Source of the DNA: an uncultured Clostridia bacterium
Lineage (GTDB): Bacteria > Bacillota > Clostridia > Christensenellales > CAG-917
Length of the DNA: 46,911 nucleotides
NCBI GenBank assembly: GCA_947589635.1
Contig: CANQCC010000001.1
Coordinates: 1 to 46,911 of the forward strand
Direction of reading: 5' to 3'
The notes under the pieces were generated by a model. That model did no database searches. It saw nothing but the letters and a program-made list of their open reading frames with translations, and was not told where the DNA came from. The position numbers and the translations under genes are program-made. Positions 1 to 46,911 of this stretch are shown in pieces. Every line of letters starts with the position of its first letter. Positions within the stretch are counted from its first letter, which is position 1.

Positions 1-525
1 TGCGGAGGATATCGCGTCAAAGACTACGGCTGCGGGGTCCGCGCCCTCTCCGTGGCGTATCACTCTTACCCCGGCGCGCTGTCCCCATATCTCGAGTTGT
101 TCGCTTGCGGCGGCGCGGAAAGTATCCGCTGCGGCGACTACGACCGAATGCCCGCTCTCCTTAAACATGTGCGCAAGTTTTCCTATCGCAGTGGTCTTGC
201 CCACGCCGTTCACGCCGGACAGCAGGATGACAAGCGGAAATTCGTATGCGGGGATGTCAAAATCAATGTCGTCAATCATTATTCGGCGCAAAATCTCGCG
301 GGCGTCTTCGGGTTTTTTGACCTTTTGTCTGTAGATCTCGTCCTTCAACTCCGCAATCAGGTTTTCCGTAGCGGTTATGCCCACGTCCGCCGTCAGCAGC
401 GCCTCCTCAAGTTCCTCGTAGAACTCGTCGTCGAGCGCGCGCGCAGAAAAGGCGAAAAACAGCTTTTTCGACAGCGCCTCTTTGGTCTTCTTTATGCCGG
501 CGGCAATTTTTTGAAAAAATCCCAT
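1..525 (-). CDS. ftsY: signal recognition particle receptor FtsY (first 175 codons; 3' end runs off the window)
   Basis: Absent from the ORF track because no stop lies inside the window. Reverse complement from ATG at 525 reads [21 protein letters not shown]...[25 protein letters not shown]...[16 protein letters not shown]. This carries the SRP-GTPase P-loop and the DTFRAAA motif. It lies directly downstream of smc, as in the conserved rnc-smc-ftsY order. Confidence 0.9.
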
Positions 526-591
526 AGTCGGTTTCCTTTATTTGTATTTGCGGATTTCAGGCATTCTAAAGGGGAATATTTATCCTTTTCG

Positions 592-3500
592 TCATCTCAG
601 CTCCGCATGCTTTTCTGCCTCCTCAAATTCTATGGAGACAATCTTTGTAACGCCCTTTTCTTCCATCGTAACGCCGAATATCGTGTCCGCGTGGCGCATA
701 GTCGGCTTGCGGTGAGTTATCACGATAAATTGCGTGAAGTCGCTGAACTTCTTCAAGAACTCGCCGAACAGGTTGACGTTTGCGTCGTCAAGCGCAGCCT
801 CTATCTCGTCGAGCACACAGAAAGGCATCGGCTTAAGTTTCAATATCGCAAACAATATGGATATCGCGGTAAGCGCCTGCTCGCCGCCGGACAACAGACC
901 GATGTTCTGCAGCTTCTTTCCGGGAGGTTGCGCGAATATCTCTATGCCCTGCTCAAGCACGTCGTCGGACTCGTCGGAGCTTAATCTCAGCTCGCCTTTG
1001 CCTCCGCCGAACAGCTGCTGGAAGATGACCTTGAAGTTTTCGTTTATCTTGTCGAACGCGGTCTTGAATCTGTCGCGCATGTCGTCTGTTATGTCGCCGA
1101 TTATGCGCTTGATGTCGTCGATTGCGCGCTGCAGGTCGTCGCGGAGGGACAGTTGTTCCTCAAGCCTCTCCTGCGCCTCTTTCAGAGAGGAAAGCGCAAG
1201 CGGGTTGACGTCTCCAAGCCTTGCGATAGAGCGTTTCAGCTCCGCAATCTCGCCCGTCGCGCCCTTGGCGTCGAAGTCCTCCGCTCTCAGGTCGATCGCA
1301 GTGCTGTAAGTCAGGTCGTATTCCTCAAGAATGTGCTGTTGCTGGTTGCGGATGTCCATATCCACGTTGTCAAGCATAGCCTCGTCGCGCACTATCTTTG
1401 CGTTCAGGTCGTTTTTGGATTCAAACAGCGAGGTCTTTTGCTCGTCACACTGTTTTATTTCCTCCGTGATGGTGCGTTTTCTTTCGCTCAGCGCGGCAAT
1501 GCCCTCCTCAAGTTCTCTTATGCGGGCGGCGTCCTGCTCGGATACGGCGACGTTTTGCGCCTTATGCGCTATGTTTTCAAGCTCCGCCTGTCGCGATTTG
1601 AGAAGGGATATATTGTCTATCTTCTCCTCTTCAAGTTCCCCTCTCTGGCGCTGGTAGCGGGATATGTCCGCCTTGGCAAGGTCGATCTCGCTGTTGAGAG
1701 AGGCAAGTTTTATGCGGGTCTGCATGACTTCGCTTTGCAACTCTTCCCTTTCGGAGCGCTGTTTTGTCCCCTGCGAGCGCGACGCCTCAATAAGCGCGCC
1801 CCATTCGTCCTTCTTTTCGGCGGCGATTTTTTCAAGTTTGTCGATAGAGTTTATCTTTGCGTCGATATCCGCGATGGTAGCGCGCACTTTTTCATACTCT
1901 TCGGCGGCTTCGGAGATCTCTTTTGACAGCGTCTGCGTGCTGTCGAACGCCTGTTTGGCCTTGCTTTCGTTAAGCCCGATCTCTATGCGCAGCTCGGACA
2001 TCTCGGCGTTAAGAGCGGCAAGTTTTTCTTCGCCGTCCTTAATTTCCTGCTCCTTGTCCGCGAGGCGGGCGCGCATTGTGGAGATGTTGTTCTTATACTT
2101 TTCCACAGTCATCTCGGCGGAGGAGATGTTCTGCTCCTGCGAGAGAAGACTTTGCGACTGATTGCGCTTGGAGCCGCCCGTTATCTCGCCGGCGCGGGTG
2201 AAAATCTCGCCGCTTAAAGTGACTATCCTGAACGCCTGATTGTACTTTCTGAACAGCAACTTCGCGTTGTCGAGGTTGTTGACAATGACCGTTGCGCCAA
2301 GCAGCGCGCCGATAAACGGCTCAAATTTTTTGTCATAGGAGATAAGCTCGCTTGCAAGTCCCAGACAGCCCGGCTCTTTAAGCACGCCGAGGCTTGCGCC
2401 CTCAAGGCCTCTCGGCCTGCACGCCGTATACGGACGGAAGGTCACTCTGCCGTAATTTTTGCGCTTCAGGTAGTTTATAAGGTCGCTCGCGTCATGCTCG
2501 CTTTCGCAAAGCACGTTCTGCATCGCGCCGCCAAGCGCGTAGTCTATTGCGGTGACAAACTCCGAGGGGACTTTTATGACCTCGGCAAGCACGCCCCATA
2601 TCTTGGACGCGAGCACGGGATCGTGCTTTGAATCCTGCATGAGCCGCTGCACCGCCTCCTGATAGCCGGAGTACTGCTCCTTGACGGAACGTTGAAGCTC
2701 CAGATTGCCTTGCGCGAGGCCGAGGCCGGAATTCAGCTTGATTATATCCTCTTCGTACGCTTTTTTTGCCTCTGCGGCGTCGTTTTTGTCCGAAAGAGTC
2801 TCGTTATACTCCTCGATGAGCGCGCGCATCCTCTCTTTGGACGAGGACAGCTTGCCGTCGTAAATGGCAAGATTTGTTTTCTCCTCGTCAAGGCGCGCCT
2901 TTTTCTCGATAAGCGCCTCGTTTAAGTTCTTCGCCCTTTCGCTCTCTATGCCGCGCTCCGCGATGTATGAGGAGTAATTTGCCTTCAGTTCGCCAAGTTC
3001 CTCTATCGTCTGCAAATATTCTCTGTTGCGGGCGTCTATGTCCTCTTCCTGCCCCGCCACCGACGCGGCGAGCGCCTTGTACTTTGCCTCGAGGGATGAG
3101 GAGGATTCGGACAATTTCATAAATTCCGCAAACTTTTCGTCCCTCTTTTGCTCGCTGCTCGCGATAAGTTTGTCCGTGACGATAAGCTGGTCGTCAAGCG
3201 AGGTTATCTCCGCGTTTATGCGCGCGATGTCGTGCTGGACGTTGCTTATCCTCTCCTTGACAAGCGCCGCGTCGCCCTCAACTCTGGTAGCGGCGATCTT
3301 AAGCGCCATAAGTTCCGCATTCTGCTCCTCGTAAAGCCTGTCTATGCCCGTCGAGGTCGAAGTGCACTCGTCATAGCGCTCCACACATTCGCGATAGCTG
3401 TCCTCCACCTGCTTAAGTTGCAGCTTGGTGCGGTCTATCCTGTCGTATATCTTCTGCTTTATCTCGCGGTTGTTTTCATAGTTGTATATGTAAAGATTGA

Positions 3501-4188
3501 CCTCAAGCGCCTTAAGCTGCTCCTTAAGCGCCATATATTTTTCGGCGATCTCGGCCTGTTTCTTCAAAGGATTTATCTGCTTCTCTATCTCCGCGATGAC
3601 TTCGTTTGTCGTCTGCATGTTGAGAAGCGCCTTTTCAAGTTTGCGCTCGGATTCCGCCTTGTTGTTGCGGGAGGTGGATATTTCGGCGGCCTCCTCAAAG
3701 ATGTGGCGTCTGTCTTCGGGCTTTGCGGACATAATTTCCGCGACTTTGCCCTGACCTATTATCGAGTACCCCTCTTTGCCCGCGCCTGTATCGGCAAACA
3801 ACCTCTCGATGTTCTTGAGGTTGCACTTGTTGTTGTTTATAAAATATTCGCTTCTGCCGCTTCTGTCCATCTTGCGGGTGACGCTGACCTCCTCGAGAGC
3901 GAATCCCGGAAAGATGTGTTCGCCGGCGTTGTTGAAAACGAGCGTGACCTCGCAATAGGACAGACTTTTCCTCTTTTCGGTGCCCGCGAAGATGACGTCC
4001 TGCATCTGCTTGCCGCGCAGCTGTTTAGCCCTGCGCTCGCCAAGCGTCCAGCGGATGGCGTCCGCGACGTTGGATTTTCCGCATCCGTTAGGCCCTATTA
4101 TCGCCGTGACGCCCTCGTTGAACGGAATGACGACTTTGTCGGCGAAGGATTTGAAGCCTCTTAGCTCCATTCTTACAAGATTAAGCAA
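592..4188 (-). CDS. smc: chromosome segregation protein SMC
   Basis: 1198-aa ORF with Walker A GPNGCGKSN at the N-terminus, long heptad-rich coiled-coil arms and a central hinge. The C-terminus has LSGGEQALTAISILFA and Walker B CVLDEIEAALD. TTG start at 4188 is preceded by an AGGTGA RBS. Confidence 0.97.
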   Translation of the reverse strand: MLNLVRMELRGFKSFADKVVIPFNEGVTAIIGPNGCGKSNVADAIRWTLGERRAKQLRGKQMQDVIFAGTEKRKSLSYCEVTLVFNNAGEHIFPGFALEEVSVTRKMDRSGRSEYFINNNKCNLKNIERLFADTGAGKEGYSIIGQGKVAEIMSAKPEDRRHIFEEAAEISTSRNNKAESERKLEKALLNMQTTNEVIAEIEKQINPLKKQAEIAEKYMALKEQLKALEVNLYIYNYENNREIKQKIYDRIDRTKLQLKQVEDSYRECVERYDECTSTSTGIDRLYEEQNAELMALKIAATRVEGDAALVKERISNVQHDIARINAEITSLDDQLIVTDKLIASSEQKRDEKFAEFMKLSESSSSLEAKYKALAASVAGQEEDIDARNREYLQTIEELGELKANYSSYIAERGIESERAKNLNEALIEKKARLDEEKTNLAIYDGKLSSSKERMRALIEEYNETLSDKNDAAEAKKAYEEDIIKLNSGLGLAQGNLELQRSVKEQYSGYQEAVQRLMQDSKHDPVLASKIWGVLAEVIKVPSEFVTAIDYALGGAMQNVLCESEHDASDLINYLKRKNYGRVTFRPYTACRPRGLEGASLGVLKEPGCLGLASELISYDKKFEPFIGALLGATVIVNNLDNAKLLFRKYNQAFRIVTLSGEIFTRAGEITGGSKRNQSQSLLSQEQNISSAEMTVEKYKNNISTMRARLADKEQEIKDGEEKLAALNAEMSELRIEIGLNESKAKQAFDSTQTLSKEISEAAEEYEKVRATIADIDAKINSIDKLEKIAAEKKDEWGALIEASRSQGTKQRSEREELQSEVMQTRIKLASLNSEIDLAKADISRYQRQRGELEEEKIDNISLLKSRQAELENIAHKAQNVAVSEQDAARIRELEEGIAALSERKRTITEEIKQCDEQKTSLFESKNDLNAKIVRDEAMLDNVDMDIRNQQQHILEEYDLTYSTAIDLRAEDFDAKGATGEIAELKRSIARLGDVNPLALSSLKEAQERLEEQLSLRDDLQRAIDDIKRIIGDITDDMRDRFKTAFDKINENFKVIFQQLFGGGKGELRLSSDESDDVLEQGIEIFAQPPGKKLQNIGLLSGGEQALTAISILFAILKLKPMPFCVLDEIEAALDDANVNLFGEFLKKFSDFTQFIVITHRKPTMRHADTIFGVTMEEKGVTKIVSIEFEEAEKHAELR

Positions 4189-4259
4189 TTTTTCACCTGT
4201 ACCATATAAATTAGTTTAAGTTTATCATATTATCCATACCAACGCAAGCGATTTGAAAA

Positions 4260-4380
4260 TGTTTCACAAATGTTTCACAGAATAAAAACAAAGAGACCTT
4301 CTAAGGTCTCGATTTGTGAAATTTAATCGTTTAGAATATCAAAATATGTTATGCAAACATGTGAAACATTTTGTGAAACA
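4260..4380. promoter_or_regulatory. array of TGTTTCACA / TGTGAAACA motifs in the rnc-smc intergenic region
   Basis: TGTTTCACA occurs at 4260-4268 and 4271-4279. The reverse complement TGTGAAACA occurs at 4360-4368 and 4372-4380, and a partial TGTGAAA at 4315-4321. The two pairs form a large inverted repeat bracketing the rnc terminator hairpin. Function is unknown. Confidence 0.3.
4281..4310 (-). terminator. rho-independent terminator downstream of rnc
   Basis: On the minus strand: GAGACC-TTAGAA-GGTCTC hairpin followed by TTTGTTTTTATT. Confidence 0.7.
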
Positions 4381-4385
4381 TAGGC

Positions 4386-5072
4386 TTATTTCGCGTTTAC
4401 GCTTGCTATAGCCTCGCTTGCGGCAAGCTGTTCTGCGCCTTTTTTGCTGCTTGCGGTTCCCTTTCCCATGGCTTTCCCGTCAAGGGACACCTCCACGGTA
4501 AATCGCGGATCGTGTGAGGCGCCGGTCTGCTCGACAAGCCTGTATTTCACCTTGATCTTGCGCTTTGAGGCATATTCGTTAAGTTCAGTCTTGAAATCCT
4601 TGCTGTCGCCGTGTTTATACGAACCGTCAAAATGGTCGCGCAATTTGCTAAGGATGAACCTTTCCGCCTCGTCCATGCTGCCGCTGTCGAGGTATATCGC
4701 GCCGACGACCGCCTCAAACATGTTGGACTTGACCTTTGTGTGCAAGGTGATATTGTCTACGTTTTCACCCTTCCCCACTATCAGAAAGGCGGCTATTCCA
4801 AGCCTGTCCACCGCCTTTTCAAGCGGCTCCTGCGAGACGATCTCCGCCCTGCGATGGGTAAGAGCGCCCTCATGCGCGTCGGGATTTTCCTCCATCAGGC
4901 GCTTCGCGACCACAAAGTCGAGTATGCTGTCCCCCAAAAATTCAAGCGATTCATAGTTCTTTTGCGCGTCGCGAGTCACGGAGCTATGTGTGAACGCGCG
5001 CTCAAGAAGCGCCTTGTTTTTGAAGGCGTAACCCAGCTTTTTTTCTATGGTCACGATGTCGTTACTCTTCAT
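4386..5072 (-). CDS. rnc: ribonuclease III
   Basis: 228 aa with RNase III signature ESLEFLGDSILDFVV and a C-terminal dsRNA-binding domain (KTELNEYASKRK...GASHDPRFTVEV...GKGTASSKKGAEQLAA). The start overlaps the plsX stop by 11 nt. Confidence 0.95.
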   Translation of the reverse strand: MKSNDIVTIEKKLGYAFKNKALLERAFTHSSVTRDAQKNYESLEFLGDSILDFVVAKRLMEENPDAHEGALTHRRAEIVSQEPLEKAVDRLGIAAFLIVGKGENVDNITLHTKVKSNMFEAVVGAIYLDSGSMDEAERFILSKLRDHFDGSYKHGDSKDFKTELNEYASKRKIKVKYRLVEQTGASHDPRFTVEVSLDGKAMGKGTASSKKGAEQLAASEAIASVNAK

Positions 5073-6099
5073 TTTGCGCTGTAGCGGCGTTATTTTGGTT
5101 GAACGCCACGATCCCTATTCTTATCTCTTCGCAGATGTTTCTTGAGGCGAGTTCTTTCGCCTGCAGCACGCTTGCGGTCACAGATTTACGCTTTGATGCG
5201 CCGTGCGACTTGACGACCACCTTATTCACGCCGAGGAAGCACGCCCCGCCGTACGCGTTATAATCCATCCGCTTTTTCACGCTCTTGAGCAGAGGTTTCA
5301 TAAGCGCCGCGCCAAGTTTTATCCTAAGTCCGCCCTCGCCTACGCCCTCGAGGATAAGTTTGACCACAGCTTCGGCGGCGCCCTCGTTGGATTTGAGAGC
5401 GATATTGCCGTTGAATCCGTCCGCGACCACCACGTCGAAATCGCCGCTTAAAAGGTCGCGAGCCTCGCAATTGCCCACAAAGTTTATCCCCTCCGTGCGC
5501 TTTAAGATGTCGTAGGTCTCCTTGACAAGTTCATTGCCCTTATGCGCTTCCACGCCGTTATTAAGAAGTCCAACGCGCGGATCCTCGACGCCCAACATTA
5601 CTTTTGCGTACTCCGACGCCATAATAGCGAAGTGCACAAGGTGAAGAGGCTTGCAATCCACGTTCGCGCCGCAGTCGCAAAGCACCACTCTGCCCCCCGT
5701 AAGCGTGGGCAGCATAGGCGCAAGCGCGGGTCTTGACACGCCCTTAATGCGCCCCGCCTTCATAAACGCGCCGACAAGCACCGCCCCCGTAGCGCCGCAG
5801 GACACTAACGCCGCGCCGTCTTCGTTGAGGGAGTCAAACGCCTTGACAAGCGAGCTGTCCTTCTTGGTCTTTATAGCCATAGTTGGGCTTTCGTCGTTTG
5901 AGATGACCTGCGCTGCGTCCACTATCTCCACGCGCGAAGCATCGTACTCAATGCCCGAAAGCGACTTTTCTATCTCTTCTTTTTTGCCTACAAGGACGAC
6001 TTTAACGTCATTGTCGGCGTTTACCGCCTGAACGGCGCCGATCACTATCTCTTCGGGCGCGTTATCGCCGCCCATGGCGTCAACTATTATTTTGACCAT
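5062..6099 (-). CDS. plsX: phosphate acyltransferase PlsX
   Basis: 345 aa with the typical N-terminus MVKIIVDAMGGDNAP and full-length PlsX-like sequence. It follows rpmF as in most Firmicutes. Confidence 0.95.
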   Translation of the reverse strand: MVKIIVDAMGGDNAPEEIVIGAVQAVNADNDVKVVLVGKKEEIEKSLSGIEYDASRVEIVDAAQVISNDESPTMAIKTKKDSSLVKAFDSLNEDGAALVSCGATGAVLVGAFMKAGRIKGVSRPALAPMLPTLTGGRVVLCDCGANVDCKPLHLVHFAIMASEYAKVMLGVEDPRVGLLNNGVEAHKGNELVKETYDILKRTEGINFVGNCEARDLLSGDFDVVVADGFNGNIALKSNEGAAEAVVKLILEGVGEGGLRIKLGAALMKPLLKSVKKRMDYNAYGGACFLGVNKVVVKSHGASKRKSVTASVLQAKELASRNICEEIRIGIVAFNQNNAATAQNEE

Positions 6100-6120
6100 A
6101 TCCTTTCAAATTTCTCCCAA

Positions 6121-6150
6121 CAAAAAAGAGTGGCAAGCACTCTTTTTTTA
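6121..6150 (-). terminator. hairpin plus T-tract between rpmF and plsX (attenuating or bidirectional terminator)
   Basis: On the minus strand: AGAGTG-CTTGC-CACTCT followed by TTTTTTG. Confidence 0.55.
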
Positions 6151-6152
6151 AG

Positions 6153-6335
6153 TTAGTCTTCCTTTTTTGCTACGACAAGCTTTCCGTCATAGTAGCCGCA
6201 CTTCGGGCAAACCTGATGGCTTCTTTTAAGCTCATGGCACTGCGGGCATTCCGCAAGTCCGGGGGTTTTGACCTTCCAATTTGCAAAGCGGGAATTTGTC
6301 TTTGACTTGGAAACTTTATTTTTAGGTACTGCCAT
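6153..6335 (-). CDS. rpmF: 50S ribosomal protein L32
   Basis: 60 aa, MAVPKNKVSKSKTNSRFANWK...CPQCHELKRSHQVCPKCGYY (zinc-ribbon CxxC...CxxC). ATG at 6335 is preceded by GGAGGT. The ORF-track extension up to 6413 has no support. Confidence 0.95.
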   Translation of the reverse strand: MAVPKNKVSKSKTNSRFANWKVKTPGLAECPQCHELKRSHQVCPKCGYYDGKLVVAKKED

Positions 6336-6384
6336 ATTTCTACCTCCAATCGTTTGGCGCGCATACGCATAATTTAGCTTACAT

Positions 6385-6413
6385 AGTATAAATAATAAAC
6401 TCGCGCTTGTCAA
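6385..6413 (-). promoter_or_regulatory. sigma-A type promoter for rpmF (and probably plsX-rnc)
   Basis: On the minus strand: TTGACA (6413-6408), 17 nt spacer, TATACT (6390-6385). Confidence 0.55.
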
Positions 6414-6470
6414 ACGCTTTTTAAGAGTTGCTTAAAAAATTTGCAAAACTTCAAAAGCGTCCGACAAATT

Positions 6471-7661
6471 TCAAAGAGCAAGCGCTTTTGTCTCGCGCGC
6501 GATGCTCAATTCCTCGTTTGTGGGCAGGATAAGCACCTTGACCTTGCTGTCCGCAGCGGACAATTCGCACACGCCGTCCGCGGGCGCCGCGTTCTTTTCA
6601 AGGTCGAATTTAACGCCGAGATATTCCATATCGCTCATCACAAGCCTGCGCATATAGGCGCTGTGCTCGCCGATGCCGCCCGTGAAGACTATCGCGTCCA
6701 CGCCGTTAAGCACCGCCGCGTAAGATCCGATATATTTTTTGATGCGGTAGGCGGCGACTTCTACGGCAAGTTCCGCCTTCTTGTCCCCCGCCTTGATCGC
6801 GGCCTCGAGGTCGCGCATATCGCTGCTGAGTTCGCTTATTCCAAGCATTCCGCACTTTTTATTGAGATATTGCACCGCTTCCGCCGTGGACAGCCCAAGT
6901 TTTTTGGCGATAAATTCCACCGCGGCGGGATCGATGTCGCCGCTTCTCGTCCCCATGACAAGCCCCTCGAGAGGAGTAAATCCCATGGACGTATCAAGGC
7001 ATTTGCCGTCCTTGACCGCGGATATCGACGACCCGTTGCCAAGGTGGCATACGATTATTCTGCTCTGCTTTTTGCCGAGCAATTTAATGGTCTCCTCGCT
7101 GACAAATTTGTGTGACGTGCCGTGAAAACCGTATTTACGCACCTTATACTTATCGTACACGCTGTACGGAATGCCGTACATGTACGCCTTAGCGGGCATT
7201 GTGCTGTGGAAAGTCGTGTCGAAGACCGCGACCATAGGCACGCCGGGCATGACCTCGCGGCAGCTCTTTATGCACGCGATGTTGCCGGGCATGTGAAGAG
7301 GTCCAAGTTCCGCGTTCTTTTCGCAGATCCTTATGACCTCGTCGTCGATGAGCACGGATGAAGAGAAGTCCTCGCCGCTGTGAAGCACGCGATGTCCGAC
7401 CGCGGATATCTCGTCTATGGATTTGATGGCGCCGTACTTTTCGTCCACCATTGCCTTAAGCACAAGCTCTATGGCCTCGGTGTGGTTTTTCATATCCTTC
7501 TTTATGTTCAACTTTCTGCCGTCGGAAGTCTTTTGGGTCAGCTCGCCGCCGCTCATGGTGATGCGCTCGCAAAGTCCCTTGAGGATCGCCTCTTCCGTCT
7601 GCATGTCGATAAGCTGATACTTAAGCGAAGAACTGCCTGCGTTGATGACAAGAATTTTCAT
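6471..7661 (-). CDS. ackA: acetate kinase
   Basis: 396 aa starting MKILVINAGSSSLKYQL, with the GFHGTSH motif. Full-length acetate kinase-like sequence immediately downstream of pta. Confidence 0.96.
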   Translation of the reverse strand: MKILVINAGSSSLKYQLIDMQTEEAILKGLCERITMSGGELTQKTSDGRKLNIKKDMKNHTEAIELVLKAMVDEKYGAIKSIDEISAVGHRVLHSGEDFSSSVLIDDEVIRICEKNAELGPLHMPGNIACIKSCREVMPGVPMVAVFDTTFHSTMPAKAYMYGIPYSVYDKYKVRKYGFHGTSHKFVSEETIKLLGKKQSRIIVCHLGNGSSISAVKDGKCLDTSMGFTPLEGLVMGTRSGDIDPAAVEFIAKKLGLSTAEAVQYLNKKCGMLGISELSSDMRDLEAAIKAGDKKAELAVEVAAYRIKKYIGSYAAVLNGVDAIVFTGGIGEHSAYMRRLVMSDMEYLGVKFDLEKNAAPADGVCELSAADSKVKVLILPTNEELSIARETKALAL

Positions 7662-7726
7662 ATTCTACTCCTATAAATTTGAAAACTATTCTCAATTTGT
7701 GCGATTTTGAGAATAGTTTTTGCTGT

Positions 7727-8764
7727 TTATCTTTGAGTTTGCAGCGCCGTAATGGCAACCGCGGATACGATGTCCGAAGCCTTGCAGCCGCGGGAAAGAT
7801 CGTTCAAAGGTTTGTCAAAGCCCTGGCAAATGGGACCGATTGCCTCAAACCCGCCAAGGCGCTCCGCGATCTTATATCCGATATTTCCAGATTGCAAATC
7901 GGGGAAGATCAGGACGTTGGCATGCCCTGCCACTGCGGAACCGGGCGCCTTGAGAGCCGCGACTTCGGGAACGAGAGCGGCGTCAAATTGCAGCTCGCCG
8001 TCAAGCACAAGCTCCGGAGCTTTCTCATGCGCTATCCTTACTGCTTCTTGCACAAGCGTAACGTTGTCGTGCTTTGCGCTGCCCTTTGTGGAGAATGACA
8101 ACATTGCCACGCGAGGCTCCACGCCCGCGATCTCCCTCGCGCTTTTTGCGGTGGCTATCGCGCAGTCCGCAAGTCCGTCCGCGCTGTAGGTCGGATTAAG
8201 TCCGCAGTCTGCAAACACAAGCACGCCGTCTTCAACATACTTGTTGTTGCCGACCATCAGGTTGAAACTTGAAACGGAGCTCACGCCGGGAGCGGTCTTG
8301 ATTATCTGAAGTCCCGGGCGCAGCGTGTTGGCTGTAGAGTGGCACGCACCGGACACAAGTCCGTCCACGTCGCCCGCCTTAAGCATGAGCGCGCCGAAGA
8401 ATGTGGAGTCTTTGGCCTGCTCCGCCGCTTGCTCTTCCGTCATGCCCTTTGCCTTGCGAAGCTCATACAACAGCTTTGCGTATTCGCCAAGCTTTTCGGA
8501 AGTGCGCGGGTCAATTATTTCAACGCCCGTGAGGTCCACCTTGGGGAAGTTTACTTTGATTTGCTGAGGATCGCCGAGAAGAACTATCCGCGCGATCTTA
8601 TCCTGAGCGCATATGGACGCCGCTTCGACGACGCGGCGATCTTCGCCCTCGCAGAGCACTATTTTTTTGTCAAGCGCCCTTGCCTTCTTTTTGATCTCCT
8701 CAATGATAGTGCCGCTCTCGATGACTTTTCTGCCGAGAGATTTGACCTTGTCGATGACTGCCAT
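7727..8764 (-). CDS. pta: phosphate acetyltransferase (short form)
   Basis: 345 aa PTA_PTB-type sequence (KIVLCEGEDRRVVEAA..., ...ANVLIFPDLQSGNIGYK...GPICQGFDKPLNDLSRG). It forms a pta-ackA pair. Confidence 0.93.
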   Translation of the reverse strand: MAVIDKVKSLGRKVIESGTIIEEIKKKARALDKKIVLCEGEDRRVVEAASICAQDKIARIVLLGDPQQIKVNFPKVDLTGVEIIDPRTSEKLGEYAKLLYELRKAKGMTEEQAAEQAKDSTFFGALMLKAGDVDGLVSGACHSTANTLRPGLQIIKTAPGVSSVSSFNLMVGNNKYVEDGVLVFADCGLNPTYSADGLADCAIATAKSAREIAGVEPRVAMLSFSTKGSAKHDNVTLVQEAVRIAHEKAPELVLDGELQFDAALVPEVAALKAPGSAVAGHANVLIFPDLQSGNIGYKIAERLGGFEAIGPICQGFDKPLNDLSRGCKASDIVSAVAITALQTQR

Positions 8765-8882
8765 ACTTTTTCTCCAAAACCACTTTATTTTTTTCCGTCT
8801 ATAATATATAATTACTAAACGGAAAAGTTCTTAATATTTATACACCATTTGCGGATAAATGTAAAGAACACGCGGAGAAAAA

Positions 8883-9986
8883 ATGAAAATTTGTGCCGTC
8901 ATAGCCGAATATAACCCTTTCCACAACGGACACCTCAAGCAATTGCGCGCCGCGAAGCGCGAAACGGAGGCGGATATCCTTGTCGTTTTGATGAGCGGAT
9001 CTTTCACTCAGCACGGCGATATCGCGCTTACGGACAAGTATGTCCGCGCAAATTGGGCGATCGAGGCGGGCGCCGACGCCGTGTTGGAGCTCCCCACGGT
9101 ATATTCTCTCTCCCCCGCAACCTCCTTCGCGCAAGGAGCGGTAAAGACGCTGTCCATGCTTGGCGAATTTACGCTGTCATTCGGCACCGAGACCGAGGAG
9201 CTGGAGCAACTCGGCATGGCGGCGGAGTTTATGAACAGCGAATCCAAAGACATGCAAAAGCTGCTGAAGGGCTATCTCGGAGACGGTTATTCCCTTGCGA
9301 AATCCCGCTCCATGGCGCTTGAGATATTGCGCCCGGACGTCGCAAATATGTTGCGCTCGCCAAACAACATCCTCGCTGTGGAATATATGAAAGCGGCGGC
9401 AAAATACGGCGACAAGATAAGCCTACACAACGTGGAAAGGCGCCCCGACGACGGCAAAAAATATCTCTCGTCCACAAAAATTCGCGAGATGTATTTGGGC
9501 GGCGAGGACATCTCCCCGTTCGTGCCGCCGTTCGTGCGCATAGAGGCGCATACGGACATATCAAAATACGACATGGTGTCCACCTACGCGCTGAAGAGCA
9601 AGTCGCCCGAACAGCTCGTCGCGCTCGCAAACATCAGCGAGGGCATGGAAAACCGCATCTCTCAGGCGGATTTCAACAACATGAGCGGATATCTCAACCT
9701 GACCTCCCGCAGATACACCCGCTCCACCGTAAAGCGCATCGCGGCGTCCGCAACGATAGGTCTCACCAAAGACCTCACGCAGCTTGCCGCAAGCGAAAAG
9801 CCCTATTGCACCCTGCTTGCCATCCGCCCATCCAAGAAAAAGGCGCTGCTTCCCCTGCTTGCGTCCGCGGACGGATATTTCTTCTATAAACACAGCGATT
9901 GCGAAGCGGACAATCCCGTTCGCCCTCTTGTAGCGCTTGACGAAAAGGCCGCCAAGATACGCGCGCTGTGCGAAGCCGACTCCTGA
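8883..9986 (+). CDS. tmcAL: tRNA(Met) cytidine acetate ligase TmcAL (YlbM family nucleotidyltransferase)
   Basis: 367 aa. N-terminus MKICAVIAEYNPFHNGHLKQL matches the EYNPFHNGH signature of the YlbM/TmcAL family. It is adjacent to ylbJ, as in Bacillus. Confidence 0.85.
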   Translation: MKICAVIAEYNPFHNGHLKQLRAAKRETEADILVVLMSGSFTQHGDIALTDKYVRANWAIEAGADAVLELPTVYSLSPATSFAQGAVKTLSMLGEFTLSFGTETEELEQLGMAAEFMNSESKDMQKLLKGYLGDGYSLAKSRSMALEILRPDVANMLRSPNNILAVEYMKAAAKYGDKISLHNVERRPDDGKKYLSSTKIREMYLGGEDISPFVPPFVRIEAHTDISKYDMVSTYALKSKSPEQLVALANISEGMENRISQADFNNMSGYLNLTSRRYTRSTVKRIAASATIGLTKDLTQLAASEKPYCTLLAIRPSKKKALLPLLASADGYFFYKHSDCEADNPVRPLVALDEKAAKIRALCEADS

Positions 9987-10267
9987 TATCCAAACTTTTG
10001 ATATTGCCAACCTAAATTTACCGACGTCGCCCATCTCTTTTCATATTGCAATTCATACGCCCAAATGTCGCGGGCAGCTTCTCGCATTGTCAAATGATGC
10101 GCGAGACTGCGCCTGTTTTCCAAGGTTTTTATCCCAAGAAAATACAAATTTGGCCGCCTCTCTTTCAGGGTTTTGATTTGTGTTCCGCTTTGGAACATAA
10201 TTTGCGTGAAAATTCTGAAAAAACGTGCGTATAAAGCGGATAAATACCCAAGTTTATTTTCATACGC

Positions 10268-10291
10268 ATATGCCACACGGCATATTTTTTT
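10268..10291 (+). terminator. terminator-like hairpin immediately upstream of the ylbJ start codon
   Basis: ATATGCC-ACAC-GGCATAT followed by a run of T. It ends 3 nt before ATG 10294 and sits at the end of a roughly 300 nt non-coding stretch after tmcAL. Confidence 0.4.
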
Positions 10292-10293
10292 GT

Positions 10294-11319
10294 ATGGCGG
10301 ACAGGTTCTCGGACAAATTGTATGCGCGCACGGGACTTACAAAGAGCGGACTTTTCGCGGCTTTGGCGGTAGTCGCGTTCATGGCTATGATGCTCTCAAA
10401 GCCCGATTTCTACCTTGACAGCGCAAGGCGAGGCCTGGCTCTGTACGCAACAAGCGTGCTGCCCGCGCTGTTTCCTTTCTATTTTTGCTCGTTATTGCTT
10501 ACAAAGACGGGCGCCGCAAGGACTTTCGCGCAAATCTTCGGCACGCCGTTCAACAAGCTGTACGGGACTCCGAAGGAGAGCGCCTACATAATGCTTATGA
10601 GCATGCTGTCGGGGTATCCCGTCGGCGCCGGGCTCACCTATGAGCTGTACCGCGCGGGCGCGATAGACCGTGACGACGCAAAGGCGATATGCTCTTTTGC
10701 CTCCACGTCCGGGCCCGTGTTCATGCTTGGCACCGTGGGGAGCGCTATATTCGGAAGAGTCGAGATAGGCGCCGCCGTGCTTGCCGCGCACTATCTGTCC
10801 GCGTTTATAAACGGATTCATATTTACGATCAAAACTCGCCGCAAAGCTAAACAAAACTTGCAAAAGGCAACAAATAACAACGCCGTCACACTGCTTTCGC
10901 GGGAAAAATTTGACAACGCGATGTCCGAAAGTATCTCGAAAGCCACCCTCAATATGCTGTACGTAGGCGGCTATATAGTGCTGTGCGGCATGATAGCGGA
11001 CAGCGTAAAATTGATAAACCTCGATGCGCTGATGGTCTCATCTTTGGGCGAGAGCGCGGCGGCGCCCCTTATCGCCGCGATATACGGCGTTATCGAGATG
11101 ACAAGGGGCTGCATGGCAAGCGCCGCCCTTGAAAGCCTGCCCATTGCCGTCGCGATGTGCGCGGCGATAGTTTCTCTTGGCGGACTGTCCGTAACTTTGC
11201 AAAATTATACCTTCCTTTCCGGCTGCGGGATAAAGTTTCGCGAGATAGTGATAAGGAAGCTTTCTCAATGCCTTATATCCCTACTTATCGGCTACGTTTT
11301 GGGGGCAATTTTGGCTTGA
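10294..11319 (+). CDS. ylbJ: sporulation integral membrane protein YlbJ-like (nucleoside-recognition/Gate domain)
   Basis: Polytopic membrane protein (MADRFSDKLYARTGLTKSGLFAALAVVAF...). It is the neighbour of ylbM/tmcAL. I prefer ATG 10294 over the ORF-track start at 10225. Confidence 0.7.
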   Translation: MADRFSDKLYARTGLTKSGLFAALAVVAFMAMMLSKPDFYLDSARRGLALYATSVLPALFPFYFCSLLLTKTGAARTFAQIFGTPFNKLYGTPKESAYIMLMSMLSGYPVGAGLTYELYRAGAIDRDDAKAICSFASTSGPVFMLGTVGSAIFGRVEIGAAVLAAHYLSAFINGFIFTIKTRRKAKQNLQKATNNNAVTLLSREKFDNAMSESISKATLNMLYVGGYIVLCGMIADSVKLINLDALMVSSLGESAAAPLIAAIYGVIEMTRGCMASAALESLPIAVAMCAAIVSLGGLSVTLQNYTFLSGCGIKFREIVIRKLSQCLISLLIGYVLGAILA

Positions 11320-11362
11320 AAACAAAAAAATAAACTTTTTTGTAAAAAAGCGTCATAAAATA

Positions 11363-11392
11363 TTGACTTTTGGCATTTCAATTATTTATAGT
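11363..11392 (+). promoter_or_regulatory. sigma-A type promoter for the 161-aa HTH gene
   Basis: TTGACT (11363-11368), 18 nt spacer, TATAGT (11387-11392). Confidence 0.5.
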
Positions 11393-11434
11393 GTAGACGA
11401 AAAATATTTTTCAACAATTTTCACGGAGGTAGTT

Positions 11435-11920
11435 ATGTATACCAATTGGGGCAACATCACGCTTGTTGCATACTCTTTATTGCCCAAAATCGCTAATCAA
11501 ATCGATTATGCCGTCAAAACGAGAATTAATTCCTCTTACAAGAGCCAACACCTGAAAATGGGTTTGAGTAACGAGCAATTAATTGGTGAAATTCTTGCAC
11601 AAATCGATGAAAAACGTAGGATGATAAACCTTGCCTATCTTTTCAACAGCACGCTTAAGAGGCTGCGCGAACGCGACAGGGCCATCATCGAGGAAAGATA
11701 TGTCGACAGGAAGACCTGTTTTAAGATCGCGGAGGAACAAAACGTCGCGCTGAGAACTGTTTTCAGACGAATAGATATCGCAAAACAGAAATTTTCCGAG
11801 GCTCTTGCCGAGCGCGGATACACCGACGAATGGTTTGAAAAGGAATACGGCGACGACAAGTATATCGCCGCGCTTAAAAAGCGTATGGAGCGCGAAAAAT
11901 ATACTACGGTGAAAAGGTGA
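11435..11920 (+). CDS. small sigma-70 region-4-like HTH DNA-binding protein
   Basis: 161 aa from ATG 11435, with GGAGGT 5 nt upstream. The segment LRERDRAIIEERYVDRKTCFKIAEEQNVALRTVFRRIDIAKQKF looks like sigma region 4.2 / LuxR-type HTH. I see no recognisable region 2. Confidence 0.55.
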   Translation: MYTNWGNITLVAYSLLPKIANQIDYAVKTRINSSYKSQHLKMGLSNEQLIGEILAQIDEKRRMINLAYLFNSTLKRLRERDRAIIEERYVDRKTCFKIAEEQNVALRTVFRRIDIAKQKFSEALAERGYTDEWFEKEYGDDKYIAALKKRMEREKYTTVKR

Positions 11921-11926
11921 GCCTCT

Positions 11927-12012
11927 GTCGCCGGTTCTGATTGACTCTACGATATATAGATAAGCCACGGTCGCCGGTTTTGATTGACTACGGCGAAAAG
12001 ATAAGCATCAGT
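11927..12012. repeat. 43-bp tandem duplication (2 copies)
   Basis: The two copies are GTCGCCGGTTCTGATTGACTCTACGATATATAGATAAGCCACG and GTCGCCGGTTTTGATTGACTACGGCGAAAAGATAAGCATCAG. They lie between convergent genes, and the second copy overlaps the rluA-family stop codon. Confidence 0.7.
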
Positions 12013-12727
12013 CGCTGTTTCTTATCGAGATGTTCAAAAACGCGTCAAGGTCAAATTGCGTCCATGGCTCTATCTCGGGCGGATATACCCTGAACACCAT
12101 TTCCTTGCCGTTTACGGGATGAGTGAGGCGAAGTTGGCTTGCCCAAAGCGCCATTTTTGTCCTGCCGTCCGCCTTGCCGTACTTTTTGTCGCCTACGATG
12201 GGGTTGCCCATGCCCGCAAGCTGTACTCGGATCTGATGCGCCCTGCCCGTCACAAGATTGACCTGAAGCAGGCTTACGTTTGATTTTGCGCTTGTCGCAA
12301 GCAATTTATAGTCAAGTTCGGCATATTTTGCGCCCTCGCTGAGCGCGGGAGCAATGCGCGTGATGTTTGTTACGGGGTCCTTTTTAAGGTAACAGGTCAG
12401 CTTGTCCGCTCTGTATCTCGGCGTGCCTTCGACCACCGCGAGATATCTCTTTTCCACCTCGCCCTGCCTTATCGCCTCGCACAGTCTCGACGCGGTTTTG
12501 GAGTTTTTGGCAAACACCATTACTCCTCCGGTAGGTCTGTCCAGTCTGTGCACAAGCCCGAGATATGCGTCACCGGGTTTATTGTACGTCTCGACAAGAT
12601 ATTGTTTAAGCATGCTTAGCATGTCGGGGTCTTTCGTCTCGTCCTCCTGCACGGGGACGTCGAGCGGTTTAACCGCGACAAGCAAGCAATTGTCTTCGTA
12701 TACTATTTTCAAGTCTTTGTATGTCAT
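12008..12727 (-). CDS. RluA-family RNA pseudouridine synthase
   Basis: 239 aa with catalytic motif HRLDRPTGGVMVFAKN and downstream GRAHQIRVQLA. There is no N-terminal S4 domain. Confidence 0.88.
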   Translation of the reverse strand: MTYKDLKIVYEDNCLLVAVKPLDVPVQEDETKDPDMLSMLKQYLVETYNKPGDAYLGLVHRLDRPTGGVMVFAKNSKTASRLCEAIRQGEVEKRYLAVVEGTPRYRADKLTCYLKKDPVTNITRIAPALSEGAKYAELDYKLLATSAKSNVSLLQVNLVTGRAHQIRVQLAGMGNPIVGDKKYGKADGRTKMALWASQLRLTHPVNGKEMVFRVYPPEIEPWTQFDLDAFLNISIRNSD

Positions 12728-12827
12728 AGCGTCATTCCCCTCGGTCGCATAAGCCCGTTAAGGCAATCCCCCTATTTTTTCGTAATTAGGCAATTTTATT
12801 GCCACGCGGATTTATGCGTTGCGGAAG

Positions 12828-13688
12828 CTATTTTTCAAACTCCGCAAACGCCGTGCAGCCTTGAGGCAAGATAAGTCCGTCCTCGCACATAAGTCCAATC
12901 TCGTCGGCGTCTATTTTCGCCCCGCCCGGCAGCGCAAGCGAGAGGATGTTGGACATGACCATCGGCTGAAGTCCCGTAGTGTAGCTGTTTAGGCATACAA
13001 ACAGCGGGGAGTCGGACAACAAGCCCGCAACAAGCTCCGCAAGGTCGGATATCCCCTCTTCAAGTTTCCACTTTTCTCCGTTCGGCCCTCTGCCGAAGCT
13101 GGGCGGATCGAGGATAATAGCGTCGTAGCGATTGCCTCGCCTCAACTCGCGGCGGCAGAACTTGAAGCAATCGTCCACGATATATCTCATTCCGTCGTTG
13201 TCAAGCCCGCTCAGTTTTATATTTTCGCCCGTGCGCTCAACCATGGCCTTGGCGCCGTCCACATGGCAGACGTTTGCGCCCGCTCTCTTGCACGCCACGG
13301 ACGCCGCGCCCGTGTACCCAAAGAGGTTCAGCACATTGATACTTCTTCCCGCGCCCTCGATGAGTTTCATCATCCTGTCCCAATTGGTCGCCTGCTCCGG
13401 GAAAAGCCCGGTGTGCTTAAAGCCCATCAGCTTAAGCGAAAAGCGCAGATCTCTCCAACCTATGGTAAATTCGGCGGGTATGTCGTTATTATATTCCCAT
13501 CTTCCGCCTCCCGTGGAGCTTCTCTCATATACGGCGTCTATGCCTTTATAGCTTCTGAGAGGCTTTTTTGCGCGCCAAATGACTTGCGGATCGGGACGCA
13601 ACAGCGTTATGTTCCCCCACCGCTCGAGTTTTTCGCCGTCGCCTGTGGCGATGACGGCAAATTCTTTCCAATCGGGCGCAAGTCTCAT
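12828..13688 (-). CDS. class I SAM-dependent (rRNA-type, RlmI/YwbD-like) methyltransferase
   Basis: 286 aa from ATG 13688, which overlaps the ileS stop as ATGA. SAM motif I LNLFGYTGAASVA and ILDPPSFGRG are present. The ORF-track extension to 13784 overlaps ileS and is rejected. Confidence 0.75.
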   Translation of the reverse strand: MRLAPDWKEFAVIATGDGEKLERWGNITLLRPDPQVIWRAKKPLRSYKGIDAVYERSSTGGGRWEYNNDIPAEFTIGWRDLRFSLKLMGFKHTGLFPEQATNWDRMMKLIEGAGRSINVLNLFGYTGAASVACKRAGANVCHVDGAKAMVERTGENIKLSGLDNDGMRYIVDDCFKFCRRELRRGNRYDAIILDPPSFGRGPNGEKWKLEEGISDLAELVAGLLSDSPLFVCLNSYTTGLQPMVMSNILSLALPGGAKIDADEIGLMCEDGLILPQGCTAFAEFEK

Positions 13689-15370
13689 TTTTCTATTTTC
13701 TTGATGGTCACGATTACTTTGTGGCCGTTTACGTCGAGTTCCTTTCTGAAGCCGTCTCCGCCGTTTTCGACAATGCCGTCGCACAGCACGTCGGCGAAGA
13801 ATTTTGCGTCGTCGAGGACTTGCTTTGCCATGCCTTCCGCCGAGTAGTTCAGCAGGATATGGTCGGTGACCTCAAATCCCGCCTCCTTGCGCATATTCTG
13901 GACCTTGCTGACAAGCTCGCGCTCGATGCCCTCAAGCACAAGGTCTTCTGTAAGCGACGTATCAAGCACGACCGTGGTCTCGCCGTCGGATTCCGAGGAG
14001 AATCCCTCCTTGTTCTTTGCGGTTATAAGCAGATCCTCTTCGCTCAGCACGATCTGAGTGCCGTCGATCTCGCAGACGAACGCGCTCTTGACATCCTGTT
14101 CCGTGCCGCGTATTTCTCTGTACTCGTCCTTTATCTCGTCGATGGCTTTGCGCTTTTTAATTGCCTCGATGACATCCGCCGGGCGCTCCGCAAGCAGAGC
14201 CTTTATCTTGCCGAGCAGAGGCCCGTATTTGGGGCCGAGCGTACGAAGTTGAGGCTTTATCTCATAGCTGATATAGCCGTCGCTGTCCGACGAGGGTTGC
14301 ACTTCTTTGACGTTGAGTTCGTCCTCAACAAGCTGTTTCAGCTCCTCGGTAAGTTCCCATCTGCCGTTGTACATCAGCTTTGAAAGGGGTTGCCTGTTTT
14401 TGAGGTTGGATTTGTTTCGCGCTGCCCTGCCAAGCACCACAAGTTTCAGCACGTTGTTCATGCCCGTCTCGAGCGCGCGGTCTATTCTCGACTCGTCGCA
14501 ATTCGGGAAAGAGGTGAGATGCACGCTTTCGGGAGCGGTCGGGTCGAAGTTTACGACAAGATTCTGATAAATGCTCTCCGCCATAAACGGCACATAGGGC
14601 GCGATAAGCCTTGAGAGCGTGGACAACACCGTATAAAGCGTCATATACGCCGCCTCTTTGCTCTTTGTCATCTCGCTGCCCCAGAAGCGCTCGCGGGAGC
14701 GGCGCACGTACCAATTGGACAGATTGTCGCAAAACTCCTCTATCGCGCGGGAAGTTTCGGTGATCTTGTATTGCTCAAGCCCCTTGTCCACAAAGTCTAT
14801 CAGACTGTTGAGCCCCGAAAGTATCCATCTGTCGAGGATATTCAGCTTGCAGTCCTCAAGTTTATGTTTTGTGGGGTCAAATTTGTCTATTTCCGCGTAC
14901 AGCACATAAAACGCGTAAGTGTTCCAAAGCGTGCCCATAAACTTGCGTTGAGATTCGCTGACGTTTTCCGCTGCGAACCTCGAGGGCAGCCACGGCGCGG
15001 ACGCCGTATAAAAATACCACCTTGTCGCGTCGGCGCCCTGTTTGTCGAGCACGCTCCACGGGTCGACGACGTTGCCCTTGTGTTTGGACATCTTTATGCC
15101 GTCCTTGTCGTTGACGTGCCCCAAAACTATGCAATTTTTGAAGGGCGCGCGGCCGAAGAGTATGGTGTTTATCGCAAGCAGCGTATAAAACCAGCCTCTT
15201 GTCTGATCCACGGCCTCGGAGATGAAGTCCGCGGGGAAAACTTCATCGAATATTTCCTTGTTTTCAAAGGGATAATGCCACTGCGCAAACGGCATGGAGC
15301 CGCTGTCAAACCAGCAGTCAAGCACTTCGGGAGTGCGCTCCATCTCGCCGCCGCATTCGCACTGCGTCAA
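13685..15370 (-). CDS. ileS: isoleucine--tRNA ligase, C-terminal fragment (frame-disrupted gene)
   Basis: Contains CECGGEMERTPEVLDCWFDSGSMPF, the KMSKHKGN (KMSKS) motif, and anticodon-binding and C-terminal domains. It has no credible start of its own and continues the upstream fragment after a 1-nt frame change. Confidence 0.9.
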   Translation of the reverse strand: MTQCECGGEMERTPEVLDCWFDSGSMPFAQWHYPFENKEIFDEVFPADFISEAVDQTRGWFYTLLAINTILFGRAPFKNCIVLGHVNDKDGIKMSKHKGNVVDPWSVLDKQGADATRWYFYTASAPWLPSRFAAENVSESQRKFMGTLWNTYAFYVLYAEIDKFDPTKHKLEDCKLNILDRWILSGLNSLIDFVDKGLEQYKITETSRAIEEFCDNLSNWYVRRSRERFWGSEMTKSKEAAYMTLYTVLSTLSRLIAPYVPFMAESIYQNLVVNFDPTAPESVHLTSFPNCDESRIDRALETGMNNVLKLVVLGRAARNKSNLKNRQPLSKLMYNGRWELTEELKQLVEDELNVKEVQPSSDSDGYISYEIKPQLRTLGPKYGPLLGKIKALLAERPADVIEAIKKRKAIDEIKDEYREIRGTEQDVKSAFVCEIDGTQIVLSEEDLLITAKNKEGFSSESDGETTVVLDTSLTEDLVLEGIERELVSKVQNMRKEAGFEVTDHILLNYSAEGMAKQVLDDAKFFADVLCDGIVENGGDGFRKELDVNGHKVIVTIKKIEK

Positions 15371-16853
15371 TATAGGGACGATGCAACTCTATATCGCCGT
15401 CGATGTGTCCGAGGCGTTTAAGCTCCTCCTTAGAGCCGACTACATGCACTTTTCCGCACTTTTTACACACCCAGATGGGAAGCGGCGTGCCCCAATAGCG
15501 CTCGCGGGAAATGCCCCAATCTATGACGTTCTCCAGGAAATTGCCCATACGCCCCGTGCGGATGGTATCGGGCATCCAATTGACGCTGTTGCAGGACTTT
15601 ATAAGCTGATCCCTTACGGCGGTGACTTTGATAAACCATGTGCTGCGCGCATAGTATAAAAGCGGAGTGTCGCAGCGCCAGCAGAAAGGATAGCTGTGCG
15701 TAAAACGCATTGTCTTGAACAGCTTGTTTTCCGCTTTCAGCTTTTTGATTATCTCCTTATCGCCGTCCTTGCAGAATACGCCTGCAAGGTCGGTGATCGC
15801 GGCTTTGAATCTGCCGCGCTCGTCCACCATCTGCACAAACGGCAGGTCGTATTTTTTGCCCACGCGGCTGTCGTCCTCGCCGAATGCGGGCGCGATGTGC
15901 ACTATGCCGGAGCCGTCTGTCAAAGTGACGTAGCCGTCGTTTGTGACATAGTACGCCTTTTTGTCAACTCCGCAGTCGTAGTCGAACAGCGGCTCGTACT
16001 GCGCGTATTCATAATCTTTACCCTTCTTGGTGGATATTTTTGTATAATCCTTGCCGTCAAACAGCTTTTCGACAAGCGCGTCCGCAAGAATGTATCTTTC
16101 GCCGTCGCACTCGATCTCGGAGTAATCCTCCTTGCCGTTCATGCAAAGCGCGACGTTTGAAGGAAGCGTCCAAGGAGTTGTCGTCCAGACAAGAAAATAT
16201 GCGTTGTCTCTTCCCTTAACGGGGAATTTGACGAAGACGGAAGTCTCCTCGACGTCCTTATAGCCCTGCGCCACTTCGTGTGAGCTGAGCGCCGTCCCGC
16301 AACGAGGACAATACGGCTGAATTTTGTAGCCCTTGTACAAAAGCCCCTTGTCCGCCATTTGCTTCAGCGCCCACCACACCGATTCGATATAGTTGTCGTC
16401 ATAGGTGATATAGGGGTTTTTCATGTCCGCCCAATAGCCGATGCGGTCGGACATCTTTTGCCACTCGTCCGTATATTTGAACACGGACTCCTTGCACTTC
16501 TTTATGAAAGGTTCTATGCCGTATTTTTCGATTTCCTGCTTGCCGTCGATACCGAGCTGTTTTTCCACTTCGAGTTCGACGGGAAGGCCGTGCGTATCCC
16601 AGCCCGCCTTGCGCAAAACGTGGTATCCCTTCATGGTCTTGTAACGCGGGATGATGTCCTTCATGACTCGGGTGAGGATGTGCCCTATGTGCGGCTTTCC
16701 GTTGGCGGTGGGAGGGCCGTCGTAAAAACTGAACTCGGGACCGCCCTCATTCTTTTTGACGCTCTTTTCAAATATGCCGTTCTCTTTCCAGAAGGCGAGC
16801 ACTTCCTTTTCTCTCTCGACGAAATTAAGATTTGTGTCAACAGGTTTGTACAT
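15318..16853 (-). CDS. ileS: isoleucine--tRNA ligase, N-terminal fragment (frame-disrupted gene)
   Basis: Starts MYKPVDTNLNFVEREKEVLAFWKE and carries the HIGH motif (GKPHIGHILTR) and the editing domain. Homology runs through ...ELHRPYID and then drifts into 17 unrelated codons ending at TGA 15318. Confidence 0.9.
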   Translation of the reverse strand: MYKPVDTNLNFVEREKEVLAFWKENGIFEKSVKKNEGGPEFSFYDGPPTANGKPHIGHILTRVMKDIIPRYKTMKGYHVLRKAGWDTHGLPVELEVEKQLGIDGKQEIEKYGIEPFIKKCKESVFKYTDEWQKMSDRIGYWADMKNPYITYDDNYIESVWWALKQMADKGLLYKGYKIQPYCPRCGTALSSHEVAQGYKDVEETSVFVKFPVKGRDNAYFLVWTTTPWTLPSNVALCMNGKEDYSEIECDGERYILADALVEKLFDGKDYTKISTKKGKDYEYAQYEPLFDYDCGVDKKAYYVTNDGYVTLTDGSGIVHIAPAFGEDDSRVGKKYDLPFVQMVDERGRFKAAITDLAGVFCKDGDKEIIKKLKAENKLFKTMRFTHSYPFCWRCDTPLLYYARSTWFIKVTAVRDQLIKSCNSVNWMPDTIRTGRMGNFLENVIDWGISRERYWGTPLPIWVCKKCGKVHVVGSKEELKRLGHIDGDIELHRPYIDAVRMRRRDGAHSRSA

Positions 16854-16882
16854 AAATTGCCTCGGCTATACAAATTTATAAC

Positions 16883-16911
16883 ATTATACATATATGATAA
16901 AAAAAAAGCAA
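16883..16911 (-). promoter_or_regulatory. putative promoter of ileS
   Basis: On the minus strand: TTGCTT (16911-16906), 17 nt spacer, TATAAT (16888-16883), with TG upstream of the -10. The leader is only about 30 nt, too short for a T-box. Confidence 0.5.
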
Positions 16912-16940
16912 GAAATTTGCGGCACAAGCGCAAAATACGT

Positions 16941-16968
16941 TTGACAAAATAAATTTGTATGCTAAAAT
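16941..16968 (+). promoter_or_regulatory. promoter of tRNA-Gly
   Basis: TTGACA (16941-16946), 16 nt spacer, TAAAAT (16963-16968), with a TGC extended -10 context. It lies about 17 nt before the mature tRNA 5' end. Confidence 0.6.
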
Positions 16969-16984
16969 TGTAGCGTTGGCTCCC

Positions 16985-17058
16985 GCGGGCGTAGTTTAGT
17001 GGTAAAACGAGAGCTTCCCAAGCTTTTGTTGTGAGTTCGATTCTCATCGCCCGCTCCA
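16985..17058 (+). tRNA. tRNA-Gly (anticodon CCC), CCA encoded
   Basis: Manual fold: acceptor GCGGGCG/CGCCCGC, D-arm GTTT-AGTGGTA-AAAC, anticodon stem AGAGC/GCTTT with loop TTCCCAA (CCC), T-arm GTGAG-TTCGATT-CTCAT, discriminator T plus CCA. Confidence 0.9.
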
Positions 17059-17060
17059 CA

Positions 17061-17093
17061 AAAAATGCGCGTCATCCCGACGCGCATTTTTTA
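17061..17093 (+). terminator. rho-independent terminator after tRNA-Gly
   Basis: ATGCGCGTC-ATCCC-GACGCGCAT hairpin (9 bp) followed by TTTTTT. An A-tract upstream could make it bidirectional. Confidence 0.8.
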
Positions 17094-17294
17094 TTGCCTG
17101 CAAATGTTGCTTCAGGCTTCTATATAAACGGCATAAATATTTCCCGCTTGAGACTTACGAAAATCAAGTTGAGAATCTGTTACAGCAGGCTTTACATCAG
17201 ACGCAAGATTATGATAAGGATTAATTTGCATAAAGTTTTGAAACTTCAATGCGACGTAAATTAGGATGCCAATACGCCAGAGGCATGAAAGATT

Positions 17295-17417
17295 AAAACA
17301 CAATTCGTGTTTTTTATTTGGCTGTACTTTTACATACAAAACACAATGCGTGTTGTAAAAGGAAAGATTTTGATGTTATTTGCTAACAATCATGTCGATT
17401 GAAACACGTATCGTGCT
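17295..17417. promoter_or_regulatory. three AACAC-N5-GTG(T/C)T palindromes upstream of the ABC transporter operon
   Basis: The sites are AAAACACAATTCGTGTTTT (17295-17313, perfect 7-bp arms), AAAACACAATGCGTGTTGT (17338-17356) and AACACGTATCGTGCT (17403-17417). The region is AT-rich and non-coding. Confidence 0.35.
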
Positions 17418-17577
17418 CATATGTAATTGCGCTTTGAAACAGCGGGAGGTAAATGTCATGGATTTTTACATTGATATCCTCGGGTCAAAACGGCTTAGAA
17501 TGACGCTTGTGCAAATTTTTAATTGTACATTTCAAACTATGTGTTATAATGTTATCATTAAATTTGAAGAGGTTTAT

Positions 17578-18774
17578 ATGAACGCTCTTGAAACAATAAA
17601 ACTTTCAAAGTCCTATCGCGGCAAGGTCGTACTTGACGGGGTCAGCATCTGCGTGCGCGAGGGGGAGATATACGGGCTTGTCGGGCGCAACGGCGCGGGC
17701 AAGACCACGCTTATTCGCGCTCTGCTCGGTTTGGCGAAGCCGGACAGCGGAGAGGTAAGGATAAACGGCGTCTCAACACGCGAAGGGTTGGAGTTCGAGC
17801 GGAGGAAGATAGGTTCGCTTATCGACAGCCCTGCCCTTGCCCTGCATCTCAGCGCGCTCGACAATATGAAATCGGCGGCGCTTGCGTTTGGGCACTACGA
17901 CGTAAAAAAACTTCGCGACCTTATCGAGCGCGTGGGGCTTGACCCGAACAATCCGATGAAGGTCAAAAACTACTCCCTCGGCATGAAGCAGCGCCTTGCC
18001 ATAGCCATCGCTCTCATTGGCGATCCAAGCATACTTATCCTTGACGAACCCGTCAACGGGCTGGACCCCGCGGGCATATTTGAAGTGCGCGAGCTTTTGC
18101 AACGCCTCAACCATACCGATCACATCACGATTCTTATATCGTCGCATCTGCTTTCGGAGCTTGGCAAGGTCGCAAACAGCTACGGCGTCATCGAGGGCGG
18201 AAAACTTGTCAAAGAATTGCGCTCGTCAGACCTTGAGGAGCTTTGCCGTCCATACTACAAAGTCGTCGTCGGAGATTTGAAGACCGCGCTTAGAGTGGTC
18301 GTTGAAAACTACGGCGCGCACGAGTTTGAGATACTTCCCTACAACACGCTCGCGCTGTACGACATGAGCAAGGACATCTCTTTTGTCGCGACGATGTTCG
18401 CAAAAGCCAACGTCCCCGTGCTTAACATCTATAAATGTGAGGGCGATCTGGAGTCCACCTTTATCTCGCTTATGGGCGGGCTACACGGCGCGGAGACTGC
18501 GACCGGCAATGACGATACTCCCGTTTTTGAGGAGTTGGCGCCGAATTTTGAAGCTCCGATCGGCAGCAAACTTGACGACGCACCCGAAGCCGCCCGGACG
18601 ACGCCCGCAAGCGGCGACAGCATAGAAACTATGTCAGTAAACGACGATAATAGCGCCGAAACTAAATCCACAGACGGAGATGGCGCACAAACGGCGCCTA
18701 CGGACGGAGACATCAAAGCCGAGGAAACTGAAGGCGATACCGCCGAAAATCCGGGCGAAGGAGGCAATTTATGA
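17578..18774 (+). CDS. ABC transporter ATP-binding protein with a ~97-aa acidic, Thr/Gly-rich C-terminal tail
   Basis: Walker A GRNGAGKTT, signature YSLGMKQRL, Walker B ILILDEP. I prefer ATG 17578 (GAAGAGG RBS), which gives the canonical N-terminus MNALETIKLSKSY. An in-frame ATG at 17458 with a GGGAGG RBS is an alternative start. The ORF-track start at 17380 is unlikely. Confidence 0.85.
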   Translation: MNALETIKLSKSYRGKVVLDGVSICVREGEIYGLVGRNGAGKTTLIRALLGLAKPDSGEVRINGVSTREGLEFERRKIGSLIDSPALALHLSALDNMKSAALAFGHYDVKKLRDLIERVGLDPNNPMKVKNYSLGMKQRLAIAIALIGDPSILILDEPVNGLDPAGIFEVRELLQRLNHTDHITILISSHLLSELGKVANSYGVIEGGKLVKELRSSDLEELCRPYYKVVVGDLKTALRVVVENYGAHEFEILPYNTLALYDMSKDISFVATMFAKANVPVLNIYKCEGDLESTFISLMGGLHGAETATGNDDTPVFEELAPNFEAPIGSKLDDAPEAARTTPASGDSIETMSVNDDNSAETKSTDGDGAQTAPTDGDIKAEETEGDTAENPGEGGNL

Positions 18775-19631
18775 GTAACGATCGTTTTTCAATGTGCCTC
18801 GCTTCCGATCTCTTCAGAGTCAAAAAGCTGAAAAGCGTGTTTGTGGCCCTAATCCTGATGTTCCTCATCCTCTTCCTGACCTTTGCCGTGTGCTGGGTCG
18901 GCTCCAACCTGGTAAGCAAGGTTGAGGTGAGCGAAACTCCCTCCATTGAAGGCGAAACGGCGCCCACTATCACACAAGAAGAAAAGGACGGCCTGCTTGC
19001 CGCCCTCGACAGCGTCATCAACGACAGCCTTATGGGATCGGGCGCGATCTGCCTTATGGAGTTTTTGGTGATGATAATCACTTGCATCTTCGTCGGCAAA
19101 GACTTTTCAAACGGAACTATGCGGATCCTCGTCTCGCGAGGCGCAAACCGCGTGCACCTATTTATCTCCAAATGGCTGACGATGGCCATACTTGTCGTGG
19201 CATACTCGCTGTTCGCTCTGCTTGTCAGCGGAATTTTGTACGCGTTCAAAAACGACGGGAGCTTCACGGGATATGATTTCGGCATTCTGATGCGGTGTTT
19301 TTCTCTGCAGCTCCTCTGCAACCTCGCAAGTATGACGATATCGCTTATGATAGCTTTCCTGTGCCGTTCCTCTGGCTCCGCGCTTGGAGTGTCCATAGGC
19401 CTTTATATCATTCTGTCCGTCGCGCTGTCGATAATCTCCACCGTAGTCTCCCTTTCGGGAGGCAATCAAGATTGGATGATGTTTATGCCCATGCAGCAAA
19501 TGAACGTCGCGGCAAGCGCCGGGTCTTACTCCACCGACCAGCTTTGCGCCGTTATCATAATGCCCATCGTCTATATCGCGATAGCTTTCGCTGTGGGCGT
19601 CTCTACCTTCGTCAAGCGCGATATCAAGTGA
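18771..19631 (+). CDS. ABC-2 type transporter permease
   Basis: 286 aa with multiple hydrophobic helices and a large loop after TM1. The start overlaps the ATPase stop (ATGA) and has a GAAGGAGG RBS. Confidence 0.75.
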   Translation: MSNDRFSMCLASDLFRVKKLKSVFVALILMFLILFLTFAVCWVGSNLVSKVEVSETPSIEGETAPTITQEEKDGLLAALDSVINDSLMGSGAICLMEFLVMIITCIFVGKDFSNGTMRILVSRGANRVHLFISKWLTMAILVVAYSLFALLVSGILYAFKNDGSFTGYDFGILMRCFSLQLLCNLASMTISLMIAFLCRSSGSALGVSIGLYIILSVALSIISTVVSLSGGNQDWMMFMPMQQMNVAASAGSYSTDQLCAVIIMPIVYIAIAFAVGVSTFVKRDIK

Positions 19632-19660
19632 TTTGACTGCATTTGCGCGCTTTTATTTTC

Positions 19661-19703
19661 AATAAAAATATATACAGCGGGTACAAACGCCCGCTGTATA
19701 TAT
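19661..19703. terminator. bidirectional terminator (SRP RNA on minus strand, ABC operon on plus strand)
   Basis: Perfect 14-bp stem ATATATACAGCGGG / CCCGCTGTATATAT with an 8-nt loop. A T-run follows on the minus strand (TTTTATT) and a shorter one on the plus strand. Confidence 0.8.
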
Positions 19704-19705
19704 TT

Positions 19706-19971
19706 GCTGTGAGCCAACTTTGACTCCCTCTACCGAAGCGGAAACAGCGCAGGTAACTCCTTCAAAGTTTCCCCATGGCACACGCCAACGCCTGCTTAGT
19801 GCTGCTGCGGTCAAGCTCTGACACGGTTCACAGTATGACATTGCACGGGACCTTGATATCAACACTCCTTACGCTGTGCGGCCAACCATAGCGAAAGCCG
19901 AGGAAGGTGTTCGATACTGCTATTGCGGATTGCAGTTTACAGGGCACCGCAAGCTCCCCATCTATCACAGC
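19706..19971 (-). ncRNA. ffs: signal recognition particle RNA, long Bacillus-type (with Alu domain), about 266 nt
   Basis: The minus strand reads GCUGUGAUAGAUGGGGAGCUUGCGGUGCCCUGUAAACUGCAAUCCGCAAUAGCAG. This matches the B. subtilis scRNA 5' domain as I recall it (GCGGUGCCCUGUACCUGCAAUCCGCUCUAGCAG). Further on, GAACCGUGUCAG...AGCAGCACUAAGCAGG resembles domain IV. The 5' GCUGUGA pairs with the 3' UCACAGC. Its own promoter and terminator flank it. ORF-track entries 19659-19865 and 19876-20076 are spurious. Confidence 0.85.
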
Positions 19972-19977
19972 ATAGAG

Positions 19978-20006
19978 AGTATAGCATTAAACGAAAGTTT
20001 TTGCAA
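19978..20006 (-). promoter_or_regulatory. promoter of SRP RNA
   Basis: On the minus strand: TTGCAA (20006-20001), 17 nt spacer, TATACT (19983-19978). It lies about 7 nt before the proposed RNA 5' end. Confidence 0.6.
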
Positions 20007-20075
20007 CCTAAATATTTCAAATTTGAAAAGCGGATATTGCGACTTAATGCGGAAATTGTTTATATTCGAAAAATA

Positions 20076-20203
20076 AATCCTATACGGCATAAGCGCTGAG
20101 TATAAAATATGCGAAATTAAAATCCCTACGGTTTAAGGGCTGAGTATAAATATGCAAAACAGAATCCCACTGCGGTTTAATGCCGAATATAAATAAGCGA
20201 AGC
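20076..20203. repeat. degenerate tandem repeat, 3 copies of 42-45 bp
   Basis: The three units are AATCCTATACGGCATAAGCGCTGAGTATAAAATATGCGAAATTA, AATCCCTACGGTTTAAGGGCTGAGTATAAATATGCAAAACAG and AATCCCACTGCGGTTTAATGCCGAATATAAATAAGCGAAGC. A weaker fourth unit may lie at 20031-20075. Confidence 0.65.
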
Positions 20204-20224
20204 TACGCTTCGGCGTAGCTTCGC
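20186..20224 (-). terminator. rho-independent terminator of the oxidoreductase gene
   Basis: Perfect 12-bp stem GCGAAGCTACGC-TTCG-GCGTAGCTTCGC, followed on the minus strand by TTATTTATATT. Confidence 0.8.
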
Positions 20225-20244
20225 CAAATGTCCGCAAAAACGGC

Positions 20245-22344
20245 TTAAAGTTTATGGACCGCCACGTCGTAGGCGGAGGCCGTGGCGGAAGAGATGCGGC
20301 CGATGTGGTCTGCGTCGCCTACTATAAACATACGTTCAAATTTACCTTCGAGGTCTTTTGCGAGTTGATTGACCGGGCGGGCGCCGAGCGAAAGAATGAC
20401 GGCGTCAACATCAACGTGTACGGGAGCGCCCTTCTCGACGCATTTTTTGCCTTTATAGATCACGGGCTGCAGGTTGACGCCGCTCTCGTCGATGGAAACA
20501 AGTTTGCTGCGGGTCATAAATTCCGCCTTGCCCTCAAGCCTTGAAAGCGCGTCGTCCACGTGCTGGAACCAAGTGCCCGGGGCTATGGTCGCCGCCATTT
20601 CGACGACGGTGAGCGAAGAGACTCTGTCCGAGATATATTCGGCGACTTCGAGGCCTGTCATGCCGGAGCCGATAATTGCGACGCGTTTTCCGCTGAGGTC
20701 AACCTCGTCGGTAAGCACCTGCGTCGGAATGTAGACATTTTCTCTGTCCGCGCCCGGAATTTTAAGGGATTTATACGCCTCGCCGCCCGTGGCGATTATG
20801 ACCGCGTATGGATCGTAAGAAGCGATGACATCATAGTCCGCGTTTACGCCAAGCAATATTTTTGCGCCGTATTTTTGCGCGTTGACAGCGATATCCTGCG
20901 CGCACCAAGCGATCTTTTCCTTTTTGGGCGGTTTAGACGCCAGGTTTATCTGCCCGCCGATGACGTTTTCCTTTTCGAGCACGACTACGTTGAAACCTCT
21001 GCGTGCGGCAAATTCCGCGGCGGTAAGTCCCGCGACGCCCGCGCCAACAACTACAACGGTCCTGCCGTCGCCGTCATGCGGAAGGGACAAAAACTCCTTC
21101 TCGCTGCCCACGGTCGGATTGACGGAGCAATAGCCGTGGTCGCCTACGTAGGCGTTCTCCTGCATGCTTTCGATGCAATTTAGGCAGCAGATACAGCGCT
21201 TGATCTCGTTTTCTCTGCCCTCGAGCGCTTTGGTCGCCCAATACGGGTCGGCGATATGCGGTCTGCCGAGGGACACAAAGTCCTGCGTGCCCTCTTCAAG
21301 CTGTCTTTCGGCCTGTTCGGGCGTGCGGATGAGGTTTGCGGCAAGCACCGGGATGGAGACTTCCTTCTTGACCGCGGCGGCGAGATATTTGCGCCATCCG
21401 AGGTCGAAAGAGGTGGGCTCCAGCCAATAGTTGAAGGTGTCGTACGCGGCGGAGGAGACGTCTATCGCGTCCACACCGAAGGACGCGATCGCCTTCGCGT
21501 AGCGCAACCCCTCCTTGAAGTCGTATCCGACGTCGGGTTTGCCTATCTTGTCGTAGAACTCGTCGAGCGTGAGGCGCACGATTATGGGATAGTCCCCGCA
21601 CTTTTCGCGTACCCCGTCGATTATCTCCTTCAAAAAGCGCAGGCGATTTTCAAAACTGCCGCCGTATTCGTCCTTGCGCTGATTGGTGTTCGGCGACAAA
21701 AATTGCTGAATGAGATATCCGTGAGTGCCGTGAAGCTCCACGCCGTCCACTCCCGCCTGCTTGCAGCGGAAGGCTGCGTCCACAAATTGCTCCACCAGCT
21801 TTTTGATTTCGCCGTGGCGTAGCGCGCGCACTCTGCCGCCCGCAAAGTAACTCGGCTCGCAAGCGGAGGGCGCCACCGAAGATTTAGTAAGTTTTTTGTC
21901 TATGAGGACTTTGCCGAGCGACGGAGCGACCTTGAAGAGCAACTTCGGGAAGTTTTTGCATACCCGCGTGCAGGCGATCGCAAAAGGAACTGTGCCCACC
22001 GCAAGCCCTACGTTCTGTCTGCCGGGATGATGCAACTGAACAAACAGCTTTGCGCCGTGACGGTGTATGCGATCCGCAAACTCGCGAAGCCCTTCGATAT
22101 GATAATCGTGGCTTGCGCCAAGCTGCGCAAACGCCGCCGCGCCGTGCTTGTCGTTTACGCGGGTTATCTCCGTGATGATAAGTCCCGTGCCGCCCTTGGC
22201 GCGCTCCTCATAATAGTCCATAAGTTGCTCGGTGACGCGCCCGTCAAGCTGTCCGAAGCCCATAAGCATAGGCGACATGACTATGCGGTTTTTGATTTCG
22301 CAGCCGCCTATCTTCATAGGCGAAAACAACATCTTATATTCCAT
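20245..22344 (-). CDS. NADH:flavin (OYE-like) oxidoreductase fused to an FAD/NAD(P)-binding domain (2,4-dienoyl-CoA reductase / enoate reductase family)
   Basis: 699 aa. It has an N-terminal OYE TIM-barrel (MLFSPMKIGGCEIKNRIVMSPM...), a Cys cluster CICCLNC...C, and two Rossmann motifs, VVVVGAGVAGLTAA and VAIIGSGMTGLEVA. Confidence 0.85.
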   Translation of the reverse strand: MEYKMLFSPMKIGGCEIKNRIVMSPMLMGFGQLDGRVTEQLMDYYEERAKGGTGLIITEITRVNDKHGAAAFAQLGASHDYHIEGLREFADRIHRHGAKLFVQLHHPGRQNVGLAVGTVPFAIACTRVCKNFPKLLFKVAPSLGKVLIDKKLTKSSVAPSACEPSYFAGGRVRALRHGEIKKLVEQFVDAAFRCKQAGVDGVELHGTHGYLIQQFLSPNTNQRKDEYGGSFENRLRFLKEIIDGVREKCGDYPIIVRLTLDEFYDKIGKPDVGYDFKEGLRYAKAIASFGVDAIDVSSAAYDTFNYWLEPTSFDLGWRKYLAAAVKKEVSIPVLAANLIRTPEQAERQLEEGTQDFVSLGRPHIADPYWATKALEGRENEIKRCICCLNCIESMQENAYVGDHGYCSVNPTVGSEKEFLSLPHDGDGRTVVVVGAGVAGLTAAEFAARRGFNVVVLEKENVIGGQINLASKPPKKEKIAWCAQDIAVNAQKYGAKILLGVNADYDVIASYDPYAVIIATGGEAYKSLKIPGADRENVYIPTQVLTDEVDLSGKRVAIIGSGMTGLEVAEYISDRVSSLTVVEMAATIAPGTWFQHVDDALSRLEGKAEFMTRSKLVSIDESGVNLQPVIYKGKKCVEKGAPVHVDVDAVILSLGARPVNQLAKDLEGKFERMFIVGDADHIGRISSATASAYDVAVHKL

Positions 22345-22583
22345 ATTTCCCTCTCGTCGTCAAATCTTTTGTGCAAAATTTATTACGGCACAAAAATATT
22401 ATTTGCCATAAAGATATTTTATCATATTGTTTTGATATATTCAATACCGAATTTCGCGCCCGCGCGCGATGTATGATGTATATTTTGTATGTGTAAAAAA
22501 ATCGGAATTGGTTTTCGCCATATCCAAAACGGCGGAAATATTTCCAAAGCGCCTTGCTGAGCGCAAGCGCCGCCCCGATAGGT

Positions 22584-22611
22584 AAAAAATGCCCGCAAAC
22601 TTTCTGCGGGC
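22584..22611 (-). terminator. rho-independent terminator downstream of folD
   Basis: On the minus strand: GCCCGCA-GAAAGTT-TGCGGGC followed by ATTTTTT. Confidence 0.7.
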
Positions 22612-22693
22612 GAATGACATTAAATCAGAATTTTATATGCCGTCGGGCTTTTGCCGCTGTAATTAGGCATAAGCGCGACGGGTTTTACTTGAT

Positions 22694-23551
22694 TCAATCC
22701 AACTTTATGCCGTTTTGCAAGCAATATGCGGTCAAGGTGTTTTCAATCAGCATCGCCACGGTCATAGGGCCTACGCCACCGGGCACTGGGGTTATATACG
22801 AGCACTTATCCGATACGCCCGCAAAGTCCACGTCGCCGCAGAGCTTGCCGTTTTCGTCGCGATCCATGCCGACGTCGATGACGACGGCGCCTTCTTTGAC
22901 CATATCCGCCGTGACAAACTTGGCTTTGCCTATAGCCACGCACAGAATGTCCGCTCCGCGCGCGACCTCGGCGAGGTTTCTTGTGCGGGAGTGGCATATC
23001 GTGACCGTGCAATTTTTGTTGAGGAGGAGTTGCGCAAGCGGCTTGCCCACAAGATTGGAGCGCCCTATCACGACCGCGCTCTTGCCCGCGAGCGGAATTT
23101 CGTAGTGCTCAAGCAACCTGATGACGCCAAGCGGCGTGCACGCGACAAGGCTGTCCCTGCCCGTCCAAAGTCTGCCCTTTTGCACGACCGTGCAGCCGTC
23201 CACATCCTTTTCGGGAGAAATTAGGTCGATAAGTTTTTCCTCGCTGAGACCGGCAGGAAGAGGAAGTTGCAATATCATGCCCGTTATGTCTGGATCTTCG
23301 TTGAGTGCGCGTATGGCGCTCGCCACGTCGTCAAACGAGCTGTCCTCGGGCAATCTGACAAGGCGGGAGTTCATCCCCACCTCCTCGCAGGCCTTTATTT
23401 TGTTGCGGACGTACACTTCGGAAGCGGGATCGTTGCCGACAAGTATGACTGCAAGCCCTACGTTTGCGCCCTGCGCCTTCAAAGAGGCGAGCCTCTCCTT
23501 TATGTTTGCCCTGATAGCCGCCGCGACGACCTTGCCTTCGATAAGTTGCAT
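22694..23551 (-). CDS. folD: bifunctional methylenetetrahydrofolate dehydrogenase / methenyl-THF cyclohydrolase
   Basis: 285 aa from ATG 23551, preceded by a GGAGAT RBS. Reads MQLIEGKVVAAAIRANIKERL...VGNDPASEVYVRNK...GVGPMTVAML. The ORF-track extension to 23590 is rejected. Confidence 0.95.
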   Translation of the reverse strand: MQLIEGKVVAAAIRANIKERLASLKAQGANVGLAVILVGNDPASEVYVRNKIKACEEVGMNSRLVRLPEDSSFDDVASAIRALNEDPDITGMILQLPLPAGLSEEKLIDLISPEKDVDGCTVVQKGRLWTGRDSLVACTPLGVIRLLEHYEIPLAGKSAVVIGRSNLVGKPLAQLLLNKNCTVTICHSRTRNLAEVARGADILCVAIGKAKFVTADMVKEGAVVIDVGMDRDENGKLCGDVDFAGVSDKCSYITPVPGGVGPMTVAMLIENTLTAYCLQNGIKLD

Positions 23552-23580
23552 AATATCTCCTTGCGTAAATCTATATTGAT

Positions 23581-23609
23581 ATTTTAGCACGGATAAGCTC
23601 GCATTTCAA
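23581..23609 (-). promoter_or_regulatory. putative folD promoter
   Basis: On the minus strand: TTGAAA (23609-23604), 17 nt spacer, TAAAAT (23586-23581). Confidence 0.5.
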
Positions 23610-23696
23610 CCTTATATTTATCTGCCGCGCCCTATATCGAGCGAGCGCCGCATCGGGCGCCCGCTAAGTTTGTGCCATAAAACGCCGTATGCCTTG

Positions 23697-25202
23697 TCAG
23701 ATGGGCATGTTGTGCGTATTTTTCTGAATGACGTCGTGCGCGCCGCCCTCGACTATGCTTGTTGCTGATACAAGGGTCATCTTGGCGCACTTGTGAAGTT
23801 GTTCTATCGTAGTAGCGCCGCAATTGCACATAGTGGATTTGACCTTGTACAGGCTCTTTTCGACGTTGTCCTTTAGCGCGCCCGCATACGGCACGTAGCT
23901 GTCCACGCCTTCTTCAAACCCGAGGCGGCGTTTCCCGCCCAGGTCATAGCGCTGCCAGTTGCGCGCGCGGTTGCTGCCCTCGCCCCAATACTCCTTGACA
24001 TAGTTGCCGTTGATATTCAGCTTTTCGGTGGGGCTTTCGTCGAAGCGGGCGAAGTATCTGCCCAGCATCAGAAAGTCCGCGCCCATGGCGAGCGCAAGCG
24101 TCATGTGGTAGTCGTGGACTATGCCGCCGTCAGAGCAGATTGGGATGTATATGCCCGTCTTTTTGAAATATTCGTCCCTCGCTTTTGCGACCTCTATGAC
24201 CGCTGTGGCCTGCCCTCTGCCTATGCCTTTAGTCTCGCGCGTGATGCAGATGGAGCCTCCGCCGATGCCCACTTTGATAAAATCCGCGCCGCATTCGGCA
24301 AGAAATTCGAAGCCTTCCTTGTCCACGACGTTTCCCGCGCCAACCTTAACTTTATCGCCGTATTTTGAACGGATAAAGTCCAGAGTGCGCTTTTGCCACA
24401 CCGTATAGCCCTCGCTTGAATCTATGCAAAGCACGTCCGCTCCCGCATCAACAAGCGCGGGCACGCGGGTCTCGTAATCGAGGGTGTTTATTCCTGCGCC
24501 GACCATATACCTCTTGTGCTCGTCGAGGAGTTCGTTGGGATGCGCCTTGTGCGCGTCATAGTCCTTACGGAATATCAGGTACATAAGCCTGCCGTCTTTG
24601 TCCACAATGGGCAGCGAGTTGAGTTTATGGTCCCAGATGATGTCGTTCGCTTCCGCAAGCGTGGTGTTTTCGGGCGCGGTGATAAGCCTTTCGCGCGGGG
24701 TCATAAACTCGCGCACTTTGAGGTCGCCGCTCATTCTGCTGACGCGGTAGTCGCGGCTTGTGACTATACCCATCAAAATTCCGTTCGCGGTGCCGTCGTG
24801 AGTGACCGCCACCGTATTATGTCCTTTCTTCGCCACAAGGTCGATGACGTCCGCAAGAGTGCTGTCCGGCGTCACGTTGCTGTCCGAGACGACAAAGCCC
24901 GCCTTATGGTTTTTGACTTTGCGAACCATTTCCGCCTCGCTTTCCACGCTTTGAGAGCCGTAGATGAAGCTGATGCCGCCCTCTTTGGCAAGCGCTATGG
25001 CAAGCGTGTCGTTTGAGACGGATTGCATTATCGCGCTTACAAGCGGAATGTTGAGAGATATCGCCGGCTGCTCGCCTTTGGCGAACTTTGTGAGCGGAGT
25101 TTTTAAGCAAACGTTAGCGGGGACGCAGTTTTCGTCCGTGTAGCCCGGAATTAGCAGATATTCGCTGAATGTCCTTGACGGCTCGTCAAAATACTTTGCC
25201 AT
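23697..25202 (-). CDS. guaB: IMP dehydrogenase family protein (with CBS pair)
   Basis: 501 aa. Catalytic-loop-like [24 protein letters not shown], a CBS-domain insert, and N-terminus ...[13 protein letters not shown], typical of the IMPDH/GMPR fold. Confidence 0.8.
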
Positions 25203-25231
25203 GGAGGCCTCCCGATATATAAATTTTATCT

Positions 25232-25261
25232 ATGATACATTTTTTATATGGGCGCTGTCAA
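25232..25261 (-). promoter_or_regulatory. putative guaB promoter
   Basis: On the minus strand: TTGACA (25261-25256), 18 nt spacer, TATCAT (25237-25232), with TG upstream. Confidence 0.5.
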
Positions 25262-25314
25262 CCGCTTAAGGCATTTTGATTTTTTTTGTCAAAAGCGGCG
25301 CGCGCTTTTAAGTT

Positions 25315-27144
25315 TTACTCCTCGTCTTTCGGAAAGCCCGCCGTCGTCTGCGTAACGGTGAATTGGCAACCGCTTACAATCTCGATAGGCAGCTCTCCTC
25401 TGTCGCCCGCATATTCCGAAGTCGTATCGTTCGTCCAATATTCCCTGCTTGCGTCGGACGGCATGACCGCGCGTTTATAATATTGTGTGGGCAGATCTTT
25501 GAAAAGATCGTTGATAGCCGCCGCCAAAGTGTCGACTATATACTCGTTGCCCGCCACATCGGAATCTCCTCTGAAACCGGCTGCGGAGCACGCCGAGCAC
25601 AGATAGTCGTACGCCTGTCGGTCTATCCCGTCAAAATATACCTTGATGTCCAAAAGGTCGCACACTTTGCGGCCGTTAACGGTCTTTATATGCTCCGCAT
25701 TCGGAGTCATCTTAACCATGACCTTCTTTGCGAAGAATCCGCAATCCCTGTCCACCTCTCTGATGTGATCGTCAAAGTATTTCCTGATGTGCGTGGCAAG
25801 GCGGGCCAGATAGCGGTCGCTGTCAATGATTATGTAGCGCTCTTGCCCCCTGTTTTTCTCTTCTTCCTGCTCCTTTTCTATAAAGAGCTTCAAAATATCC
25901 TTCTTCTGCTTCTCTACGAGGTTTGAAAGAGCGGAGACATCCACGTTGACATGATAATCCGTAGTGATGTCAAACACCCTTTTTTGAGTCTTCTTTATCT
26001 GCAGGAAGGAGCAATCATCAAAATATGCCGCGCCTCCGCCCGCGCCGAGATAGTAGCTGCGCCAATCGCTGAAGGTCGTGTATTCGCCAAGTTTGTTAAA
26101 CATAAACGTGGTGACGACTTCTTTAAGCCTTGAAAGCGCTATGTCATAATTTTTCGCGCATTTCTCCACGATGGCGGCGATATCCTTTGCCTTTTTGGCC
26201 ACGTCGCCTCCCAACGCTTTACCCCTCAGATAGCGCGCTGGCAATCCGCTTTCGCCAAGCGCCTGAGAGGCCTCCATAAAGACGTTGCCGCCGTTTATCA
26301 TGTCCGCATATTCCAAAAACTCTTGCCACGCGTCCTCGCTGAAGCCGACGTTTACGTCAAAGTATTTTGCATAACGATAGCGGCGCTTCTTGTTGAGTCT
26401 CGGCTCAAACGGCTTGACGGAATATAAGACGCCCTCGTCAAACTCCACGCCGGAATCGTAGTGTATCGCGTCCTTTATGACGTTGCGCATGGCCTCGGCG
26501 CCGCACCGCGAGTCGATGATATACGCAAATTCCATAGCGCCCTGCTTGATTTGCCTGATGTGCTGTTTGCCGCGTTTTTTCTCCGCCTTGCGCTCCTCTC
26601 TTTCCTTCTTTTTATCCTTCTTTTCGTCGTCGTAGGAGGAATATTGATGGCGATTGCGGATACGATGTACGCGCTGCCGACGCTCGCGATATCTCCTCTC
26701 GCGAGGCTCCCATTCCCCGGAGTTGTTGTAAAAACGCGCAAAGAGTATGTCGCATATGCCGCCTACCATATAGCAGATGAAAAAGCTCATGGGATACCAA
26801 GCGATAGACTCGTCAAACGTGATGACAAAAAGCAACACAAGATATATCACTCCATATCCAAGCACTATCGACTGAAACAGCAGATTGTGCCTGTCGGTGT
26901 CCACAAACTTAATGATGTTGTTAAAAATGTTTGCGGCAAACAATAAGCCGATCGCCAAAAAGGAGATTATCAGCGCGGAATACCGCGGCATGAATTTAAG
27001 TAACATTATGCCCGTCAAAGTGGATTCGCTCTCCTTGCCGTACCATTTGCCGCCAAGCAAAATGCCGATAAGCGCGATCCATATCGCCCAGGATAAGGCG
27101 GACAGTAAGATCTCGAAAAAGTTGTAGGAACTGCTTCTTCTCAT
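25315..27144 (-). CDS. hypothetical membrane protein: 4 N-terminal TM helices, an Arg/Lys-rich linker, and a ~430-aa domain of unknown function
   Basis: 609-aa ORF with a GAGGT RBS 5 nt before ATG 27144. Hydrophobic helices fall within residues ~10-140. The linker reads PRERRYRERRQRVHRIRNRH...EKKDKKKEREERKAEKKRGK. I recognise no motif in the remainder. Confidence 0.75.
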   Translation of the reverse strand: MRRSSSYNFFEILLSALSWAIWIALIGILLGGKWYGKESESTLTGIMLLKFMPRYSALIISFLAIGLLFAANIFNNIIKFVDTDRHNLLFQSIVLGYGVIYLVLLFVITFDESIAWYPMSFFICYMVGGICDILFARFYNNSGEWEPRERRYRERRQRVHRIRNRHQYSSYDDEKKDKKKEREERKAEKKRGKQHIRQIKQGAMEFAYIIDSRCGAEAMRNVIKDAIHYDSGVEFDEGVLYSVKPFEPRLNKKRRYRYAKYFDVNVGFSEDAWQEFLEYADMINGGNVFMEASQALGESGLPARYLRGKALGGDVAKKAKDIAAIVEKCAKNYDIALSRLKEVVTTFMFNKLGEYTTFSDWRSYYLGAGGGAAYFDDCSFLQIKKTQKRVFDITTDYHVNVDVSALSNLVEKQKKDILKLFIEKEQEEEKNRGQERYIIIDSDRYLARLATHIRKYFDDHIREVDRDCGFFAKKVMVKMTPNAEHIKTVNGRKVCDLLDIKVYFDGIDRQAYDYLCSACSAAGFRGDSDVAGNEYIVDTLAAAINDLFKDLPTQYYKRAVMPSDASREYWTNDTTSEYAGDRGELPIEIVSGCQFTVTQTTAGFPKDEE

Positions 27145-27357
27145 GCTCTACCTCATGTTTGAAAATACATTTTTTGCGGCGGGGACGCTCCGCCGATTTA
27201 TATCCTATTTGTCCTCGCGCGTCCTCGCGCCGCCTATTGTGACCGATATTAATGTCCATCAAGTTTTGCGCAGACAAGCGGGCTTTTGCCGCTGCTTTTA
27301 TTTAATGCCTTTGCGCAAAAGACCGATATGCAGCGGGTATGCTTCCTTTCGACGCGC

Positions 27358-29772
27358 TTAAATCGGAGTGTACATGCGCGCGACCTCTACTGCGCCGTAT
27401 TGGCGGGCTCGCTGCGCGACGCGAGTCGCTTCGGCATGCTCCGCGGCGCGGGTAGCGGCGGACGTGCACCATGCGGGAGTCTTTGAAACGCTTTGGCTTG
27501 AATATGAGGGCTTTGCAGCCTGCGCTGCCTGAGCCTTTCTTGCCTCCTCTGCTCTTCTTGCGGCTTCCGCTGCCTTTCTTGCTTCCTCCGCTCTTCTTGC
27601 GGCCTCGGCTGCTTTTCTTGCTTCTTCCGCCCTGCGAGCGGCTTCCGCGGCTTTGCGAGCTTCTTCGGCTTTCCTTGCCGCCTCCGCTGCCCGTCTTGCT
27701 TCTTCCGCTTTGCGAGCTTCTTCGGCTTTTCTTGCCTCTTCCGCTCTTCTTGCTTCTTCCCGCCTTGCCTCTTCGGCTTTGCGTTCTCTTTCCGCTTTTT
27801 CTTCCGCTTCCAGTCTGTCCTTAAGCTCGTACGCGTGCCTGAAAAGGTTCTGCGCGTAGTTGTACAGCGGGGAGCCGATAAGCACTTTGACATACCAATA
27901 CGCGGCGTTGTAGGCGTCGCGGGATGTGCCGCGCATCTCAAGATCCATGCCTAAGACGACGGACATGATGTCAAGTTTGCGCCTGTCCTCTATCGTGCCG
28001 GCGCTGTTTGCAAGGATGCGGTTGTAGTCCGCGAGGTCCGCCTCATAGCCTTTGGAATTTTCAAAACGCTCGTCTATTTGCGCGATGAGGACGCGTGCTT
28101 CCTGCTCCATGCGCTCCGCTCTTTCTTTTTCCCACTTGATTTTGTTCTCTTCCTTTATCCGTCTTTGTTCCGCTCTTTCGGCGCGCTTTATCCTTCTCTG
28201 CTCCTTTTCCTCGGCGGCGAGCTGCCTGCACATAGCGATCTTGGCTTTGACGTCGTCGGGAATGCCGGGAGGGACCGTGCAATCCTTATAGCACTTCAGC
28301 GCCTCCGTAGGAGATTTTGCAAAACCGTACTTGCCGTACAGATAGATATCTCCCCAAAAGTAGTGCTGTTCCTTTGTGCCTATGGCGTTCTTTTTGAGGG
28401 ACGCCAGACTCTCTTTGAAATATGAGGCGAGATATGCGACCATTTTGTCGTCCATGGCGCTTTGCAAAACCTCGCCCGCGGAGTTTACCACCGTGACGTT
28501 GTGCGGAAACGACGTGCCGTCGCCCGAAGTCTCTATGTCGCGGCAGACCGCGAAGACGGCGGAGGTGCCGTTGCCTATGACGACGCGCTTTATGCCGTCT
28601 AAAGTCTTCCTGTCTATGCGCTCTATCCTGTCTATGCAGTCGGGGAAAATAAGTTCGTCGCCCGAAACTTTGCGGTTTATGACTCTCGCTACGGATATCT
28701 CGCCGTCCTGCGAGACGGAATATTCATAATTGTTTTCAAGATCGAGATATTGTGAATAAGTTATGTACTTGTGCGCCTTAAGGCTACCGCCCGTCTTCGG
28801 CTTTTCGTGAGCTTCCGCGGCCTCCGTAGTGACCGACGACTCGTTATCCTTAGCTTCCTCCTCCGCGATTTTTGTTTCATCAAAAGGCTTGACGTCTTCG
28901 ATCGAGCGCTCGTCCTCAAGTCCGTCCGCACAGATCACGGGAGCGCTAATCGCGCTGTCCTTATATATCTTCACGACGTGCGGAGGCAGCACGATAAGCC
29001 TGTTTGCGGATATTTTTCGCCTTTGCGGAAATTTTCCGTCCGCAAAACAGCCCTCGCCGAAGATGACGTTATTCACGTTTTTCCTCTTATTGGGCGCGAA
29101 ACTTCCGCGAAAACCCTGCAACCCGTCAAACAAAAGCGTATCCCCGTCCACGTCGGAGTGCAGATCCACCGTCTGCGTTACAAACGACGGAAAATGCCCG
29201 CCTATCTTTGCATATTCGTTGCGGGTGTGATCCACCGCGCGGTAGCCGCCCTCGCGCTCGACGTCTCTGAGAAAGCCCAACTTGTTATCGAAAAAATATT
29301 TGAGAGTTTCGGGGGACGTGGGCTCAAATTCGCGCGAAAGTTTTTCAACCTCGCAGCCGACGTTTCCCTCTAAAGTCGCCGAAGCGGGCGCCTCAAGCGG
29401 AAGCACAAGTTCCGCCCCGCCAAACGCCATGCTCCCTATGCGCTCGATCTTTGCCTCCTGCATGTTGACAAGCAACAGCTTTGCGCCCTCAAAAGCGCCT
29501 TCGTCAATCTCGCGGACGTTTTGCCCCATATAGACAAACTCCATCGTCATGGGTTTTTTCTTTAGGGAGTTGAGGCTTTGTATCCTGCTTACGCATTTGG
29601 GGATGTAAACGGCGTCAAGATAAAATCTGCTTGCGTCCTTTGCGAAGCCCGTGACGACGTACATGCCCTTCCTGTTTTTGTCCTTCTTGAAGGTGAAAAG
29701 TAATTTGAGATAATATTTTGCCGCGTCGTCGTCATATACGGCCTGATAGGGACGATAATCTCTTTTTTTCAT
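27358..29772 (-). CDS. hypothetical 804-aa protein: BspA-type leucine-rich repeats, Sel1/TPR-like repeats, and an E/R/K-rich charged helical repeat
   Basis: No signal peptide (MKKRDYRPYQAVYDDD...). BspA-LRR-like segments include MYVVTGFAKDASRFYLDAVYIPKCVSRI, VREIDEGAFEGAKLL and ELIFPDCIDRIERIDRKTLDGIKRVVIG. Sel1-like segments are GDIYLYGKYGFAKSPTEALKCYKD and YNAAYWYVKVL. The C-terminal repeats read AEEARKAAEAARR. The RBS lies inside the end of the upstream gene, with a 6-nt gap. Confidence 0.75.
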   Translation of the reverse strand: MKKRDYRPYQAVYDDDAAKYYLKLLFTFKKDKNRKGMYVVTGFAKDASRFYLDAVYIPKCVSRIQSLNSLKKKPMTMEFVYMGQNVREIDEGAFEGAKLLLVNMQEAKIERIGSMAFGGAELVLPLEAPASATLEGNVGCEVEKLSREFEPTSPETLKYFFDNKLGFLRDVEREGGYRAVDHTRNEYAKIGGHFPSFVTQTVDLHSDVDGDTLLFDGLQGFRGSFAPNKRKNVNNVIFGEGCFADGKFPQRRKISANRLIVLPPHVVKIYKDSAISAPVICADGLEDERSIEDVKPFDETKIAEEEAKDNESSVTTEAAEAHEKPKTGGSLKAHKYITYSQYLDLENNYEYSVSQDGEISVARVINRKVSGDELIFPDCIDRIERIDRKTLDGIKRVVIGNGTSAVFAVCRDIETSGDGTSFPHNVTVVNSAGEVLQSAMDDKMVAYLASYFKESLASLKKNAIGTKEQHYFWGDIYLYGKYGFAKSPTEALKCYKDCTVPPGIPDDVKAKIAMCRQLAAEEKEQRRIKRAERAEQRRIKEENKIKWEKERAERMEQEARVLIAQIDERFENSKGYEADLADYNRILANSAGTIEDRRKLDIMSVVLGMDLEMRGTSRDAYNAAYWYVKVLIGSPLYNYAQNLFRHAYELKDRLEAEEKAERERKAEEARREEARRAEEARKAEEARKAEEARRAAEAARKAEEARKAAEAARRAEEARKAAEAARRAEEARKAAEAARRAEEARKAQAAQAAKPSYSSQSVSKTPAWCTSAATRAAEHAEATRVAQRARQYGAVEVARMYTPI
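27535..27813 (-). repeat. in-frame tandem coding repeat (18-nt and 39-nt units) encoding EEARK / AEEARKAAEAARR
   Basis: 93 codons of E/A/R/K only: ...KAEEARREEARRAEEARKAEEARKAEEARRAAEAARKAEEARKAAEAARRAEEARKAAEAARRAEEARKAAEAARRAEEARK. It also produces spurious alternative-frame ORFs on both strands. Confidence 0.85.
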
Positions 29773-29778
29773 ACCCTG

Positions 29779-30429
29779 TTATTCCTCATTTGCCTCGAGG
29801 GCGAGTTTTTTAAGCGTATCCCTTTCCTTCTCTCCAAGAGGCCTCGTGATCGGGCCAAGCGCCAGGACGTCCGCGATATTTACGACGTCGTAGTTATCTA
29901 TAAAGTCGAGAAGTCCGTCCGTGGAGTCCTCTTCCGCCTGCTCAAGCATATTGTCGTATCTTTCCGCGTATTGAAATTGTCCTCTCAAGCGCACAAGCGC
30001 GCGCGTAAGGTCGAAGATGTCGTGCGTCTTGACCTCTTCGAGGAGATATGCGTCGAAAAATTCGTCGACCTTTTTAAGAGCCTCTTCATGCTTTGAGGGG
30101 TCGGGAAGTATTTGCCTTAGCCTCAGCTTCCTCCACTGCGCCGCGCCGCCGAAGCCCAGCTCCCGCGCGATGACGTCAAACGCCGCGTAACCCTTCTCTC
30201 CGTACGGAATAAACGTCAGATAGTGAGCAAAGATGAGCGCCTTGCCAATTTCGTTGTTTGGGATGTCCTTCATCATCGCGAGAAAATAGATCTCGTCGTC
30301 GACAAGTCCCCAACATCTCTGAAGGCCCTCGACGCCCATGCCCTCTGCGGCGACTCCCACCGAAAGACGGGTGACCATGCGGGGGTCCCAAAGCAAACTG
30401 TCGTAAAACAAGGAATAGATGTCGTCCAT
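29779..30429 (-). CDS. hypothetical acidic soluble protein (216 aa)
   Basis: ORF with a weak AAAGGGA RBS and no motif I recognise. Its stop lies 6 nt before the start of the 804-aa gene. Confidence 0.65.
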   Translation of the reverse strand: MDDIYSLFYDSLLWDPRMVTRLSVGVAAEGMGVEGLQRCWGLVDDEIYFLAMMKDIPNNEIGKALIFAHYLTFIPYGEKGYAAFDVIARELGFGGAAQWRKLRLRQILPDPSKHEEALKKVDEFFDAYLLEEVKTHDIFDLTRALVRLRGQFQYAERYDNMLEQAEEDSTDGLLDFIDNYDVVNIADVLALGPITRPLGEKERDTLKKLALEANEE

Positions 30430-30589
30430 AATATCGTCCCTTTTCGCACTTTGTGCGTGCGTGCGCCCGTGCGCACCTGCGAGGCCTTCTGCGTTGTAGT
30501 CAATGTAAAGGCCAACTTGATTTTACTTTACCGGCGCCGTATGCGCCTTGGCTCTATCGCCCGATATGGCGCTTCTTAACTTTCGGCGC

Positions 30590-31192
30590 TTACTTGCCTT
30601 CTCCGTCGATTTTTTCACTGCCCGCGATCTTTTCCTCGCTTAGCGATACAAATTCCACGCACTGATCTATGTTTTGCTCTATGCCGTTGCGGCGCCTCCT
30701 GAGCGCGGGTCTGTCAAGCAACACGGCGTTTGCCGCCTCCCACAGCGAGAAGGAGCCTATGATGGACAAGATCTCCGCAATAAGCTGCTTGTCCGCAAGC
30801 ACAGACACCAAAAAGTACGCTATCAGCACGCATATGCCAAACACGGACAGCCCTATGGTCTTTTTGAAATTCGCCGCAAAGTCCCAGGTGACGTCGTACG
30901 CCTTCATCGTGTAATGGCGATGCATGAGGCGCTTTATCTCCGCCTGCCTGTCCTCGTCCGCCTCGCCGTGGAAGCGGATCTTGAGCGGAATTTTTGACGG
31001 AATTATGTTTGCTTGCAAGTCGATAAAATCGTATATGTCCTCGCTGAGGTCAAGGTTCGCGCCCGTGGATAGCGGATTGTAAAGCTGATCGTCGGGCGGA
31101 AGTTTGACGTCTATGACGGCGTATCCGTTTTTATCTACGGCTTCCTCGGCGTACTTTATCAACTCCTGCATGCGTTGTCTGTTTTTTGTCAT
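30590..31192 (-). CDS. hypothetical membrane protein (200 aa; soluble N-terminal ~115 aa plus 2 TM helices)
   Basis: TM candidates are IGLSVFGICVLIAYFLVSVL and IAEILSIIGSFSLWEAANAVLL. No family is recognised. It is the first gene of the co-directional block downstream of obg. Confidence 0.65.
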   Translation of the reverse strand: MTKNRQRMQELIKYAEEAVDKNGYAVIDVKLPPDDQLYNPLSTGANLDLSEDIYDFIDLQANIIPSKIPLKIRFHGEADEDRQAEIKRLMHRHYTMKAYDVTWDFAANFKKTIGLSVFGICVLIAYFLVSVLADKQLIAEILSIIGSFSLWEAANAVLLDRPALRRRRNGIEQNIDQCVEFVSLSEEKIAGSEKIDGEGK

Positions 31193-31218
31193 TTTTGTAC
31201 CTACATAAAATATATTTG

Positions 31219-31287
31219 TTCGGATATTTTGTTTATTTCGTCTTATCTCGTTCGGATATCATCGGTTTGTTTGGATATGTCGGATAT
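31219..31287. promoter_or_regulatory. four copies of (T)TCGGATAT / TTGGATAT in the obg to gene-A intergenic region
   Basis: Copies lie at 31219-31227 (TTCGGATAT), 31251-31259 (TTCGGATAT), 31271-31278 (TTGGATAT) and 31280-31287 (TCGGATAT). On the coding (minus) strand the motif reads ATATCCGAA. It lies 27-95 nt upstream of ATG 31192. Confidence 0.4.
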
Positions 31288-31292
31288 CTTGT

Positions 31293-33927
<2,635 letters not shown>

Positions 33928-33931
<4 letters not shown>

Positions 33932-34761
33932 ACTTCCCTCCTCAGCCTGCAAAGATGCGCCTCTTCCTGCTCGCGATAGACAAGACTTCTTGAAATCGCC
34001 TCGTCAAAGTCCACCATATGGCCGTCAAATTCGGGACCGTCCACACAAGCGTATACGGTCTTGCCGCCGAGGCTCAGCCTGCAGCAGCCGCACATGCCCG
34101 TGCCGTCAACCATTATCGAGTTCATGCTCACCACGGTATGTACACCCGCCTTGCGCGTGAGTTCGCAGACCGCTTGCATCATTTTGAGTGGCCCTACCGC
34201 AAACACGCAATCATAGCCCTTTCCCTCCGCCATCAAGCGCGCGAGCGCGTCCGTCACAAACCCTTTTTCTCCAAACGAGCCGTCGTCTGTGACAAAGTGC
34301 GCCTCGTTTGCAAAAGAGGCAAAATCTTCCTTATATATCAGCAGGTCTTTATTTCTTGCGCCGACGATTATGTCCGCGGGCGCGCCCTCCTCAAACAGCT
34401 TTTTGGCCTGAGGATAGATGACCGCGCTGCCTATGCCGCCGCCGACAAGGCATATATTTTTGTACGCGGAAAGGTCCGTCGCGTTGCCAAGCGGCCCGAC
34501 AATATCCTTGATAGCGTCGCCTTCTTTGAGCGTCCCCAGCTTTATTGTGGAATATCCCACTTCCTGCACAAGCAGGCGCACGCTGCCCTCGCTCCTGTCA
34601 TAGTCGCAGATCGTAAACGGGACGCGCTCCCCATCGTCGTCCACGCGGAGTATGACAAATTGCCCCGCCTTGCAATGCTTTGCGACAAGGGGAGCGTAAA
34701 TTTTGTACTCGCAGACGTTCCGGGCCAATCTGCGTTTTGATAAAAGAGTATAATTTTGCAT
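33928..34761 (-). CDS. nfnA: sulfide/dihydroorotate dehydrogenase-like FAD/NAD-binding subunit (NfnA / SudB-type)
   Basis: 277 aa from ATG 34761 (MQNYTLLSKRRLARNV...). It has a ferredoxin-reductase-type fold (RVPFTICDY, VGGGIGSA) and a C-terminal Cys motif GTGMCGCCRL...C. Confidence 0.7.
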
Positions 34762-34762
34762 A

Positions 34763-35389
34763 CTATCCAAGCAACTTTTTATAGTAGTTGCAATGCTCCC
34801 TCAGGTTGCACGCGGCGCAGTCCGGGTTTTTTGAGTGGCAGACGTACCTCCCCTGAAAGATCAGAAGGTGATGAAGCCTTGACCACTTGTCCTCGTCGAA
34901 GGCCTGCATAAGTCCAATTTCAGTCTCTTCGGGGGTTTTTGCGTTTACAAGCCCGATCCTGTTCGCCACGCGGAAAACGTGCGTATCCACGGCTATGGCG
35001 TTTCCTCCGTACGCGACGGAGTAGACTACGTTTGCGCTCTTGCGCCCGACGCCTTTCAAAGCCATAAGCTCGTCGCGGGTGGAGGGCATGCCGCCTCGTT
35101 GCACGACGCTTTGGCTTAGCTCCTTTATGGCGCGCGCTTTGTTGTGATAAAATCCGCAGGAGAATATAAGGCTTTCAAGTTCCTCAATGGGCATGGCGAC
35201 AAACGCCTCCGGAGTGGAGGCGACCTCAAACAGCCGCTTTGTGACCTCGTTCACGCGCTTGTCCGTGCACTGCGCCGAAAGCACCACCGCCACAAGCAAC
35301 TGAAACGGAGTGGAAAAATTAAGCTCGCAATGCGCGTCGCCGTGCCTTTCTTCAAGCAACTGGTATATCTTAGTATTATCCTCAGTCAT
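34763..35389 (-). CDS. nth: endonuclease III
   Basis: HhH-GPD fold (LMALKGVGRKSANVV) and an Fe-S cluster loop CHSKNPDCAACNLREHC. I prefer start 35389 (MTEDNTKIYQLLEERHGDAHCEL). The ORF-track start is 35458. The start is uncertain because there is no clear RBS. Confidence 0.85.
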   Translation of the reverse strand: MTEDNTKIYQLLEERHGDAHCELNFSTPFQLLVAVVLSAQCTDKRVNEVTKRLFEVASTPEAFVAMPIEELESLIFSCGFYHNKARAIKELSQSVVQRGGMPSTRDELMALKGVGRKSANVVYSVAYGGNAIAVDTHVFRVANRIGLVNAKTPEETEIGLMQAFDEDKWSRLHHLLIFQGRYVCHSKNPDCAACNLREHCNYYKKLLG

Positions 35390-35459
35390 AGGGATATTAT
35401 CGCATACGCGCGCAAATTTTGCAAGAACTTTGAAGCGCATAAATATATCGCGCTGCAAT

Positions 35460-35563
35460 TTTTTACCGCCATATCTTCTCGCCGTTTTGCAGCCTTATCA
35501 CAACACAGTTTTGCGACCTTATCTTCGCGCCGTTTTACAGCCTTATCACCGCGCCGTTATTTG
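35460..35563. repeat. 24-bp tandem repeat, about 4.3 copies
   Basis: Units are TTTTACCGCCATATCTTCTCGCC, GTTTTGCAGCCTTATCACAACACA, GTTTTGCGACCTTATCTTCGCGCC, GTTTTACAGCCTTATCACCGCGCC and the partial GTTATTTG. The array lies between nth and the DUF3343 gene and overlaps the last codons of the latter. Confidence 0.75.
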
Positions 35564-35783
35564 AAAAATAAAATATCCCGACCGCGCTTTGATATCTGTC
35601 TCGCGTAAGCACGGTCTTTGCGGTCTGCATATCTTTGGCGAACAGCTTGACGGACAGCCCGCAGCCTACGTTCGCGGCGGACGGCGTGTTGATAAGCCTG
35701 CACGCGATCCCGTATCCCATAAGCGCCTCGAAAAAACGCACCGCCTCAGAGCGCGAGCGGAATGGAATGAAAAATTCTCTCAT
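35535..35783 (-). CDS. DUF3343-like small protein (putative Se/S carrier-like)
   Basis: 82 aa, MREFFIPFRSRSEAVRFFEALMGYGIACRLINTPSAANVGCGLSVKL. The pattern (F.s...A...e..l...gi...l...P......CG.s) fits my recollection of DUF3343. It is divergent from a cysteine desulfurase-like gene. Confidence 0.6.
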   Translation of the reverse strand: MREFFIPFRSRSEAVRFFEALMGYGIACRLINTPSAANVGCGLSVKLFAKDMQTAKTVLTRDRYQSAVGIFYFSNNGAVIRL

Positions 35784-35923
35784 ATGCCCTCCGTTTATGT
35801 AGCCGCCCGATATAATATATGCCGCAAAATATTTTCACGCCGCATAACAAAAAAATATGTCGCCTTTTTCTCGGGCGCGTTACGACTTCCACGCCTTGAA
35901 GCATAGGCTATATCGAGGGCATT

Positions 35924-37060
35924 ATGTACGTATATCTTGACAACGCGGCGACTTCCCGCTTCAAGCCGCGCGGAGTTTTCGAAGCGTTGGCAAAAGACCT
36001 CGCCTCAAGCGCCAACGGAGGCAGAAGCGCGCACCGCGACGCGCTCAGGGCAAGCCTGAAGATTGAAAATTGCAGGCGTTTTTTGCTTGACGCGTTCGGC
36101 GCTGGCGACGAGCGCTGCCTTGTATTCACAAAAAGCTGTACCGAGGCGTTGAACCTCGCGCTGTTCGGGCTTATAAAGGGCGGCGAGCGCGTGATAACCA
36201 CCGCTAACGAACATAACGCCGTGCTGAGGCCTCTATACGAGCTGAAACGGCGAGGGCTTATCGACTTAAAAATTATCTCCCAGACGCATGACGGCAGGAT
36301 AGACGAGAGGGACATAATTTCGGCGGCAGCTTGCGGCGATATATTTGTGGGAGGCGGCGTCTCAAACGTGACGGGAGCCTCGTACGATATTGCGGGAGTC
36401 GCCAAAAAGATAAAGGGGCTCGGCTGCAAAATCATCATGGACGGCGCGCAGAGCGTGCCCCTTGCAGACCTCAACTTAAAAGAGCTTGGCATAGATATGC
36501 TCGCCTGCCCCGGGCATAAAGGATTGCACGGCGTACAGGGTACGGGCTTTCTTATCGTCGACAAAAGCATATCCCTCAAGCCTCTTATTTTCGGCGGGAC
36601 GGGAAGCGCGTCAAAGGACGAATCCATGCCCGAGGATATGCCCGAAAGCCTCGAGGCGGGCACTCAGTTTACAGGCGGGATAGACGCCTTGAGAGAGGGC
36701 GCAAAGTGGTCGCTGGAACACATAAAAGAAACTCGGCAAAATTTTCATCAACTTGCAAAAACGGCAGTTTATAATCTCAAATCGGCAGGATATACCGTGT
36801 ATTGTGAAAATTGCGACAGCGGGATAATCGCCTTCAATTTTGAAGACGCGGACAGCGGGACCGCCGCGGATATGTTTGACGAAAAAGGCGTCGCGCTGCG
36901 AAGCGGGCTGCATTGCGCACCCCTTGTGCACAAGCATTTTGGCACGCTTTCACAGGGCATGCTTAGGGCAAGCCTCGGCGTGGAGACTACGGCGCGGGAC
37001 ATAGCATACTTCTGCTCTGCCGCGGAGCGCGTGGCGAAAAGACTTAAAAATTTACGATAA
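35924..37060 (+). CDS. aminotransferase class V / cysteine desulfurase family protein
   Basis: 378 aa starting MYVYLDNAATSRFKPRGV. The PLP-lysine context is ACPGHKGLHGVQGTGFL, and the C-terminal part contains RSGLHCAP. Confidence 0.85.
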   Translation: MYVYLDNAATSRFKPRGVFEALAKDLASSANGGRSAHRDALRASLKIENCRRFLLDAFGAGDERCLVFTKSCTEALNLALFGLIKGGERVITTANEHNAVLRPLYELKRRGLIDLKIISQTHDGRIDERDIISAAACGDIFVGGGVSNVTGASYDIAGVAKKIKGLGCKIIMDGAQSVPLADLNLKELGIDMLACPGHKGLHGVQGTGFLIVDKSISLKPLIFGGTGSASKDESMPEDMPESLEAGTQFTGGIDALREGAKWSLEHIKETRQNFHQLAKTAVYNLKSAGYTVYCENCDSGIIAFNFEDADSGTAADMFDEKGVALRSGLHCAPLVHKHFGTLSQGMLRASLGVETTARDIAYFCSAAERVAKRLKNLR

Positions 37061-37083
37061 GAAAAAAGCGGAAAAATTTCCGC
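37061..37083 (-). terminator. hairpin plus T-tract between the convergent desulfurase and S8 peptidase genes
   Basis: On the minus strand: GCGGA-AATTTT-TCCGC followed by TTTTTTC. Confidence 0.45.
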
Positions 37084-37157
37084 ATCATGACTCACGTGCG
37101 CCTCCCCGCCCCGCTTTGAAAAGCAAACTTGCCGCCGTTCAATAGCAAGCAAAAAAT

Positions 37158-38261
37158 TCACAGCCTGAAGACCTTTACTCCGTTCACCGTCCTGCAGTTG
37201 TCAAGAAGTATACGCTTCGCCATCTTGGGAGCGATATGCCTGTACTTCTGGCAAATCAGACAGCACGCGCCCGCGACATAAGGCGCCGCCGCGGAGGTGC
37301 CGCTCATTCTTACATATGTGCCTCCCGCTTTGACGCCCTTCACGTCCACGCCTTCCGCGTAGAGGTCCGGCCTTTGCACTCCCATAAAGCTGCCGCGAGA
37401 GGTGAACGACGCGACGTTATCCTCGCCGTCCACGGCGCCAACGGAGATTATTTCCGGGCTGATCGCTGGAGACCTCAAATTGCCGACGCCGCTGTTCCCC
37501 GACGCCGCCACTACGATAAGTCCGCTTCTCGCAAGCATTTCCGCGCCCGCCTTCAGAGGGTCGACGGGGGTTTGAGGTTCCGCTCCGAAGCTCATACAGA
37601 CGACGCGTATGCCATAGCTCAAAAAATTGTCGAACAGCCATTGCATGCCGTCAAGGATCCTAAACGCGCCGCTCTCGCCGCTTTCGCCTATCACCTTTAC
37701 TCCCACTACGTTTGCGCGAGGAGCCACACCCCTCGTCTCGCCCGCGGACAACAGCCCGTTTCCGCACGCTACGCCCGCCACAAAAGTGCCGTGTCCGTTG
37801 TCGTCATAGGGGTATTTGCCGTCGCCAACAAAGTCTTCGAAGTGCACGATGCGCTCGGCGGGAACGGACAAGTCGCTGTGCGGAGATATCCCCGTATCGA
37901 GCACGCACATATTGACTCCGTCGCCGTCAAGTTTGTCGCTTGTGCGCTCGACGGATACTCCTGCAAACTCCCCCGGACTTCCAAGCGCAAACACCCTGCT
38001 TTGAGATGATACGTACTCCACCTCCCTCATGCGCTCGAGGCGGATGGCGGCTTTGATGTCGCAATCTATCGCGACCGCGCTTATAAACGGGTAGGCGCGC
38101 GTCACTCTGAAATCGCGCTCTATGAGACACATATGTAGGGGATTGCGCACTCTGACAAGCGCGTTTACGCTTTCCCGCGCGCCGAGCACGCTGACCACTT
38201 TGTCGTCCATCTTGGGGTTGGCCTTAAGGCGCTCGAGTATGGCATTGTCAAACTTATCCAT
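37158..38261 (-). CDS. S8 family (subtilisin-like) serine peptidase
   Basis: Catalytic triad contexts are VLDTGISPH (Asp), GHGTFVAGVA (His) and SGTSAAAPYVAGA (Ser). There is an N-terminal propeptide-like ~100 aa and no obvious signal peptide. Confidence 0.88.
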   Translation of the reverse strand: MDKFDNAILERLKANPKMDDKVVSVLGARESVNALVRVRNPLHMCLIERDFRVTRAYPFISAVAIDCDIKAAIRLERMREVEYVSSQSRVFALGSPGEFAGVSVERTSDKLDGDGVNMCVLDTGISPHSDLSVPAERIVHFEDFVGDGKYPYDDNGHGTFVAGVACGNGLLSAGETRGVAPRANVVGVKVIGESGESGAFRILDGMQWLFDNFLSYGIRVVCMSFGAEPQTPVDPLKAGAEMLARSGLIVVAASGNSGVGNLRSPAISPEIISVGAVDGEDNVASFTSRGSFMGVQRPDLYAEGVDVKGVKAGGTYVRMSGTSAAAPYVAGACCLICQKYRHIAPKMAKRILLDNCRTVNGVKVFRL

Positions 38262-38525
38262 TCAGTTCCCCTTAAGCATATCTATGATGGCGCGCATTCG
38301 GCTCAGTTGCTCCCGGGACAGAAACGGAGCCGAGGTCGCGTATAAGTTCTCAAGCGAACCGGGATCGAATTTGCCCGCCGCTTTAAGCGCGTCCGCGGCG
38401 CTTTTCAGTTCCTCGAAAAGTTGTTCCTCGCTTTTGCCGGCATAGGCGTTAAGCCGTGAGTATACGTCCTCTCCGCGCGTCGTCCCGTCGTGCGCGGGGC
38501 CATCCGAAGTCTCCCAAAAATTCAT
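38262..38525 (-). CDS. hypothetical small protein (87 aa), abutting the S8 peptidase start
   Basis: ATG 38525 is preceded by GGAGGAGAT. Its stop codon TGA directly abuts the ATG of the peptidase gene. The ORF-track 5' extension to 38741 is Arg-rich, looks non-coding, and is rejected. Confidence 0.6.
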   Translation of the reverse strand: MNFWETSDGPAHDGTTRGEDVYSRLNAYAGKSEEQLFEELKSAADALKAAGKFDPGSLENLYATSAPFLSREQLSRMRAIIDMLKGN

Positions 38526-38582
38526 ATCTCCTCCGTCACATTCAATATATGAGCGCATATTATGTTTGTGACAGGTGAGGTT

Positions 38583-39056
38583 ATGAATTTGGACATGAAC
38601 GCAATCTCCGCCCTCATGCAGATGTTCGCGGGCAAAGGGCGCGAGCCTTCGCGGGAGCAATACCCGCCGCGGGAGCAAACGGCCGCGCAGTCCCCATTCG
38701 CCGCGCAAAACGGATTGGGCGAAAAAGCGGACTTCTCCCAAAAGCCGAAGGCGGATCCGCTTGCGGGAATACTCGGCATGTTCTCGGGACAGGCGACTGA
38801 CGCATCCCCTATTATGCCGATGCTTATGAACATGCTAAAACGCCCCGCCGCGCAGCCCTCCGGCAGTGTATCCGGCGAGAAACCTACGCCCGAGCCCGAA
38901 CAAGAAAGGCAAAAAGACGGCAAAACAAATAAAAGCGCCGCTCCCGACGTCTCTTTTGAGGGAGCTTTTCAAAGCGCGGGCAAATTTGCGCCCATATCTT
39001 TTGCGGGATACGCGCTTATAAGCGCCCTCAACCTGCTCTCGAATCACCGCGACTGA
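38583..39056 (+). CDS. hypothetical low-complexity (Pro/Gln/Ala-rich) protein
   Basis: 157 aa from ATG 38583 (MNLDMNAISALMQMFAGKG...), divergent from the small-protein/S8 operon. It looks mostly disordered, with a short hydrophobic C-terminus (FAPISFAGYALISALNLL). Confidence 0.5.
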   Translation: MNLDMNAISALMQMFAGKGREPSREQYPPREQTAAQSPFAAQNGLGEKADFSQKPKADPLAGILGMFSGQATDASPIMPMLMNMLKRPAAQPSGSVSGEKPTPEPEQERQKDGKTNKSAAPDVSFEGAFQSAGKFAPISFAGYALISALNLLSNHRD

Positions 39057-39242
39057 TAAATATAATACAAGGGAGCGCAAGAAGAGCGCTCTCTCGTCCC
39101 ATATGCTTATGGAAAACGAGCGCTTTAGCGCGGCGAAACCATCCATCAACGCGCAGGCATATCACCAAAAGCGCATATGCGCCTGCGCGGCATATAAAAC
39201 AGAGTTAAAAATTTGCAAGCAGATAAAATGACTATTGGATAT

Positions 39243-39270
39243 AAAAAAAGCGGGCTGCCCCGCTTTTTTC
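39243..39270. terminator. bidirectional rho-independent terminator
   Basis: AAAAAAA-GCGGG-CTGC-CCCGC-TTTTTT. It serves trxA (minus strand) and the upstream plus-strand gene. Confidence 0.8.
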
Positions 39271-39294
39271 AATCTGCGACGAAATGTGGAACTC

Positions 39295-39609
39295 TCATTT
39301 CAGATAGCCGTCTAAAATTGCCGTGTATTCGCGCTTGAGATGATAGCCGATTATGCTTTGCGCCTCATCGCCGTCTTTGAAAATCAAAACGGTCGGGATG
39401 GAATAGATGTTGAAACGCGCGGCAAGTTCCGGGCACGCGTCCACGTCCACCTTGCAAACGCTCACCCTGCCGTCGTATTCCTCGGCAAGGGCCTCGATAG
39501 TAGGCGCAAGCATTTTGCAAGGGCCGCACCAGCTCGCCCAAAAGTCCACGAGCACAAGTCCGCTTGAGATGGCACTGTCAAAATTTTCTTGGTTAAGCTC
39601 TTTTTCCAT
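39295..39609 (-). CDS. trxA: thioredoxin
   Basis: 104 aa from ATG 39609, with an AAGGAG RBS 6 nt upstream. The active site is WASWCGPCKM. Confidence 0.95.
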   Translation of the reverse strand: MEKELNQENFDSAISSGLVLVDFWASWCGPCKMLAPTIEALAEEYDGRVSVCKVDVDACPELAARFNIYSIPTVLIFKDGDEAQSIIGYHLKREYTAILDGYLK

Positions 39610-39843
39610 ATTCAGCTCCTTTGTCATAATCGAAGTTTTATATGCTTATTATTGTCATATAAAACGTGATTTTTGCATTTTTAACGCACATTTTTATCCC
39701 CGCATGCGTCATGTGATATCGCGCGAAAAGTCGTCTTCATCCGCCTGATATTCTTCCTCGTCGGGCGCTATATCCTCGCCTCCCTGCAAGTTGTATGCGG
39801 CCTCGGCGTCTTTTATCTCGCCGTCATTTTTATCGACCTCTGG

Positions 39844-40434
39844 CTACATATTTTCGTCGCGCTTATTCTCTTCGACCGCGACAGCCTTATTATCGTCGGG
39901 CTTGTCCTCTTCTTTGATTATCTTGCCCTCTTCTCGAGCGTTTTCTTCGACAGAAGCAACCTTTTCTTCTTGATTTTTGACTTCCTCGCGAAGAACGTCG
40001 GCGGGCTGCTCGACAGCTGCGGCGTCATCCTCATCGGAGTCTGCGGGGACAAAACTCTTCATTGCGGCGCGACCGACTTTTCTCAAGACGGTAAGATCTA
40101 TGGGGATCGCTATCGCAAGCCCTATCCCAAGTCCCGCCGCGCCGAGTATGGCTCCTGCTCCATGCGACATTATATTGCCGAGGATCGCTCCGAGTGCGCA
40201 AAGTAGCACGGGAAGAAGATATATAAGCGCGCAAAGCGTGCCCTTGACCTCGCCAACGTCCACTTCGACGACGTCGTCGACGTTTGCGCCGAGAGTGTTT
40301 CTGACGTCGAGCGTGACCTCAAGGCCGCCTTTTGAGTTTTCGCACAGTCTGCACTTGTCGCAAGCGGCGGTGCGCTTGAACGCTACGACGGCTCTTGCGC
40401 CGTCCGTCTTGACAATTCTTCCCTTTTCGATCAT
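39844..40434 (-). CDS. RseC/MucC-like (SoxR-reducing system) membrane protein with a long acidic C-terminal tail
   Basis: The N-terminus is MIEKGRIVKTDGARAVVAFKRTAACDKCRLC..., followed by two glycine-rich TM helices and then a D/E-rich tail. The ORF ends at TAG 39846-39844, but the frame stays open for 44 more codons (see findings). Confidence 0.7.
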   Translation of the reverse strand: MIEKGRIVKTDGARAVVAFKRTAACDKCRLCENSKGGLEVTLDVRNTLGANVDDVVEVDVGEVKGTLCALIYLLPVLLCALGAILGNIMSHGAGAILGAAGLGIGLAIAIPIDLTVLRKVGRAAMKSFVPADSDEDDAAAVEQPADVLREEVKNQEEKVASVEENAREEGKIIKEEDKPDDNKAVAVEENKRDENM

Positions 40435-40435
40435 C

Positions 40436-41698
40436 TTACAGTCCGAGCGCGCGACTAGGATCTGCCAAAAACTCGTCTATTTGCGTTTCGCGCTCCTCTC
40501 CCGTATGCATGTCCTTGACCTTAAACGCGCCGCGAGCAAGTTCGTCCTCGCCTATGACGGCGACGATTTTTGCTCCCGCTCTGTCCGCATATTTAAGCTG
40601 AGCTTTCACGCTTCTGTCCATGATGTCCGTCTCCGCGCTTATGCCTAAGGCGCGCGCGGCGTTTGTAAGTTGTTGCGCGAGCGGTCTTGCTTCTGCACAG
40701 ATGGGCGCGATGTACAGGTATACACACTCCGGATCCGCGGCAAATATATCGGCGTTTTCAAGCACGAGGAGCAGGCGCTCTATGCCAAGTCCGAATCCGA
40801 CCGCGGGCATATGTTTGCCGCCTATCTGCTCCACAAGGTTATTGTATCTGCCGCCTCCGCAGACGGTGCCCTGCGCGCCGATCTGATTTGACGTAAATTC
40901 AAAGACGGTGCGCGTATAATAATCAAGCCCGCGCACTATCATGGGGGCTATCCTGAACGGGATACCAGCCGCGGAAAGTAGCTCCTGCACGCCTTCGAAA
41001 TGCGTTTTGCAATCGTCGCACAAAAAGTCCGTGATCTTGGGAGCGCCGGCAACTATACGCCTGCAACCCTCCTCCTTGCAGTCGAGGATCCTGAGCGGAT
41101 TCTTTTGAAATCTTTCGCGGCAAGTGGCGCACATGGCGTCAAGATTGTCGCCTATATAAGCCTTAAGCGCCTCGTTGAATTTTGCGCGGCAATCGGGACA
41201 GCCTATGCTGTTGAGGCAAAGTTCAAGCCCCTTCACCCCTACTCTTTGCAAAAACTCGTACGCAAGCGAGATGACCTCGGCGTCCGCGGACGGGCTGTCG
41301 CTGCCGTAGCACTCGACTCCGAATTGGTGATGCTCCCTCAACCTGCCGTTTTGCGGGCGCTCGTATCTGAACACGGACGCCAGATAGTACGCCTTCATGG
41401 GCAATACGCCCTGCTGAAGTCCGTTTTCTATAAAGCAGCGAGCCACTCCGGCGGTGCCTTCGGGGCGAAGAGTCATGCTTCTGCCGCCCTTGTCCTCAAA
41501 GGTATACATCTCCTTGTTGACGATGTCCGTAGTCTCGCCCACGCCGCGCAAAAACAGCTCGGTGTGCTCAAAAGTGGGAGTGCGGATCTCCTTAAATCCG
41601 AAAAGCGCCGCCACGTCCCGCGCGACCCCCTCGACATAGTGCCATTTGTACGAATCGGAGGGCAGCACGTCCTTTGTGCCTTTGGGAATGTTTATCAT
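40436..41698 (-). CDS. hisS: histidine--tRNA ligase
   Basis: 420 aa starting MINIPKGTKDVLPSDSYKW. Class II motifs are present (RYERPQNGRLREHHQFGVE, GGGRYN), plus a C-terminal anticodon-binding domain. Confidence 0.96.
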   Translation of the reverse strand: MINIPKGTKDVLPSDSYKWHYVEGVARDVAALFGFKEIRTPTFEHTELFLRGVGETTDIVNKEMYTFEDKGGRSMTLRPEGTAGVARCFIENGLQQGVLPMKAYYLASVFRYERPQNGRLREHHQFGVECYGSDSPSADAEVISLAYEFLQRVGVKGLELCLNSIGCPDCRAKFNEALKAYIGDNLDAMCATCRERFQKNPLRILDCKEEGCRRIVAGAPKITDFLCDDCKTHFEGVQELLSAAGIPFRIAPMIVRGLDYYTRTVFEFTSNQIGAQGTVCGGGRYNNLVEQIGGKHMPAVGFGLGIERLLLVLENADIFAADPECVYLYIAPICAEARPLAQQLTNAARALGISAETDIMDRSVKAQLKYADRAGAKIVAVIGEDELARGAFKVKDMHTGEERETQIDEFLADPSRALGL

Positions 41699-41752
41699 AG
41701 TCTACCTCGCCTTAAGAAAAATCGCGATTTTTCGTCGAATGATTTACGTCTC

Positions 41753-43093
41753 TCAGATTATATATTTTCTGAGGTTGCGCTCTTTAAGAGACGTCGAAAG
41801 ATGATTTTCGACGTACTCGCGGTCGATCGTTATCTCCTTGGTGACGTTGTCGTCCGCCTCGTAAAGCACGTCTTTAAGAAGCGCCTCTATGACCGCATGC
41901 AGCCTGCGCGCGCCGAGGTTTTCGCTACTCTCGTTCTGCTCGAAGGAGATCCCCGCGATGCTGTTTATCGCCTCGGGAGTGAACGTAAGCGTCACGCCGT
42001 CGACTTTAAGCAGTTCCTTATATTGCTTTATGACCGCGTTGTCGGGCTCCGTCAGTATCTTAACAAAGTCGTCCTTGGTCAGGTTGTCAAGTTCCACTCT
42101 GATGGGGAAACGGCCCTGAAGTTCGGGAATGAGGTCCTCCATTTTTGACATGTGGAAGGCGCCCGCCGCGATGAACAAAATGAAATCCGTGCGAATAGAA
42201 CCATACTTTGTCTGCACCGTGCTGCCCTCGACTATGGGAAGGATGTCGCGCTGTACGCCCTCGCGCGAGACGTCGTGTCCCTGTTGCGCTTCGTTTGCGT
42301 TTGCGGCGATCTTGTCTATCTCGTCAAGGAAGACCACGCCGTCCTGTTCCGCGCGGATAAGCGCTTCCTGCACTATGGAATCCTGATCGACCATATGCTC
42401 GGATTCCTGCGCGATTATGGTTTCCATCGCCTGTTTGACCGTTATCTTGCGGCGCTTGACGGGGGCTCTGTTGCCGCCCATCAATTGCCCGAAGATGTTG
42501 CCGATATTGACCGCGTCGGAAGGGTTGTTGCCCACCTGAATCTGCATGGGTCTGGGCTGCTGCCTTATCTCCATTTCAACGGTGAGCGCGTCGAGGTGTC
42601 CCGCGCGGAGTTCGCTTCTCAACTCCTCTTTAAGCACTTCGTCGCTCTTGTCCTCGGTGCCGCTGCCGTTTTTGCGGATGGGAAGTAAGATGTCCACAAG
42701 TTTATTTTCCGCAATTTCGGTGGCTTTTGGCAGCACTTCCTTAAATTTTTCGTCCTTTACAAGGCGGATAGCGACTTCCACAAGGTCGCGGATTATGCTT
42801 TCCACGTCCCTGCCGACATAGCCGACTTCGGTGAACTTTGTGGCTTCCACCTTGACAAACGGAGCTTTGACCACCTTGGCGAGTCTGCGCGCGATCTCCG
42901 TCTTGCCCACGCCTGTAGGCCCCTTCATGATGATGTTTTTGGGGGTGATCTCCTCTCTCAGCTCCTCGGGGAGTTTGCTGCGACGGTAGCGGTTTCTGAG
43001 AGCTATCGCCACCGCGACTTTTGCCTCGTGCTGACCGATGATGTATCTGTCAAGCTCGGATACGATTTGTTTGGGAGTCAATATATTTTCCAT
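41753..43093 (-). CDS. hslU: ATP-dependent protease ATPase subunit HslU
   Basis: 446 aa with TPKQIVSELDRYIIGQ, Walker A GPTGVGKTEIARRLA and Walker B VVFLDEIDK. It lies directly downstream of hslV. Confidence 0.96.
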   Translation of the reverse strand: MENILTPKQIVSELDRYIIGQHEAKVAVAIALRNRYRRSKLPEELREEITPKNIIMKGPTGVGKTEIARRLAKVVKAPFVKVEATKFTEVGYVGRDVESIIRDLVEVAIRLVKDEKFKEVLPKATEIAENKLVDILLPIRKNGSGTEDKSDEVLKEELRSELRAGHLDALTVEMEIRQQPRPMQIQVGNNPSDAVNIGNIFGQLMGGNRAPVKRRKITVKQAMETIIAQESEHMVDQDSIVQEALIRAEQDGVVFLDEIDKIAANANEAQQGHDVSREGVQRDILPIVEGSTVQTKYGSIRTDFILFIAAGAFHMSKMEDLIPELQGRFPIRVELDNLTKDDFVKILTEPDNAVIKQYKELLKVDGVTLTFTPEAINSIAGISFEQNESSENLGARRLHAVIEALLKDVLYEADDNVTKEITIDREYVENHLSTSLKERNLRKYII

Positions 43094-43101
43094 ACTTCAC
43101 C

Positions 43102-43635
43102 TCAGACAGTCTCGACCGTGATGTGGTCGTTGGTATATACGCATATCTCGCTTGCGATCTTCAGCGCGCGCACGGCGATCTCCTTGGCGCCGAGTTTTGT
43201 CGCGCTGACAAGCGCCCTTGCCGCCGCGAGCGCATAGTTTCCGCCGCTTCCAATGGCGCAGATGCCGTTTTCCGGCTCGATGACTTCGCCTGTGCCGGAG
43301 ATGACGAACATGGACGTGGCGTCGGCGGCTATCATAAGCGCCTCCAACTTGCGCCCGCCCTTATCCAGCCTCCACAATTCGGCAAGCTCCACGGCGGCGC
43401 GCATAAGGTTGCCGCTGTACTTCTGAAGCATTGCCTCAAATTTTTCCGACAGCGCGAAGGCGTCGGATACAGAACCTGCAAAGCCTATGACGACTTTGTC
43501 CTGATATATGCGCTTGACCTTGACGGCGTTGCCCTTCATTATGACGCTCTCGCCCATGGTGACTTGCCCGTCGCCGGCGATCGCCGTGACTCCGCCGCGT
43601 TTGACAGCGCAGATTGTAGTGCCGCGAAATTCCAT
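43102..43635 (-). CDS. hslV: ATP-dependent protease subunit HslV
   Basis: 177 aa, [26 protein letters not shown]..., with an Ntn-hydrolase proteasome-like fold. Confidence 0.95.
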
Positions 43636-43721
43636 ATTTACCTCTCTTCGATTATTGCCGTGATAGGCATATATCTATCTTTATAACAGCGGTTTTTCCG
43701 CTTTGAGTCCTGATCTGATTT

Positions 43722-45032
43722 TCAAAGCGCTTCAAGTTGCGCCTTATATTCTCCGACAGCGCGCACGGCGATGTCGCCATAGGCAAGTTTTCTCGCCTTT
43801 TTGTCGCGTATGCCGCTAACCGTAGGCAATATCCCGAGGTTGGCGTTCATGGGCTTGAAGTCCTGCGCGCAGCCCGAAATATATGCGCAAAGCGCGCCAG
43901 TCACGCATTCTTTCGGCGGAGGGGGCAGCTTTTTGCCCTCAAGTTCATAAGCCAGCGCCCTGCCCGCGATAAGTCCGCTCATTATGCTTTCGACGTATCC
44001 CTCAACGCCGCTCAGCTGCCCCGCGATATACAGCGGAGCCTCGCTTTTTATCACTCTGAACAAGGCGTCAAGCACGTCGGGCGAGTTTATATAGGTGTTT
44101 CTGTGCATCACGCCGTAGCGCAAAAACTCCGCCTCTTTAAGCGCCGGGATCATGCCGAAGACGCGCTTCTGTTCGGGATAGGTCAGATTTGTCTGAAATC
44201 CCACAAGATTAAAGCAATCTCCCGCGACGTTTTCCCGCCTCAGCTGGACGACCGCGTACGCTCTCTCGCCCGTAGACGGGTTTCTAAGTCCAACGGGCTT
44301 GAGAGGCCCGAAACGTATCGTATCGCTGCCGCGCTTTGCCATTTCCTCTATGGGCATGCAGCCGTCGAAGAGTTCTCTCTTTTCAAAATCGTGCAGTACG
44401 ACGGTCTTTGCGCTTACAAGCTCTCTGAAAAACGCCTCGTACTCCTCTTTTTGCATCGGCAGATTAAGATAATCGTCTCCGCCCTTGCCGTATCTGCCGC
44501 CGAAATACGCCTTTGTCATGTCCACGCTTGAGGCGGAGACTATGGGCGCGATGGCGTCATAGAAGAACAGCCTGTCCTTGCCCGTCAGCTCTCCCAGAAG
44601 CTCCGCCATGGCGGGCGAAGTAAGAGGGCCTGTGGCGACAACGGTCGGCGCATCATCGAGAGACGTGACTTCCTCGCGCACAAGCTGAAAGTCCTCGTAC
44701 CCCGCAAGTTCCTTTTCGACCGCCTTTGAAAACTTCTCTCTGTCCACCGAGAGCGCGCTGCCCGATGGCACTCTGCACTCCCTCGCAAGCGGAAGAAGAG
44801 CGCAACCCAATATGTCAAGTTCCTCTTTAAGTATGCCGGACGCGGTGGATCTTTCCTCCGACTTGAGCGAATTGGAGCACACAAGCTCCGCAAGATCGCC
44901 CGTCTTGTGCGCGCCCGTGCCCTTAATCGGCCTCATTTCGTACATTTTGACGGCGTAGCCTCGCCTCAGCAGCTGCAAAGCGCACTCCGAACCCGCAAGC
45001 CCGCCGCCTATGACCTTGACGACTTTCTTCAT
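43722..45032 (-). CDS. trmFO: methylenetetrahydrofolate--tRNA-(uracil-5-)-methyltransferase TrmFO
   Basis: 436 aa with an N-terminal FAD motif VIGGGLAGSE and full-length Gid/TrmFO-like sequence. The start overlaps the topA stop (ATGA). Confidence 0.94.
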   Translation of the reverse strand: MKKVVKVIGGGLAGSECALQLLRRGYAVKMYEMRPIKGTGAHKTGDLAELVCSNSLKSEERSTASGILKEELDILGCALLPLARECRVPSGSALSVDREKFSKAVEKELAGYEDFQLVREEVTSLDDAPTVVATGPLTSPAMAELLGELTGKDRLFFYDAIAPIVSASSVDMTKAYFGGRYGKGGDDYLNLPMQKEEYEAFFRELVSAKTVVLHDFEKRELFDGCMPIEEMAKRGSDTIRFGPLKPVGLRNPSTGERAYAVVQLRRENVAGDCFNLVGFQTNLTYPEQKRVFGMIPALKEAEFLRYGVMHRNTYINSPDVLDALFRVIKSEAPLYIAGQLSGVEGYVESIMSGLIAGRALAYELEGKKLPPPPKECVTGALCAYISGCAQDFKPMNANLGILPTVSGIRDKKARKLAYGDIAVRAVGEYKAQLEAL

Positions 45033-46891
45033 TTTTTATCTTCCGATCTGACAAGTTCTCTATGCTTGCAATCGTGGTTTGTGCAGACGTAGTAGGTCTT
45101 GTCCTCCCGCTTTGACACGCGCATGACTCCGCCGCAATCGGGACACAGCACGGGGGCGGGAATATCCCAGCTTATAAATTTGCATTTCGGATAATTTGAG
45201 CACCCGTAGAAGGTCTTTCCGGTTTTGGACACGCGCTTATACACGTCTCCGCCGCACATCGGGCACTTGCCGACCGTCTCCGCGATAGGCTTTATGTTCT
45301 TGCAGCGCGGATAGTTGGGGCAAGCGAGGAAAGGCCCGTATTTGCCGTGGCGCACTACCATTTTTGCGCCGCATTTGTCGCATATGACGTCGCTCTCCTC
45401 GTCGGGCAGATAGCCTCCGCCGCCCTGCCTTGCCGCTCTTTCGAGGAATTTTTGCAACCTGGGATAGAACGAGCCGATAAGCGACTGCCACTCAAGCTCC
45501 CCTTCCGCCACCTTGTCGAGCGCTCCCTCGAGGCGCGCGGTAAAGTTGAGGTTCATAATGTCGGGGAAATTCTTCTCCATATATTCCTCTACCGCCTCGC
45601 CAAGCTGAGTCGGTGCGATGGCCTTCTGCTGTTTTTCGGTGTATTGCCGCTTGTCGAGCACAGAGATTATCGACGCATACGTGGACGGACGGCCTATGCC
45701 GTTTTCCTCAAGCGCCTTGACAAGCGTCGCGTCGTTGTACCTCGCGGGAGGTTTGGTGAATTTTTGCTCCGCCTTGATGTCGTCAAGGTTGAGCCACTCC
45801 TCCTCGGAGAGGTCGGGCATGGTGTCAAGTTCTTTATTTTCGTCCTCTTCCTTGTCTTCTGTGGCGCTGTACACGACGGTGAATCCCTTAAATTTTACGC
45901 TTCTGCCCTTGACGACGAAGCCGAGGTTTTCGCTTCCGTTTTCCGCAAGGATATGCACGCGCATCGTGTTGTATTGCGCCGCCGTCATCTGAGACGCCAA
46001 AAAGCGCTCGTAGATGAGTTTGTACAGCCTGAATGCGTCCCTGTCCATCTTGCCTTCGAGGGACTTTGGCGTGCGGCGAAGGTCGATGGGCCTTATCGCC
46101 TCGTGAGCGTCCTGCGCGTTTGCGCCCGTCTTGTAGACGTTGGGCACGCGAGGCGCATACTCCTTGCCGTAGTTTTGCGCTATAAACCCAAGCGCTATCC
46201 GCTGGAAATCGGGCGACACTCTGACGCTGTCCGTTCTTATATAGGTGATGAGCGCGTGTTGTCCTTCGCCCTCTATCTTGACGCCCTCGTACAGGGACTG
46301 AGCCACGCGGCTTGTGCGCTCCGCGCTCATTCCAAGTTTATGGCTTGCCTCCTGCTGCATCGTGGAAGTCGTGAACGGAGGCTGAGGCTTTGACGAGGTC
46401 ACGCTCTTTTTGATGTCGTCCACGCGGTATCTCGCCGTGCGCATAAACGACGTAATCTCGCCCGCCTCGCTCTCGTTGCAGACCTTTATCTTTTTGCCGT
46501 TGCTCTCCACAAGAGTCGCGGAGATTATATTTGATTTTATTTTTCTCGCGCCGATCTTGAGAAGCAATGCGTTTATCGTCCAATACTCTTCGGGGACGAA
46601 GGCGCGGATCTCCTTCTCGCGATCCACAATCATCTTGAGGGCCGCGGATTGCACTCGCCCCGCGGAAAGTCCGGAGCGGAGCTTGCGCGAAAGTATGGGA
46701 GATATCTTATAGCCCACAAGTCTGTCGAGCACTCTGCGCGCCTGTTGCGCGTTGACAAGGTTCATGTCCACCGCGCGCGGGTTTTTGATGGCGTTTTGCA
46801 CGGCGGAATGCTGCGGCGCCGAGGTGGTACAGTTTGTAGCGGCGCGCACCGGCGGCACGCTGCGGCTGGGCCCGGCGACGCTGTACACCAT
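45029..46891 (-). CDS. topA: DNA topoisomerase I lacking its N-terminal Toprim domain (5'-truncated or disrupted at the window end)
   Basis: Homology is clear from about residue 29 (coordinate ~46807) onward: SAVQNAIKNPRAVDMNLVNAQQARRVLDRLVGYKISP..., with the active-site region and three C-terminal Zn ribbons. The 28 codons upstream (46808-46891) show no TopA similarity in any frame. Confidence 0.85.
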   Translation of the reverse strand: MVYSVAGPSRSVPPVRAATNCTTSAPQHSAVQNAIKNPRAVDMNLVNAQQARRVLDRLVGYKISPILSRKLRSGLSAGRVQSAALKMIVDREKEIRAFVPEEYWTINALLLKIGARKIKSNIISATLVESNGKKIKVCNESEAGEITSFMRTARYRVDDIKKSVTSSKPQPPFTTSTMQQEASHKLGMSAERTSRVAQSLYEGVKIEGEGQHALITYIRTDSVRVSPDFQRIALGFIAQNYGKEYAPRVPNVYKTGANAQDAHEAIRPIDLRRTPKSLEGKMDRDAFRLYKLIYERFLASQMTAAQYNTMRVHILAENGSENLGFVVKGRSVKFKGFTVVYSATEDKEEDENKELDTMPDLSEEEWLNLDDIKAEQKFTKPPARYNDATLVKALEENGIGRPSTYASIISVLDKRQYTEKQQKAIAPTQLGEAVEEYMEKNFPDIMNLNFTARLEGALDKVAEGELEWQSLIGSFYPRLQKFLERAARQGGGGYLPDEESDVICDKCGAKMVVRHGKYGPFLACPNYPRCKNIKPIAETVGKCPMCGGDVYKRVSKTGKTFYGCSNYPKCKFISWDIPAPVLCPDCGGVMRVSKREDKTYYVCTNHDCKHRELVRSEDKK

Positions 46892-46911
46892 CTTGGCGAA
46901 GTTTGAGGAGG
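46764..46911 (+). CDS. possible PadR-like winged-helix regulator, N-terminal part (runs off the window)
   Basis: The plus frame reads MSTARGFLMAFCTAECCGAEVVQFVAARTGGTLRLGPATLYTILAKFEE. The segment TGG.L.LGP.TLY..L...EE matches the PadR recognition-helix/wing pattern as I recall it. The first ~15 codons are antisense to topA, so the true start is unclear. Confidence 0.35.
   Translation, partial: MSTARGFLMAFCTAECCGAEVVQFVAARTGGTLRLGPATLYTILAKFEE

Follow-up and report, generated by a model that had tools for sequence, protein, structure and literature searches.

Some membrane-effector defence proteins, among them the SLATT-like proteins and the 2TM/4TM effectors known from CBASS-type systems, combine a transmembrane (TM) bundle with a cytoplasmic sensing domain; we take two of the four genes considered here (B and D) to resemble them, in likeness and not by homology. 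By analogy, D would be comparable to them in that a multi-helix TM module is fused to cytoplasmic domains, and in that the membrane part is conserved and the soluble part evolves fast. The B-D pair would also recall these effectors in its patchy presence in close relatives and in the small upstream gene as a putative partner. In contrast, no sequence, profile or fold similarity was found; B-D has no cyclase, NTPase or nuclease partner and no defence-island context, and it is confined to one narrow lineage and not spread by horizontal transfer.

The window, i.e., the whole 46,911-nt stretch of DNA analyzed, comes from an uncultured Clostridia bacterium. Four open reading frames (A, B, C, and D) lie on its minus strand between obg (31293-32561) and guaB (23697-25202) (Table 1). 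The intergenic gaps are 160 nt (A-B), 6 nt (B-C), and 213 nt (C-D); the start of C is located 6 nt past the stop codon of B, and its ribosome-binding site GAGGAA falls within the last codons of B. Coordinates, lengths and spacings of the genes, as well as the position of this ribosome-binding site, agree with a preliminary description of the locus, and the charge and TM features given there for A, B, and D were confirmed (pI, hydropathy). The same description saw a base composition like that of the flanks and no obvious recent island, which is borne out by GC3 values of 0.63-0.69 for A-D vs. 0.65-0.70 for the flanking genes. It had also recognized no enzyme in the block and had suggested profile and structure searches. 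In scans of A, B, C, and D against Pfam, NCBIfam, PADLOC, and PHROGs nothing reached threshold, and the sub-threshold noise included a tape-measure PHROG on the charged tail of C, DUF2207_C and PsiE. The PADLOC-DB v2 HMMs gave 0 families for the four proteins at E up to 1, sequence searches of the PDB with the unnamed proteins returned no match, and Foldseek searches with models of B and D revealed no significant match in the PDB and, for D, none in BFVD. A-D are genuinely uncharacterized genes. Our preferred reading, which we hold with slightly more confidence than doubt, is that the site just upstream of guaB is a variable chromosomal slot with three independent units: a stand-alone A, a B-D membrane module, and an inserted orphan C.

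Table 1. Features of the obg-guaB interval, with positions in the window.
Feature	Position	Strand	Description
Gene A	30590..31192	-	200 aa; ORF; small membrane protein, member of a conserved stand-alone family
Gene B	29779..30429	-	216 aa; ORF; acidic, predicted all-α cytoplasmic protein, conserved upstream partner of D
Gene C	27358..29772	-	804 aa; ORF; orphan protein, apparently inserted between B and D
Gene D	25315..27144	-	609 aa; ORF; predicted 4-TM domain, polybasic linker, tandem α/β domains
D residues 1-141	26722..27144	-	four-helix membrane domain; most conserved part (hydropathy; 37-72% identity between lineages)
D residues 142-204	26533..26721	-	polybasic linker; low-confidence model (pLDDT below 50); no conserved sequence
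D residues 205-609 + stop codon	25315..26532	-	two predicted tandem α/β cytoplasmic subdomains; pLDDT 80-93 over ~220-350 and 400-560
Tandem DNA repeats (18/21/39/57-nt periods)	27533..27796	-	encode the E/R/K-rich charged helix of C, aa ~651-755
C-D spacer	27145..27357	-	two G+C-rich hairpins; GAGG ribosome-binding site of D
Three exact ATATCCGA copies (TCGGATAT on + strand)	31220..31287	-	within the 100-nt obg-A spacer
guaB own promoter	25232..25261	-	TTGACA-N18-TATCAT; conserved in relatives; downstream edge of the variable slot

The protein encoded by gene A has one strong TM segment (residues 115-133) and a second, less hydrophobic helix (137-158) that is conserved. Its homologs (n = 36, identity down to 32%) share the same build: a predicted cytoplasmic head of ~110 aa, then a TM hairpin, in which E140, S143, G146, and W151 are invariant, and finally a basic stretch. 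A Pfam scan of these 36 family members gave noise only (NDUF_B4 at 5e-4 in two of them). The family occurs in at least 62 species, reaching into Bacilli and Tenericutes, with invariant charged residues in the TM hairpin. We regard A as independent because B and D adjoin it in only one of the 62 species-representative genomes in which it is present, because no conserved neighbor gene was detected across the genomes compared, and because its relatives are preceded by sigma-70-type promoters of their own (TTGACTTT...TGCTAAAAT type). Judged from these comparisons of sequence, A appears to be a stand-alone gene, usually with its own promoter, whose adjacency to B, C, and D reflects only synteny in one small clade. 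In loci L005 and L006, A was seen without B-D near an Mrr-type nuclease.

A repeated motif upstream of A had been pointed out in the preliminary description, and TCGGATAT is indeed present three times in the obg-A spacer, at 31220, 31252, and 31280. Over the whole window the count is five, which none of 100 shuffles reached and which compares with an expected 1.2. Strain L081 shows a 2-nt indel polymorphism beside the middle copy of the spacer. A role of TCGGATAT as a conserved operator of A was rejected, since 16 relatives lack the motif in front of A; both the linkage to obg and the motif are specific to this genome.

Gene C encodes a protein with neither TM nor signal-like segments. It had been described as a protein combining BspA-type LRR and Sel1-like repeats with an E/R/K charged helix and without a signal peptide; the helix, which turned out to be encoded by tandem repeats, and the missing signal peptide were upheld, while the two repeat labels were not. 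LRR_5 (PF13306) scored 12.7 bits on the full-length protein and 14.6 bits on residues 1-300 (gathering threshold 27.7), and Sel1 (PF08238) reached 13.5 bits (gathering threshold 30.7) only if the segment was scanned alone. With about half the gathering threshold, one stretch each (39 aa at 80-118 and 26 aa at 470-495) and no array, the likeness to BspA-type LRR and Sel1-repeat scaffold proteins is weak and both assignments were rejected. BspA-like proteins are usually surface-exposed, and C, without a signal peptide, differs from them in this respect. Residues 651-755 contain 33 K/R and 28 D/E in 105 aa. Their alternating, heptad-like E/R/K/A repeats suggest a similarity to ER/K single α-helices (SAH) or charged coiled coils; unlike ER/K SAH segments, this one belongs to a bacterial orphan protein and has a young tandem DNA repeat as its coding sequence. 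The helix may have arisen via recent tandem-repeat expansion, and C itself would be a cytoplasmic repeat- or scaffold-like protein translationally coupled to B. One strain assembly (L081) stops at 27572, within this repeat array.

No relatives of C were detected in the protein index (among the matches listed), in phages, plasmids, viral/metagenome contigs or 80 related loci, and in the protein collection C was absent under all six alternative start codons that were tried. A paralogous origin from something in the window or the related loci was rejected, as there was no protein or DNA match. Elsewhere, C was found only in three near-identical assemblies of the same species (99.6% identity), which derive from independent samples and carry it intact. 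Since all other B-D loci lack C, no database searched contained it, and it is intact in the three independent samples, we interpret it as an insertion; it appears to be a species-specific orphan placed between B and D. Its orphan status rests on less sensitive searches, because the word-indexed searches for C and D covered 8000 candidates at most. Of the 18 strain differences, 13 fall in C and comprise nine nonsynonymous and two synonymous codon changes. In its native composition, lack of homologs and raised nonsynonymous change (9 vs. 2) C is like the taxonomically restricted (orphan) genes that occupy variable slots of chromosomes; the indel polymorphism of this slot among close relatives is a further point in common.

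The arrangements observed elsewhere are A alone, A-B-D, B-D, or A followed by guaB with nothing between. An empty site of the last kind is seen in L015, and in L018 the slot is occupied by an MFS transporter gene. At the guaB promoter of the window, a 33-nt stretch matches the spacer between A and guaB in the empty L015 site with 97% identity. The comparison of related genomes that had been proposed with the preliminary description thus gave a divided answer: B and D do travel together, while A and C do not travel with them. B is located directly 5′ of D with a gap of 24 nt in L001, 32 nt in L076-78, ~57 nt in L079 (where the upstream partner of D was seen as a B-like tail), and 172 nt in L009/L010. 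The B-then-D order was seen again in five or more lineages and in three neighborhoods (between A and guaB, between UDG and GerQ, and beside GH16), and the genes surrounding the pair are guaB/folD, UDG, FeoAB, GerQ, TsaE, and GH16. C is missing in L001, L009/L010, and L076-78, and L076 has neither A nor guaB beside the pair. That the two genes keep their order as a pair in lineages diverged to ~25% identity sets B-D apart from random orphan genes. In every lineage B is acidic and the linker of D is basic, the linker sequence itself being unconserved.

Results of the tree comparison showed that D groups the window with L001, whereas L001 falls together with L009 in the trees of GuaB, A, and B; the evolution of B and D has thus not been strictly parallel. 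Likewise, the 172-nt gap in L009 and the presence of a whole gene between B and D in the window indicate that tight co-translation of the two is not required. Between the C-D spacer and the spacers that separate B from D in relatives, no similarity could be detected. By eye, sigma-70/sigma-A-like TTGACA-N18-TATAAT sequences were noted 5′ of B in L009 and L076; the A-B spacer of the window is without a clear promoter. Shared descent could account in part for an adjacency of B and D that is conserved within a single narrow clade, and B copies without D may exist. Tblastn and profile searches of phages, plasmids, and IMG/VR gave no relatives, and no direct or inverted repeats were found flanking the block; with GC3 being native as well, cargo of a phage, plasmid or integrative element was rejected. 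The pair was rejected also as a type II toxin-antitoxin system, in which a small antitoxin of HTH, RHH or AbrB fold would accompany a compact toxin from a known superfamily (no Pfam DNA-binding or toxin domain at threshold in any member, and D of ~600 aa), and as a known anti-phage defence system (no PADLOC-DB v2 match, and neighbors that are not defence-island or mobile-element genes).

B is an acidic protein with a pI of 4.57 and a net charge of -17, and its homologs have pI values of 4.3-5.0 in four of four cases. Its AlphaFold model (pLDDT 79.8, pTM 0.81) gave no significant Foldseek match in the PDB, with a best E of 0.17 (criterion: E below 1e-3 and TM above 0.5). The best fold matches were HD-domain dNTP triphosphohydrolases (2dqb, 7lwz, and 9p8w), which are all-α globular bundles like the B model. 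The best probability was 0.6 and the best TM-score 0.46 (2dqb, normalized to B); yet, E values of 0.17-2.6 are not significant and B is about half the size of these enzymes. Unlike HD-domain phosphohydrolases, B lacks an H...HD...D metal-binding site as well as any invariant histidine: none of the 38 invariant columns of its alignment is a histidine, and the 'FAHY' of the window reads 'FADY' in relatives. The assignment was rejected, as 'FA[HD]YLT' does not constitute an HD dyad and the fold match is below the criterion. Pfam scans of every B and D family member likewise returned noise only; Yip1 at 0.017 is a further example from the scans of the A, B, and D families.

The membrane domain of D contains the invariant polar residues N72, N75, K79, D84, N87, Q91, and E112 and the motif W116-Y117-P118, and the linker carries 24 K/R in ~60 aa (pI about 10.5-10.8), being basic in six of six lineages (pI 9.0-11.0). 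The topology predicted from sequence places 28 K/R inside and 4 outside. The soluble part (~405 aa) shows 21-42% identity between lineages vs. 37-72% for the TM domain, and the host GuaB is ~90% identical. Its two halves were aligned by hhalign with E 1.2e-4 and a probability of 55%. In the AlphaFold model the TM part is of low confidence (pLDDT ~55). Foldseek comparison of the model with PDB and BFVD yielded no significant match and none with E below 0.07. Ring-building-motif, OsmC or MAT-like α/β folds were rejected for the soluble domains (best PDB E 0.079, TM 0.13), the OsmC and FliF matches having a TM of at most 0.33 and a probability of at most 0.38. Homology of D to A was rejected (hhalign probability below 1%), as was homology to a 599-aa protein with TM and polybasic segments near B-D in L076 (likewise below 1%). 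When 1.84 billion representatives were searched exhaustively with HMMER, only 5 clusters contained D, and strains differ in D by two synonymous and one nonsynonymous change and one in-frame indel. D is very rare, and it is maintained.

In the reading that we prefer, B-D would be the only real module of the slot, an accessory operon of two genes that is rare and limited to a few related Clostridia of the gut. D would be an N-in/C-in four-helix membrane protein whose constant working part is the polar, conserved TM bundle, and the flexible polybasic linker would tether this bundle to two fast-diverging tandem α/β cytoplasmic domains. From adjacency and charge complementarity we infer that the acidic B may bind the basic linker or the cytoplasmic domains of D, and might regulate D or assemble with it on the cytoplasmic side of the membrane.

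Other explanations were weighed against this reading. The preliminary description took all four genes for one lineage-specific system, with C as scaffold, A and D as membrane parts and B as a small partner. All four genes run in one direction, a 6-nt junction joins B to C and the obg-A-B-C order is the same in three other samples of the species; yet, A-D occur together only in strains of this species that are 99.6% identical, ~60 genomes carry A without the other three and A normally has a promoter of its own, C is missing at every other B-D locus, and L076 has B-D without A. We therefore abandon the claim of one system, which in our judgment is highly improbable. The opposite view, that B and D are unlinked, taxonomically restricted neighbors held together by inherited synteny in a small clade, draws on the fact that all B-D loci belong to a single narrow gut Clostridia group, on a B-D spacing that ranges from 24 nt to 2.6 kb, and on the differing B and D trees. 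Against it stand the adjacency and order kept while the surroundings change across three neighborhoods, the persistence of the pair despite divergence of B to 27% and D to ~25% identity, and the conserved complementary charge pattern, and we consider this view improbable.

Two functional proposals, both of them already raised as guesses in the preliminary description (an envelope or sporulation complex, or a defence module), are weakened by promoter type, genomic context, and topology. B-D could be a conflict module (anti-phage abortive infection or toxin-antidote) in which the bundle of D would act as an effector that disrupts the membrane, the hypervariable domains are the sensor, and the acidic B is a neutralizer or co-sensor masking the linker. 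Such a module would fit the patchy distribution in close relatives, including the empty site and the MFS gene in the slot, the occurrence of the pair in at least three different neighborhoods, the extremely fast divergence of the soluble domain of D next to a conserved TM domain, and the small acidic upstream gene joined to a membrane-protein gene by 24-32-nt coupling in two lineages; the discordance between D and host trees could reflect allele exchange. Defence systems, however, usually spread widely by horizontal transfer, and the D family is extremely narrow (the 5 clusters mentioned above), without relatives in phages, plasmids or viral contigs. The lack of a PADLOC match for A-D, the native composition, the size of D (~600 aa, far above that of typical toxins), and contexts (guaB/folD, UDG, FeoAB, TsaE, and GerQ) free of defence-island or mobile neighbors point in the same direction; we rate a conflict role as unlikely. 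That B-D represents specifically an undescribed two-gene membrane-effector conflict module of a little-sampled gut Clostridia clade, with folds that have no PDB match, a polybasic tether between the 4-TM effector and a hypervariable tandem-α/β sensor, and restraint of D by its acidic helical partner, seems to us a shade less probable still. A lineage-specific component of sporulation, germination or envelope morphogenesis in the mother-cell or forespore membrane would agree with hosts that are spore-forming Clostridia, with SpoVA, YunB, GerQ, SipL, and the sigF operon in related loci, and with GerQ adjoining D in L076; sporulation membrane proteins are also often lineage-specific and fast-evolving. 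But the putative promoters of B in L009 and L076 look, by eye, like the housekeeping type and unlike the sigma-E/F/G/K consensus, B-D is missing in close relatives that presumably sporulate too, all soluble parts are predicted to be cytoplasmic, and no Pfam match to any Spo or Ger family was obtained. We find such a role quite improbable, somewhat more so than mere synteny of B and D.

For now, the block is annotation dark matter of an uncultured rabbit-gut lineage and bears on no long-standing open question; unannotated lineage-specific genes are common in such metagenome-assembled genomes. The practical lesson is that co-occurrence should be checked before co-directional unknown genes of one genome are called a system. 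The relatives of A could well be named as a new conserved family of membrane proteins, for which they are a sound target. If B-D works as a module, it would be a new membrane-anchored two-protein machine with no detectable sequence, profile or structural relative, and a clear case in which a membrane domain is conserved and the cytoplasmic domain attached to it evolves very fast.

The four genes A, B, C and D lie as open reading frames on the minus strand between obg and guaB, and their positions, as well as the spacers of 160 nt (A-B), 6 nt (B-C) and 213 nt (C-D), agree with the preliminary description. The ribosome-binding site of C is found as GAGGAA within the end of B. The base composition is native, with GC3 of 0.63-0.69 in A-D vs. 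0.65-0.70 in the flanking genes. The protein features read earlier also hold: B is acidic, D has four hydrophobic helices and a basic linker, and A has two helices, one strongly hydrophobic and a second that is conserved and less hydrophobic. C contains no hydrophobic segment.

Coordinates of the genes and other features in the window
Feature	Position	Strand	Description
Gene A	30590-31192	minus	ORF, 200 aa
Gene B	29779-30429	minus	ORF, 216 aa
Gene C	27358-29772	minus	ORF, 804 aa
Gene D	25315-27144	minus	ORF, 609 aa
obg	31293-32561		flank of the A-D block
guaB	23697-25202		flank of the A-D block
Motif copies, obg-A spacer	31220-31287		three ATATCCGA, one ATATCCAA
Tandem-repeat tract in C	27533-27796		encodes the E/R/K tail
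guaB promoter	25232-25261		gcggTTGACA-N18-TAT(C/T)AT
IleRS-like gene	13685-16853	minus	two overlapping ORFs
IleRS-like ORF	15318-16853	minus	frame shifts after 'HRPYIDAV'
IleRS-like ORF	13685-15370	minus	overlaps the ORF at 15318-16853
ORF outside the A-D block	10225-11319	plus	364 aa, no Pfam match at E up to 1e-5

The window is one entire 46.9-kb contig of an NCBI assembly and represents ordinary housekeeping chromosome, with SMC, RNase III, PlsX, AckA-Pta, an IleRS-like gene, tRNA-Gly, SRP RNA, an OYE-type reductase, folD, guaB, obg, GltD-like, PyrK-like, Nth, HisRS, HslU, TrmFO and TopA genes. The nearest relatives are rabbit-gut MAGs labelled "uncultured Clostridia bacterium", with names of the form "Lapin-…". 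The lineage is sparsely sampled, and even Obg is the sole member of its own 90%-identity cluster. The split of the IleRS-like class I aminoacyl-tRNA synthetase gene (tRNA-synt_1, Anticodon_1, DUF5915) suggests a 1-nt indel, which is probably a MAG consensus error and not a true pseudogene of an essential gene.

Profile searches left all four genes unnamed: none of the Pfam, NCBIfam, PADLOC and PHROGs models reached threshold for A, B, C or D, and a PDB sequence search returned no relative of any of them. The LRR and Sel1 labels given to C earlier are reduced to faint hints, since C scores 14.6 bits against a cutoff of 27.7 for LRR_5 and 13.5 against 30.7 for Sel1, and the defining features of both families are lacking. 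Those of a PADLOC defence system are lacking in A-D, and those of a type II TA module or of mobile-element cargo were likewise not found. Within the libraries searched, none of the four genes is related to a described family.

A had been proposed as part of one undescribed system with B, C and D; comparison of the obg-guaB interval in related genomes instead splits the block into three units, namely A, the B-D pair and C. A is independent of the other three genes. In the protein index A has 36 homologs, the most distant at 32% identity, and a profile scan detected it in 62 species-representative genomes, mostly rabbit-gut Clostridia, with relatives at 24-35% identity in Bacilli, Tenericutes and Acholeplasmataceae MAGs. 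By tblastn of B, C and D against all A loci, just one of the 62 genomes has B and D beside A (L014, the same contig as L009), and clustering of every ORF in the ±4 kb around A revealed no recurrent neighbour. Elsewhere A lies near DUF1292/RuvX, an Mrr-type nuclease, an HTH gene or the sigF operon, among others. The family is unnamed, well conserved and about 190 aa long, with 19 invariant residues, among them H93, Y94, D100, D104 and those of the TM-helix motif E-I-L-S-x-x-G-x-F-S-L-W-E; no Pfam model matches it, and it is a candidate new domain-of-unknown-function family.

The repeated motif noted upstream of A was recovered as three copies of TCGGATAT in the obg-A spacer. In these 100 nt, the three exact ATATCCGA copies start 28 and 32 nt apart and are accompanied by one ATATCCAA; the motif is over-represented in the window. 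It was absent upstream of A in 16 of 16 relatives examined, and could be a regulator site specific to this genome. In strain L081, 2 nt are deleted beside the middle copy (31248-31249). In relatives, A is preceded by a clear TTGACTTT…TGCTAAAAT-type promoter. In L005/L006, the A homolog (8444-9085 in L005) directly follows an Mrr_cat/NA-iREase1 restriction-type nuclease gene. Two opposite-strand genes, one of 212 aa and one of at least 1612 aa, come next. No other defence-like neighbourhood was seen, and of the four genes only A takes part in this one.

The gene pair B-D is rare and dispensable, and is conserved in a fixed order. A word-indexed search with D returned at least one homolog, and an exhaustive HMMER profile search with the D family over 1.84 billion representatives yielded only five clusters. 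Gene order was read from the contigs of these clusters and of close A homologs. It is A-B-D-guaB(-folD) in L001 and L009/L010, UDG-B-D-(GerQ) without A or guaB in L076-78, and a partial B-like ORF (its tail) followed by D and GH16 in L079; the L080 contig is too short to show the gene upstream of D. Wherever the contig covers that sequence, B lies directly upstream of D, with gaps of 24, 32, about 57 and 172 nt. Every B-D locus belongs to a single narrow clade, so part of this adjacency may be inherited rather than selected. The slot between A and guaB varies: in L015, guaB follows A directly, and the guaB promoter is all that the spacer has in common with the window. This promoter and the common AAAAATTTATA tract that follows it are kept in four lineages (window, L001, L009, L015) regardless of upstream content. 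In L004/L018 (Lapin-012 bin53) the A-guaB slot is occupied by an opposite-strand MFS transporter gene (609 aa, 10667-12496); a few kb downstream, at 17376-20585, an 813-aa protein without a Pfam match lies beside an Ntox50 (toxin-domain) protein. Two genes upstream of B-D in L076, a 599-aa protein (6687-8486) carries several TM helices and a polybasic stretch and ends in a long acidic tail of low complexity. Its layout is D-like, but hhalign detects no homology to D (probability below 1%). No connection of B-D with phages, plasmids or viral contigs was found, nor with defence islands or the boundaries of mobile elements.

C is an orphan insertion between B and D, being absent from all other B-D loci. 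For its residues 1-645 there was no relative among the matches listed from a 5.8-billion-protein index, in phage and plasmid records, in JGI metagenome and IMG/VR contigs, or, at protein and DNA level, in the window itself and 80 fetched loci. C is not an assembly artefact, since obg-A-B-C recurs at 99.6% identity in three independent samples (DRR855147, DRR855152 and DRR855157). The contigs of all three, assembled independently from short reads of the same species, break inside C, that of L081 within the tandem-repeat tract, at position 27572 of the window. Thirteen of the 18 strain differences fall in C, where 9 codon changes are nonsynonymous and 2 synonymous, and A and B are free of differences between the strains compared. 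Full-length C is missing from a 15-billion-protein collection under the seven start codons tried; A, B and D of the same contig are present there.

B-D couples conservation in the membrane domain with hypervariability in the cytoplasmic domain, and its complementary charges are conserved. In every lineage B is acidic (pI 4.3-5.0; in the window, pI 4.57 and net charge -17). In the window, the D linker carries 24 K/R in about 60 residues (pI about 10.5-10.8) and precedes about 405 soluble residues. Alignment of six lineages showed 37-72% identity in the D membrane domain, with invariant N72, N75, K79, D84, N87, Q91, E112 and W116-Y117-P118, a linker unconserved in sequence yet basic throughout (pI 9-11), and only 21-42% identity in the soluble region, against about 84-93% for host GuaB. 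With 28 charged residues predicted inside and 4 outside, the positive-inside rule points to an N-in/C-in topology with a cytoplasmic soluble region. The two near-identical strains L009 and L010 differ in D by 2 synonymous and 1 nonsynonymous changes and one in-frame 12-nt indel, a pattern indicating that D is maintained as a working gene. The D tree groups the window with L001 (72% identity in the TM and 42% in the soluble part, vs. 49% and 23% with L009), whereas GuaB, A and B group L001 with L009; allele exchange or strongly uneven rates could account for this conflict.

Structure prediction gave no significant fold match for B or D. The AlphaFold model of D, built from five sequences, has a mean pLDDT of 65.9, reaching 80-93 over residues about 220-350 and 400-560, and shows two α/β subdomains. 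The two halves align by hhalign with E 1.2e-4 and 55% probability, hinting at an internal duplication. Foldseek searches returned nothing significant from PDB (best E 0.079) or BFVD, and TM scores against MAT, OsmC and FliF ring-motif structures were at most 0.33; the defining features of a ring-building or OsmC fold are lacking. The B model is all-α (pLDDT 79.8, pTM 0.81). HD-domain dNTPases are its best matches, but with E no lower than 0.17 and TM no higher than 0.46, and B is not an HD phosphohydrolase, as it has no invariant histidine.

We lean towards a reading as three units, with B-D an accessory membrane-anchored complex and C an orphan insertion; the decomposition is much firmer than the mechanism. 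D would reside in the membrane, its polar four-helix bundle being the constant functional part, and its polybasic tether and tandem α/β domains would face the cytoplasm. Acidic B would bind this cytoplasmic part and either regulate D or assemble with it. The original four-gene system is highly improbable in view of the split described.

A conflict or defence role for B-D would fit its patchy presence and hypervariability; yet the narrow distribution and housekeeping context speak against it, and we regard it as unlikely. Less probable is that B and D are functionally unlinked neighbours. A sporulation or envelope role is a fainter prospect still, given the close relatives without B-D and the sigma-A-type promoters upstream of B in L009 and L076, by eye textbook TTGACA-N18-TATAAT sequences.

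The distance of A-D from known kinds is categorical, and it reflects ignorance rather than a demonstrated new mechanism. Lineage-restricted unannotated genes are common in uncultured Clostridia MAGs, so the interest of the block is moderate to low. Should B-D prove to be a new membrane-effector conflict module, which we consider rather unlikely, it would merit considerable interest.
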